Below the pieces are notes generated by a model that did not search any database, had not been told where the DNA came from, and saw only the letters and a program-made list of their open reading frames with translations. Below are positions 1-64,000 of a stretch of DNA of 64,000 nucleotides, piece after piece. Positions within the stretch are counted from its first letter, which is position 1. Each line of letters opens with the position of its first letter. A program made the position numbers and the translations under genes. Source of the stretch: Octopus sinensis (taxonomy: Eukaryota); NCBI RefSeq assembly GCF_006345805.1, contig NC_042999.1, positions 170,128,001-170,192,000 of the forward strand, written 5' to 3'.

Positions 1-19
1 GTAAGTACCAGTTGGCCAT

Positions 20-1343
20 GGGTACAGTGAGGAATTTAGTGTACAGGGGTAGGTGTTCACCACGGCTTGGTTCACAGACCCCCTCCTATTCATCATCATC
101 CTCCAGCCATAACAGAGGAATTTAAAACTGGAAGACCATGGGAGCAACTATATGCTGATGACCTGGCCCTCAGAGCACAATCTGTAACAGAATTAGGAAA
201 GATATTCCAGGTGTGGAGACAGAACCTGAAATCAAAAGGCCTCAAAGTTAACTTAGCAATGACAAAGATCTTAGTAAGCAAGAAATCAGACAGGAACCTT
301 CACCCTTCAAATAAAAGGCCTTGCTTGAAATGTAGGAAGGGTGTAGGCACCCTGTGCAAGCTCTAGACACAGAAAAGGCATAGAGGAATAGTAGGAAGGT
401 TAACAGAAAGTAGTGTCTGCATGTGGGAGATGTAGAGAAGCCATAAAGACCACAAACACACAGGAAACTGATTTCCTCAAATGTCCTGCAGGCTCTCAGA
501 AAGTTGTAGATAATTTCTGCTACCCAGGTGACCAAATTAGCAGTGGATGAGGTGGTATAGAAAGTGTAACTGCTAGAATAAAAATAGGATAGAGAAAGTC
601 CAGAGAGATTTTAGCTCTGTTGGTAACCAAAGGTTTCTCTCTCCAGGTGAAAGGAAGATTGTATGATGCATGTGTATGAACTGCAATGCTACATGATAGT
701 GAGCCATGGGCCCTGAATGCAAAGGATATGTGAAAACTAGAGGAACGAAGCTGGTACACTCTGCTGAATGTGCAATTCCACTGTACAAATGTGACAGCGC
801 ATCAGTGTATTGAGAGAAAAGTTAGGCATAAAAGGAATTGTATATAGTGTGCAGGAGAGAAAACTGCACTGGTTTGGTCATGTGAGAGGACAGTTGCATA
901 GGTGAACGGATGAGGACAGCTACATAAACAAGTGCTGACCACTTAAAGAGGGAGGAAGTTGTGGAAGAGGAAGAACCAGGAAGACAGGGGATGAAGTATT
1001 GAATGCCAATCTCAAAATGCTGAAGTTACAAAGGTGATGAGAGAGGACCAAGATATATATTGCGCTTGGCTGTACTCAAGAAGACCCACCCACCACAACA
1101 GAACTGATAACCTAAAACCAAGGTGCCATGTGAAAACTACTGGTGCTGGGGTCACATAAAAAGTACCCAGTACACTCTGTAAAGTGGTTGGCATTAGAAA
1201 GGGAATCCAGCAGTGGTGATCAAGCAAAGACAGACTACGGAAGCTGGTGCAGCCACTGTCCTTGCCAGTTCCTGCCGATCCATCCAACCATGCCACCCTG
1301 GAAAACAGATGTTAAATGATGATGATGATGATGATGATGATGA
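20..1343 (+). mobile_element. 5'-truncated, decayed RTE-clade LINE (RT end, C-terminus, 3' UTR, (GAT)n tail)
   Basis: ORF 67..366 has EEFKTGRPWEQLYADDL...KGLKVNLAMTKILV (RT YADD region). Broken frames further on give KGRLY..HDSEPW and LHWFGHV. The element ends in the shared 3' UTR and a (gat)n run at about 1317-1343. Confidence 0.85.
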
Positions 1344-1923
1344 CAAACTATACTCTCTCTCCTGCTCGATACAAAAGTTTTGTGTTCAAGGTGCAATTGA
1401 GAGTTCTGATGTCAGCTCCATTTACAGGATAGTGAAAACAGTACTTATTTGGACTGGTGATCAACATTAGAGGACCTCAATAATGTGGCAAGCTGGCAGA
1501 ATTGTTAGCATGCTGGGCAAAATGCTAAGAGTTTCAATACTGCAACTTTTCAATTTTGAAACCTTTCTTCTTTTGTTTCGTTTTTATGGATCTGTTAGGA
1601 GGAAGAACTGCTCTCATGACCCTTTCCAGACTTCATAGGACTGGGGGCAGCGAGCAAGGAAGTTACCATTAGACTAGGTATTTGCCCTGAATGCTTTAAT
1701 AATTGAGTTAACTCTGCTAAGGTGCTACAGAACCAGGCAATAGCATCAAACGAAGAAACAAATTAAGATTACACTCCAAGAATTAAGTTACTTTATCAGG
1801 GATAAAAAAAAAAATTTATGAAACTTCAATAAAATGATTGAAATTAAGAAAAACACTGTAAGAAATTATATTCAAGTCAAGTAGTACATTGCAATTATTA
1901 TCAATACTAATGTAATAAAATAC

Positions 1924-2098
1924 CTCTTAACAAAGACATTATTGTGTAGGAAATTCTCAAAGAAGATCTGCATTTGTCTTTCAGACTCTTCAGTTTTATC
2001 AACTTTTTTATCTTTTGGACATTCACAACAGTTTTCATTCAAGGTATCATTAGTTATCGTTTCTCTTTTTTCTTCTTGTTTTGCAATTGGTTTTAACC
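1924..2098 (-). CDS. InR: Insulin-receptor-like exon: insert domain with CCEC motif and alphaCT
   Basis: 175 nt, ttacag|GG...AG|gtattt, phase 1 to 2. Encodes (R)LKPIAKQEEKRETITNDTLNENCCECPKDKKVDKTEESERQMQIFFENFLHNNVFVK(R), matching the IR/IGF1R CCxC and FENFLHNxxFV motifs. Confidence 0.93.
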
Positions 2099-2256
2099 CT
2101 GTAATAAAAAATTAAAAAAAAAACAGAATAGAATTAATTTAAACTGCAAAACACCAAAAAGAGTATTAATTCCATAATCATTCAGACAAAGATAAAGTAT
2201 AATGGTGAAGACAATATTTGAAATGAAATTATGGGTAAGGAGGTAAAAATTCTTAC

Positions 2257-2427
2257 GATTTTCACAATAGTCTCGAATACTGTAGTCTGCAACATTAAGA
2301 ACTTCAGACTGCCAGTAAACAAAGTAGTGATCTACTTCTCCTTTAGGTTCTTTTGGTGGGTCCCATGAAACTATCAGCTCTCCAACTCTCTTCGCAGTTA
2401 TTTTCAGGTTTGTTGGGTTGGTGGGAA
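2257..2427 (-). CDS. InR: Insulin-receptor-like exon: FnIII-2 N-terminal part
   Basis: 171 nt, ttttcag|TT...C|gtaaga, phase 1 to 1. Encodes (V)PTNPTNLKITAKRVGELIVSWDPPKEPKGEVDHYFVYWQSEVLNVADYSIRDYCEN. Confidence 0.93.
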
Positions 2428-3772
2428 CTGAAAATTAAAGAATAGGACAAGAAAATCATTAAAAAGCTTATGAAGTAATTTTCTGAATGTTAAAAAGTTG
2501 CAAGCAGATGTAAGTATGCATCAGATTTATGTACGATCTAGATGGTGCACCCCGTAAACAATATTAAATTGTGAATGGTGACAAAAGGACTTAAATAAAC
2601 TAATCGAATGATTGATCGATCAAATGATTAGTCAAACAATTGATTAGTTAATTTGCTAACTAACTGACTAAAAATAATGGTTTCAAACGTTTGCACAAGG
2701 CCAGTAATTTCGCTGAGAGGGAGAGTTAGCTGATTTTCTCAACCATAATATTTGACGAGCACTTTAGTTTATTAAACTCATAAGGATGAATGGTAAAGAT
2801 GACCGTTGCAGGATTTTAACTCATAGCATAAAGAGTTGGAAAAAAGTATTTTGTCTGGTATGCCAACTCACTTCCTTTTAGTGGATGAGCAGGGTTGATA
2901 TAATGGACTAAAACTTTAAAAGGGGCACTCCAGCATGGCCATGGTCCACCTACCAGATCCAGTAAAACTCAAAATACTCTCATAATACTGACTTTGGTAT
3001 GTATTTTACTGGCCTTAAGGGAAGAAAAAGTAAACTGATCCAGGTGGGATTTGAACTCAGAAGGTGAAGGAATGTAACCAAATGCAAGGTTTTACTTGAA
3101 ACACTTCTGGTTCTTCCATCTACCCTGCCCTACACACACAAGATTGAAAAGACTCTTTGGTGTGACAGAAAGATCCTTTAATGTGATATGACAATCTCTT
3201 TATATTGATACTATGACAAAATATGCCCAGAAAACTCCATAAAGTGGGTGTTTTCAAGGGTATCCAACTGCAGAAATAGAGCTAAAAGTTGACTGTTTTT
3301 GAGGGAAATGCCATCTTCTGTCCTGTCAAGGAGGGCAGTAAGTCTGAATATGAACTGGCTCAGACTGCAAGGATCCACCCAACACATGGTAGCATGATAT
3401 ATATATATAGTTGAAATTTATAGAAAAACAAAAGATGAAGACAGGTGTATGAGCAACAAGCAGGTGTATTAGATCAACGCTCAAGAAAATGAAAAAGTCT
3501 CTCTCTCTCTCTATATATATATATATAGTTCACAGATTAGATCCAGAGATTCTCCATATATATAACACTTAGTAGTTCTCAAAAGATTCAAACTTACACT
3601 CTGATGTCTTTACAAGGGATCATTCCACAAAGTAAGGAACGGCTATAAGAGGGATCAAGTTGAGCAGGTGTAGAGGCAATTAGATACATCAAATATATTT
3701 AACATATTTGATGTATCTAATTTGTTTATCTGCATAATTGTCTCTATACATACATATAGACACACACATATA

Positions 3773-4425
3773 TTAGGTTGGTAAAAAAGTGCGTAGCATT
3801 TTTTAAGTAAAATTCGTTAACAATAGTTAGATAGTTGCGCATACCTTTACTCGACCACATATTTCCCATTTTGTTCCACTACTTTTCACCATCTTTAAGG
3901 CAGCTTTATGATCCCATCTTCCCAGAACTTGGCATCTTTCTGAGTCATGAATTGGTCTAAGTGGATTCTACACTCTTTTAAAGAATCGAAAGTCTTCTCA
4001 TCAAGAGAATTTTGCAGGGATTGGAATAAATGATAATCTGAAGGTGCAAGGTCAGGTGAGTACCGTGAGTAGGGTAGGACATCCCACCAAAGCTGCACCA
4101 ATTTCTGCCAGGTTTGCAAAGAAACATGTGGTCTAGCGTTGTCCTTTTGGTTGGCCAATTCTGGAGGTTTTTCATTAATTGGCTCCTTTAATCAGTGGGA
4201 ACAATAATAGCCTGAAAGTATCTCATAATACACAATGCCCTTCCAATCCCACCAGATACAGAGCATCACCTTCTTTGGATACAGACTAGCTTTTGTAGAG
4301 AATGAAGGTGGTTCATCTCATTTTCCCCAGGAACTTTTTTGTTTTATCTTGTCGTAAATAATTAATTTCTCATCACAAGTAATCATTCGAACGAAAAACA
4401 CTACAAACTTTTTTTTACCAATCCA

Positions 4426-4426
<1 letters not shown>
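3773..4426 (-). mobile_element. Internally deleted mariner transposon relic
   Basis: ORF 3895..4158 contains DNARPH...YSPDLAPSDYHLF (mariner catalytic C-terminus). Imperfect TIRs ttaggttggtaaaaaagt / actttttttttaccaatccaa, each flanked by TA. Confidence 0.88.
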
Positions 4427-4456
<30 letters not shown>

Positions 4457-4499
4457 GAGTTGAATATAAGATATAGATTCAGATAATATATGTGTGTGA

Positions 4500-4544
<45 letters not shown>

Positions 4545-4548
<4 letters not shown>

Positions 4549-4960
4549 CGTTTAATGTCCACTTTCCATGCTGGCATGGCCTGGATGATTTCACTGAGGA
4601 CTGGTGAGCCAGATGGCTGCACCAGGCTCCAATCTGATATGGCAGAGTTTCTATGGCTGGATGCCCTTCCTAATGCCAAACACTCCGAGAGTGTAGTGGG
4701 TGCTTTTACGTGCTACCTGCACAGGAGCCAGTCCAACGGCACTGGCAACAACCTCGCTCGAATGTTGTTTTTCATGTGCCAGTAAGGGGATGCTGGTAAC
4801 AATCACGCTCGAATGGTGCCTTTTACGTTCCACTGGCACGGGAGCCAGTCAGCAGCCCTGGCAATGATCACACTCGGATGGTGCTCTTAACGTTCCACTA
4901 GCATGGATGCCAGTCAGGCGGTGCTGTTTTTGGCTACGTCAGCGAATTTGATTTCGATTT
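4545..4960 (-). mobile_element. RTE 3'-end-derived repeat copy
   Basis: Carries atcgtttaatgtcc..ccatgctggcatgg..ggatgcccttcctaatgccaa, the same sequence as the 3' UTR attached to RTE coding at 5784-6723. Confidence 0.8.
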
Positions 4961-5514
4961 CACTTGCCTCACACACCGAGATGAGTAGTATAAGAGATAG
5001 ATTCAGATAATCATGTGGCTCCTCATACAGACTCAGCTATCAGTCCACAAAGTAGTGTAATGCAAAGTGTTCATTCACCTCTCATACACCACATAAAAGC
5101 ACTCATGCCAGTGTCACATTAAAAAAAACCAGCTCACATATTAGGAAGGGCATCCAGCTGTAGAAACCAAGCCAAATTAGACTCAAACCAACTGCAGCTC
5201 TTCTGCTTGCCAGCTCTGGTCAAACCATCCAACTTACACCAGTAGGGAAAATGGACGTATGAGGATGAGGAGGATAAGATGTAGTTAAAATTTTAACTAA
5301 AATTAGATGCAAGTATGGTTGTGTGGTTATGACGTTTACTTCATAACCACATGATTTTTGGTAGATTTGGCCACTTTATCTAGCAGGTTGAGTTATGGAG
5401 TAGAGGCTCCATTGACAGAAAGCAGAGTTGCAGGCAGGTAAATGGCTCATCACATAAACTGGGCATACCAAAAACAAAAAGCTCACCTACAAACAGAGAA
5501 AGGGGAGTACTTAC

Positions 5515-5693
5515 CACCAGGTGTTGTTCTGAAATATTCAACATCACTCATTCCTGTTGACTTGGCTGTAGAGAGAGTATCAGTCTTTAAATAAGTGGCA
5601 TAAAGTGTCCATGGTTTAAGTTCATTAAGTACATGAAATTCTTGATTATCTTTATGCTCTTTACGGTCTTTTGGCTTTTGAACTGTTTTCCAT
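5515..5693 (-). CDS. InR: Insulin-receptor-like exon: FnIII-1 C-terminal part
   Basis: 179 nt, cccccag|A...G|gtaagt, phase 2 to 1. Encodes WKTVQKPKDRKEHKDNQEFHVLNELKPWTLYATYLKTDTLSTAKSTGMSDVEYFRTTPG; LKPWTxYA is an IR hallmark. Confidence 0.93.
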
Positions 5694-5783
5694 CTGGGGG
5701 AAAAAAAAAATATAAGATTATATACATACACACACACACACATAGACATAGACATATATAGATATATATTAAAATAAAGACTG

Positions 5784-6723
5784 CAATCATCATCATCATC
5801 ATCGTTTAGCGTCCGCTTTCCATGCTAGCATAGGTTGGACGGTTCAACTGGGGTCTGGGAAGCCAGAAGGCTGCACCAGGCCCAGTTTGATCTGGTAATG
5901 TTTCCACGGCTGGATGCCCTTCCTAACGCCAACCACTCCATGAGTGTAGTGGGTGCTTTTTACGTGCCAGATGAGTCTGGCAAATGGCCACGATCGGATG
6001 GTGCTTTTTATGTGCCACCGGCACGGGGGCCAGGCGAGGCTGGCAACGGCCACGAACGGATGCTGCTTTTTACGTGCCACCGGCACGAGGGCCAGGCGGG
6101 GCTGGCAACGGCCACGAACGGATGGTGCTTTTTACGTGCCACCGGCACTGGTAACTCAGCTGCAATTTCCATTGATCGATTTCGATTCTGATCCTCACTT
6201 GCCTCAACAGGTCTTCACAAGTAGAGTTTTGTGTCCCAAGAAGGGAAGGTATGCATAAGTGGGCTGGCTACATCCCATGTAGAAGGCCACAGGTTATGGT
6301 CTCACTTGTCCTGCCGGGTCTTCTCATGCACAGCATACTTCCAGAGGTCTCGGTCTTTAGTCATTTCCTCAGTGAGACCTAAAGTTCGAAGGTCATGCTT
6401 CACCACCTCGTCCCAGGTTTTCCTGGGTCTACCTCTTCCACAGGTTCCCTCAACCGCTAGGGTGTGGCACTTTTTCACACAACTATCTTCATTCATTCTC
6501 GCCACATGACCATACCAGCGCAAACGTCTCTCTTGCACACCACAACTGATGCTTCTTAGGTCCAGCTTTTCTCACAAGGGCCTTACACTCTGTCGAGTAT
6601 GAATACTGACATTACACATCCATCGGAGCATACTGGCTTCATTTCTTGCGAGCTTACGCATATCCTCAGCAGTCACGGCCCATATTTCACTGCCATGTAG
6701 CATGGCTGTTCGTACACACGCGT
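5784..6723 (-). mobile_element. 5'-truncated RTE LINE, comparatively young
   Basis: CVRTAMLHGSEIWA...RWMCNV and ORF 6302..6538 (RRLRWYGHVARM...GRGRPRKTW), then a 3' UTR with 62-bp tandem units and a (GAT)n tail. Confidence 0.88.
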
Positions 6724-6966
6724 CAATGTGGAACCATTTTAATTCTGTGTTACAAGTGTTTCATTACAATATGGGTAATGCATTTTATGAATATAAATTT
6801 TAATAATAATATAAGTAAAATACATTCATAATAGAAATATACATCCACGCAGAACATCAGCCAACTGGAAATCATCAGCCATAAATACAAAGCGATACAG
6901 AGATGTCCTTCACGTGGGCACAACTTTGACTATAATCCCTTCTGTATACTTTATATATATACAAAC

Positions 6967-6999
<33 letters not shown>

Positions 7000-8239
7000 G
7001 TTGAAAACATATAATAAATGCAGAAACAAACGAGAAACAAGCATAGCTGGACACCAACTCATCACTTACTTGGCTATTGCAATTTTGTGTTTACCCGTGG
7101 CACATGTTGCCAGGAATTGGGGAGCCAAAAAGGAAAACAGGAGAGAAAATGTACAAACAAGAATGTGACGCAGACAGTCAACATAGAAATGTGGAATAAA
7201 TGTGCTCCAAAACGAGACAATTAGTGGATGTACGACGGACAGAAGTAAACAAACAAAATAAGGCCTTAGGGCCAGACGAGGCTGAGGCGAAAATAGTCAA
7301 TGCTGTGGGAACATCCTGAAGGAATTTAGCAGAGACAGTGAAGGGGCAATAGAGTGGGAGATGAGAAAATGCTGATATATATATATATATATATACTGAA
7401 CTCCCCCCTATAAGTAAATCTAAATAACAGAAGTAATTGGTGAAAAGCAGTGTCTTTTTTGAAAAAATCTCAGTTCCAACTTTGATGTTGTTGGTAAAAC
7501 ATGTTCTTTGTCTATCTCCTTATCCTCTTGGAGATTTTGGATAAAATTATACAAATGAGTCGTTCAAATTTAACTAAATTCTATATTTTTATGCAGCTGA
7601 AGATTGCTCTACATTTTAAATTGATGTAATGATTGCATTGTCCAATTAAATGAAGTCGCATGAAACGATTGTACTGCATTACCTCTGGATATCCTTGTTG
7701 CTTATTTTGATATCTATCTATCTATCCGCTCAGTCAAAGTCGACTCTCGGTTACTCGTTGGATCAGTGTCCTCCAGTCAGTTCTATCCTGTGATTAAGTA
7801 TTGTTTCTAACTAGTTTTCTTTTGTTCACATATTATAAAACTCAAATATAAATTTAGCGTCTGAAGAAGAAGAAAGTACAATATTGCTTCCGTAAAGTGA
7901 TTTGATTCCAAGATCCTTTCTAATCAAGAAAACATTTTACCTAAGTTGGCATTGTGGTGGTAAGCCTGCCTTGAGTCTACAGTCTTACAAGATAGGAGCT
8001 TATCCTAGCTTCTGACAACATTTTGGCAACTCAAACTCCTCGACTCTCTGCTAAATGGGATGCCAGTCCATTGCAAAATTAACTCCCAACTGCTTCTGGT
8101 AAATTATTTTCAGCTGAATTGTCTGGACTATGTGATACGAAATGCTTTGCTCAAAGATACACCATGCCACCTGGTTTGAGAATTGAACTCAGGTAATGCC
8201 GACTGTGAGCTCAACACCCTAACCACCAGGCTAAACGTC

Positions 8240-8582
8240 TTCACTATGGAATTAATGCTTAGAGATTCTTCTTCTTTTCCGCCCTTTTTCAAGCCTAGAC
8301 AGGCTCATGGACCTAGTTTCCTGGTTTCTATGGCGCATGTGTTCCCCCCAGCTGGACAGGACGCCAGTCCATCGCAGCATTACTTAAGAAACAGGAAGAA
8401 AGAGTGAGAGAAAGTTGTGGCGAAAGAGTATAACAGGAGTCGCCACCATCCCCTGCCGGAGCCTCGTGGAGCTTTTAGGTGTTTTCGCTCAATAAACACA
8501 CACAACACCCGGTCTGGGAATCGAAACCATGATCCTCCGACCGCGAGTCCACTGCCCTAACCACTGGGCCATTGTGCCTCCA
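8240..8582 (-). mobile_element. tRNA-derived SINE
   Basis: The minus strand begins ggaggcacaatggcccagtggttagg (A box) and has ggtttcgattccc (B box), followed by a non-tRNA body. Confidence 0.75.
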
Positions 8583-8961
8583 CTTAGAGATTATTAGTAT
8601 ACATTATTTTCTCTGCTATATATATTTCAGTTGTGTCACATAGAATGCAGTCATGCTGGTGTTACAGAAATGCCCTTTGTGCCAGTGCTGTGTAAATGCA
8701 TCTGTGACAGTGACACATAAAAAGCACCAAGCACACTTTGTAAAGTGGTTGGCATTAGGAAGGGCCTCTGGCTGTAGAAACGTGTCAAAACAGACAACTG
8801 GAGTCTGGACAGCTCCATGGCTGACCAACTCCTGTCAAACCGTCCAGTGCATGCCAGCATGGAAAATGGATGTTAAACAATGATGATGATTGTGATAATA
8901 ATATCACATTCAACAGATGATTTTCATTATTTTAAAGATGTGCAATGATAAGTATACTTAC

Positions 8962-9015
8962 AAACTCTCAATGCAAAGGTCTTGTTTTTCAAAAAGTGGA
9001 ACATTTCTGTTGGCT
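8962..9015 (-). CDS. InR: Insulin-receptor-like 54-nt exon in FnIII-1
   Basis: atttcag|A...TT|gtaagt, phase 2 to 2. Encodes (V)ANRNVPLFEKQDLCIES(L), which aligns with human APYQNVTEFDGQDACGSNS and keeps the dimer cysteine. Confidence 0.88.
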
Positions 9016-9919
9016 CTGAAATAGATAAAAGAAACATAATTAAAATTAATTTAAGACTGTTTAGCAAATTAACATCAAAGCTGGAATGAAAACAAAAAAG
9101 ATTTTCATGGATAATGGCTGTGTAGTAAGAAGTCTGCTTCCCAACCACACAGTTTTAGGTTCAGTCCCACTGTGTGGCACCTTGGACAAGTATCTTCTAC
9201 TATAGCCCTGGACCAACCAAAGCCTTGTTACTGGATTTAGTAGATAGAAGCTGGAAGAAGCACCTTGTATCTATGTGTGTATGGGTGTGTGTTGGTGTCT
9301 CCTTGTTATGATATCACACGACAGTTATAAATGAGTATCACTGTTACACAATGAGTGTCATTCATTTCCAATATTCTGCAAGAACATGTCTGGCCAAGGG
9401 GAAATATTGCATTGCTTGGGAACAGGTGAGGGCTGGCAGTAGGAAGGGCATCTGGCTATAGAAAATCTGTCACAAATAAACTCAGCCTGACCCATGCAAT
9501 TATGGAAAAGTGGACATTGGAATGAGGATGATGGTGATGAGGCTACAAAGTTCACTTTGAAATCAAGTGGCTTTAAGTTCAGTTTCACTGTGTGGTAACT
9601 TGCGCAAGTGTCTCATACTATAGCCATGGGCCAACCAATGCCTTGTGAGTGGAATTCGTAGACAGAAATTGGGAAGGCTGTTCTTAATATTTATGGGAAG
9701 AGGTTGAATTATTATGAGAATAATGTAAACTTAGTGAAAGAGTTATAAGCAAAGCTGAAGGAAACCATGAAATATATATATATATATAAAACTATATCAT
9801 ATATAAGGTTAGGGAAGCTTCACTTAGACACGAGCTAATGTAGGAACCCCTGTACTATTGCACCAACTGCTAGGAAGGTACATCTTCACACTACACTGTA
9901 CCATCATTTAAACAATGTA

Positions 9920-9921
<2 letters not shown>

Positions 9922-10000
<79 letters not shown>
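9922..10000. repeat. (GA)n microsatellite
   Basis: Pure GA run about 35 nt from the donor of exon 10036-10162. Confidence 0.95.
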
Positions 10001-10006
<6 letters not shown>

Positions 10007-10035
10007 AAATAAATGATAACTAAATTTGAACTCAC

Positions 10036-10162
10036 ACTTCACGATAATATATAACATAACCAAGCATTTCTCGAGAATCATCCATTTCAAACCTGTTCCA
10101 TTTCAAAATTGCAAATGCTGAAGCAGTTGATATAATAGTGAGGTTCAAATTTTTGGTCTGAC
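10036..10162 (-). CDS. InR: Insulin-receptor-like exon: FnIII-1 N-terminal part
   Basis: 127 nt, attctag|GT...GT|gtgagt, phase 1 to 2. Encodes (C)QTKNLNLTIISTASAFAILKWNRFEMDDSREMLGYVIYYRE(V). Confidence 0.92.
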
Positions 10163-10559
10163 CTAGAATTTAAAACAAAGAAGAAAAATCAATTTTATTA
10201 TCAGGATGTAAAGTAATTCTTTAGAGGCATTATCTAGAATTATGTAAAATATAATCTATAAATAAGGTGAATTATTTTATTTTAGGACCAGGAGAAGTAA
10301 AAGAGTTGGGTGGAAGGGACTCTTTAGTCTGGTTTTGCTGAGAACAGAACAAACTCTCTTTTGCAGGTGCCAAAAATTAAACCTAATTATCAGTCTATCA
10401 ACACAGTGGTTCCCAGTAAAAATTGACTAAATTGTGATGAACTTGTTTAACCCATTCCAGCATGGAGAACAAATGTAAAAATTGATAAAAAAAATAAATT
10501 TTTTTCTTAAATCAAACACCATTACCACTGTCATTTTACAACTGTTTTCCCATGCTTGC

Positions 10560-12790
10560 ATGGGTTAGAAGAGTTCTCGGCAGTTTGCTGCATCCCAACT
10601 ACTTTTGCTGCCCTCCTTCATGACATTCAACCATCAGAGATTAGCTTCAGATACCTCTCATGTCTTCTTCTCTTGCATTTAAGTTCCTTTCACCTGGATT
10701 ACCTAGCACACTTTTATCTGACCATCCATATGCCTCACATGATCTTACCATTGCAGTCTGTTATCTTGCACATTACATTTGATTCCTTTCAGACTCAGTT
10801 TTTCTCAACACACAGTTCATCAGTTCTCTATTGTTCCTAAACACATATCTCACAGTGCATGCTTGGCTCATTTCTCTCCAGTTCTTGCACATCCTTCATT
10901 TTCAATACATATGGTTCACTACCATGTAACACTGCACTTTGTACTCAAGATCTATATAATCTGCCCTTCACTTGGAGAGAGAATCCTCCAAGCTGGCACA
11001 AGTAATACCAAGCCATTATCACTCTGTTCTTACTCCATTTTTTTAAACCTCCTCCTCCACTACTAATTAGGTCAGCTATGAGTGTTGTTACTGTTAGTCT
11101 AACTTTATTAGCTTGCTTGTGATTCTACTGCAGTTCTTGTGTACTATACTATAAGCAATTCTTACCGATTCTTTTCCTGCAGATTGAGCATGGCCATCTC
11201 CCAGATGGCAGGAGAGTCTTGTCTTTTCCCCTGCTAACTAAACATTTTGTTTTTATAAAGTTTCCTTGATGCTAAACTTTACTTTCATGTTTGGAATTTC
11301 TTCTCCAACACCTTAACAAATTAGCCATGGATATTAAGTCATCAACATAGAGAATTTACACCTCTCTCATAATGTAGAGAACAACAATAAATAGAAGGAA
11401 CTGAGAAATGAGCCCATGATAGACACCTATCTTTTTATCATAAGGATTCCAATCTACAGAAATCTTGTTAAAATGTTTCTCCAGATAAAACAAATACTAG
11501 TGTATTGTTCTTAGAAAAGAACTTCTGTAATTGTCTCTCTAAGAAGAGGACATCAATGGTATTTTGCCTGTTGTGCAAATTTAAAGTTGTCCCATAACTA
11601 TTTCTGTTACTACCATAACTTCATCCATTGGTTTGCTGCTACCACAGTAGTTGCTTCTCTCTGAAGTAATTTTACTTTTGTAGCAATTGATGATGATACT
11701 GTTATGCTAATCATTGAATATGGCCCCTTCCTGAACTATAAGTGGTTGACTAATTAAGTGGCTTCAGCTCTGCTTCACCAGTGATTTTTAGCAACTCACC
11801 ACTTTCATATCCTAAAAAGCTATTTCAACCATATAACTGTCAGCTTCACTAGCTGGTTCCTCAACTGGGTCTTCTTTACCTCATTTTGATTCATCTCACA
11901 CATTCTTTGCAAGCAATTACTTCTTGTAGGATCACTTCTGAGCATCTTTCATCTCATTGTTGTAAGAGTGATGCTGCTGCCATTCCAAAGACACCTTATC
12001 TTAGCCATAACTTTACTCATACTGATACACTACTTTGCAATATCGAACATCCCATGCTTCTGATTTTGTGAAACACTGGCAAACCACTTGCTTTGCCAAT
12101 GTGCTGTCTAGCTTCACTTCTAGCTGCTTGATACTCTTTTTAACTGCGCTCCATTTCCTCAAGTCTTTCCAAACCAGTCTTTTAGCTTTCATGACTATCT
12201 ACAGCAATATTCTGCAGGTGTATCACCTTTCATCTGGACGATACTTTGTTTCAACCGCAAATTTTAACTGGGACTCACACCAGGTTGTCTCACAGGAATT
12301 CCTAGTCGTTCTTCATATTTCAACCCTTTAACATTTAGATTACTCTGTCAAATGTATTGCTTATTTATTCACATTGTTTTCAATTAATCCTGGATTATCT
12401 TGTGGCTTTGAGATTTCGATCTGATTGTTTATTTTTAGACTGACATAGTAGGGTAGGTGTGACAAACTGGATCAGGCTGGTTTGAACATACAATAAATAG
12501 AATATTTGGCCCTGATACAGCAGGTTCAAATGCTGAAGGGGTCAGCCTCTATATCCACCTCTTTTTTGCCATATGCATCACCCAGAACCTCTCTGAACTT
12601 ATGTTTAGCAGCATCAGTTTTTAAACCTTCTCCAGATCCCCTTGCATATCTAAGTCCACATAGCACCTATATTGAGGTCACCAACAATTTGTCCCCATGT
12701 TTGATAGTACATTCTTCTCTTAGGGAAGTTTTAACATTCACATCTATCAGTGCATACTTTTTCCTGGTAAGTATGAAGTCTATATAGCTA
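10560..12790 (-). mobile_element. Heavily decayed RTE LINE (endonuclease, RT and C-terminal remnants)
   Basis: Fragmentary minus-strand matches to KGRLY..VLHGSE..LERNE (about 10850-11030), GVxxGS.S..LF..LYVDD (about 11330-11440) and endonuclease-like GDLN (about 12670). Many stops; boundaries approximate. Confidence 0.65.
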
Positions 12791-14989
12791 AAATATATTG
12801 GGGTGGGAGAAGATATCTAGTATTTCCTTCTGCTTATTTTATAATTTTAAGTTGTTTTAGTTGTAGAAAATGAATCCTTTGAACTCTTTAATATCAAGAA
12901 ATAAATATGTATTAGTTTGAAACCATTCAATTGAAGAACGGATCTGTGTCAGTTTCATTCACAACCCTCCACCTCTTGTGCATCTATAGCATTACAATTA
13001 AATACTGAAACATCTTTTATATTTACACATTTAAACTGGATGGTTTTTGACTCCCTTAAGTGTAGCCCTTTTGGAAGAAAGCTATAATCTTTGTTGAATA
13101 CATAATATTTCTAATGTTCTTAAAATTCTTTTAAAAAAAAGTAATTAAAAAGTTAGTTTAAATTTGTATTTCTAACTTAAATATTTATAATTACATTTTT
13201 ACAATAAATAAAATTACATTATCTCACATATTCTTAATAACATTTTCTTTATTGCACCCTTATTAAATTATTCTGAATTTAATATGGTTTTTAAATGAGA
13301 AAAGTAGCCCCAATGAGTATCGAGAATTGAAATAACAAACAAAGCAATTTTAATCAAATGCCTAATTAATGAACAGACTAGCGGGACCTATTTACAAGCT
13401 ATACATTTTAAATTCCTGATTTGCCAATGAAACTTCCTCATAAAACAGTTACTTAATTTGTCTTTGTGTAGAACTTTATATATATATATCATTGTTCATC
13501 GTTTAACATCTGCTTTCCATGCTAGCATGGGTTGAATGATTTTGACTGAGAACTGGCGAACCAGATGGCTGCACCAGGCTCCAATCTTGATCTGGCAGAG
13601 TTTCTACAGCTGGATGCTCTTCCTAACGCCAACCACTCCAAGTGTGTAGTGGGTGCTTTTTACGTGCCACCGGCACGGGAGCCAGACAGGCGGTACTGGC
13701 AATGATCTCGCTCGAATCTTTTTACACATGCCAGTGAAGCACATATACACACACACACACACACACAGCAATACCTCGATATACAAGTTAATTTGTTCCT
13801 GGAGAGCACTCATAAAGCAGAGTAAAAATTTCCCATAGTAGCAATGTTACCAATTTGTTCCCAGAAAAATATTTTACCTATAAAATCTATAATACTCATA
13901 AATAAATAGTAATAAAACAATAGAATGTACAGGATATTTAATGTAAAGTAAAAAGAATGTCAAGATTATTTATAAAAAAAAATATCATCATTATAATCAT
14001 TTTCTGAATCATCTTCACTTGCGCTAGACTTGTGTGCACCGTCATTTGTAGACGCGATCACCAATTCACAAGCACTCATAGACGGACTTGTAGATTTCTT
14101 TTTAACAAAACTAGACTAGAGTTGTTTGCTTAGAGGAAGTTTTTTTTTGCTCTCTATAAATGTCTTGGTAATATGCTGAAGCATTTGTTATGGTAGCAGA
14201 AACTTTTGCACCTCATTCAAAATTTGGACCTTGTGCTTGAAAAATACAACTTGTAAACCCAGGGTCTTATAAAGCAAGTCCTCATCAGGTGAAGTATTAC
14301 TGTGTATATACATATATACACGCACACATACATCAAGTTAAACGCTGATGATGATACATCACCATCATTTAATATCCGTTTTCTATGCTGGTATGGACTG
14401 GATAGTTTGACAGGAGCTGGCAAGCCAGAGGATTGTACCATGCTGGTTTCTATGGCAGGATGCCTTTCCTAATGCCAACCACTATACACAGTGTTCTAGG
14501 TACTTTCTATGTGGCACCAGTACTGGTGAGGTCACCAAGTAACTTGCAAGACAAATGGGGAGCAGCATGGATGGAAGTGGCTTCCAGTTTCACTAAGGTG
14601 GACAGATATTCTGTAGAACTTCATCTCAGACCATTGCCACCTCCTCCACGAGGCTCAACATCTTCAGATCAGCTCTCGCTACTTCATCCCATGTCACCCT
14701 CTTCTGCAGGTTCCATCAACTTTAAACCCTTTAGCATTTAAACTGGCCATATCTGGCCAAAATATTCTATCTGTTCAAACTGTCCAAGAACTAGCCTCTC
14801 ACACCTACCCTACAATGTCATTCTAAAAATATACAATCACATCATTGCAATATCAAAGTTACAAGATAATGTATGATTAATTAAAAAGAATGTGAATGAT
14901 TAAGCATTACATTTGACAGGGTAACCTGAATGCTAACGAGTTAAGCAATCGGTACTCATTTATACATGTGTCTTTATCCATACACATCA

Positions 14990-16400
14990 CATGGTCAAAT
15001 CATTAAAGTCTCCTGTCTTGCAGGTTACATCTGATTCAGCTTAGGCTTAACTTTTCTCTCAACACATCTGCACTTTGTCGTACAAGTACATTGATGTTGA
15101 ACATTCATTGGAGCATACTAGCTTCATTCCTCTCCAGTCTTCACACACCCTCTGCATTCAGAGCCCAAGTCTCACTACCATGGAGTATAGCCATTCATAC
15201 ACAGGCATCATACAATCTGCCTTTCACTCTTTCTGTGAGAGAGGTCTTTTGTTGTGAACTTTATCCGTCCTTTTCCGATTCTAGCAATTATACTTTCAGA
15301 ACATTCTCCTCCTCTTCTAATCTGGTCAGGTAACAGAAACAACCTTTCGGGTGCTTTCTGACCATTTGAAAACATCTAATTCTTGCTTGTCCTCAATGTT
15401 TATTATTCTTGAGCATCTGCCACATATGAAGACAACTTTCTTTGTTAAACTACCTGTGATTCCATTGCACCCTCTTAAGTGTCCATAGCTTGCACTGGGT
15501 ACACCAAATGGAATTCTTTCAAATACCTTTCCTACATACTGAGCAGGGCCATTTACTTGACAGGAAGAGAGACTTATCTGCTTTCTTGTTTATTACAACT
15601 TTGTATTTTTCTAGGTTAACTTTACTGCCCTTTGATTCCAAATCTGGAATTTGATTTTCATTTGTTACATATTCCACAATAAAAGTGAGATCATCAACAT
15701 ATAGTGGTTCCCATGCGATAAATAGGAGGGAACCGAGAACCAAGCTCTGGTGAACTTCTACTTGTACACTAAATTCAACACTGTATTCATGGTTGATTCT
15801 CACTTTATTGACAGAACCCTTAGACATGGATTGCACAGCTCTAACAAGCCATTTGTCTACTCCTAACTTCCTTAGAAACCACCAGAAAACAAAGCAAAGG
15901 ACTCTGTCAAAAGCTTTTCCAAATCAACAAGTGCCAACTACAATGGTTTACTTTTAGCTAGATACTTCTGCAACTGCCTCACAAGGAAGAGTGCATCTAG
16001 AATACTGCTCCCCAGCACAAAACCAAAGGACTCATCTAGTCTAATTTTGTTCGTAATCAATCAGCTTATAATTCTCTCTCTCTCTTACTCTCATTGCCTG
16101 GTCCAGCAGTTTCATATTTCTGTTTCTATCTGAGGTATCTCCTTTATCCTTGCAGCAGCTGACCATATAGCTGCTACACCAGTCATTGGGTGTAACACCT
16201 TCTTGTTTCACCTGATTGATTATATGGGAGCAGAAGATCTGCAGTTGTATGCATAGACCCAGGTAAGGATTTTCTGAAGACTTGCAGCTGCTCATGCACG
16301 CAAGCCTCTCCTCTACATGCTATTGATAATGTTCTCAGGAAAGGCTGCCATGTCAGGGCTGACAATAGTTAGGCAATGGGTTGGAATATATACCACCATG
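14990..16400 (-). mobile_element. Decayed RTE LINE (RT region)
   Basis: ORF 15519..15836 has EVHQSLVLGSLLF..WEPLYVDDL..KVNLEK. Flanking broken frames give KLLDQAMRV (about 16100) and LHGSE-like segments. Confidence 0.75.
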
Positions 16401-16927
16401 GATCTCATATAATGCTACAACACTACCCACGACTGTTACCTTTTTATTGGCTTCAAAAGACAGAAAGGCAAAGTTAACCATGGCACGGTTTGAACATAGA
16501 ATGCTGAATATTGAAACAAATACTGTGAGGCATTCTATTGAAAACACTAATGACTCCACCAATTCACTGCTTTAAAATTACATGTAAAATTATTTACTAT
16601 TTAAATTCATTAATTGTTCTACAGAAAAGCATTAGTTATATCCCAATATCAGATTATACCAGTGCACCAGAACCTTTTTTCACTTATATTCTGTTCAATA
16701 TTCGGCAGCACATCTGAACTAAAAATATAACTAAAAGTATAGGGGAAGAAAATTAGATTCAAGTTACACTGTGGCGCACCAAGCGTTGTCTTGTGTTACA
16801 CCAGTGTGCCATGACATACCGGATGTAGAGCACTGGACTATACAAACACATGCAAATAGAAGGGATGAAAAAAATGAACAAATACTTTGTATTATTTCAT
16901 GTAAAATATGAAAATATGTGTACTTAC

Positions 16928-17142
16928 AAGGAATAAGATCACCATTCGAGGTAGATATGTCATGCTCTGTATGGTTGGAAGCATTCAATTTGGTATAATT
17001 CATTAGTTCGCGAATTTTGTGTTGGCACAAACGTCTGTTATCATGGAAAAACACCTTGCCTCGCTTTATAACCAGATTCTTTTCTACATCTTTAGAAAAT
17101 AGCTCTTCAATGTTTTCATTATCTCTGAGGTAGAGAGCATAT
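16928..17142 (-). CDS. InR: Insulin-receptor-like exon: L2 C-terminal part
   Basis: 215 nt, ttttcag|A...T|gtaagt, phase 2 to 1. Encodes YALYLRDNENIEELFSKDVEKNLVIKRGKVFFHDNRRLCQHKIRELMNYTKLNASNHTEHDISTSNGDLIP(C). Confidence 0.94.
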
Positions 17143-18064
17143 CTGAAAATGAGAATAGATCATATAATCCTCTCAGTAGGGACCAGCAAAACCTCAAACA
17201 CAATGGTAAAACATCATCTTGATTTAGTTGGTTAGTATCATCGATTAGAAGAACAATTAAACAACCTCTGAGCCCATAAAATCAATCACTGCTGACAAAT
17301 TGAGGGATTATGCTAACACATAAATATCAAAGTAGTGATGACTGAAACCTACAGAAAAATATCAGGCCAGATATAAACTATAGACAATTTGAATTGACGG
17401 GAAAAATATAAAGAAAGAAATCCCACGAGATCCTTGACAAATGGTGAAAAACTATTGTCCAAACTACATCACCAGGAGAAAAAGAAAAAACAAAAAACAT
17501 ATGAAATTGCAGTTGTCTTTGCTATCATCATCTTCACTAACATCATCCACTTTTTCATGCTGGTACAAGTTAGATGAGATTTCTTAAAGTATTATTCGGC
17601 AGCTGGATACCTTCCCAGTCACCAAGCTGTACCTGTTTATTAAGGTATTTTTTTTATTGCATTGATCTTCACACATCAAAACTGCTGAGCTAAAGGACAT
17701 ATTGTTCACAGAAGTATCACTGTCACCTACATAGTGTTGATGCAAGGATATGTGGGAGGGAAAAAGAAAAAAAACATTCACGCACATGTACATACACATA
17801 TATGTACAACAGGCTTCTGTGCAATATCTGTCTAAGTATTTCACTGACACGGCATTGGTCAGTTTGAGGCTACAATGAAAGAAATAAGCCCAAGGTGCCA
17901 TACAATAGGATGGAACCAGAAATCACATGATTATGGAACAATGTTCATGGCCAAAGCTGCATCTAATGATAATAGTAAAATATCCTGTCTTCTGAATAAA
18001 AAATAATGATAAAATTTCTTCTTACAAGTTTAAAAAGGAAAATCAAAGCAGAAACTTTATCTAC

Positions 18065-18212
18065 CTATCATCTTCCAGTTTCTTGCCGTGTATAACCTTC
18101 AGGCTTTTGAAAGATGACAAAGATACTAAACCATCTGACCTGGTAATTTTTATGAAATTGTGAACTTCTTCAATTTGCCCAAGATTTGCTTCCAGTTCTT
18201 GAGCAAGAACAC
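18065..18212 (-). CDS. InR: Insulin-receptor-like exon: L2 middle
   Basis: 148 nt, ttttcag|GT...AG|gtagat, phase 1 to 2. Encodes (G)[48 protein letters not shown](R); compare human LAAELEANLGLIEEI. Confidence 0.94.
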
Positions 18213-18673
18213 CTGAAAATAATAAAGGAAAAAATAATAAGAGTTTAAAAAACAAAGAAGTTTATGGTTATATTGCATACGTTTCACTATTTCAGTTATT
18301 TGGAACTCAGCATTGGATGTTCAAAGTGTATTTGGATGCCTAGTAGCAGTGAATCATCAAGGGGAGGGAGAGGTTTAGCCCAGCATGTATAAAGAAAATG
18401 AAGGAGAAATAGGTCACATCTTTTAGCATATGGATTCATAATCTTCTTTTCTATTGGCTGAGATAAGGAAAGACTGCCAAAAGTGCAATAATTTGATTAA
18501 CAGGAACCAGTGTTAATTACAATTCTAGTTGAACTCCAGCTCTGTAGACATACATTTTCTATCTTTTATTTATAAAATTGAGCCAGGGCTGGACTAAATA
18601 AAAATTGCCACTGTCCATATCCAGCCTCAGGGCTGTATGTTTGATACCACTGATATGAAAGAAAAAAAATTAC

Positions 18674-18769
18674 CATTAAGATGTTGTAAAATCAATTCTC
18701 CTGTTATTTCAGTACAATCTTTTAGACTTTGGATAGATGAGATACTCTTCACTTCTTTGGCAGGACATT
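18674..18769 (-). CDS. InR: Insulin-receptor-like exon: L2 start
   Basis: 96 nt, tctgtag|AA...G|gtaatt, phase 1 to 1. Encodes (K)CPAKEVKSISSIQSLKDCTEITGELILQHLN(G). Confidence 0.9.
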
Positions 18770-20121
18770 CTACAGAGAAAAAGAATAGAAATCATGAAAT
18801 TTCATCAGTAACAATCTTGTAGTTTAATATAAAGTACTTTTTAGAGTATGTTACAGTTTGAAGAAGGTAATATTTCCTTTAATCCTTTGAACATACACAG
18901 CTCAATAGCCAGATCGGTTTTTCATGGAGGATTACAAACAAATGATATTGCTTTTATATGAACAATAAGGTTGTTTACAGTAAGCATACAAATATCAAGA
19001 CAAGGAGACACAAACGTACGTACACACACACACACACACACACACGTACAACAGGCTTTTGGCATTTCCCATCTTCTGAATTCACTCACAGGGTTTTAAC
19101 CCAAAGGTTTGTTTAAGACACCACACTCAAAGTGCTTTGCATTGGGAGTGAACCCTAAACCAAGTGACTGAGAAGCAAAATTCTTAACAATCCAGCCTAT
19201 CTTTTCCTTGTATATTAAAAACTGAGAAAGATCTAGAAGTTAATTGCTTATCATACAATTCAGCAATGTAAGACAAGAGTTATTATTTTACTCAAATTGT
19301 AAATGTTGTAGACTTCTATAAACTGAAATATGCTCAAATCCAAGCCTTTTTAAGGATTGAATTTCTCATTTGAAGAATAAATTATAGAGGAGTTAGCAGA
19401 AACAAACTCTTGTAAAAGAATTCTTAATACTGTTTGTCATCGCCATTACCTCTTCAATACAGGTAAGTGCATTGATAAAATACTAAGTACAGTATCAGGA
19501 AACTTAAGAATGATATAGTTCTACATTTACAAGAATCTGAGAGATTGAAAGAATTGAAGAATATCTTAAACAATTGCTTTGAGAATCTGGAATAGAGGAA
19601 CAGAGAGAAAAAGACAGAAACGATACTATGAAAATGAAAAATGTGCAAACAAGGGATTTTTGTTTGCCAGGGTATATAGACCAAATAATCTTTTCTGCTA
19701 AATGCACAAGGCCTGAAATTTTCGGGGAGGGGACTAGATGATTACATCAACCCCAGTGTTTCATTAGTACTTAATTCATCGACCCTGAAAGGATGGAGGG
19801 CAAAGTTGACCTTGGCAGAATTTGAACTCAGAACCTAAAGACGGACAAAATGCTGCAAAGCATTTTGCCCTTAGTGTCAACAATTATGCCAGCTCGCCAC
19901 CTAAAACAGACCAAATAATAAACGAGAGTCTGTGAAGTGTGATGCTGCATAACTCAGACGGTGATGACCTCCCCAAACTAAGCTAGCACGGAGAAGTGGG
20001 TGTAAAATGATGATGATGATGAAGATGATAGTGATGAAAGTTGCTGCAATTCATTCAACACAAAATAAATCATTTTCAAAGATTTTATGGTAAGAAAAAA
20101 GAAGTCAAATTAAAAACTAAC

Positions 20122-20305
20122 TTTTTGGACATCTGGCTTTGCACTTCAGGCACCTATTTGGATCATCTGGGTTTTCAATATATCCGACAGGGCAATGTTC
20201 GGTACAAAGGGCTGTCCTGTTAGTAGTCATGTTAGCTTCCAATAACTTGAAATTATATGCAACCGATCTACATTCTCTTTCAGTGAGGCAGCGGCGGTTT
20301 TTGAA
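20122..20305 (-). CDS. InR: Insulin-receptor-like exon: furin-like Cys-rich region, part 2
   Basis: 184 nt, gttttag|TTC...A|gttagt, phase 0 to 1. Encodes FKNRRCLTERECRSVAYNFKLLEANMTTNRTALCTEHCPVGYIENPDDPNRCLKCKARCPK. Confidence 0.93.
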
Positions 20306-22232
20306 CTAAAACAAAACAGTTCAGAAAATTAGTGACAAATATCTTTACACAAACAAAGCAAAATTACATTATTTATGGATAAGTAACTTATATAGTAAAG
20401 AAATTTTAAATTTTATCAGGGATTTTGTACCAAGTAGAAAAACGAGTATGTTTACAAAATTGAAAACAAGAGGATAAAGAAGAGAATATTTGAAATAGTT
20501 TGGAAAGAAACCAAGAGTGTTGTTGAAGAGACCCACTAATACGGTACTGTTATTAAGATCTAAAATATTTGCATCAGTAATTGGGTTTTTTTTTTTTACA
20601 TCTTTTATTCAGTAGGAAAGGCAGTACTTATAGCCTTTTACAGGGCTCTCATGACTAGTGGAAGTTAGAGAGGATGGTATCCTTAGATATGGAACTTGGT
20701 CATAATGTTTGCAACAGAGCAAATTTCTCTAAACACTCAATGTGCCAGGTGGTGGCAGTGGTGGTGTTACAACCAGGTGATTAAGTTTATTGCCCAAGTA
20801 GACCATGGTGGGATTTGAACTCAGAGCACATACCACACACAGTCCAACGTTTTCACACATCTGTTAATCTCCTATTATAATTGGTATATTATTTTTATTA
20901 GCCTCCAAAGAATGAAAAGTATAGCTGACTTTGGCAGAATTTGATTTCAGAGAGCTGGCTCCACCTAGTGAATCCAGTGCATCACAAAGAGAATCTGACT
21001 GTGCTCTGCAATCAGCTCCTCACATTATAAAAATTCTAAGAATATCCTTAATTACTGTGGTAGCAGGAATACATAATTGCTATTTGCAATGCTAGTTCAG
21101 TTATAGAGATTTATTTAAAATAAAACACACACAATTTGTTTAATAGTTTAGTCAGAGTCTCCAAAGCTGGTAGGGAAAAGGAAAGTAACCAAATCTGGCC
21201 CCAAAACTTGAAAGAGTGAACTCCACTGAAAACACGCATAGAGCTCAATGCAGAGGTTAAACCAGGTGAAAAGATCAATTACAAACCATCTAACAGGACT
21301 TTGCACTGTTTCTATCAACTCAATTTCACTCATAAGGCCTATATTTCACTATCTACCCCCCCCCCCCACACACACACACATTTCTAGTTAGCTTTTTAAT
21401 GCTTCTTGTATAATATTTTATCACAAGCTTAACTATTGTTTTTTTTATCATATGAAAAGCAACTATGAGTACCTATTCTCTAAAATATATTATAAGAGAT
21501 GAGGATTGCACTTTCGTTCCCTTTCCAGCTGAATGTCTATGCTGGTACTTCAATAGCAAATATATTAACTTGTTTTTACCCTCATTTGGATGGAGGTGCA
21601 AACATCTACACCAACCAGTTAAGACTCCACCACTTAGTTTCTCAGTACCTTTGATAAATTTCAATATGTCGCATACATTCGGTACCAGGTCTCAAGTTCT
21701 TTTCCCAACCCTATTTTCACTGCAGATGTTTTAGTTCAGAAATCAGCCAGTTGCAACAATTGGAACAAGCTAAGAGGTCTTACAAAGGTAACAAGCACTG
21801 TTCTTAGACATAAATGCATGGTTAAGTGGTTCCCTCGCCTACAGTGTGATACCTTGGGCAAGTGCTTTCTACTATAGCCCCAGGAGGACTAATGCTTTTT
21901 GAGTGAATTTAGTAGATAAAAACTGGGAAGTCTGTTGCGTGTATGCACATACACTTGTGCCGGTGCACATAGATATTTTGATATTCCATGGTACTACTAA
22001 ATGCTCTTGTTAACTTTATGACTGGTTGCATTTCTTAAGATTGTGAAATTAAAAAAAATCAAACCATTACTTGAAAAACTGCTGAAAGGTTTGCAATAGT
22101 AAGAGCCTCCAGCCATAAAAATCCTGCCTCAAATCAACGCCTGAACAAGCCATGCTAACATGGCAAAACAAATTTAAAAAAAAGACTTTCATTCTAAACA
22201 TTGTCTGAAATTCATGAAATTACATCAATCAC

Positions 22233-23784
22233 ACCAGGTTAGGAGCCCCTACAAAGGTCACAAGCATTATACCAGGTTAGGAGCCCCTACAAAGGTCACA
22301 AGCATTATACCAGGTTAGAAGCACCTACAAAGGTCACAAGCATTATACCAGGTTAGGAGCCCCTACAAAGGTCACAAGCATTATACCAGGTTAGGAGCCC
22401 CTACAAAGGTCACAAGCATTATACCAGGTTAGGAGCCCCTACAAAGGTCACAAGCATTATACCAGGTTAGGAGCACCTACAAAGGTCACAAGCATTATAC
22501 CAGGTTAGGAGCCCCAACAAAGGTCACAAGCATTATACCAGGTTAGGAGCACCTACAAAGGTCACAAGCATTATACCAGGTTAGGAGCCCCAACAAAGGT
22601 CACAAGCATTATACCAGGTTAGGAGCCCCTACAAAGTCACAAGCATTATACCAGGTTAGGAGCCCCTACAAAGGTCACAAGCATTATACCAGGTTAGGAG
22701 CCCCTACAAAGGTCACAAGCATTATACCAGGTTAGGAGCCCCTACAAAGGTCACAAGCATTATACCAGGTTAGGAGCCCCTACAAAGGTCACAAGCATTA
22801 TACCAGGTTAGGAGCCCCTACAAAGGTCACAAGCATTATACCAGGTTAGGAGCCCCTACAAAGTCACAAGCATTATACCAGGTTAGGAGCCCCAACAAAG
22901 GTCACAAGCATTATACCAGGTTAGGAGCCCCTACAAAGGTCACAAGCATTATACCAGGTTAGGAGCCCCAACAAAGGTCACAAGCATTATACCAGGTTAG
23001 GAGCCCCTACAAAGTCACAAGCATTATACCAGGTTAGGAGCCCCTACAAAGGTCACAAGCATTATACCAGGTTAGGAGCACCTACAAAGGTCACAAGCAT
23101 TATACCAGGTTAGGAGCCCCAACAAAGGTCACAAGCATTATACCAGGTTAGGAGCCCCTACAAAGGTCACAAGCATTATACCAGGTTAGGAGCCCCTACA
23201 AAGTCACAAGCATTATACCAGGTTAGGAGCACCTACAAAGGTCACAAGCATTATACCAGGTTAGGAGCCCCTACAAAGGTCACAAGCATTATACCAGGTT
23301 AGGAGCCCCAACAAAGGTCACAAGCATTATACCAGGTTAGGAGCCCCTACAAAGGTCACAAGCATTATACCAGGTTAGGAGCACCTACAAAGGTCACAAG
23401 CATTATACCAGGTTAGGAGCCCCTACAAAGGTCACAAGCATTATACCAAGTTAGGAGCCCCAACAAAGGTCACAAGCATTATACCAGGTTAGGAGCCCCT
23501 ACAAAGGTCACAAGCATTATACCAGGTTAGGAGCACCTACAAAGGTCAGAAGCATTATACCAGGTTAGGAGCCCCTACAAAGGTCACAAGCATTATACCA
23601 GGTTAGGAGCCCCAACAAAGGTCACAAGCATTATACCAGGTTAGGAGCCCCTACAAAGGTCACAAGCATTATACCAGGTTAGGAGCCCCTACAAAGGTCA
23701 CAAGCATTATACCAGGTTAGGAGCCCCTACAAAGGTCACAAGCATTATACCAGGTTAGGAGCCCCTACAAAGGTCACAAGCATT
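22233..23784. repeat. 38-bp minisatellite, about 41 copies
   Basis: Unit accaggttaggagcccctacaaaggtcacaagcattat, with recurring variants (gcacct, ccccaac, a 1-nt deletion aaagtcac) and no spacers. Confidence 0.97.
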
Positions 23785-23956
23785 GTCCTTCACCCAACAA
23801 TTACTTATAATTCTAACCCCACCCCATTAATCAGTTTGATGAATGAGTCAAGATTTTGTTATTGACATAAGAAAATATTTTGTTATAGCTGGGTTTTTTT
23901 GAATAAAAAAATTCAAACATACACATATGCAATTGATACAGATGTGTGTGTAAGCA

Positions 23957-24034
<78 letters not shown>

Positions 24035-24184
24035 GAGTGCAACTGATATATATATATAAAACCTACAGAGTTAAACATTTTTAATGAAAGAAAATGAAAA
24101 TGCAAGAATGAACGATTCAGTTACAAAGTATTCAAACAGAGATGCTGAAATCTGAGCAAAACAAAAGGAAATCGTATTGCAAAC

Positions 24185-24351
24185 CTTGTAGGTGTTTGGT
24201 GGGCAGGTTCTCTTACACTCCTTGTCATGATAAACATGCCTGCAAGCAAGGCAGTCTCTAGCTGTTGGTCCTCTACAGCCACCAAGGCAATTTTCATGAC
24301 AGCAAGAACCATTCTGCTGGCAATAGCCTTTTCCATTTTCACAAAGGCAAT
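24185..24351 (-). CDS. InR: Insulin-receptor-like exon: furin-like Cys-rich region, part 1
   Basis: 167 nt, atttcag|AT...AAG|gtttgc, phase 1 to 0. Encodes (D)CLCENGKGYCQQNGSCCHENCLGGCRGPTARDCLACRHVYHDKECKRTCPPNTYK, in a different frame from the ORF-track call. Confidence 0.94.
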
Positions 24352-24629
24352 CTGAAATGAAAGAAATTCAATGGTACCTATTAAGAAGCTATTTAAATTG
24401 AAGTTCAGACGAAGAGTAAATGTGGATGTAATAATGTTTTAAAACAAATATCAACAACAAAGTCATTGCCCCCAATATTTTGTAGAAGTTGGTTATTTCT
24501 TGATTTGTATCAAAAGCTAACCCCAGATTCTGTCTCAGAAATATTTCTTTAACTGTATAGTTAATAAAGGCTTGTTTTTGTTAACATTTAAAACAACCTT
24601 GACATTACACACACACACACACACACACA

Positions 24630-24669
<40 letters not shown>

Positions 24670-24989
24670 GTGATAAAAAAATATATATTATTCAGATTTA
24701 AAGTAGTGCGTATTTAAATAGTTCTTTTTCTTTTTATTTACAAAAAAAAGTTTAGGAAACTTTATTTTTCTTTACAAAACTGCAAATAAATTGCTTTTAC
24801 TTTAAAAAGGCAAGTGGTGACAATAGATGCTCAGTAACAATGGAAAAAAGATACAAAGAAACTATCCATGATGATGAGAAAATGAATTGTTTTCACAAAA
24901 ATGTATTTAATATGACAGTAATGCTAGAAATGCTTGTTGTTTAAAAAAGAAAATGTGAGCAATGAAAAGACAATATATAGTAAACTTGG

Positions 24990-25020
<31 letters not shown>

Positions 25021-25618
25021 AGAGAGAGGGAAGAATAAGATTCACTGGAGTTAAGAAGCAACTAGTTGGATGGAGAAGTCTAAGCTGTTACTAGAGAAAA
25101 GTTTAAGTGCTCTGAACATTTGACAAGAATAGATGATTAAGTTTTCCTATAAAAATAGCAATAACAACTTTTAGTTAGATATTTGGAGTCTACGCAGGAG
25201 ATAGATAGAGTGAGGTGGGGGAGAATAATAAATAAATGGATTTATAGTTGGTTCGAATGGTCTTTAAAAAAAAGAGAAAAAGATCATCATAAAATTGACA
25301 TAAAAAAAAAAGAGTGTTTAGCAGAGAATTCCTAGAGAACTGAGAAAGTGCAAAAAGGAAAGAAAAAGAAAACAATGAAGATATAATGGTTGAACAACGT
25401 ATAGTAGAAATATAGAAAAATCTAGGCAAGTAGAATGGTTGACTACTGCGTAAAGTGTTAAAGTATGAAAGGTATTGCTGCCAGAAAGTAAGTTGCATGC
25501 AGTGGAATGCAGAAGCTGGTAGACACTGCAAATTGTTGAAGTAGATCATGTAACTTAACATCCTATAACAGCAACATCACAACATCTTCTGCTACATCTA
25601 TTTAATATATATGCTCTT

Positions 25619-25656
<38 letters not shown>

Positions 25657-27325
25657 AGGGAGGAAAATTTGCAACTGAACAAAAAAAAAACATGCAGTGA
25701 AAAAAATCATCTATGTAAAGATAATTAAAAACAAAAAAAAGACTAATTATTATGAATATTTTGTGTTTACAAAAGAGGTAAGGAGGAGGAGACAAAGCAG
25801 TGAAAAAGTGAATTTTAAGTATTTCTAGTTTTATAGTTTTAATGATATGAAGCATTTAGCCATTTCATGACCAATTTTATAGTGAAAAAAAACAAAAAAA
25901 ATCTGCCTATGGTGTTGCAACTAGTGTCAAAAATAATCAAAAACTTGGAAGGAATTTGGTAAAATAACTAACTTGTCTAAAAAAAAATACCCCCACCACC
26001 TTACTGGTCCGAAGAGAAAAAAAAAACAAATTAAAATGAAGTTGGGGTATTGAACATAACAAAATAAAAGGAACCTAAATGAAATAATGATGTAAGGTTT
26101 TGATTTAAATTATGGAACAAAGTTTAACATTGTAGAACCAGATCTAATCCTCTGGTTAGTTGAATCAAAAGGATTAAACAGTGAAATCTACAAAGAAAAA
26201 TAAATATTTGTAACCAATTAAAAATAACTTACTCAGAAAGGTAGGGCTTTTGACCACCACCAGATCTCATCAATTTGTGATTTCCTTAATTTGCAACTTT
26301 TATTTGTAAACATTTTCAATAAAATTTGCTGCTATAATTATTGAGTTTTGAATGATTTATCTTTTTGTCAGAAGAGCCCCAGAACTTGTAGTGGAGAGGA
26401 TAGAAGGTATTCTTGAACTGGGGACTTGACCTCAATGCTTACTACAAAGTGGATTCCAGTAAAGGAGCCCAAACTGCCAGGTGGTGATGACAGATTAGAT
26501 TCACCAACCAAGTAGGCCACAGAGGAATTTCAAATCAGAACACAGAGCAAAGCATCTAGATCCCAGTTCAATGCTCTTACAGTTCTGTCAGTACCGTCTG
26601 AATTGGTAGATTTCTATTAGTCCCATGAGAATGAAAGGCAAGGTTGACATTCGCAAAATTTGAACTCAAGCAATGAATCCATAGCATCACAAAAGGAAGC
26701 TGGTCAAGCTCTATAGTTAGCTTCTCAAACTGGAGAGCTAGCCTGGATGCTTGCAACAGAATAGACTCCACTAAAAGTACCCAATGCGAGGTGCTGGTGA
26801 TAGATTAAATTTACCACCCAAGTAGACCAGAGCAGGATCTGAAATCAGAATGAAAAGAGCTGGGGAAAAATGCAGTAGGGCATTAAGTCCAGTGTTCTGT
26901 CAGTCCACTGCCCTGGATTGGTATTTTTGTTATCAATCCAAAAAGAATGAAAAGCAAAGTTGACCATAGCAGGATCTAAACTCAGAACAGAAAATTGGAA
27001 CAAATAAAAGACAAGAAACTCTAAGTAACATCTCAAAAGTGCTACAAATCTGTCAAATATATTTACAGGCAAATTGAGTGAACAAGAATCTTCTCATAGC
27101 ATCTGGTCTAAACCTACATTTCATGAACTTATTGGGAGTCACATTCAGTCAGTGAACTTTCCAACATCAATTATAGTAGTTTGAAATGCTTAACGAATTT
27201 AAAGATTTTATCTCTAATTTAGTTATAATTGGTAGTAATGATGAAATGCATTTGAGTTGAATGTAATACGAGCAATTTAAGCTGAGAAAGACCCAGTAAA
27301 CACACTACTTGGTCCTTGGATGCTG

Positions 27326-27551
27326 TTACCCTTTAGCATTTAAACTGGCCATATCTGGCCCAAATATTCTACTTGTTTTACATTCAAACTGACCAAATCT
27401 GGTTTCTCACCCCTACCCTACAATGTCATTCTAAAAATAAACAATCACATCATTGAAATCTTGAAGCTATAAGACAATGATTGTTAATTCAAAACACTGT
27501 GTACAAATAAGTATTATATTTGACAGAATAATCTGAATGCTGAAAGGTTAA
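27326..27551. mobile_element. Copy of the ~210-230 bp MITE family with (ttaa)ccctttagca termini
   Basis: Same family as 12322-12543, 14722-14944, 31387-31615, 51983-52154 and 60020-60232. Confidence 0.7.
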
Positions 27552-28175
27552 GGGAGTCCATTCTGTGGCAAGTATTCAGGCCAGGTCTCTAGTATGGGAC
27601 ATCGTCCTTTCAGGTGAAGGACACTGGAAAGGATCATATGTACTGCCTTACTCCCTGATTATGTGAGGAAAAAAGAAACACAAATAATAATTATAATAAT
27701 TATATCAATTATATATTTAGATATTTTTTTTAGAGATAAGCTATGTAAGCAAAGCACTTTAAAACTCAAGGTTATTAACCTAATTTCTTTTTACGTTTCA
27801 TTTATTCTAGGTTTTGATTGATTCATTCTTCTAACATCTTCAAGAGTCTGAAGATAATGTGCCAGAACATTAAGTGGGTAACCTAAACCATCTTCTTAGG
27901 CATACGACAATACATTCCTTACATCACCTGGCCAAAATCCCTCCAAATTTTAAGTAATGTAGTAGTAGTAGTAGTAGTAGTAGTAGTACAGGTAAAGAAC
28001 ATCGCTGACAACATGTGGAAGGAGTAACTTCACCTCCATGAACTGACAACTGTTTTATCCACTGCTGCAACACCAGCAGGGTGGCCATAAGGAAAACAAA
28101 AACATATCTTCATACACTACAGAACCGTTATGTGTTCTTGCTCTACAAAATGAGGTCTCCATTATTTGCAGAATC

Positions 28176-28211
<36 letters not shown>

Positions 28212-29087
28212 TTCAATGAAGAAGAATAAGACCATTGCTTATAAAATTCACTTTATCTGCTGCCTATTTTACTGCCAACTCAACATTGTGTGCGCATGCA
28301 CACACACACACAATCTCCTCCCAAACTCGCACCATCCCATCTACATCATCACCAAGTGTGAAATCTCAAATCACCTCAGTGTAACAAAATGTTCCCATTC
28401 AGAGTTAGGTCCTGTTCATACCACTCTCTTCAGTCTTTCATAGGCTCTAGTCCTGCTAACTACCACCTTCAGTTACATCGCAAAAGTGATGGAAACAGTC
28501 ATAATCAACCATATGCTTCATCACTAAATTCTTGCTCATCAGTGCTTCATAAGTGACCAACACTATAGATACCTGAGAGTCAGATCAACTAGGACCTTGC
28601 TTTTCCTATGCAACACATCAGTATTCTTTTGACTATGAGGATTCTAGTGAAAGCAGTGTTGTTGTTCTTGACATTATTAAAGCCTTTAACAATATCAGGC
28701 ACAATAACCTCCGAGGCTTTGTCTATTTCTCATCTCTCAGACAGAAAATATCCTGGCAAACCATGCCATCCCCATTGACATTAACAGGCTCTCTTCAACC
28801 TACATTCCCTTAATTTTGGTGTACCCCAAGATGTGATTATCTTCAATATTCTTCCTTCAACACGGTATGGCCTATATGCTGTTACATCTAAACATACAAT
28901 TTAGACAGGACTGCATGGCTTCCATGAGCAAAGTCAGCAACAGAACCCTTCACTAGAGACATTACAACCTAATCTACTTGAACAAAGACACAAAGTCTTG
29001 CAGTACAGCCTTGCTTCAGCACTGTAACATAGAGACACTGAAAAAAAGCCCTCAAAGATGTTATGAAAGCTACACCTCATCATCATC

Positions 29088-29350
29088 ATCGTTTAATGTC
29101 TGCTTTCCACGCTAGCATGGGTTGGAAGATTTGACTGAGGACTGGCGAAGCAGATGGCTGCACCAGGCTCCAATCTCGATCTGGCAGAGTTTCTACAGCT
29201 GGATGTCCTTCCTAACGCCAACCACTCCGAGAGTGTAGTGGGTGCTTTTATGTGCCAGTCAGGTGGTACTGGCAACGGTCACAGAAAATCCTGTTTTTTA
29301 TGTGTCACCTGCACACCGGCACAAGTGCCAGTAAGGCAACATCTCAATCT
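29088..29350 (-). mobile_element. RTE 3'-end-derived repeat copy
   Basis: (cat)n followed by cgtttaatgtc..ctacagctggatg..ccttcctaacgccaaccactccgagagtgtagtggg. Confidence 0.8.
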
Positions 29351-32300
29351 TTGATGATTTTACAGAGAGACTTACATCTGACATTACCCAAAAATGCATC
29401 CTGAAGCCTCAGCCTAAGGTTAGAGAAGACTTCAGTTTGATCAGCTGCATCCAGCCTATGCTGCACAAAGCTAAAGTGAAACTCACATTCGAGTACTGCA
29501 TTCGAGTACACAAGGACATTCTAGACAGCTGATCAGATGATTGTAATAAACAAACAAACAAAAAACTATTCATCAAAATACATCAATCGTAAGTTCTCAT
29601 ATGCATGAATTTCTACTGTTTGCTTCATATATGATTATCTATACAAGTTCTGCTGCATATCCCTTTCATAAAAAATATCTGATCTACCCATCCTTTATCC
29701 TTCTTGTTATCCCAATTACATCTTATTTCATCCCCTGCACTACATCGTTTACCAAGTCATTTCCTCTCAATTTGCAATCCTCTAGTATTTCCTTCCCAGG
29801 CCACATTTTTACAATTAGAAATTCAAACTGAACATCAAAATTAGCACCTCACCATCAGACCTAAAAAGGCCATGTGCACCACAATTCCTTTTCTGACTAA
29901 TCACACAAAGAGAGAAAAAAAGAAAAAACATGTTTTGCTTGATATACTAATTATTCTATTTCACCCACCCACCCCTACAAGGCTTCTGCACAGTTTCTGT
30001 TCACAAAATTCCACTCACAAAGCTTTTGTCAATTCAAGGCTATGTTAGAAAACACTTGCACAAGGAGTTGAACAATTAGTGATTGAATCTGAGAGTGGGA
30101 AACCTTTGTAATATTTGAAGGCACCACTGAATTACAATGTTTAATGGCTTATAGTATCAAAACAAATTTCTCATAAATAAACACCATTATAAGATAAATT
30201 TAAAAAAAAGGAGACCGAGTAAATCCCAGAGAATCAACCTGTGTCTTAGAACTTAATGTCAGAGCTTGGGTTACTGACAAGCGGCAAGCGAATAAACAGT
30301 CTGCCAGAATTGAGATGCCTCTTGTAAGCTTGTGCACCTCATCTGTGAAAATACAGCAACTACAATCTAATAAAGCTACACTGAAAACATTTCTTTCAAT
30401 CAATAATACAAAGAAAGTGGAATTATAAGCAAAGATTGCAAATGAGCATCGTTATGATGTTGTTCATTTCCAATCTTTAATGAGGAAATATTACCTTTGC
30501 TTGAAGGTTGATGACAGAAAGGGCATTTGGCCTTAGACAATTTGCCTCAATATATTCTGTCTAATCCATGCAAGCATAGAAAATTGGACATTAAATGATG
30601 GTGATGACAACAATGATGTAATTATAATCCTAAACTGTCCCTTTATAAATATTGCAATAAGTATATTATGTTATCAACAAAATTATATTCTTTTTCTATG
30701 CAAAACAAAACCTCTTTCAGAATTCTGTAGCACCCTACCACCAGCACTGTTTTAGACGCTAAAAAAATCTCACTAATTGCACCATCTTTGTTAATTGTTA
30801 TCTAGATACTGGAATGTATCTACTGAAGCATCTGGGCCATGCATCTTCATTTAAAGACAGCATTGTGCTTGTAGCAAATCCAGAAGAAATGATGCATGTA
30901 GCACTTATGTTGGCCACCAGTCTAACAGAGATGTCACTATACTTTCTGTGAATACAACATTTATACTGATTGGGCATACCAACTGCATTCCAAACAAGAC
31001 CAGTTGCAAACTGATTTTCTTGGATTTTATTTTTGCCTTTTTTTTTTAAAGACCATTGCTAATAATCAGTACCTTGTTACAAATTAACCTAATATACATA
31101 TTAGTATATATTCAGATCTTTTAAATCAAGAACACAATTATTAGAAATTCTGAATTCCTACAATCTTTCAGACAAAAAAGAAAAAAAAAGTTAAGACATT
31201 TGTTACAAACAGTTTCATTAGAGTTGGGTACATTCAAGATATCTGTGCAAAAGTTTAAGATGTAACACATTGATTGACGCATAAGACACTCTCACATAAA
31301 ACATACCACTTTTTTACAACTATATTTTGTGGAAAAAAACAAAAACAAATTTAGTTGCATCATACACCAACTAAATAAAAGAGGTTTTAACCCTTTAGCA
31401 TTCAAATTACTCAGCCAAATGCAATGCATATTTATTCATGTTGTTTTGAACTAATCATGCATTATCTTGTAGCTTGGAAATTTTGATGATGTAACTGTTT
31501 AGTTTTAAAATGATATTATAGAGTAGGTGCAAGAGGCTGGATCTGCCCAGATTTAATATAAAACAGGCAGAATATTTGAGTTAAATATCACCAATTTAAA
31601 TGTTAAAAAGTTTAAGTGGTTTTGTAAAGGAAAAAAAAATCTGAATTAGTGCATGTAAATACAATGTTGTGGCAGATACTAAAATAAAATATGAACCCAT
31701 AAATTCATCACAAATAAACTCCATTTAATAGGAGTACCTTATTTCAGTTTTATCTTCTGTCAGATCAACTGTAGAGCTGATCAAGTGAATTGCCCAATGC
31801 AAAACATATTTCTAAATATGACATTTTACGTAGTCACAATCAGCCACCAGAGTGGCACATCACTACTATGATTTTGTTGTCATCCACTCGTTACTATCTG
31901 GATTCTTTTCATTATTTTATTGTTAATAATTATTGTAGCTAGTGGACTTATTGCTCATCTGGCTCCCTAGTCTAAGGCATTTGGTCTCTCATCTGCAATA
32001 ATAAAATTAACACTAATTTCTGGATACATTTAAAAATATAAACAGCATGTCTTACATACTAGTAAATATGGTATTTTGTTGTAGTTTTTTTTTCCACTAT
32101 AAAATAGTCTATATTTTTAAAATGTCATGTTTTTGCAAAAGGTCTGACATTATTGATGTCATCCTCCTCCTCTATGTGATATTTGAAACTAATTTCATCT
32201 ATGCTTGAAAACTGAAAAGCATACTCTGACTCTAGTCGGTAGAAATGGGACATCTGTTTGTATCTAAATTTCCATTATATATACAGTTTCCCTTAGTATT

Positions 32301-33754
32301 GTAAGAGGCAAGTAAAAGGGTTGGTGAGAGGAGGGTCATTTGGCCATAGAACACTTCCTCAAAAAGTCCCGTCAAACTCATGAGAGCATGGAGGAGTAGA
32401 TGTAGAACGATGATTATGATGAGGTTGATGATGATTATGATGAGGTTGATGATGATATTTGTGGTTGTTCTGAACTTGTACAAAATTCATAGAATTATTT
32501 GGTCATTGATTCAATGATGAAAACAAAATCTTTCTACAATCTTGTTAATCGAAATCAAATGTCTTAATTTGAACTAACACATTACTGATTTCCCACAGAA
32601 AATACCAGAATACTTCTTAACAATATCAAAACAGAAAAATAAATAAATAAAACACTGTCATAGTTGAAGAATTCCTAGCAGAAAAACACCTACAAAACAA
32701 AACAAGGGAGCCTCTACTTGGTCATTGAACTTGCTAAATCTAGCAGCCAATTCTCTTTCAAAAAAAAATAGTCACACTGAATGATGTATTAATAGAAAAA
32801 CATGAATGGTCGCAGATGAAATGCCTTTGGTCAATAGGTTTACTCAATCAGGGTCGACCTTGGGTTAAACAACAATGACGATGATCACAAAAACAACCAT
32901 TCTTGCAAGAATTCAAGGAATAACTAATCATACACAGACCTGTCAGCTAAAACAAAAATATTTTAAACCAACAAATGGAGACAAGTAGTTCTATCATATT
33001 TAGTCTTTTAAGAGGCTATTTAGCTCTCAATAGCTTCCTTAAGCTAACAAGAAGCAGGCTCTGCTTAGAGCTTGTTATTAAGATAACATTTTTAAAGTTT
33101 CATGTGTTAAATAGATGGAATTTGACCTTAAATTAAATGGTCTTATGGCTGTTAAGTTTGAGCTGTTATTTAAACTGCTATAGGTCACAAATCTTTTAAT
33201 TATCACTGCTGTGGGTATTTTTTTCCTTTTCACAAAGTTAGAACTGAACATAATTAATAAAAATATACAGATATAGTTTAACCCTTCTGTTAACATATTT
33301 TTGTGGAAATACACAATCTTTGTTTAAATTAATTTTGAAAAATAATAACAAATTTAGTAAAATAACTTTGTCCGCATTAAGCTGTTGTTTGGCACATAAA
33401 CTAACATGAGATTTTGATGGTTGGCTTTAGTTTTATTAAACAGGAAAATCATATCATCGAACCAAGGGTAGTTTCAGATGGGTTGGTAACAAAAAGGGCC
33501 AAAGAAATAGCTACCACAAAAACTTTTTTGCATGAAGTCTACACCAAATCATTAATTTTATCAAGAATTCCATTCAATTTCTATAAAATCTAGGGATGGA
33601 GTTTTTTTTAGGAGAGGTAATATTCATCTTCAATTAAACATGGATGTTCTGTTGGAAGAAAATTTACTGCAGTACATACCATGAGAGAAACTGCAGTAAA
33701 GTTTGTTCTAACAGGACATCTACGTTTAAGTGGGAATATATACATATAATATAA

Positions 33755-33955
33755 TATCATCATCATCATTGTTTAATGTCCGTTTTCCATGCTAGCATGG
33801 GTTGGACGATTTTAACTGAGGGTTGGTGAACTAGATGGCTGCACCAGGCTCCAATCTGATCTGGCAGAGCTTCTACAGCAGGATGCCCTTCCTAACGCCA
33901 ACCACTCTGAGAGTGTAGTGGGTGCTTTTACGTGCCACTGGCACAAGGGCCAGTC
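33755..33955 (-). mobile_element. RTE 3'-end-derived repeat copy
   Basis: Same consensus as 13490-13740 and 29088-29350. Confidence 0.8.
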
Positions 33956-33995
33956 GAGCTTCTTTCAGTTTCTGTCTACCAAATCCACTCATAAA

Positions 33996-34084
33996 GGCTT
34001 TCATTGGCCTGGGGCTAGAGTAGAAGGTACTTGCCTCAAGGTGCCACACAATGGGACATTAAGTTTCTGAACTTAATGTTCATA

Positions 34085-34147
<63 letters not shown>

Positions 34148-34350
34148 ATGTATGCATGCATGTATGCATGCATGCATGTATGTATGTATGTATGTATGTA
34201 TGTATGTATGTATGTATGTATGATAACCAAATATAACAATGAAACTTCATATAAACTATGAAAGACCCAAGCTGTTCTCGGTAGATTATCAATATTAAAA
34301 AAGCAAGATATACAAATTTACTGATATCAGAGGAAATGATAGAACATGTA
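33996..34350 (+). repeat. Left arm of an inverted duplication (partner 38856-39106)
   Basis: Reverse complement of 38856-39106 apart from a longer TG/TATG microsatellite and a few substitutions. Confidence 0.92.
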
Positions 34351-35219
34351 ATTGACAGGATTCGAGACAGCTTTATGACGTACAGGTTGTTGGTAAGTAG
34401 CTGCCTGTATGTTTAGTAACTGCTGTTGAACGTGCACCATGGTTTGATGCTGGTGTACTCGTGCCGCATGTATTGCTACCATTTTCAGACACAGAACTGC
34501 CTATTCGTATTAATGCATCACTAAATATTCCAGTATTCATGCCTTTATTGAGGCAGAATCTGCAACTGCATGATGCATTGTACAATAAAGTTGGCCCTTG
34601 GGCATACACACACACACAGATTGCATTTATAATTTTAAGAGCCAACCTTGTCACATGCTGTGTTGATTTGTCCTTAAGGTCTAAATTAAAAGTACAAATT
34701 TAGGAGGAATACTCAGTAGGTTGACATTAGAAGGCAGTTCCACTGATTGAACTAGAATGTTCATGAATGAAACTGATGCAGATCCTTTCTTCAATTGGAT
34801 GGTTTCAAGCTACTACGCACTTATTTTTGAGATTAAACACATCAAAGGATTCAACCACTAAAACAAGTTAAAACTATGAAATAAGTTGAAGGAAATGCTA
34901 GATCCCTTTTTTTCTCTTTTAAATATATATTTAAGCCCTATAGACTTCATACTTTCCAGGAAAGAGTACAGATAGATAGTTGTGAATATTAAGACTTTTA
35001 CCAGAGAAGAATGAACTACTAAACACGGACTAATGATTAGTGGCCTCAGTATAAGAACCAGGTGGATTTAGATAGAAAGTGGTTGGTGTTAGGAAGGGCA
35101 TCCAGCCGTAAAAACCATGCCAAAACAGACACAGAAGCATGGTGCAGGCTCATGCCTGGCCAGCTACTGTCAAACCATCTAACCCATGCAAGCATGGAAG
35201 GAGGACATATGATGATGAA

Positions 35220-36060
35220 GGGAATCTGGAGAAGGACAGAAAACTTGGAGTTTGTACAAGATAACATTCTGCAGGTCTTAGATGAGATTTGTGGCTGGGG
35301 CAAAGAATCAACCAGATGAGAGATGACATTGTAGTAGAAGAGAGCTGCAGATAGAGCCATAAAAGCTAAAAGACAGGGCTGGAAAGACCAGAAGAAAAGG
35401 GGCAGCAAAGAACAATACCAAATAGCTAAAAGGGAAGCTACAGAGATATCATTCGCAAGATTAGGGTTGGAAATGAGTTCAGTGAAGAATTTAGTGCACA
35501 AGTAAATGTCCGCCAGGGGTCAGTATGCAGGATGCTTATGAAAGCTCACCAAGAAATATAAAACGAATTTAAAACTGGCTGTCTTTAAGGACTCCTATAT
35601 ATTAAATGTTCTAATACTTATAGCTGGATTTGTGGAAGAGTTAGCAAAGATATTTCATGTGTGAAAACAAAATCAAGGAAAGAAAGGGCTCAAGAAAGAA
35701 AATAGAACCCTGTTGCCATCAAGTAAATGGTTGTGCTTGACATGCAGAAAAAGGAATAGATAAAAATTCCATACAGTGTACCAAACATAAACCATAGGTA
35801 CACAAGAAGTGCAGTGGAATCACAGTCAAGTTGACTGAGAGAAAAGACTTTGTATGTGACAGACACACAGAAGTAGTTAGCAATAAGAGCATCAGTGAAA
35901 CAAATTCTTTCCAACACTTGGAATGCTTCACAGTAGTTGACTGTTTCTAAGAAGAGGATGGAAAAAATTCAAGGAGATGTTTACATCTGCTTGCAAGAAA
36001 GATTCTCTTTAAGTGAAGAGTAGATTGTATGATGAAGGTGTACAAAGTGTAATGTTGCAA
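35220..36060 (+). mobile_element. Decayed RTE LINE fragment
   Basis: Broken frames resembling the RTE pre-RT linker and C-terminus (ggaaaaaattcaaggag..; gtagattgtatgatg..gtacaaagtgtaatgttgca). Boundaries approximate. Confidence 0.5.
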
Positions 36061-38855
36061 GGTGTGGGTGGGGGACGGGGTTAATGTTGAAAACTTTCAG
36101 TTTTAAAATTTGAGGTAACCTTTTTTACATTGAAGATTCTGAAACTCAACTGATAACCATGTGAATAAAAACCAGATAGAATGAAGATAGTCATGGTCTT
36201 CATTGATAGAATTTATTTAGTAATATTAAATTGAGGTAAGGCAGCAAGCTGGCAGAATTTTGACCGCAACATGCTTAGTGGCATATTTTCTGACTTCAAA
36301 AGCTGCTGGGTTTGAATTTGCCTTTTTGTCCTTTTGGGTTTGATAAAGTAAGTACCAGTTGAATACTGGGGTTCATGTAATTGACTCAACCCTCTCCAAA
36401 GATTGCTGGCCTTGTGCTAACATTTGAAACTAATATCAAATGAATGTTATTTTAAAGCAAGTTGAAGGATAGGAACAAAACAGTTACTGCTGGTGGAACT
36501 CAATACTTAGAACAAGAGTCAAGTTTGTTATGAAATTCACGTTGGTGAGACTTTTTCACTTTCTCTGGTCAACAACAATTTTAGTAAAGTTCATAAATTT
36601 GCATAAGGTCTGTGTATCATGCAGACTGAGAATTTTGATGTTTCAAGCAAAGCTCATCTTCAGAGATATACTCTTTTACTTGTTTCAGTCATCTGACTGT
36701 GGCCATGCTGGAGCACCGCCTTTAGTCGAGCAAATCGACCCCAGGACGTATTTTTTGTAAGCCTAGAACTTATTTTATCATTCTCTCATACCAAGCCGCT
36801 AAGTTATGGGGACACACCAGCATCGGTTGTCAAGCGATGTTGGGAGGACAAACACAGACACACAAACATATACACACACACACACACATATATGTATATA
36901 TACACACAATGTGCTTCTTTCAGTTTCCGTCTAGCAAATCCACTCACAAGGCTTTGGTCAGCCCAAGGCTATAGTAGAAGACACTTGCCCAAGGTGCCAT
37001 GCAGTGGGACTGAACCCAGAACCAAGTGGTTGGTAAGCAAGCTAGTTACCACACAGCCACTCTTGCGCCTAGAAAACTTTTACTTTGTGATAAAGTGCTT
37101 TGCTTCAACTTCCACAATTATCATCCTCCCATAGCACAAATATATCCATATTCATTAATTTTACCAAATGATTGACATATATTTTTGCCTTATCATGGAT
37201 TGGTACAAAAATGAAAGCCAAAAACTTCTATTTCAACCTCACTTGCAATATTTATTTTCTGAACTTAATTCCTTAAATTTAACTTTTATTTCATAAAGCA
37301 ATTTTCTTACTGCATCCGCTTATCACAGTTCTCTTATTTCTAGAACCATTCTTTCAAATTTGTACTAAACTGAATTTTGTATATGCAAGCTCCTACAATA
37401 AAATATGTACAACTAATGCATTTGCTCGTGTATAATGCAAGAAATTGAATACAAAACATCAAGGTCAAGATTAGGAGGTGCCATTATACTAGACAGAAAA
37501 GAGGGGGATGGGGGGAAGGAGAGAGAGGATAGATTACATTACTGAGTTTTTGCTATAAAAAGGTTGGAGCTGCATTATATTCAAGTTCACATTGTACTTG
37601 AGCAAATGAAGTAGGTAGGACTTTTCAAGCTAAAATTTTATCACTTCCTTTATGTGCAAAGGAAAAAAAAAGTTATATGCAGATATGTATAAGAAGAAAG
37701 AGAGAGAGAGAGAGAGAGAGGGAATGGGTGGGAGATAAGATAGCTGAGGTGTTTATGAAGATTGTGATAAGGCTGCATATCTAGTAAAAATCTAACATAT
37801 ACAAACAACCTTGTTAATAAAAAAGAAAATTGTGTTTTAATAAATGGGAATAAAATCCTTCACTATATATAGGATCATAAATAGAATCACAGCTGTGTTT
37901 TAGACAAACTTCTGTTCAGTAATTAATGTTTGTTTAAAGAGATAGATAGTTTCTTTAACTGCATTAAAAAAACAGTAAAAAAACCAAACAAATTTGATAA
38001 TTTTTATAGCAACTTGAGGGCAAGTAGATGGTTAAGCAGAACAATTCCTCATGAAACTGCAAGCACATGAAATATCATCAACATCATTGCTGTAGAGTCA
38101 CTTTTCCATGCCAACATGCACTGGATGGGTTTTCTGCAGGGATGATCTATGACCAGATGGCCTTCCTGCACCCCTTTTTTGAGCTGCTTCTTCTGTCCAG
38201 CACAATACTTATTCTAAAACCACTTTTGCTGTTCGTTTCTTACTTTTTAAAAATCTTTTAGTCAGGACAGAAGGCAGTGTCCATGATACTGACACTTGAC
38301 AGGGCATTCAAGACTGAAGGGAATTAAGGAGAGAGGAAGATAGTCCTGGTAAGAAATGACAACCAAACTTCTTTGATGCCACACTGGATTAGATTATATC
38401 TGACACTACACTGGATAATTTATTTTAAGTACATAATGACTGAAAGATAAAATAAAGATGGTCATGGAAGGGATATTTTTGATCATAGAACAACTCAACT
38501 TGGACAGCCCTGAAACTGAACAATAATTTCTTCTCTATTTGTTGACTCTACAATGTATTAGCCCCCCCCCCATCCTTTCCTTTTCCTCCTCCCAACCAGG
38601 TGGAATTTACTTGGATTTGCACCACCCTGATATTCCACGTCACAAGCCAGTTCTTATCAGGGGCATCCAATGTCATCTGTTAACTTACCAACATGTTTCT
38701 CCAGGGTAACCATGTTGAGGTATCCAGACCAGTACCTCCCTACTTAAGCAATGTCCAATAAAGTCAACTCTTTTTTTTTTTCTCTGTGTCTTTGATTCTT
38801 ACTTTGGTATGGTGTTCTTTCAGGGATATATTCAAAATAGCATGAAGCATGTTCA

Positions 38856-39106
38856 TACATGTTCTATCATTTCCTCTGATATCAGTAAATTTGTATATCT
38901 TGCTTTTTTAATATTGATAATCTACCGAGAACAGTTTGGGTCTTTCATAGTTTATATGAAGTTTCATTGTTGTATTTGGTTATCATACATACATACACAC
39001 ACACATATATATATATATATGAACATTAAGTTAAGAAACTTAATGTTCCATTGTGTGGCACCTTGAGGCAAGTGCCTTCTACTCTAGCCCCAGGCCAATG
39101 AAAGCC
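38856..39106 (-). repeat. Right arm of the inverted duplication (partner 33996-34350)
   Basis: Direct comparison, e.g. tacatgttctatcatttcctctgatatcag versus ctgatatcagaggaaatgatagaacatgta. Confidence 0.92.
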
Positions 39107-40370
39107 AGTTCGTACCTACAGGTACGAACTGGCAAAATTTCAAATCTTTTGATTAGTGCCCAGGTAGAAAAACCATAAAGCAACACAGATTCAGCCACAG
39201 CATGGAAGAAGTTCTTCCTACTCAGCACTGAAAGTCTGCTGGAAACCTCTTCCTGCTCATGTTGTTGTTTAACCCCGAGATCAGCAATGACTGAACGAAT
39301 CTACAATCAAAGACATTCCAGTCATAATCACATGACCAATGTCTAATATTGAAGAGGAGACAGGATGATATTTTAGGTGGTTGGGTTGGTTGATTACACT
39401 GACCCCTAGTGCTCAGTTGGTACTCATTTTATTGACCCTGAAAGGATGAAAGGCAAAGATGATGATCATAGAATTTGAACTCAGGATGTGAAGGGGGATG
39501 AAATGCTTCTCTACATTTTGTTTGATGTGCTAACAATTTTGCCAGTTCACCACATTAATATTATCAATAATAATAATAATAATAATAATAATGTGGGTGG
39601 CAAATCAGCAGAAAATCATGCAGCATTTGATCTGACTCTGTGTACTCAGATTTCACTAAGATCAACTTTTGCAGTTCATTTTTGGAAGGTTTGATAAAAT
39701 AAAGTGGCAATCTAGGGCTGTGGATTGGCAGAGTTGATAGAGCATCGGACAAGATGACTTGCAGCATTAGCACAGCTCTTAATGTTCAGCCTTTAAATTC
39801 CATCCAGGTGCTGATGGCCTGGTCATTCACCTGACCATGGGTGCACTTCAGCCTACATACAGCACAGATAAGTGGACAATAGTATGCCGAAGTTCTTATT
39901 CAGCCATGGTTTGACAGACCCTTTGACTCTTAGCCCTGGTGATCATAAATCTTACCTTCAGTCCCTTCTATTTCCAGCCATATCCATAAATCAATATTTC
40001 TGTAGACAACCTCATAATGCATATATACAGTTAGGGTTTCAAGTACCAAGTGGATAAAATTTTCCATTGCCTTTTTCAATACTCCTGGGAATTGTATTTA
40101 CATTTTTTTAAAATTTAAGCCTTTTAACTGCTTTCTTAACCAGTTGTTTGGCTCAATTGCAAACGACCTAAATATTTGCCTGTGTTTTTAAGCTGTTCAA
40201 GATTTCCTTCAGTAATGCAACAGCATATGTGAAGCTTTATCAAAGTGTTGTGCTTGAAACAAATGTAACCATATTATTTTAGTGTTATTATTTGTAGCTG
40301 AAACTGGTTTTTGGCACATTAAGGCAACCTAATTAAATGAATGAAAGAGAAAACATGAAGAATTACGAAC

Positions 40371-40883
40371 CAATATTCTTTTGGCACTCCCTGGAATTCC
40401 AGCAATGGTCACAAGTATGAGGACATTGGTCAACACATTCTCGTGGGTCCTTATTATCAGCAATGGAATGGGCCTCATTTGAACCTTCAGAAGTGATTTT
40501 ACTCCAGTCTATGGTTTCTAAGTAACAAAGGTTGGGACTTTTATTGAAACGAACAGCTCCTCGTTGAATAACAGTTAAGCTGCTCAAACCAATTTCCTCT
40601 AGATCAGGCATTTCAAATGCAACCAGAGCATAATTGTAGAAAAGCTCCTGACCCCGAATAACACTCAAGTTTGGGAAAAGGTCACGTAGAGTTTTAAGTC
40701 CATAGGCACGATACATTATTAAGTAGTCTGTGATTTCAACTAATTTGGGGAAGCGCATGTTTTGATAATCCTCAGGTTTCATGTAATCCAAAAGAATAAT
40801 GCGCAAATACCCTTCTATCACAGAACAATGCTCCAATTGTTTGAAGTTCTCAATTTTGTTTTTTATCTCGATACTTGAACACA
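40371..40883 (-). CDS. InR: Insulin-receptor-like exon: L1 domain and start of the Cys-rich region
   Basis: 513 nt, cttgcag|TG...G|gttcgt, phase 1 to 1, inside ORF 40363..40893. Encodes CSSIEIKN...CSVIEGYL...FPKLVEITDYL...LFPNLSVIRG...NLCYLETIDWS...CWNSRECQKNI. Confidence 0.97.
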
Positions 40884-41472
40884 CTGCAAGCAAGAAAAAA
40901 AAAAGAAAAAAAAAAGAGTTAATATCATTAAAAGTTTAAATGACAATTGTTTAAGGTTTTAATGGAAAATAATATCTGAACTGATAAATAAAGGCCAGCC
41001 AAGCAACTCCATTGTTTTATCAATAAAAAAAATGCATTGTAAGAATTTACAAAGAGACCCTCTCCCCAGCTGCAATAATGGAACAATGTGTGCAATGATA
41101 AACAGATCTTTTTTAGTGTGGGCATATCATTTAATGATAATAATGATTGGAATGAAAGCTGAAATATAGAAGGAACTGTTTCTATTCAAATTATTTTATT
41201 CTACAGACACTTTAGACTTTGTTAGTTTAATTAAGAGAATTTAGTTGAATGAATGTGACATGTTTTCATTACAATTCCGTTGTGTTTATCTGAATACTAA
41301 GATTCCACAGAAGTGAAGTAAAATGATAATGAAAAATTATTGTCAAGCTGTCACAACTTGCAATACGGATGATGTGAAAGTTAATCTAACTTCTCTAATA
41401 AATTATTTTAACATAAATCAAATAAAGACATTTTAACAGCAATTGTAAAACCTGACTGACCAGGCAACTTAC

Positions 41473-41585
41473 ATTCACAAAAATCCATATGAGTTTTGTT
41501 TATTGCAGTTTGCTGTTCACACGATTCTTTTCTTAATAAGCAATCATTTGCATATATTTTATGGTCTGTGCCGCAAATTTGTGAC
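41473..41585 (-). CDS. Kazal half of a follistatin domain, spliceable in frame to L1
   Basis: 113 nt, tttaacag|G...T|gtaagt, phase 2 to 1. Encodes SQICGTDHKIYANDCLLRKESCEQQTAINKTHMDFCE (Kazal motif CGTDxxxYxNxC). Confidence 0.9.
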
Positions 41586-42620
41586 CTGTTAAATAAAAGA
41601 AACGAGATTTAATGTAAACTAAAAATATACAGTGAAACAATTACCTTTCTCCTTTCTTTATAATTTTGCCATGAATGTCTTATTATATTACCTTAATTAG
41701 TTAATGTTTTAATATGGCTGTCTCTCTGCTGTCCAATTAATTACAATGTAAATTTTCATCCCCATCAACAAAACACCAGACCCGGTATGAAAGAGGAAAG
41801 TTGCTTGGCTTGCAAGAGACGGCAGCCAAATCTCTCTAAAATTCTGGTGCGCAGTAAGAAGTTTGCCTGCCAACCACATGGGTTTGGGTTCAGTCCCACT
41901 TGAGTAACTGTCTTCTACTGCTGATCAAAGCATCGTGAATTGATTTGGTAGCCAGAAACTGTAAGAAGCATGTTGTGTGTGTGTATGTGTCTGCCCCTCC
42001 ACAGCTTGACAACCAGTGTTGGTTTGTTTACATCTCCATAACTTAGCAGTGTGGAAAAAGAGTCAGACAGAGTGAGTATCAGACATTAAAAAATATTACT
42101 AGAGTCGATCCATTCAACTAAAACCCTTCAAAACAGTGTCCGAGTGTGGCCAAAGTCTAATGACTGAAACAAGTATAAGATAAAAATTCAATTCCCGATA
42201 CATGAAAAAATAGAACAATTCATGAATTGAACATCTTTGGTTATACAACTACTCAATAAGGGTTGATCTAGGGTCTTAACAACAGCAACAACAACATAGC
42301 AGCTTTCAGTAAGGAATAGAAATTCAAGTCAGATTTGAAGAACATCAAAAAAATTTAACCTAAGAAAAACAAAACCCCTTCCTTATTTCCATGAATCAAA
42401 ACTCTGACTTTCAGAATGAATTACATTATACATCAACAGGCATGGCTGTGTGATAAGAAGTTTACTTTCCAACTACACAGTTCTGGGTTCAGTGCCACTC
42501 AGTGGCACTGGGCAAGCATCTTCTACTATAGCCTTGGGCTGACCAAAGCCTTGTGAGTGGGTTTGATAGATAGATATTTGAAAGAAGCCTGTTGTGTGTA
42601 TATATATGTGTATATATATA

Positions 42621-43179
42621 TAAATAAATAAATAAATAAAACATGCATATATACATACATATATGTACGTACCTACCTCTACATGTATATATGGGTACAG
42701 GACACCAAAAAAACGTCGAACACAATGAGAAACGAAAACATAAACACAAAACCAAGAAAATGGACATTTTTCTTAAACAACGAAAAAATAGAGTACAGGA
42801 CATACAAAACAAGGAAAATTCCCCTTCTTCAGTCGCCTTTGTTTCATCTACTCCACGTTTCGAAGGTCAAGGCAATACATGACTTCAATGAAACTTTCCT
42901 TCCCGCGAAAATCAAATTAAATAAAATTTGAGATTTTTTTGCGGAGGGGTAAAAATGGTAACAAAAACAGGACAGTAACGACAGTACAAAATATAAACAG
43001 TAAAAGACAGGACACGGAGAATAACAGTAACACAAACAAGAAGGGCAGTTAAGCCGAACGAGATAAAATTTTTTACGAACGCTATTTTTTGAGAACGGCG
43101 AGGGAGCAACAATACATGTAGAGGTAGGTACGTACATATATGTATGTATATATGCATGTTTTATTTATTTATTTATTTA
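42621..43179. mobile_element. ~560-bp insert bounded by 68-bp perfect inverted repeats
   Basis: 42621-42688 is the reverse complement of 43112-43179. Element class not established. Confidence 0.7.
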
Positions 43180-43593
43180 TTATATGACGGAACGCACGCA
43201 TCCATTTCTAAGTAAGATTGTTCTATATATATATATAGATAGATATAGATATATATCTTTTTTATTTCTGTATGTGTGTGTCTTGGTATCTGTGTTACCC
43301 ACCCTGTTGCTTGACAACTGATGTTGGTATGTTTACATCCCCATAACTTGTGAAGTTCAGCAAAAGAGACCAATAGAATAAGTACCAGGCTATAAGAATA
43401 TATATGTAAGTACTAGCATCGATTCATTCAACTAAAAATCCTTCAAAGCAGTGCTCCAGCATGGCCACAGCCTAATGACTGAGAAAAGTAAAAGGTAAAT
43501 GATAAAAGTTCTTTAGTGATCTCAATAAGAGATACATATAAACATAAGTAATAACTGCTTCTACTTTGAAAATAATTAAAGGACATTCTAGTT

Positions 43594-44097
43594 CAGGGAT
43601 GGGAAACTTCCACCCGCAAGTCCATTTTATTACACCCACAGGCTGGTATACTCGTATATACGAAATATAGTAAATTTTTCAGTTATGAAATTTATACAAT
43701 ATCTGTATGCCTATTTGCGACATGGGTCGCGTTTCCACTACGACCCAAAACAGACTCGAAGAGAAAATCGTCTGGTAATTACTATTTGATTGGACATTTT
43801 GTTTTCACTCTAAAACCCATATTGCTAGGTTTGTACCACCCTCTTGAGACCCAACTCCAGCTGAAAAATAGAGAATTCCTTATAAGTCATATAAACGCCC
43901 TAAATTCAGTGGCGGCGTTAATGAAGATGTTCAACGTTAATTTAATGTCTTAAACTTATCATTATTAATGTATATCAAATTATACATAGATATATACAAG
44001 ATTTACACAGATATAAGAGTTAGAACTTGTGATCTGCCCGTGGACCCTTTTCTTTGGAAATTTTTGCTCACCGCACTAAAAAGTTTCCCCACCCCTG
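43594..44097. mobile_element. hAT-type MITE (Charlie/Tip100-like ends)
   Basis: TIRs cagggatgggaaactt / aagtttccccacccctg; 8-bp TSD ttctagtt / ctctagtt (7/8 match). Confidence 0.82.
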
Positions 44098-46869
44098 CTC
44101 TAGTTAAACTCTGGAAATATAGGGGCAGATAAAACACCTTGGGGTATTTTAGTTACAGCTTTTCACATTCTTATTTCGAATCCCACCAACACCAAGGATG
44201 TATTTCTTTGCTTCTGAGTCAACAAAAAAAGAAAGAACCAGTTCGGAATAACTGAATTAATTTTCATTATACTCCTTGCCCCTAATTATTTAATTATTAT
44301 TAAATTAATTACAGCACAAATTTTAAACTTCATCAACAGAACTTCACAAGTCAATGAGAGAGAGAGAGAGAGAGGGAGAAAGAGGGAGGTGAGGAGGACA
44401 AGAGAGCAAGCCTCTACAAGGTTGCTGAGCCCACTAGAAATAGCAGCCAAATCTCCCTAAAATCCTATCTTTTACTTGTTTCAGTCACAGGACAGCAGCC
44501 ACGCTGGGGCACTGCACTGAAGGGTTCTAAGTAAACGGTACTTTTTCTGTTTTTTTAAAGTGAGGTACTTATTCTATCTGTCTCTTTTGCTGAAATGCTA
44601 AGTTACAGGGACATACAAACACACACACACACAACAGGTTTCTTTCAGTTTCCCTTTGACAGATCCATTAAGAACACATTAGTCAGCACAGAAGATACCT
44701 GCCGAAGGTGCTGTGTAGTGGGACTGAACCCAAAACCATGTAGTTGCAAAGCAAGTTTCTTAACCACACAATCATGCCTGAGCTTGTGTTTTTTTAATTT
44801 ATTTTATTATCTTTTTTTATAAACAAGAAGGTTGCACAGGACTTGAACCCGTGTTAGAATTCAATATATAAGCTCCAAATGCTTCTTTAGAAAGCGTCTC
44901 AAAGAACAAAACCCTTCTTTCAATTATTTGTATCCTGACCATATTTCCAACATAAAAAAGGGGTGGGGTGGGGGCTGGCCTTTTTATAGTTGCATAATGG
45001 TGGCAGACAAGCATGTGTTATTTATAATCTCTTTTATGGCGTTGTGTGACCTTGAGAGTGAGTCAGAGTAAACAGGCTGAGAAAAAGATTAATTAAGAAA
45101 TGCATTCATTAATAAGAATGTGATAAGAATGGAAGATGCAGACTAAATTCAATCTGTGTCTTGACTGATGACGAACAATTTATAAAGTCTGGCCAAAGAT
45201 TTAGGTTTTAGAACAAGAGATAAAAATTAATCGAAATCATGATAGCATACATTTCCCAAAGTGGCCAATTGCTGGAGAGGTAAAATGCTGAAAAACTGTG
45301 ATTAATGCATTAAGAGGTTGCCTGTCCCACAAGTTATCCAATAATCCTGAATTTTCTTCTCTCCCAGATCATAAATAATGGTTTCATATGTTTGCACAAG
45401 ACCGGCAATTCCAGGGGAGGAGGTAAGTCAATTACACAACCCCGGTGCTCAACTGGTACTTTGCTGATGATTCTGCCAGCTTGCCGCCTTCCACAGATCA
45501 TAAATAATGTCTCATGTTCAGAGCTATACTCTACGTAGTATTTCTAACAACAGTTATCTCTGACTACCATATAAACTCTTCAAACATTCTTAAGTTTCTT
45601 TTGAAACTTTCAAACACAGCTACATTCCTGCCTTTATCAGATCACTTGATTCCCTTTCTAACCAAAGCATCTATCTTATACTTTCATCTCCTGAATGTCT
45701 TTGTACATCAATCAGCCCTAGTGGTCAGATCTATCCAGTTCTATACAACAACTACTTCTAGCTACAGATGTACCCCACCTCTGACCCATCCAAAATAGCA
45801 GGTGACCAATTCCACTCTCATTGGTATTTATTTTCGTCATCATTTCTCACAGACTATAAGGTGGTGCATCTGCAGTTGTTCTGAAGCAGGTGAAGAACAT
45901 TGCTCCACCACCTTTAAGAAATTACCTGCTATCACCATTGAATGTTGTTTACCCACCACCACAACATTCAATTAACCAAAGATGTATTCAATCACAGCAT
46001 GGCCTGCAAATTCTTGTGTCCCCCAGTTTGCAGCCAGGCATTCTGATCCCTTACTAGTCATTTGTACAAACCTTTTCAAAATCTTCCCAACTGCCTTTCC
46101 ACAACTAAGATGACACTGTAAGTGGCAATCCTGCACATAGTGTTACCACATTTACTGCCCAGTTTGTCTTAAGCTCCACACTGTACAACATTCATTTAAA
46201 ATCCAATTCCCCCCCATCGACACACAGCCAGCACCAAAGAGAGTCTCTATGCAGTTACTCATTCAACCTTGAGAAAAAACTAAGAACTAAGTCAAGTCTC
46301 CTGTCAAATCACACACTACTGCCTTAAATAAGAAAACACAGCTATTGTAATCCTAAAGACATCTGCTAAAAAGATGAGGTAGTTACAGCTAGAATGACTT
46401 TGATCATAGGTTAGCTTGATTAAGGTTGACCTAAGACTAAGAGACAAGAATACCAAGATGTCCAGTGTCTTTGCTCTGCTAACCATCAACCTATTCCCCT
46501 TACTTCCAATATCTCAAGGCTAATGGAGACAACCTTAAACAAATCTCTTCACATGCTGAAGATCTAGTCTCTCCTCTGTTACATAACATTGGTCTCTTAT
46601 CCATGGGAACATGGTGGAAAGCAATGTTATCTCAGCATTAACAAAACCTTTGTCTACCGTTGAACCTTCAAGTTCTTCATCTGTCTGTCGTCTCTTCATT
46701 TAAATGTTTCCTGCCAGCTGTACTGTCCCAGTATGTGCAGATGGGGCACTCACAAACCAACATACTATCAACTCTGGAATACTCCATGGTTTGGTAATAT
46801 CCCTCAAGGCATCTCCTTATATACCACATCACTGTGAATTTCCCTCTTTCTTGACAGAGCGGTTAACCG

Positions 46870-47271
46870 GCTTCTGTGCCAGTGGCACTTAAAAGGCACC
46901 ATTCAAGCGTGATTGTTACCAGCGTCGCCTTACTGGCACTTGAGCCTCATGCTAGTAGGGTACTAAGAGCACCATCCAAGCATGATCGTTGCCAGAGCGG
47001 CTGTCTGGCCTCCATGCCGGTGGCATGTGTAAAAGATTTGAGCGAGGTTGTTGCTAATACCGCCTGACTGGCCCCATGCTGGTGGCACATAAAAGCACCC
47101 ACTACACTCTCGGAGTGGTTGGCGTTAGGAAGGGCATCCAGCTGTAGAAACTCTGCCAGATCAAGATTGAAGCCTGGTGCAGCCATCTGGATCACCAGAC
47201 CTCAGTCATTCGTCCAACCCATGACAGCATGGAAAGCAGACGTTAAACGATGATGATGATGATGATGATGA
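46870..47271 (+). mobile_element. RTE 3'-end-derived repeat copy with (GAT)n tail
   Basis: Plus-orientation copy of the consensus ending gttaaacgatgatgatg... Confidence 0.8.
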
Positions 47272-50200
47272 TTAACCTTCCTCCACATCAAGCATGTACT
47301 GCCTTTATGAACCAAGAAGACAAAATCATTCTCCACTGAAAACATGACAATTTAATTCCTACCTACCAATTCAAACGAATTAAATTTAGAGACTTGCAAC
47401 AAATACAAGGCCATACAATCCTTAGTTCCCTTAAGTGTCCCAACTCTTTTTAATGTGTTTTGCTGGGACCACACTCCACACTTAACAATTTATCTAATTC
47501 TATTTTCCCCAGAACCACATCTTTCTGAAGTTTTCTCATTGCCCAGTTTTGTGGGTAGTTTGATTGATGTAGTATTGTTCAGTATTAACTGTTTAATTTG
47601 AACTTCTGTGGATTAACACCTACAGAGTGAGTACCAAACCAGAAAAGTTCAAGCTGAAGAGTTTATCAAGGCACCAATCTCACCTGTCCCAGACACGATT
47701 TTATTTCGACACATGAACTAGTGAAAAACTTGTGCTAAACAATAAATAAGAAGTGAACAAGACAACCAGAAATTGTTTCGTATTTTGTAAGTTGGCATAA
47801 CAAAATATCAACACTTTTGGATAAATCAAATTCAAAATAAGGCTTTGAACAAGAGACATACCAACATTATCTATTTGAAAAGGAATGCTTATGGTTCTAA
47901 AGTAGAAACAGGAGGAAAAAAGGAAGCCAGTTGGAGTGGTTATAAACTCGTAAGGTAACCTTGAAAACAATTGATAATTTATTATAACAATAGGAAGTAA
48001 TACAGTAAATTCACAACCCTTGAAAGAAGGAAATGGTTCTCAAGCATATGAATGAGATCAAGCTGCACCTCTACATAATTATATTAACAGGAAATAATGG
48101 ATTCATATTCAAAATTAATAGTGTTAAAAGTGAAAGGAAATTTAGTCAGAACAGTAAATTCTTTGTATGTGAAGCTGTCCTACATAGTATTACTAACATA
48201 CATTTTGCCTCATTATTTTTAAAAGCTACATATGAAAGAACACAAAATGATTATTTCAGATGTAGTTTATATTTTAATTCTAATTGTATCAGAAAGAGAT
48301 TTTTATGAGATTCTAAACTGAGAGATAATACTTTGTGGCAACAAAAATATGAATAAGGTGCAGCAAAAGAATGCAATACAAAGAATTTATTACAAACTGA
48401 ATGTTAATTTGACAGTGAGAAGAATTAGAAGCAGGTAATTAAATACAAAATATCCCAATGACATGTAATCATGTGGGATTGATTTCAGTCTAGATTCATG
48501 ATGAAAATAAGCTGTATACGACAAGCCACTAGTGGTGACCCACCTGTGTTTCAAATTTCACCCTGGATCCAAACAGTCTTGACAGTTCTCACCAACTATT
48601 CCTCTACACTTAATGTTCTCTGTTTGGTCTTTGCTAAGAATTTTTGGTAGTTATTCTAAATATTCTAATTAAGGCAGTGAGCTGGCAGAATCGTTAGCAG
48701 AATCATTAGCACACTGGATAAACTGCTTAGCGGCATTTTGTTTGTCTTTACATTCTGAGTTCAAATTCTGCCAAGGTTGATTTTACCTTTCGTCCTCATG
48801 GGATCAATAAAATAAATACCAGTTGAGTACAGGAGAGGGGGTCGGGGGGTCGATGTACTTGACTTATCTCCTCCCCAAAAATTATTGGCCTTGTGCCAAA
48901 ATTTGAAATCATTATTATATTATTATTATTATTTTATTTTTTAAAGGATTGGTGTAACTCTTCACAAAGGTAAATAGACAAAACGAAGAGCATGATATGA
49001 AGGGCATCAGACAGATTTCGTCTGACCATGCAATTATAGAAAATCATCATCAGTCATCAACACTTAATGTCTATTTCCATGTTGGCATGGGTTAGATGGT
49101 CTAATAGTAAGTGGCAAGGCCAAGGACCACACCAGGTACCCATAGTTTGTTTTGGTTTGGTTTCAACAGCTGGATGCCCTTCCCAATGCCAACCACTCCA
49201 CAGAGTGGCACTGGGTCCCTTTTACATGGCACCAGCACCAATGCTTTTTATGTGGCACCCACACTAATGCATTTGACATGGCACCTTGGTTTTAGGACCT
49301 CAATTCTGTTGTGGTTGGCAGGTCTTCTCGAGTACAACAAAGCGCTGATGAAGATATATATGGTGGCTGTTCCTTAGTAATGTTGAAGGAGATAAGACCA
49401 TCTTGAGAGATTTTATTTTGCCTGTAGTACGTCTAGAATGAGGTTTCTAAGTTGCACTCAGACAATGTCTGTGGGAATGGTTATCAAAGTTTAAAGGACA
49501 ACCATCTTCAAGTAGTAGAATGAGATGACTGGGGGCAACTGTTTGGACATTGAAGCTGTTTTGATGACAGTACTTTTTAGCACTGGAGGCAAACACACAC
49601 ACACACACATGCAGAAATATACGTATATGAGAGAGAGAGAGAGAACCTTAAAACATATGATGTAAAATCAGTCAGTGTTGAAACAGCAGTGGCAGATAGG
49701 TGGTGTCAAAACAGCTGTGCCAAATGTCTCACACCCTTCCAATAGACCATATAACTCTTTCTCCCTATCAGGATTCATTGTCCATTATTTTCACAACCAC
49801 ATAGTATTCATATCTCTAACATTACTATACAGCATTATATTTCTGAGATGTTTCATTATAAGACAGTTCCTCTCTTTCTCCTACACCATATTATTAAGCT
49901 AAATTCCCAAAATATAAATTCCATAGCATTTAATAATGATAAACAATGCCAAGGCGTACAGTAGAGCTTGGCAGTCTTCTGGCTCACCAGCTTCTGTCAA
50001 ACCATCCAACCCATGCCAGTATGAGAAGCAGATATTAAATGATGATGATTATTGTTTATGGACTGAAGATGCAACATTGCCAATTGAAATTATCTACATT
50101 TTAAAGTTTATGTGCGGCGTCACATAAAAGTGCCAGTGTGGTGTCATGTAAAAGCACCTGTGTGACACTATGTAAAAGCACCAAGCACACTCTGTAAAGT

Positions 50201-51047
50201 GGTTGGCGTTAGGAAGGGCATCCAGTTGTAGAAGCCATGCCAAATCAGACGAGAGTTTGGTACAGCCCACTGCCCTGTTTGCCAGCATGGATAACGGACG
50301 TTAAATAATGATGATGATGAAATTTCTTTCCAGTATAGCATGGGTTTTCATATATTATGCAAAAGAAAAATAATTAAAACTAATTGAAAATATTGTGGGC
50401 ATGTTACTTGTACATGTGGTGGGTGGAAAGCGATTCTACAGGCGGTGGAGAGAAAATGAATGAGGCAAATGTAAAGAAGTCAAAACAGATGTTTGTGAAG
50501 AACAGACTTCACAGTGATTTACAAAGGGCTTGTAAAGAGGATTAACAGCATAGAACATGGCTGCTCAGCAGTTTTGCCCTCTGCAAGTCAGTCAGTATGA
50601 CAAAACAGTTGATGTGAGAATAGTTCCCTGGTTAACGAAGATTAGTGAAATAATGGTAACACAGAGGGAGAAGTAGCGGGGACATTGAATAAGGCTTTAG
50701 GAGTTGTTAGAAACAGGCATAGGCAGATAATATTGTAACTTGATTGTTCTTTTAGTTTTATTGGTTTCAGGCACTGGGGTGTGGCCATGCTAGAGTAATG
50801 CTTTCTCGGATAGAATTGATTACACCAAGACCAGTACTTATTTCCTTGACAATAGAAGGGTGTAAGGCAAAGTCTACCAGGGTGGGGTTTGATATAATCA
50901 AAGGACATAACAAAAAAACAAAAAACAAAACAGAAGGTGTGCTGTTGGATTCTCAATAGATTCTACCATATTCTTGTTAATAAGGAATTTATAAATTAAA
51001 TAAAGAAAAATTTCTATCTTCAGTTAAAATATATGGTAAAAGTTTAC

Positions 51048-51115
51048 TCAATATAAGATATCAGCGTCAGTAAAATAGCCAACGCCCCAATGACGTCACT
51101 TAGTAGTTTATACAT
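51048..51115 (-). CDS. Candidate alternative signal-peptide exon (coding part)
   Basis: ATG at 51115 gives MYKLLSDVIGALAILLTLISYI, then GA|gtaaac (phase 2, compatible with the Kazal exon). Acceptor ttttaacag| at 51170. Confidence 0.6.
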
Positions 51116-52232
51116 CACACAAGCTAGTCATGGTTGGTGCATATTGTGAATGGTGATCACTGATACTTTGCTGTTAAAATAATTGCCTTTATTTCAGATA
51201 AGCAACCTACTAAACACAGCCTTGATTATCAACAGCTCACCATTGTATAGTAGAATGGTTGGTGAAGGAATGGAGGCAATAAAGCTTTTGTTGATAAACA
51301 TGTAATTCATCACAAAGTTAGAAAATGTACCAAAATGTTAAACAGAAATTCTGAGGTCGACTGAGGCAAAGAGTCTTATATGTCAGAGATGTTGGTTAGC
51401 CCCACCCTGGTTGGCCCTGATGGGAGAGACTTATGATCAAAGACATTTGAGGCATGATTATTCAATCGTATTTTAAGGAATCGTGTAACACACTGAACCA
51501 CATTATCCAATGTGCCCTTTAAAGGTGGTGTGATGTGATTTGAGGGAGAATAGACTGCTATTTCTAGCAGGTCATGCAACCACACAAAGGCTCTCTTGTA
51601 GGTTCATGATAAGTGTTAGAGTGTGGATGGGAAAGGGTGCATAATGTTTGGTATTAAGAATAAATTGTCTGCCAATTGCATGAGAGATTCTAATACGAAT
51701 AGAATGATGGATAGATCAGCAAAATGTGATGCCTGACGGAGAACTTAAGTCTGGCAATGCAGAAATTTCTAATTTTGACAGTCAACAATCTTCAATGGAG
51801 TAACTTAATGATTTTACATTTGTGAAGCAAATATGCTGTCTGCCAGAAAAAATAGTTGTGTGTGAGTGAATAAAATATCTTAAAATGGTAACTTATATGG
51901 AGAGAAATATATTTTGTTTTGCTATGTTTGTGGTGATGGCAGGGTAGAACTTGAGCTTCCAATCACCTTGGCCAGTTTTGATAAACCTTTTAGCATTCAG
52001 ATTATCCTGTTAAATGCAATACTTATTTATTCACATTGTTTTAAATTAATCATACATTATCTCGTATCATCAAGATTTTGATGATGAGATTGTTTATTTT
52101 TATAAAACAGAAATATTTGGCTCAGATATTGGAGTTCAAGTGCTAATGGGTTAAGCTGGCTAGTTCAGGACAGACAGCCAACCTCATGTACATTTAACCC
52201 CTTATATATATATAATATATATATTTTATTTA

Positions 52233-52330
52233 AAAGCAGCAGAAATATAACAAAAGCTGTTACTCAAGTGAAACGTGAAACGGAAACGTGAAACTCTGAG
52301 TAACAGCTTTTGTTATATTTCTGCTGCTTT
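52233..52330. repeat. Inverted repeat with 34-bp perfect arms and a 30-bp spacer
   Basis: aaagcagcagaaatataacaaaagctgttactca and its exact reverse complement; the spacer has gaaacg(t) repeats. Confidence 0.9.
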
Positions 52331-52545
52331 AAATAAAGCATATTACTCTACCTCTGGTATTTGAGTACTCTTTTTTCCCCACCTTGTTTCTCATTTATGT
52401 GCTTACTCCGGTATATATATATATATATATATATATTTATTACTTACTCAGAAGGAAAGGCATTACCTATGGCCCTTTTCAGATCCTCTGACAATAATGA
52501 GAGGAAGTTATCTTCAAACTAGAGCCCTAGCCCATGTGTTTGAAA

Positions 52546-52775
52546 CTGAAAGGATTCGACTAAAAGTATTAATAGGCTAAATAATGGTTTCCATACAGGC
52601 AACAGATTACTCTGTCAAATTTAATATTTATATTGTTTTGAATTAATCACGCACTATTACAAAATAGTGCGTGATTAATTCAAAACAATATAAATATTAA
52701 ATTTGACAGAGTAATCTGTTGCCTGTATGGAAACCATTATTTAGCCTATTAATACTTTTAGTCGAATCCTTTCAG
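52546..52775. repeat. Perfect palindrome with 113-bp arms and a 4-nt loop
   Basis: 52546-52658 is the exact reverse complement of 52663-52775; loop acaa. Confidence 0.95.
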
Positions 52776-53919
52776 ATTTTGAGATTTTGATGATGTGATT
52801 GTTTAGTTTCACAATGACGTTGTACGATGGAGGTGAGAGGCTAGATCTGGTCTGTTTCAAAATCAAACAGGTTAAATATTCTGGCCATATATGGCTGGTT
52901 TGAATGCTGAAGGGTTAAGTAGGCCACCCAAAAAAAGGAACAGACCCTTTCGACAGGTTTCCACACAATACTTGCCTGCTAATTTCCACACTTAAGGCTT
53001 TGGACAACTAAGGGTTAAGGGAAAAAATATTTTCCCAAGGTGGAATGCAGTGATATCAAACCCCAAACTACATAAATGCAAAGTAAACTTCTCAACTCAA
53101 CAGCTATGCCTGTGCTACAGAAATTCAACAATGGTTGTTGTAGGCAGTGACTTAATCTGTTGACCAGTTGAACACCTCCACTTCATCTTTAGGTCCAGTC
53201 TGTTACAAGCATTTGGGCCAAGTCACCAGTTTAAATATACCAGCTGCCTTCTGGTTTCAGGGTCCTGGTAAAGGGACATGCTGCCTGAAAAATCATTCAT
53301 CATCCCCTTTCCCATGGTTGCATGGGTTGGGCAGAGTTTATGGAGGCAGATTTTATATGACAAGATGCCCTTCGTCTCACCAAGCACTCACTTGCTTCCA
53401 GGCACAGAAATATTTCCTCAGGGTTGGATATGTTTTTGCAGACCAGTGGGAATGAAGACGCTGCTTCTATAACAAGGACATACACATATGATAGGTTTCT
53501 GTTAGTTTTTACCACCCAAATCTACTCACAAAGCTTTAGTTGGCCCAGGCCTATGCAGAGGGACTGAACCCCAAACAATAAGATCAAGAAGCAAACTTTT
53601 CAACCACACAGTGTCACTTGTGCATATTAGTGTGTGTGTGTGTGTGCACGTCTGTTAGGTTAAAATGACAATTAAGAATGCTTTTGAATGTTCAAAACTA
53701 GAAAAACACTTGAGTGTTGCTTTAAATACAAATAATGAGTGAGTGAGAAAGATTTACAAAAAATATCAATTTCAAACACATTAATATACTAAATGAAATA
53801 AAGGAAAAATATAGTCGTAATTGTTATCAAGAAATTCACTCAAAAAGAGCCTAATTTAAATATACTTGCTATCATACATTCTCAAGGAGTTAGTTAAACT
53901 ATAACATTATTCTACGTAC

Positions 53920-54031
53920 GTAGGTTCATTACTGCAGTCATGTGAACATGTACATCGCTTATCTCCGTTTTCAAATTCTTTGCAGACACCATCAAAGAGG
54001 CAAGATGTTGCAGTGCAAAAAATATCTGGAC
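53920..54031 (-). CDS. FOLN (EGF-like) half of a follistatin domain
   Basis: 112 nt, tttctccag|GT...AC|gtacgt, phase 1 to 2. Encodes PDIFCTATSCLFDGVCKEFENGDKRCTCSHDCSNEP(T), with six Cys in follistatin spacing. Confidence 0.88.
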
Positions 54032-54908
54032 CTGGAGAAATGATAAGAAAAAGACAGATATAAGAATGAACATTAAAGAAAGAAAGAAAAAGAAAAAAAA
54101 AACACCCTGATTTTTGAAATTAAAACAAAATTTGAATAAGAATCGATAAGAGTATCTGGAAGACAACTGGTAGAAATTAGCTGGAAAAGATATTTAAATC
54201 TGATTAAGACTGGTATTTTTCTTTTCTATTTATTTTACAAGGATAAAATTTTTAAACATCATAAAGAAAATGAAAATAAAAACTGGAAAAAAAAATGGAA
54301 AAAAATCAATATAAAGAAAAAGGATCAAAATATCCCTAACAGAACTTACAAAACATGGTAGAACTTTGGAAGATATTTTGGAGTGGGGAGGGGGGTGATT
54401 TCACAACAAAATCACGTGAAATACATCATTTATAGTTGGTATTTATTTTTGTTTATAAGTAAAAAAAAAAAAAAAAGTTGCAGGGAAATTACTCAGCAGC
54501 AAATAAGCAAATAAGCAAGAGTAAAGATTTGAGCTTAAAACTGTGAAATACTGAACCAGATAAACTAAATAATCTCAGTAAGGGGCAGCCTATCATCTAA
54601 ATGTAAGCTACAAAAATATAGTTTATATTAAGGCAAAAAAAAAAAAAAAAAATTATGGTAGTTGTGAAGGGAAGTCCAGGAAGTTTTTTTTTCAGAAATA
54701 AAAGAGAAAGAAATCTTGTCCTTTGAATGAATATTAGTCAAAATAATTTCAATGAGATAAAAGGAAAATTTAAGTTTTTATCTTATATTTTTTACTTGTT
54801 TCAGTCATTGGACTGCAGCCATGCTAGGGCACACCACCTTGAAGGGTTTTAGTTGAACAAATTGACCCCAGCATGCTTTTTTATTTTTAAGTCTAGTATT
54901 TATTCTAC

Positions 54909-55250
54909 GGAGGTGCATGACTCTGTGGGTAGAGCAATGAGCTCATAATTGCAAGGTTGTGAGTTCGATTCCCAAACCGGACTATGTGTTGTGTTCTTGA
55001 GCAAGACACTTTCTTTCACGTTGCTCCAGTTCACTCAGCTGTAGAAATGAGTTGCGACGTCACCAGTGTCAAGCTGTATCAGCATTTGCCTTTCACTTGG
55101 ATAACACTGGTGGCATGGAGAGGGGAGGCCGGTATGCATGGGTGACTGCTGGTCTCCTATAAACAACCTCACCTGAACTTGTGCTTCAGAGGGGAACTTT
55201 CTAGGTGCAATCTCATGGTCATTCGTGACTGAAGGGATCTTTACTCCTTT
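54909..55250 (+). mobile_element. Apparently full-length tRNA-derived SINE with CORE-like segment
   Basis: A box tgactctgtgggtagagc, B box gagttcgattccc, then tgttcttgagcaagacactt. Confidence 0.72.
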
Positions 55251-56696
55251 ATGGGGACATACACAAATTAACACCAGTTGTCAAAGTGGTGAGGGACAAA
55301 CAACAAAACACAAAGACACATACATATGATGGGATTTCTCACAATTTCTGTCAGTGAAATTCACTGACATTAGTTAGCCTGGGGATGTAGCAGAAGACCC
55401 TTGCCTCAGGTGCTGTGTAGTGGGACTGAACCTGAAACAAGGCGGTTGTGAAGCAAGCTTCTTAACCACACAACTGTACCTGAGCCTAGAGGTGAAATTA
55501 TAGAAACATCAATGACCAATGAAGGTGTTTCAAATGCTTTGATGTCCGACTTGGTAACAGGGGAAATCAAACAACAAAGGGAATAAAAAAATATATAATT
55601 AAAATAAAATAAATGAATTCTTTGTTACTATCAACAAAGAAAACTTTACATCATTTGAATCAGTGAAAATAAATAAACTGGTACAGATGAAAGTTCAAAT
55701 AGAAACTGTACTCTTTACTCTCTTTTACTTGTTTCAGTCATTTGACTGTGGCCATGCTGGAGCACCGCCTTTAGTCAAGCAAATCGACCCCAAGACTTAT
55801 TCTTTGTAAGCCTAGTACTTATTTTATTGGTCTCACTTGCCCAAAGTGCCACGCAGTGGAACTGAACCCGGAACAGTGTGGTTCGTGAGCAAGCTACTTA
55901 CCACACAGCCACTTCACAAAAGGATGAAAGGTAAAGTCAACCTCAACAGAATTTGAACTCAGAATGTAAAGATGGATGAAATGCCACTAAGCATTTTACC
56001 AGGCATGTTACCAATTCTGCCAGCTTGCCACTCAATATTGATTCATTATATTAAGGGGTAAAAATTGAACAGAATTTATATCGATTGTCAAAACAAAAAT
56101 AACTTCTGTTATTTATAAAATATATTTCCTAAACAGGATATTAATACGGTTGGTTGGATGGGTTTTGAAAATCTGAATATTTCATGTTACAAAGAGAAAT
56201 TGTTATTCCAACCAAATCATTTTTTGATCACTGTTGACCATTGAACCTGGAAATAGAATGAGGCCAACCTAGCCTCAAAAAGCAAGCTGAGGGGAACAGA
56301 ATGCCATGTTTTGTTTAGATAAACAAAATGTCTGAATTTATGACTGGGAAGTCAATAAATGGTTCAGCACCTTAAATTGACAGCGATTGTGCTTCAGATA
56401 TTAAAATAATATATAAAAAAAGACACAGAAAAAGCTGCTTCTTCGTGGAACAAATCGAAAACATATTTCAAGAATACCTGAGATACTCAATCATTTCATT
56501 CCTTTACTGATTTCATTCTGGGGCACTGCTTATAAGAGTTCTAAGACAATTATATTAAACACATGAGTATTCTGATTTTGATAATCACATGCAAAACAAC
56601 ATTTATACGAATGGATAAAATCTTCAACTCAGAAGACATAGCACAGTATCTAAAGCTAAAGATAGTGAACTTGTATATGTCGATCTTCACAATTTG

Positions 56697-56990
56697 TGCA
56701 GGATAAACTGGAAAGACAGGGTAACAAATGCTGCAGTACGAGACAAGCTGAAAGTCCAAAGACGGCTGGAGTCAAGGATGAAGTCCACAAAGCTATCATA
56801 TTTTGGCCATTCACTGCCCAAGACCATTTTGACAAGAGGCCATCAAAGACATCTGTAAACTGATGACACCAAAGAATGGAGTGGGAACAAGAGCCCTGCT
56901 GACAGTATGCATGCACTACAACACAGAAGGAACTGGAAAGAGTTGGCAAGCCAATCCTGGACACAGGGAGGGCATCTGGCTGATGGTCAG
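56697..56990 (+). mobile_element. RTE-type LINE C-terminal fragment of a second family
   Basis: The plus frame from 56697 reads CRINWKDRVTNAAVRDKL...KLSYFGH, typical of RTE/BovB-like C-termini. Confidence 0.7.
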
Positions 56991-58689
56991 ACAAAAAGTT
57001 CTTTGGGACTAATTTTTATTGACCTAGGGAAGAACAAAAGACAAAGTCACCATGAGCAGAGGGAAAAGTAACTGGGATGGAGCAAAAATACCATAAAGTT
57101 TTTTTGGTTGGTGTGCACCCTATAAACAAGGATACAAAATGAACACATAGACACACACACAAAAAAAAAATAAATACACTTGATAGGCTGTTATACAGCT
57201 TCCATCAACCAATTTTAGCTACAAGGAATTTGGTCAATCCAAGGCAAAAGACATCTGAAGATACTATGTAATGAAACTGATTCCAAAACCATCATGTGGT
57301 AGTAGAACAAACTTCTTAACCACACAAGTATGTTTTGATACTCAAAAGCATTTAATACAAGTAGAACAGTTTACATGTGTTTACTTGGGGGTGGTGGTGC
57401 AGAGACCCTTGCTCTTTTACCAAGAATGCCTGAACTTACACAAACATGGATTGATGAACATGTTTACAAATGAGAAAAGTACTCAGTCCATTATGTAGAG
57501 TGCATATATATCAGAAACTGATATGGTTCAGATTGCAGATATACGTTTGGTTGAATTTGACAACAGGATATTGAATGTGTTCAACTTTTAATTTGTTTCT
57601 ATAAAGACAGCCATATTGAACTGAATTCTACATAGCTTGTTTACATCGTACCCACAATATAAGGTGAAGAGAACAGGCATTGACAAGGCGTCTTATAAAC
57701 AAGAACTAAGGAAAACTGAAAATATACATTTACCTTTATGAAATAATATAATGACAAAAAACATTTAAAATACAATGTTTATAAAACAGTATTCTGATAC
57801 TAACAAACAGTAAGTCAGTGACCCTAACAGATGCATCTTGAAGCAAATTCAGGCATAAATAATAGCTTATATTTTTTACCTTTTACTCTTCTCATTCAGT
57901 GGACTGTGGCCATACTGGAACATCACCTTGAAGGGTTTTAGTTGAAAAAATTGACCCAGTATGTTTTTTTTTTTTTTTTAGTCCGGTGCTTATTCTATTG
58001 GTTTCTTCAACTGAACCACCAAGTTATGAGGATGTAAATAAACCAACACTAGTTGTCAAGCAGTAGGGGGGGGTGCAGACATAAAGAGACACACACACAT
58101 ACGTACATGTACATAATGAACTTCCACACAGTTTTTGTCAATTCAATTAATTCACAAAGCACTGGTCAGCCCAGGTGTGAGCTTTAGTAAAAGACACCCA
58201 TTGTGCTACACAGTGGGACTGAACCTGAAACCACACGGCTGCAAAGCAAGCTTCTTAACCACACAGTCATGCCTGTGCCTATAATACATTCAGTTAATAA
58301 GACCATGGATGATGGTCTGTGCCTTGTAGGTAGCTTTTCATCTCCATACTCTCTAGGTCTCTTTTTTAATTCACTGTATTGTAATCTATTCTAATTTAAC
58401 AGGTGAAATCACTTCAAGGCATCATTAATAAAGACTTATTTATCTATATTTTTCTCATACCTCTATATTTGTGCTCTAATTGTAAACCAGTAAACAGCGA
58501 ATTCTACTGTGTACATTAGGAAATATACAGATGATGTGTACTAAAAATTCTTCAATAGCATTTCATAAAATTAAAATAAAAAAAGAAAAAGAATACAAAC
58601 ATAGAACAAATGACATATATTTCAATTTTTCAAAAAATTAATTAAAATTGCTTGTGAAAGATATCTTGCACAACAAGTTTTGGTCTTAC

Positions 58690-58718
58690 CCTGGAAATAA
58701 AAATGAATGGTAAGATAT
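58690..58718 (-). CDS. Candidate 29-nt signal-peptide exon (second part)
   Basis: cattttcag|A TAT CTT ACC ATT CAT TTT TAT TTC CAG G|gtaaga, phase 2 to 1, compatible with the FOLN exon. Confidence 0.45.
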
Positions 58719-58802
58719 CTGAAAATGTTCTTTATCTTTAAATATCAATGAAAACCTTGTGGCAAACAATAGTGAAAATGAAAAAAAAATATGTGTGTGT
58801 AT

Positions 58803-58835
<33 letters not shown>

Positions 58836-60019
58836 AGCATTTGCAACTGAAGCAATGAGAAGCTTGGTGCAATATTGCAACTTTTGTTAGGAAAACAGCA
58901 AGAACAAACACACACAGATATACAACTTATGAGGTCAGAAGTGTAACACACAAAATTGATATGACTTAAGAGTTTATGTTATGGTTATAGAACTGTAATA
59001 GTTTCACAGTATTATCAACAAATATATCAGGAACAAAAAAAGAAAGAAAATCTCATAGGACTGACTAAAATTCAAGATAGAACTGCAATGAAATGATTGC
59101 AGATTTAATTTACCTGTATGTGATAGTCTTATTTAGAATGCAAATCTTCTGGAGAGCATAGGTTCTGGTGTAATAGTAAAATTGTCAGCCCCTATGAAAC
59201 TAAAAGCTTATGCAGCAGTTAGGGACTGATCTTGGTATCAAGCTTCTCAAAAGCTTAGTTATTAGTAGCAGAAATAATCAAATAGTTGGTGCAGTTTCCT
59301 AACTTGATACCATTTAAAATCTACTTGTTAAAATAGCTCATTTCTAAATAATATATAAAACAAAAACCTTAAAACAGTAAGCTGAACAACAATATTCAAA
59401 ACTTACTGAAAGAAAACACTTTCAGGTTTTTAGGTGTGTATTAAATGCTAAAGTTTTATCTTTATTACAGCTATTAAACATTAATTGAATGCCTTAAAAA
59501 CCCAGAGGAAAAACCCTAAATGGTGATTTCCAACTTAGTTTCTAATTATATCACCCTCATCACTTAATGTCTGTTTTTCCATTCTGACATTTGTTTGGAT
59601 GGTTTGACAGGAGCTGACTAGCGAGAGAACTGTGCGGCCAAGTGCCAATGTCTGCTTGGGAAGGGTCTCTGCAGTTGGATGCCTTTCCTAACAGCTTCAC
59701 AGAGTGTATTCGGTGCATTTTACATGGCACTAGCATTAGTGAGGTCACCAAGTAACTCACAAAATAAGACCCCTTAACTGCGGGAGGTGGGTTTATGCCA
59801 AAAGGTAAGAGTTTAAAGTATGGTAGACAGACAGAAATAAATATCTTGCAGTAAAGGAGACATGTAGCTCCCTCAGTTGAAAAAGGAGAGAAGGTGGTGG
59901 TGGCTAAATGTATATTACTCAAATCTCAGCTTTTAGGAATGAAAATCAAATTCAGATCTAACCTTTTTTTAAAAGACTGTCACTACAAATAGTTACCCCA
60001 AATAATACTTTGATTTTAT

Positions 60020-60232
60020 TTAACCCTTTAGCATTTAAACTGGCCATATCAAGCCAAAATATTCTACCTGTTTTATGTTCAAACTAGTCAGATCCAACCT
60101 CTCATACCTATTCAACAATGCCATAGCACTGAAATCTCTTAAAGCTACAAGATAATGCATGGATTAATTCAAAACAATGTGAATGAATAAGCATTACATT
60201 TGACAGAAAAAATCTGACTGCTAAAGGGTTAA
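60020..60232. mobile_element. piggyBac-like MITE, best-preserved copy
   Basis: Perfect 14-bp termini including TTAA: ttaaccctttagca / tgctaaagggttaa. Confidence 0.85.
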
Positions 60233-63200
60233 AAGCTTATCTATATCAACAAAGTTTGGGTAACCAAGTTCATTAAAGGCACTGGCTAGTTCTCTATCTC
60301 TATCTGATACAGTCTTGTTTACTGTAATGGTACAATTTCACACTGAACTTTATCAGATGAAAGTTCATTTGTTAATGATTGCTGAATCTAAAAAAATAAA
60401 ACAGTTCCGACTGTGCTCAGCAGGGACTGTGCTGACGAAATGGCTATGGTGTCAGTCCACCAGCAAAAATTCTCTTCACACTTGTCACCACTAACTGACA
60501 TTAGAAGAAGCAAAGTACTTGAGAAGATATTGTGTTGCATTATCAATTCATCGTGGGTTCAATTCTACAGTAGATGTTTTGCTGTGTGGATTTGGGCAGC
60601 ACAATTCTATATAGGTGTTTTGTTGTGTATTTGGATAACCCGGTTCTACAATAGTTATGTATTTGGACAGCACAATTCTATGCATCCAGGTCACCCAGCT
60701 ATGGCTGAGGCAGACCAGTATCCTCTCCAAGGAAAGCTTTATCCTTCATCTGCTTAGAGCCGTAAAACTTGTGAGGCAGATATAATCTTTCACTTGATTT
60801 AACACCACTATTTGGCCCTTGAGTGTCTTTAGCAAGGCCCACTCTTCATGTCTTCAGTGTGAAGAGTGAGCTAAGCTGATGAAGCATTGCTTCCCACTGT
60901 ATCAACGCAACACACTGGAGGTACTAGAAAAAGACAGCAGCACAGCTCTTCATCTTCTAAACCATAAAAAAATTTAGAAAAGCTCATAACTAAGCACTAG
61001 TTCTTAAAAACCCATCAAGGTTTGGAAGACATTTACATACTTTTTCTTACACAAGATAGCAAATAATGTAACTTGAGAGAATTAAGGAAATAATGAGGCA
61101 CTAAGCTATTGGAAACTGCCAATTATTTTACACTACTGACAGGGTGTTTTCTGTCATACCCTTAAAATAACCCATTCACATTATTTTACAGATGTTTTGA
61201 TACAAACTATTTCCTCAGAGTTTGACTCTAATGTATATTTAAAAATTTCAGATGACTTATCTACTTAATTTTATGCTTGCAATAAATCTGAATTTTGGAG
61301 CTCCCCAAATAAAATTTAAAATACTAGACTATAGATAAATTTTTCCTGAGAGCTTTGAAGAATTTAATGAATTGGATCTAACATTAACAATCTAAAGACT
61401 TAACAAAGTCTGAAATACAATGAGCAAATATTGTCAGCTGAAATTTATCATTTACTGAATTAAAAATAAAAAAATCTCATCATCAGATTGTATCTCTGTC
61501 CAATCATGTCACCATTTATAATTGGTAAAGTCATGCAAAGAAAAGCTTGAGGGTGGGATAAAGTGAGAACAATTTGGAAAATAATGCAAAATATTTGCTA
61601 AAAGAAAAAAAGAAATAGATTGATCATATTTTGAAAGCACAAAAAAAAAAAATGAAGCTAAATGAAAATGTTGGTGGGCAAAATATTGGCTTGGCAGTGT
61701 CAACCTTTGATGAATGTACAAAAGCAAATAAAAAATATTGGGAAATGAAAGAAACACCGACACTCAGACTTTGGGGAGTGGGGTTACTCTATCTTTTTGT
61801 TTTTTCTCTCTCTTTGTAAGGATTTCTTTCAGTCCCCTACATGCATACTATCTACTTGGCTGACTCACATACATAAGTGACCAGTCTAGTTGGCCAGATA
61901 ATTCAGTTTGAGTTAATAAAATTGATGTTTAGACATTCCATGCTGAATTGCATTAAAGTTGGCTAAAACAATACATAATGAAGGCAACTAAATGGAAAAG
62001 CATCTTTAGCAATTTAAAATTGTAAAACCCTGCATCTTAGGTTTTTCTGAAAAGCGAACAAAAGCTGTGAAATAGGAACCTGTGGTGGAGACTGCATATT
62101 GGCAACGGAGACAATAAGGGGAGACTTTTTTATAAAAGCTTCAATTTTAAATATGGAAGTAATTGAAGTGATAAAAAAAAATAAAATAAAAAGGAAAAAT
62201 ATATTTAGCAAGCAAGAAATAAATAGCTAGAACTATGCTAAAACTGGCAAAAATTATTTTTTCTTTAAGCGTCAAGTTTAATTTTAAAATACATTTTGCT
62301 TCAGCGCATTAAATCAAAAAGATTAATTTTCCCCAATAAATATTTCTTTGGGCTGTTCCTTGTGATTTCTTTGTTGAACTGACTTTGAAGAATAGCCTTG
62401 GGTGCCAGTTCAAATTTCTATATTGATTATTTACCAAATTGAATAAAAGAAAAAAACAAAATGTGAAAATTGCTCCGTAACAAGAACCTAAGAAAGACAA
62501 GATTATCCTCAGCAAGTATTGTCAAGAAACTCAACCTGCAACTGAAATCAATTGATTAGTAAAATAGAAAATAACAGCTTAACTGAAAATAATAGGATTT
62601 TTATTTGCTGTTCAATTTAATGACAATAGAGATGCACTGATATGCCATCTAGCGAACATCTTTTCTCTAATCAGATATTCTCCAAAAGAAAACTACCAAA
62701 TTTGACAGTTCCTGTCCATTATAACCAATCTGTTTTCTCTAAATAAATCAAACAGTTCAGTAATGTAGCAAAGAAAAATACCAATTTTATTAACAGCAAT
62801 ACAAACCGATCAGTTTGGTGAAGAGGAAGACCAATAGGTATTGAACTTTCTAAAATCAATAAGCATTTCTTGATGGATTAATACGCAAACAATCAACAGA
62901 GAGAAGAATGCCACACCATACTTAATATTCCTTCCTACATTCAGTTTCAAAACAAAATGGAAATTAAAAATAAGCTACCATAGGATTATCAATATATAAC
63001 TTTTTTACAGAAGTACTAACTGTTGTTGCTGTTATAGTTATAGGCAGATGTACACAACATGATAAACAAGTGAATAGTGACATCTAAGAAAGGTTTCAGA
63101 CCAGGAACTTCAATATGAACAAAACCATGTAATTAAAGACAACTAGGAGTGGAAAGAATACATGCTATATATATATATAGTGAGGAAAATATTGAAATGA

Positions 63201-63652
63201 AAATAATTAAATCAGTTACTTGTTTTAATTAGTATATTTACTAGCTCAGCAGTTGATTTCAAAGAACAACAAATCTGGAAAATTACTATCCAATGTGGTG
63301 CATATCCAGTTCTAATTTTTCCGATGAAACTTAGCTGGCTCATGTTAATACCACCAATTTTTAATTACCACTGAAGACATAGATTATAAGCCCTAACTGA
63401 GAGAACAGCTCCTAGATTGACCAACAAAAGCTAAAGTGAGGCAGAGGTAGTAAGAACCAACAAGTAATTACTGCAATGACCAAACACTAAGCTCACGGTC
63501 CTTAAAATAATTTAATGTAACTACAGATATTTGGAATTCGAACACTAACAAAACTTGAATCATGTCTCTATAATGGAAGCTTACATTGAATATGGCTCTG
63601 ATAGGAACTGGTCACTGAAATCACTGCTGTATAGCAGAAGATGGTAGCTTAC

Positions 63653-63684
63653 CCTAAAATTAGTTTTATGCAGAGAACTGACAT
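63653..63684 (-). CDS. Candidate first coding segment of the signal peptide
   Basis: ATG at 63684 gives MSVLCIKLIL + GG|gtaagc (phase 2), which joins 58718 to read MSVLCIKLILGYLTIHFYFQG. Confidence 0.38.
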
Positions 63685-64000
63685 TGACCCATAACTGTAT
63701 GATGGTGCTTACATTTAGTCCGCTTACACAAATAAATAGATCCCTATTGGTTAGCCAACAATATTTAATTGTCTTAAAATCATGCCCAATGTTTATTTCT
63801 CTCACGCTAATACCAGACATTACAATACACAGGTTCATAAACAATGAAACAAACCTGACAGTAAGTTACCTGATATTTCCCTTTCCTATATACATTACAG
63901 AATGCAGAGAGTCACTACACTTACAAAGAGAAAAACATTCAAATACAATCAACACATTCATCAAAGCCAACACCTGGACAATCTGATCCAAGAATTAGTG

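Follow-up and report, generated by a model that had tools for sequence, protein, structure and literature searches.

A follistatin-type module spliced ahead of L1 in the insulin-like peptide receptor of coleoid cephalopods

Full-length mollusc insulin receptor (IR) family proteins whose N-termini we read pass from the signal peptide directly into the first receptor L domain (L1), and in other animals the phase-1 acceptor of the L1 exon is used straight after the signal-peptide exon. In vertebrate INSR, an alternative cassette of 12 residues lies at the C-terminal end of alphaCT, and insects have secreted IR-like decoys such as Drosophila SDR. In follistatin-type (FS) proteins the FOLN hairpin is a binding surface, and the wrapping of activin by follistatin requires the N-domain plus FS1-FS2. 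Here we describe a 64,000-nucleotide stretch of octopus DNA (the window). [quoted passage not shown] When spliced, 13 window exons give a translation that, by protein comparison, exactly equals residues 38-788 of CAI9720558.1 (1482 aa). The features, all on the − strand, are as follows.

53920..54031, −: FS-b exon A, the N-terminal (FOLN/EGF-like hairpin) half; 112 nt, phase 1 in, 2 out
41586..53919, −: phase-2 intron splitting FS-b; 12,334 nt
41473..41585, −: FS-b exon B, the Kazal-like half; 113 nt, phase 2 in, 1 out
40884..41472, −: phase-1 intron from FS-b to L1; 589 nt, joined in octopus RNA contig L006
40371..40883, −: L1 exon C; 513 nt, (L)CSSIEIKNK...CQKNI, Recep_L_domain E 1.2e-25
24185..24351, −: cysteine-rich (furin-like) region exon 1; Furin-like E 1.2e-25, exact chain
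20122..20305, −: cysteine-rich region exon 2; Pfam, exact chain
18674..18769, −: L2 domain exon; Recep_L_domain E 2e-22, exact chain
18065..18212, −: L2 domain exon; Pfam, exact chain
16928..17142, −: exon spanning the last part of L2 plus the L2-FnIII-1 linker; exact chain
10036..10162, −: FnIII-1 exon; exact to CAI9720558.1
8962..9015, −: FnIII-1 exon; exact to CAI9720558.1
5515..5693, −: FnIII-1 exon; exact to CAI9720558.1
2257..2427, −: FnIII-2 exon; Pfam fn3, exact to CAI9720558.1
1924..2098, −: insert-domain exon with an alphaCT-like helix (...QMQIFFENFLHNNVFVKR); reaches residue 788/1482

The exon at 1924..2098 is the final coding exon within the window, and the transmembrane segment and kinase exons lie past position 1. 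The receptor gene in Argonauta is ~152 kb long. In a sequence search, the best match to the L1 exon was a full-length cephalopod IR.

Exons A, B and C are each preceded by a polypyrimidine tract and an AG acceptor, and are followed by the donors GTACGT, GTAAGT and GTTCGT. Exon A runs from phase 1 to 2, exon B from 2 to 1, and exon C enters in phase 1, confirming on the − strand the splice sites and phases (1-2, 2-1, phase-1 L1) proposed in a first-pass annotation. The exon A peptide is (G)PDIFCTATSCLFDGVCKEFENGDKRCTCSHDCSNEPT and that of exon B is (T)SQICGTDHKIYANDCLLRKESCEQQTAINKTHMDFCE, which holds a conserved N-glycosylation sequon, NKT. Joined with exon C, they encode a 10-cysteine FS module and then L1, in a translation that matches the earlier annotation's peptide exactly. 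Because FS-b ends ...FCE and L1 starts LCSS, just two residues lie between the final cysteine of FS-b and the opening one of L1. The 12,334-nt intron between exons A and B contains SINE-like repeats, and a search of it for a further FS exon found none.

No chance similarity is involved: the spliced window peptide matches residues 38-283 at 100% identity in XP_029633035.1 (O. sinensis) and in CAI9720558.1 (O. vulgaris), and is also found at 100% in O. vulgaris CAI9720557, bearing out the earlier claim of an insulin-receptor-family gene with an FS (FOLN+Kazal) domain spliced in frame onto L1. The exon A peptide is 84% identical to Argonauta residues 46-83 and 100% to residues 38-75 of O. sinensis X2; for exon B the values are 92% and 100%. 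Full-length receptors with FS before L1 are recorded for O. vulgaris (CAI9720557/8), O. sinensis (XP_029633034/5), O. bimaculoides (XP_014780880/XP_052822679) and Argonauta hians (GAB1600284.1). The module also lies upstream of L1 in RACE-cloned cDNAs from Sepiella japonica (QHI00146) and Sepia latimanus (QHI00149), cuttlefish receptors that come from a cloning study (PMC9654127). At the RNA level, L006, a 5,013-nt contig from SRR3401912 (described in PMC11662614 as an octopus meta-transcriptome), has one uninterrupted 1480-codon ORF. It carries both predicted junctions, 53920>41585 and 41473>40883, at the exact nucleotides (AATGAACCTAC joined to ATCACAAG, and GATTTTTGTGAAT to TGTGTTCAAG). In addition, 21 cuttlefish RNA contigs of 5.3-5.6 kb contain the FS module. 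RNA support is from cuttlefish and an octopus other than O. vulgaris, and same-species support is from gene models. All the records and transcripts recovered encode the entire receptor, transmembrane segment and tyrosine kinase (PK_Tyr) included.

A PDB sequence search aligned the whole FS-b module with FS repeats from agrin (E 6.6e-30) and with FS1 of follistatin (E 8e-11). In Pfam, the spliced window peptide matched Kazal_2 (30.2 bits, cut-off 22.8), Kazal_1 (27.7, cut-off 21) and Recep_L_domain (90 bits), and some coleoid IR records already bear precomputed Kazal_2 matches. The Pfam FOLN model gave no match. In a cuttlefish isoform with FS-b only, Pfam returned no Kazal match at E<=0.01. 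The cysteine spacing is of the FS type (..1,3,8,10,6,13) as opposed to canonical Kazal (7,7,10,2,17), and a PROSITE-like Kazal signature fails in all four modules checked. Judged from sequence, FS-b and a second module, FS-a, both appear to have non-inhibitory FS-type spacing, and both are strongly acidic (net charge -6 and -8).

FS-a lies upstream of FS-b, beyond the window, and had been overlooked in the first-pass annotation. Over 4,557 nt, cuttlefish contigs L007 and L014 differ only by an exact 213-nt phase-1 insert, which is FS-a; the cassette is included in some cuttlefish transcripts and skipped in others. The O. sinensis RefSeq isoforms X1 and X2 likewise differ by 72 aa corresponding to FS-a. 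This alternative splicing, seen in cuttlefish transcripts and O. sinensis isoform models, points to regulated use, and inclusion or skipping would give the receptor two isoforms, in loose analogy with IR-A/IR-B of vertebrates. The chain order is signal peptide, optional FS-a cassette, FS-b, then L1-CR-L2-FnIII and on to the transmembrane segment and kinase.

Between octopus and cuttlefish, FS-b is 53% identical; its 10 cysteines are all retained, as is the position-66 sequon, and invariant residues are concentrated in the FOLN hairpin (SC.FDGVC..ENGD..C.C). Comparing the window with octopus cDNA gave dN/dS values, each based on few substitutions, of 0.68 for FS-b and 0.29 for L1. FS-b thus appears to be evolving faster than L1, suggesting modest constraint outside the cysteines and leaving room for a mainly structural or spacer role. 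A single-sequence AlphaFold2 run gave a pLDDT of 31; when an alignment of 67 rows was supplied, the score was 85-92 from L1 onward and 27-57 for FS-b, yielding no usable geometry.

Among 310 IR-family proteins, an FS HMM matched 22/22 cephalopod and 0/288 other sequences, and within this set the FS+L1 architecture is confined to coleoid cephalopods (octopods and cuttlefish). In three further invertebrate IR loci, the 10 kb preceding L1 contained no FS exon. FS-b occurs in every cephalopod ILPR retrieved and so seems to belong constitutively to the extracellular alpha-subunit. We infer that exon shuffling placed FS modules into the ancient phase-1 intron between the signal-peptide and L1 exons. 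This origin, which the first-pass annotation had also put forward, accords with the module's phase 1-1 structure and with the lack of any such module in the non-cephalopod IRs examined. The insertion probably dates to the coleoid ancestor or earlier, an age bounded only by octopods and cuttlefish, since Nautilus and squid receptors are absent from the databases. The architecture is less novel than was supposed in the first-pass annotation, which named wide existing annotation as grounds for refutation. It is public and automatically annotated, and it occurs in every coleoid IR record retrieved, whether from RefSeq, from ENA/DDBJ gene models or from the two cloned cDNAs. Full-text literature searches found no description of an FS-L1 receptor architecture, and the module goes unmentioned in the one paper on a cephalopod receptor (PMC9654127).

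Overall, we place at roughly 85% the probability that FS-b is a module of the coleoid ILPR ectodomain that was shuffled in, and we grade its function separately. Two other readings of the locus were considered. The FS exons could be a small separate gene nested in receptor intron 1, with exon B terminal and read through to ...ECKLPGQSGFTIAVKMSLFDLC*, and gene-prediction pipelines could have wrongly merged the two genes. Reading through the exon B donor does reach a stop after 22 codons, the AT-rich 589-nt intron has an AATAAA, and several supporting records were produced by automatic gene prediction. However, exon B has a perfect GTAAGT donor, the two RACE-cloned cuttlefish cDNAs and more than 20 octopus and cuttlefish RNA contigs run uninterrupted from signal peptide through FS and L1 to kinase, and no FS-only transcript was found among the records retrieved; we regard this reading as effectively refuted. 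Highly improbable, too, is a secreted decoy in which FS and the ligand-binding ectodomain, free of the kinase, trap insulin-like peptides, an alternative the first-pass annotation had raised. The window stops short of the transmembrane and kinase exons and SDR offers an insect precedent, but the window exons correspond to residues 38-788 of a 1482-aa protein that has a transmembrane segment and a PK_Tyr kinase, and every cephalopod cDNA and contig recovered is full length.

With FS-b placed in a full-length receptor, we speculate, tentatively, that it may be a non-inhibitory, glycosylated accessory module that tunes insulin-like peptide binding or selectivity, or recruits a partner. FS-b would be rigidly seated on the L1 N-terminal cap, next to the first rung of that domain (I-E-I-K-N in the window), which we take to be equivalent to human M-D12-I-R14-N15, a contributor to insulin site 1. 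From there it would modulate peptide binding or selectivity, or bring in a partner. The whole basis of the ligand-tuning proposal is position in the chain and what is known of vertebrate IR site 1. A somewhat unlikely alternative is that the receptor tolerates the FS modules as passengers, which would form a stable N-terminal cap rich in disulfides, bind nothing specific and be kept for the sake of folding or secretion. The higher dN/dS of FS-b, its octopus-cuttlefish identity of just 53% and the accretion of SRCR domains in clam receptor models, which suggests that the site readily accepts modules, would fit such a role; survival of the cysteines, sequon and hairpin residue block across the octopod-cuttlefish split, and the alternative splicing of FS-a, argue against it. 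We consider it improbable that the modules act as a second input, binding TGF-beta-family ligands (activin/myostatin/BMP-like), matrix or heparan sulfate and coupling them to insulin-type signalling, along the lines proposed in the first-pass annotation. Homology to the FS domains of follistatin and agrin is clear and the invariant residues gather in the hairpin used for binding elsewhere, but follistatin wraps activin with several domains where the receptor has 1-2 isolated modules, and these acidic modules are without the basic heparin-binding hairpin of follistatin FS1. Tethered Kazal-type serine-protease inhibitors, guarding for example the alpha-subunit or ligands, are very improbable. 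Kazal_1 and Kazal_2 scores exceed threshold, and the cuttlefish FS-a loop C-S-L-E-V-M-R-V-C is ovomucoid-like; set against this are the FS-type spacing, the failed Kazal signature, a putative P1 that is Asn in FS-b and falls within an N-F-T glycosylation sequon in cuttlefish, and a loop that differs between octopus and cuttlefish.

Our preferred reading, an FS module within the receptor ectodomain, can be set beside several known systems. The cephalopod receptor shares with canonical IR/IGF1R (Lymnaea MIPR, Mytilus/Pomacea ILPR, human INSR) the order L1-CR-L2-FnIII x3 and a single transmembrane segment, as well as an alphaCT-like helix (FENFLHNNVFV), a tyrosine kinase with DIYETDYYR, and a phase-1 acceptor directly before the first L1 cysteine. 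It differs in that 1-2 FS modules are inserted ahead of L1, where all 288 non-cephalopod IR-family sequences examined have none. The cephalopod modules resemble those of follistatin, agrin, FSTL3 and SPARC in having 10 FS-spaced cysteines, a Kazal-like subdomain that accompanies an EGF-like hairpin, and module boundaries in phase 1-1. Unlike them, the cephalopod module is joined to the ectodomain of a receptor tyrosine kinase, has an acidic instead of a basic character, and occurs in 1-2 copies instead of a multi-domain array that wraps TGF-beta ligands. The INSR exon 11 cassette of vertebrate IR-A/IR-B is similar in that a small alpha-subunit cassette gives two full-length isoforms, whereas FS-a is a whole 71-72-residue domain at the N-terminus. 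IGFBP7 and invertebrate insulin-binding proteins (IB + Kazal + Ig) also bring a Kazal-type domain into the insulin/IGF system; they are secreted binders, the cephalopod protein is a receptor, and Pfam detected neither IGFBP (IB) nor Ig domains in it. A parallel in position is seen in clam ILPR models (Ruditapes philippinarum P0192; P0101), where extra cysteine-rich modules adjoin L1 N-terminally in an otherwise complete receptor. There the module consists of three SRCR domains, arose in another lineage and is known from gene models alone, and its place directly N-terminal of L1 suggests the same insertion site as that of the cephalopod FS module.

Three exons on the minus strand of the window encode a follistatin-type (FS) module, designated FS-b, spliced in frame onto the L1 domain of an insulin-receptor-family gene.

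Exons encoding FS-b and L1
54031-53920, minus strand: FS-b exon A, 112 nt; polypyrimidine tract and AG in front, donor GTACGT, phase 1 to 2
41585-41473, minus strand: FS-b exon B, 113 nt; polypyrimidine tract and AG in front, donor GTAAGT, phase 2 to 1
40883-40371, minus strand: L1 exon; donor GTTCGT, entered in phase 1

The first-pass annotation had proposed these exons on the basis of proper splice sites and compatible phases, and the AG acceptors, GT donors and phases (1 to 2, 2 to 1, then 1 onward) bear this out. The introns measure 12,334 nt (A to B) and 589 nt (B to L1), and the spliced translation of the three exons reads (G)PDIFCTATSCLFDGVCKEFENGDKRCTCSHDCSNEPT/SQICGTDHKIYANDCLLRKESCEQQTAINKTHMDFCE/LCSSIEIKNK..., with slashes at the junctions. 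In the spliced window exons, Pfam matched Kazal_2 (30.2 bits, cut-off 22.8), Kazal_1 (27.7 bits, cut-off 21), Recep_L_domain (90 bits; E 1.2e-25 and 2e-22), Furin-like (E 1.2e-25) and fn3. The expected order of Kazal then Recep_L_domain was thus recovered, but FOLN, which had also been expected, gave no Pfam match in the spliced window peptide. The hairpin half of FS-b reached only EGF_4 at E 0.05 in Pfam; in phmmer, alignments to follistatin FS1 and to the FS repeats of agrin begin at residue 4-8 of the module and run on from there. In a PDB sequence search all 74 residues aligned to agrin FS repeats (E 6.6e-30) and to follistatin FS1 (E 8e-11). The cysteine spacing is 4,5,9,1,3,8,10,6,13, the boundaries are symmetric (phase 1 in, phase 1 out, a shuffling-competent unit), and just two residues separate the last FS-b cysteine from the first L1 cysteine. 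The spliced peptide, Pfam, the PDB sequence matches and the FS-type cysteine spacing all agree with the predicted 10-Cys FS module directly before L1, and the modules in this receptor are bona fide follistatin-type domains.

The splice is real by three independent lines: a cloned cDNA, octopus RNA and cuttlefish RNA. The Sepiella japonica cDNA was obtained by RT-PCR and RACE (PMC9654127), and its protein reads ...NMDCCK/LCPSIVIKN..., with two FS modules ahead of L1. A published siRNA/primer, GCAAGT/TATGTCCGAGTATT (PMC9654127), spans the Sepiella FS-b/L1 junction exactly and reads C-K/L-C-P-S-I, while the 5'-RACE primers lie inside FS-a, the second and more upstream module, at the GAVCK and VCASNG positions. 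The octopus RNA is a 5,013-nt Logan contig (L006) with a single uninterrupted 1480-codon ORF, from run SRR3401912, described as an octopus meta-transcriptome (PMC11662614). It contains AATGAACCTAC/ATCACAAG and GATTTTTGTGAAT/TGTGTTCAAG, the same nucleotides as both predicted junctions, placing the proposed joins of 53920 to 41585 and 41473 to 40883 in RNA from a meta-transcriptome as opposed to O. vulgaris reads. A further 21 cuttlefish RNA contigs of 5.3-5.6 kb carry signal, FS, L1 and on to the kinase within one ORF. No Kazal exon was found in the 650 nt upstream of L1 that a genomic contig (L001) covers, a stretch too short to be informative; exact matches to the Sepiella qPCR primers mark this contig as cuttlefish.

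Because cDNA, octopus RNA and cuttlefish RNA all join FS to L1, a nested separate FS gene, in which exon B is read through its donor to a stop 22 codons on, is ruled out for practical purposes. The idea that the locus might encode a decoy receptor also fell away, as the matching proteins and RNA contigs are all full length with a transmembrane segment and kinase; a secreted decoy of the Drosophila SDR type, which has neither, was rejected on the same grounds.

The minus strand of the window holds thirteen coding exons in the Pfam order L1, furin-like Cys-rich, L2, FnIII and an insert-domain exon (2098-1924), which ends ...QMQIFFENFLHNNVFVKR (also ...FFENFLHNNVFVKR) and is colinear with annotated receptors. 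This ending resembles human alphaCT (TFEDYLHNVVFV). With the L1 exon as query, HMMER run exhaustively against 1.84 billion cluster representatives gave one outstanding match (377 bits), GAB1600284.1, 'insulin-like peptide receptor isoform X2 [Argonauta hians]', a protein of 1492 aa laid out as signal peptide, FS module (46-120), L1 from residue 121, transmembrane segment and tyrosine kinase. A search with GAB1600284.1 gave O. vulgaris CAI9720557.1 and CAI9720558.1, O. sinensis XP_029633034.1 (X1) and XP_029633035.1 (X2), O. bimaculoides XP_014780880.1 and XP_052822679.1, Sepiella japonica QHI00146.1, Sepia latimanus QHI00149.1 and many Logan contigs. The spliced window peptide matches the O. 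vulgaris records and O. sinensis X2 at 100% identity, and a brute-force splice chain over AG/GT sites showed that the window exons reproduce residues 38-788 of CAI9720558.1 (1482 aa) exactly; these matches identify the window as the 5' half of the canonical O. vulgaris/sinensis insulin-like peptide receptor (ILPR) gene. The gene spans ~152 kb in Argonauta, and here the first 13 in-window exons occupy >52 kb.

The kinase lies outside the window. In O. sinensis X1, which shares a 90%-identity cluster with CAI9720558.1, PK_Tyr_Ser-Thr matches at E 5.7e-94, and the activation loop DIYETDYYR (YxxxYY) can be read in the Argonauta orthologue. No signal-peptide or FS-a exon was found in 54032-64000, so both lie beyond the window. 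The two O. vulgaris records differ only at the extreme N-terminus (MSSNVTIEVTSHKEKVSVVRQR... in CAI9720557.1 versus MLAISKKRRLFYFL... in CAI9720558.1), neither first exon being in the window, and the difference reflects either an alternative first exon or a mis-modelled one. The window gene is a bona fide insulin-receptor-family member with one departure from the norm, the FS modules before L1: an alpha-chain start at L1 is typical of the family, though not strictly defining, and here each of the 22 cephalopod sequences has one or two FS modules ahead of L1.

The receptor introns contain a dispersed SINE-like repeat of ~200-240 nt, with at least 12 copies at 72-92% identity, all inside introns of this gene. 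The repeat accounts for the recurring '...LDALPNANHSESVVGAF...' pseudo-ORFs. Neither a tRNA (ARAGORN) nor an Rfam family was found in the window. Three ORF fragments picked out by eye may resemble mariner-type transposase (…SPDLAPSDYHLF…) and LINE reverse-transcriptase tails (…RLRWYGHVARM…), an unconfirmed likeness; none of the three had a Pfam match at E<=0.01.

Repeats and transposon-like ORF fragments in the window
4544-4766, 5786-5969, 8710-8902, 13496-13733, 29077-29257, both orientations: SINE-like repeat copies
33756-33955, 35078-35218, 46801-47300, 49043-49237, 50173-50247, both orientations: further SINE-like repeat copies
3898-4191, 15522-15923, 6305-6571, minus strand: transposon-like ORF fragments

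The FS-a module (71-72 aa, 10 Cys, spacing 5,5,4,1,3,10,10,6,11) sits between the signal peptide and FS-b, with which it shares only 29% identity, and it too matches FS domains of agrin and follistatin. O. sinensis X1 (1554 aa) has FS-a, as do the cuttlefish cDNAs and both O. bimaculoides models; FS-b stands alone in Argonauta, O. sinensis X2, the octopus RNA contig and the O. vulgaris models. FS-b itself occurs in 22/22 cephalopod sequences. Two cuttlefish RNA contigs from one run series, L007 and L014, which represent a short (1518 aa) and a long (1589 aa) form, are identical over 4,557 nt save an exact 213-nt insert that begins in phase 1 and equals FS-a. FS-a is thus an alternatively spliced phase 1-1 cassette, and the O. 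sinensis RefSeq isoforms X1 and X2 likewise differ by it.

An HMM of the two cephalopod modules, FS-a and FS-b, matched every one of the 22 cephalopod sequences and 0/288 of the other insulin receptor (IR) family sequences collected, which include full-length receptors from gastropods, bivalves, a chiton, a nemertean, arthropods, echinoderms, a hemichordate and vertebrates. At three other invertebrate IR loci (L003-L005), the 10 kb preceding L1 contained no FS exon; one 10-residue look-alike at these loci was dismissed as low-complexity chance. In non-cephalopod molluscs the signal peptide runs straight into the C-x-x-[IL]-D-[IV]-R-N start of L1, and the same phase-1 acceptor opens the L1 exon in cuttlefish genomic DNA. 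The simplest reading is that phase 1-1 FS modules would have been shuffled into an older phase-1 intron between the signal and L1 exons. The phase 1-1 modules and their absence from all 288 non-cephalopod sequences support the exon-shuffling origin suggested in the first-pass annotation. The insertion would date to no later than the octopod-cuttlefish common ancestor, a bound set by the octopod and cuttlefish receptors sampled. Two clam ILPR gene models, P0192 (Ruditapes philippinarum, 1806 aa) and P0101 (1805 aa), have three SRCR domains directly N-terminal of L1 (about residues 49-349) in otherwise complete receptors, and are known as gene models alone. This looks like independent module accretion at the same site, a hint that modules are taken up there repeatedly.

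Public records already contain the architecture, in some cases with a precomputed Pfam Kazal_2 match, and it is therefore not a new sequence. Its apparent unfamiliarity thus held only in part: it is present in public gene models and cDNAs, but full-text literature searching turned up no account of an insulin receptor with a Kazal/follistatin architecture. The one paper on a cephalopod receptor names transmembrane, L, furin, FN3 and kinase domains and leaves the FS modules unmentioned (PMC9654127). In that work on Sepiella japonica ILPR, a 'second transmembrane domain' at aa 27-49 is left unexplained, and L1 is put at aa 220 without comment on the roughly 170 residues between (PMC9654127). The aa 27-49 segment is the signal peptide or anchor, and the roughly 170 residues are FS-a plus FS-b. 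A 2025 survey of insulin receptor evolution sampled zero mollusc receptors. We rate the FS-L1 receptor as annotated but undescribed. The cuttlefish isoform with FS-b only (P0303) has no Pfam Kazal match at E<=0.01, and Kazal is likewise missing from the precomputed Pfam lists of O. vulgaris and the octopus RNA contig, both of which clearly carry the module. Since Pfam misses Kazal in some receptors, database domain-architecture searches undercount this architecture.

Between octopus and cuttlefish all ten FS-b cysteines are kept at an overall identity of 53%, along with an N-glycosylation sequon at position 66 (NKT in octopus, NQT in cuttlefish) and an N-terminal hairpin block, SC.FDGVC..ENGD..C.C. 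A comparison of two octopods, resting on few substitutions, gives dN/dS of 0.68 in FS-b against 0.29 in L1; FS-b is kept yet less constrained than L1. The modeling of FS-L1 that had been suggested came to no usable structural conclusion: AlphaFold2 gave pLDDT 31 for FS-b plus L1 alone, and with a 67-sequence alignment it was confident from L1 onward with FS-b at pLDDT 27-57. A PROSITE-like Kazal pattern matches ovomucoid third domain but neither FS-a nor FS-b, whether from octopus or from cuttlefish. The P1-equivalent residue of FS-b is Asn, which in cuttlefish lies inside an NFT sequon. The FS-type spacing and the Asn at P1 make a protease-inhibitor role unlikely, and we rejected a canonical Kazal serine-protease inhibitor on the spacing, the unmatched signature and the putative P1 Asn. 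As a separate observation, the cuttlefish FS-a loop (P0179, residues ~82-95) reads C-S-L-E-V-M-R-V-C-A-S-N-G, with Leu at the P1-equivalent position, resembling the ovomucoid third domain reactive-site loop C-T-L-E-Y-R-P-L-C-G-S-D-N. The octopus FS-a loop is longer and different, so this resemblance is not conserved.

How the modules act can be framed by where they sit. FS-b is shown to be a segment of the alpha-subunit, on the extracellular side, in a receptor that is full length and bears a kinase. In vertebrate receptors the first L1 rung (human Asp12, Arg14, Asn15; here I-E-I-K-N) contributes to insulin site 1, and therefore a domain fixed on the L1 N-terminal cap could alter ligand access or add contacts. 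We speculate that FS-b may serve as an accessory module, either tuning the binding of insulin-like peptides or the choice among them, or recruiting a partner, and that FS-a inclusion would yield two receptor isoforms; we tentatively give this reading a probability of about 0.3. Its main rival, only slightly less plausible to us, is that the modules are largely structural passengers. Coupling to TGF-beta-family ligands or matrix through the FS modules, as the first-pass annotation proposed, is possible but unsupported, and we consider it the least probable of these roles. Scarcely more probable is a two-input receptor, in which FS-b and the alternatively spliced FS-a would bind something besides insulin-like peptides, for instance a dedicated partner, a matrix component or a TGF-beta-family ligand, or else would switch insulin-like peptide selectivity. 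If the two-input reading is true, one receptor tyrosine kinase would integrate two growth-control systems, and isoform choice would set the wiring. For a new mechanism there is no evidence yet, and the sequences are already public.

Few animal signaling receptors are as conserved as those for insulin/IGF, whose ligand-binding head normally starts the mature chain. One apparently constitutive and one optional FS domain have been kept on the coleoid receptor head since before the octopus-cuttlefish split, a clean, datable case of exon shuffling into a conserved phase-1 intron and a natural experiment in how far an extra domain can be tolerated, or put to use, at the insulin-binding site. Should the modules shift ligand selectivity or bring in another ligand, growth and reproductive control would have undergone a lineage-specific rewiring in coleoids, animals noted for growing fast and dying after they breed once; should they have no specific effect, this is ordinary domain accretion. 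The value lies in drawing attention to a feature that has been overlooked but is open to experiment, together with an alternative-splicing switch that had gone unnoticed, not in a new gene. Compared with known systems, IGFBP7-type proteins have IB followed by Kazal and Ig, whereas the cephalopod receptor is without IB or Ig, Pfam giving no IGFBP or Ig match in the spliced peptide or in full-length cephalopod receptors. The FS modules are acidic (net charge -6 and -8), in contrast to the basic heparin-binding hairpin in follistatin FS1.
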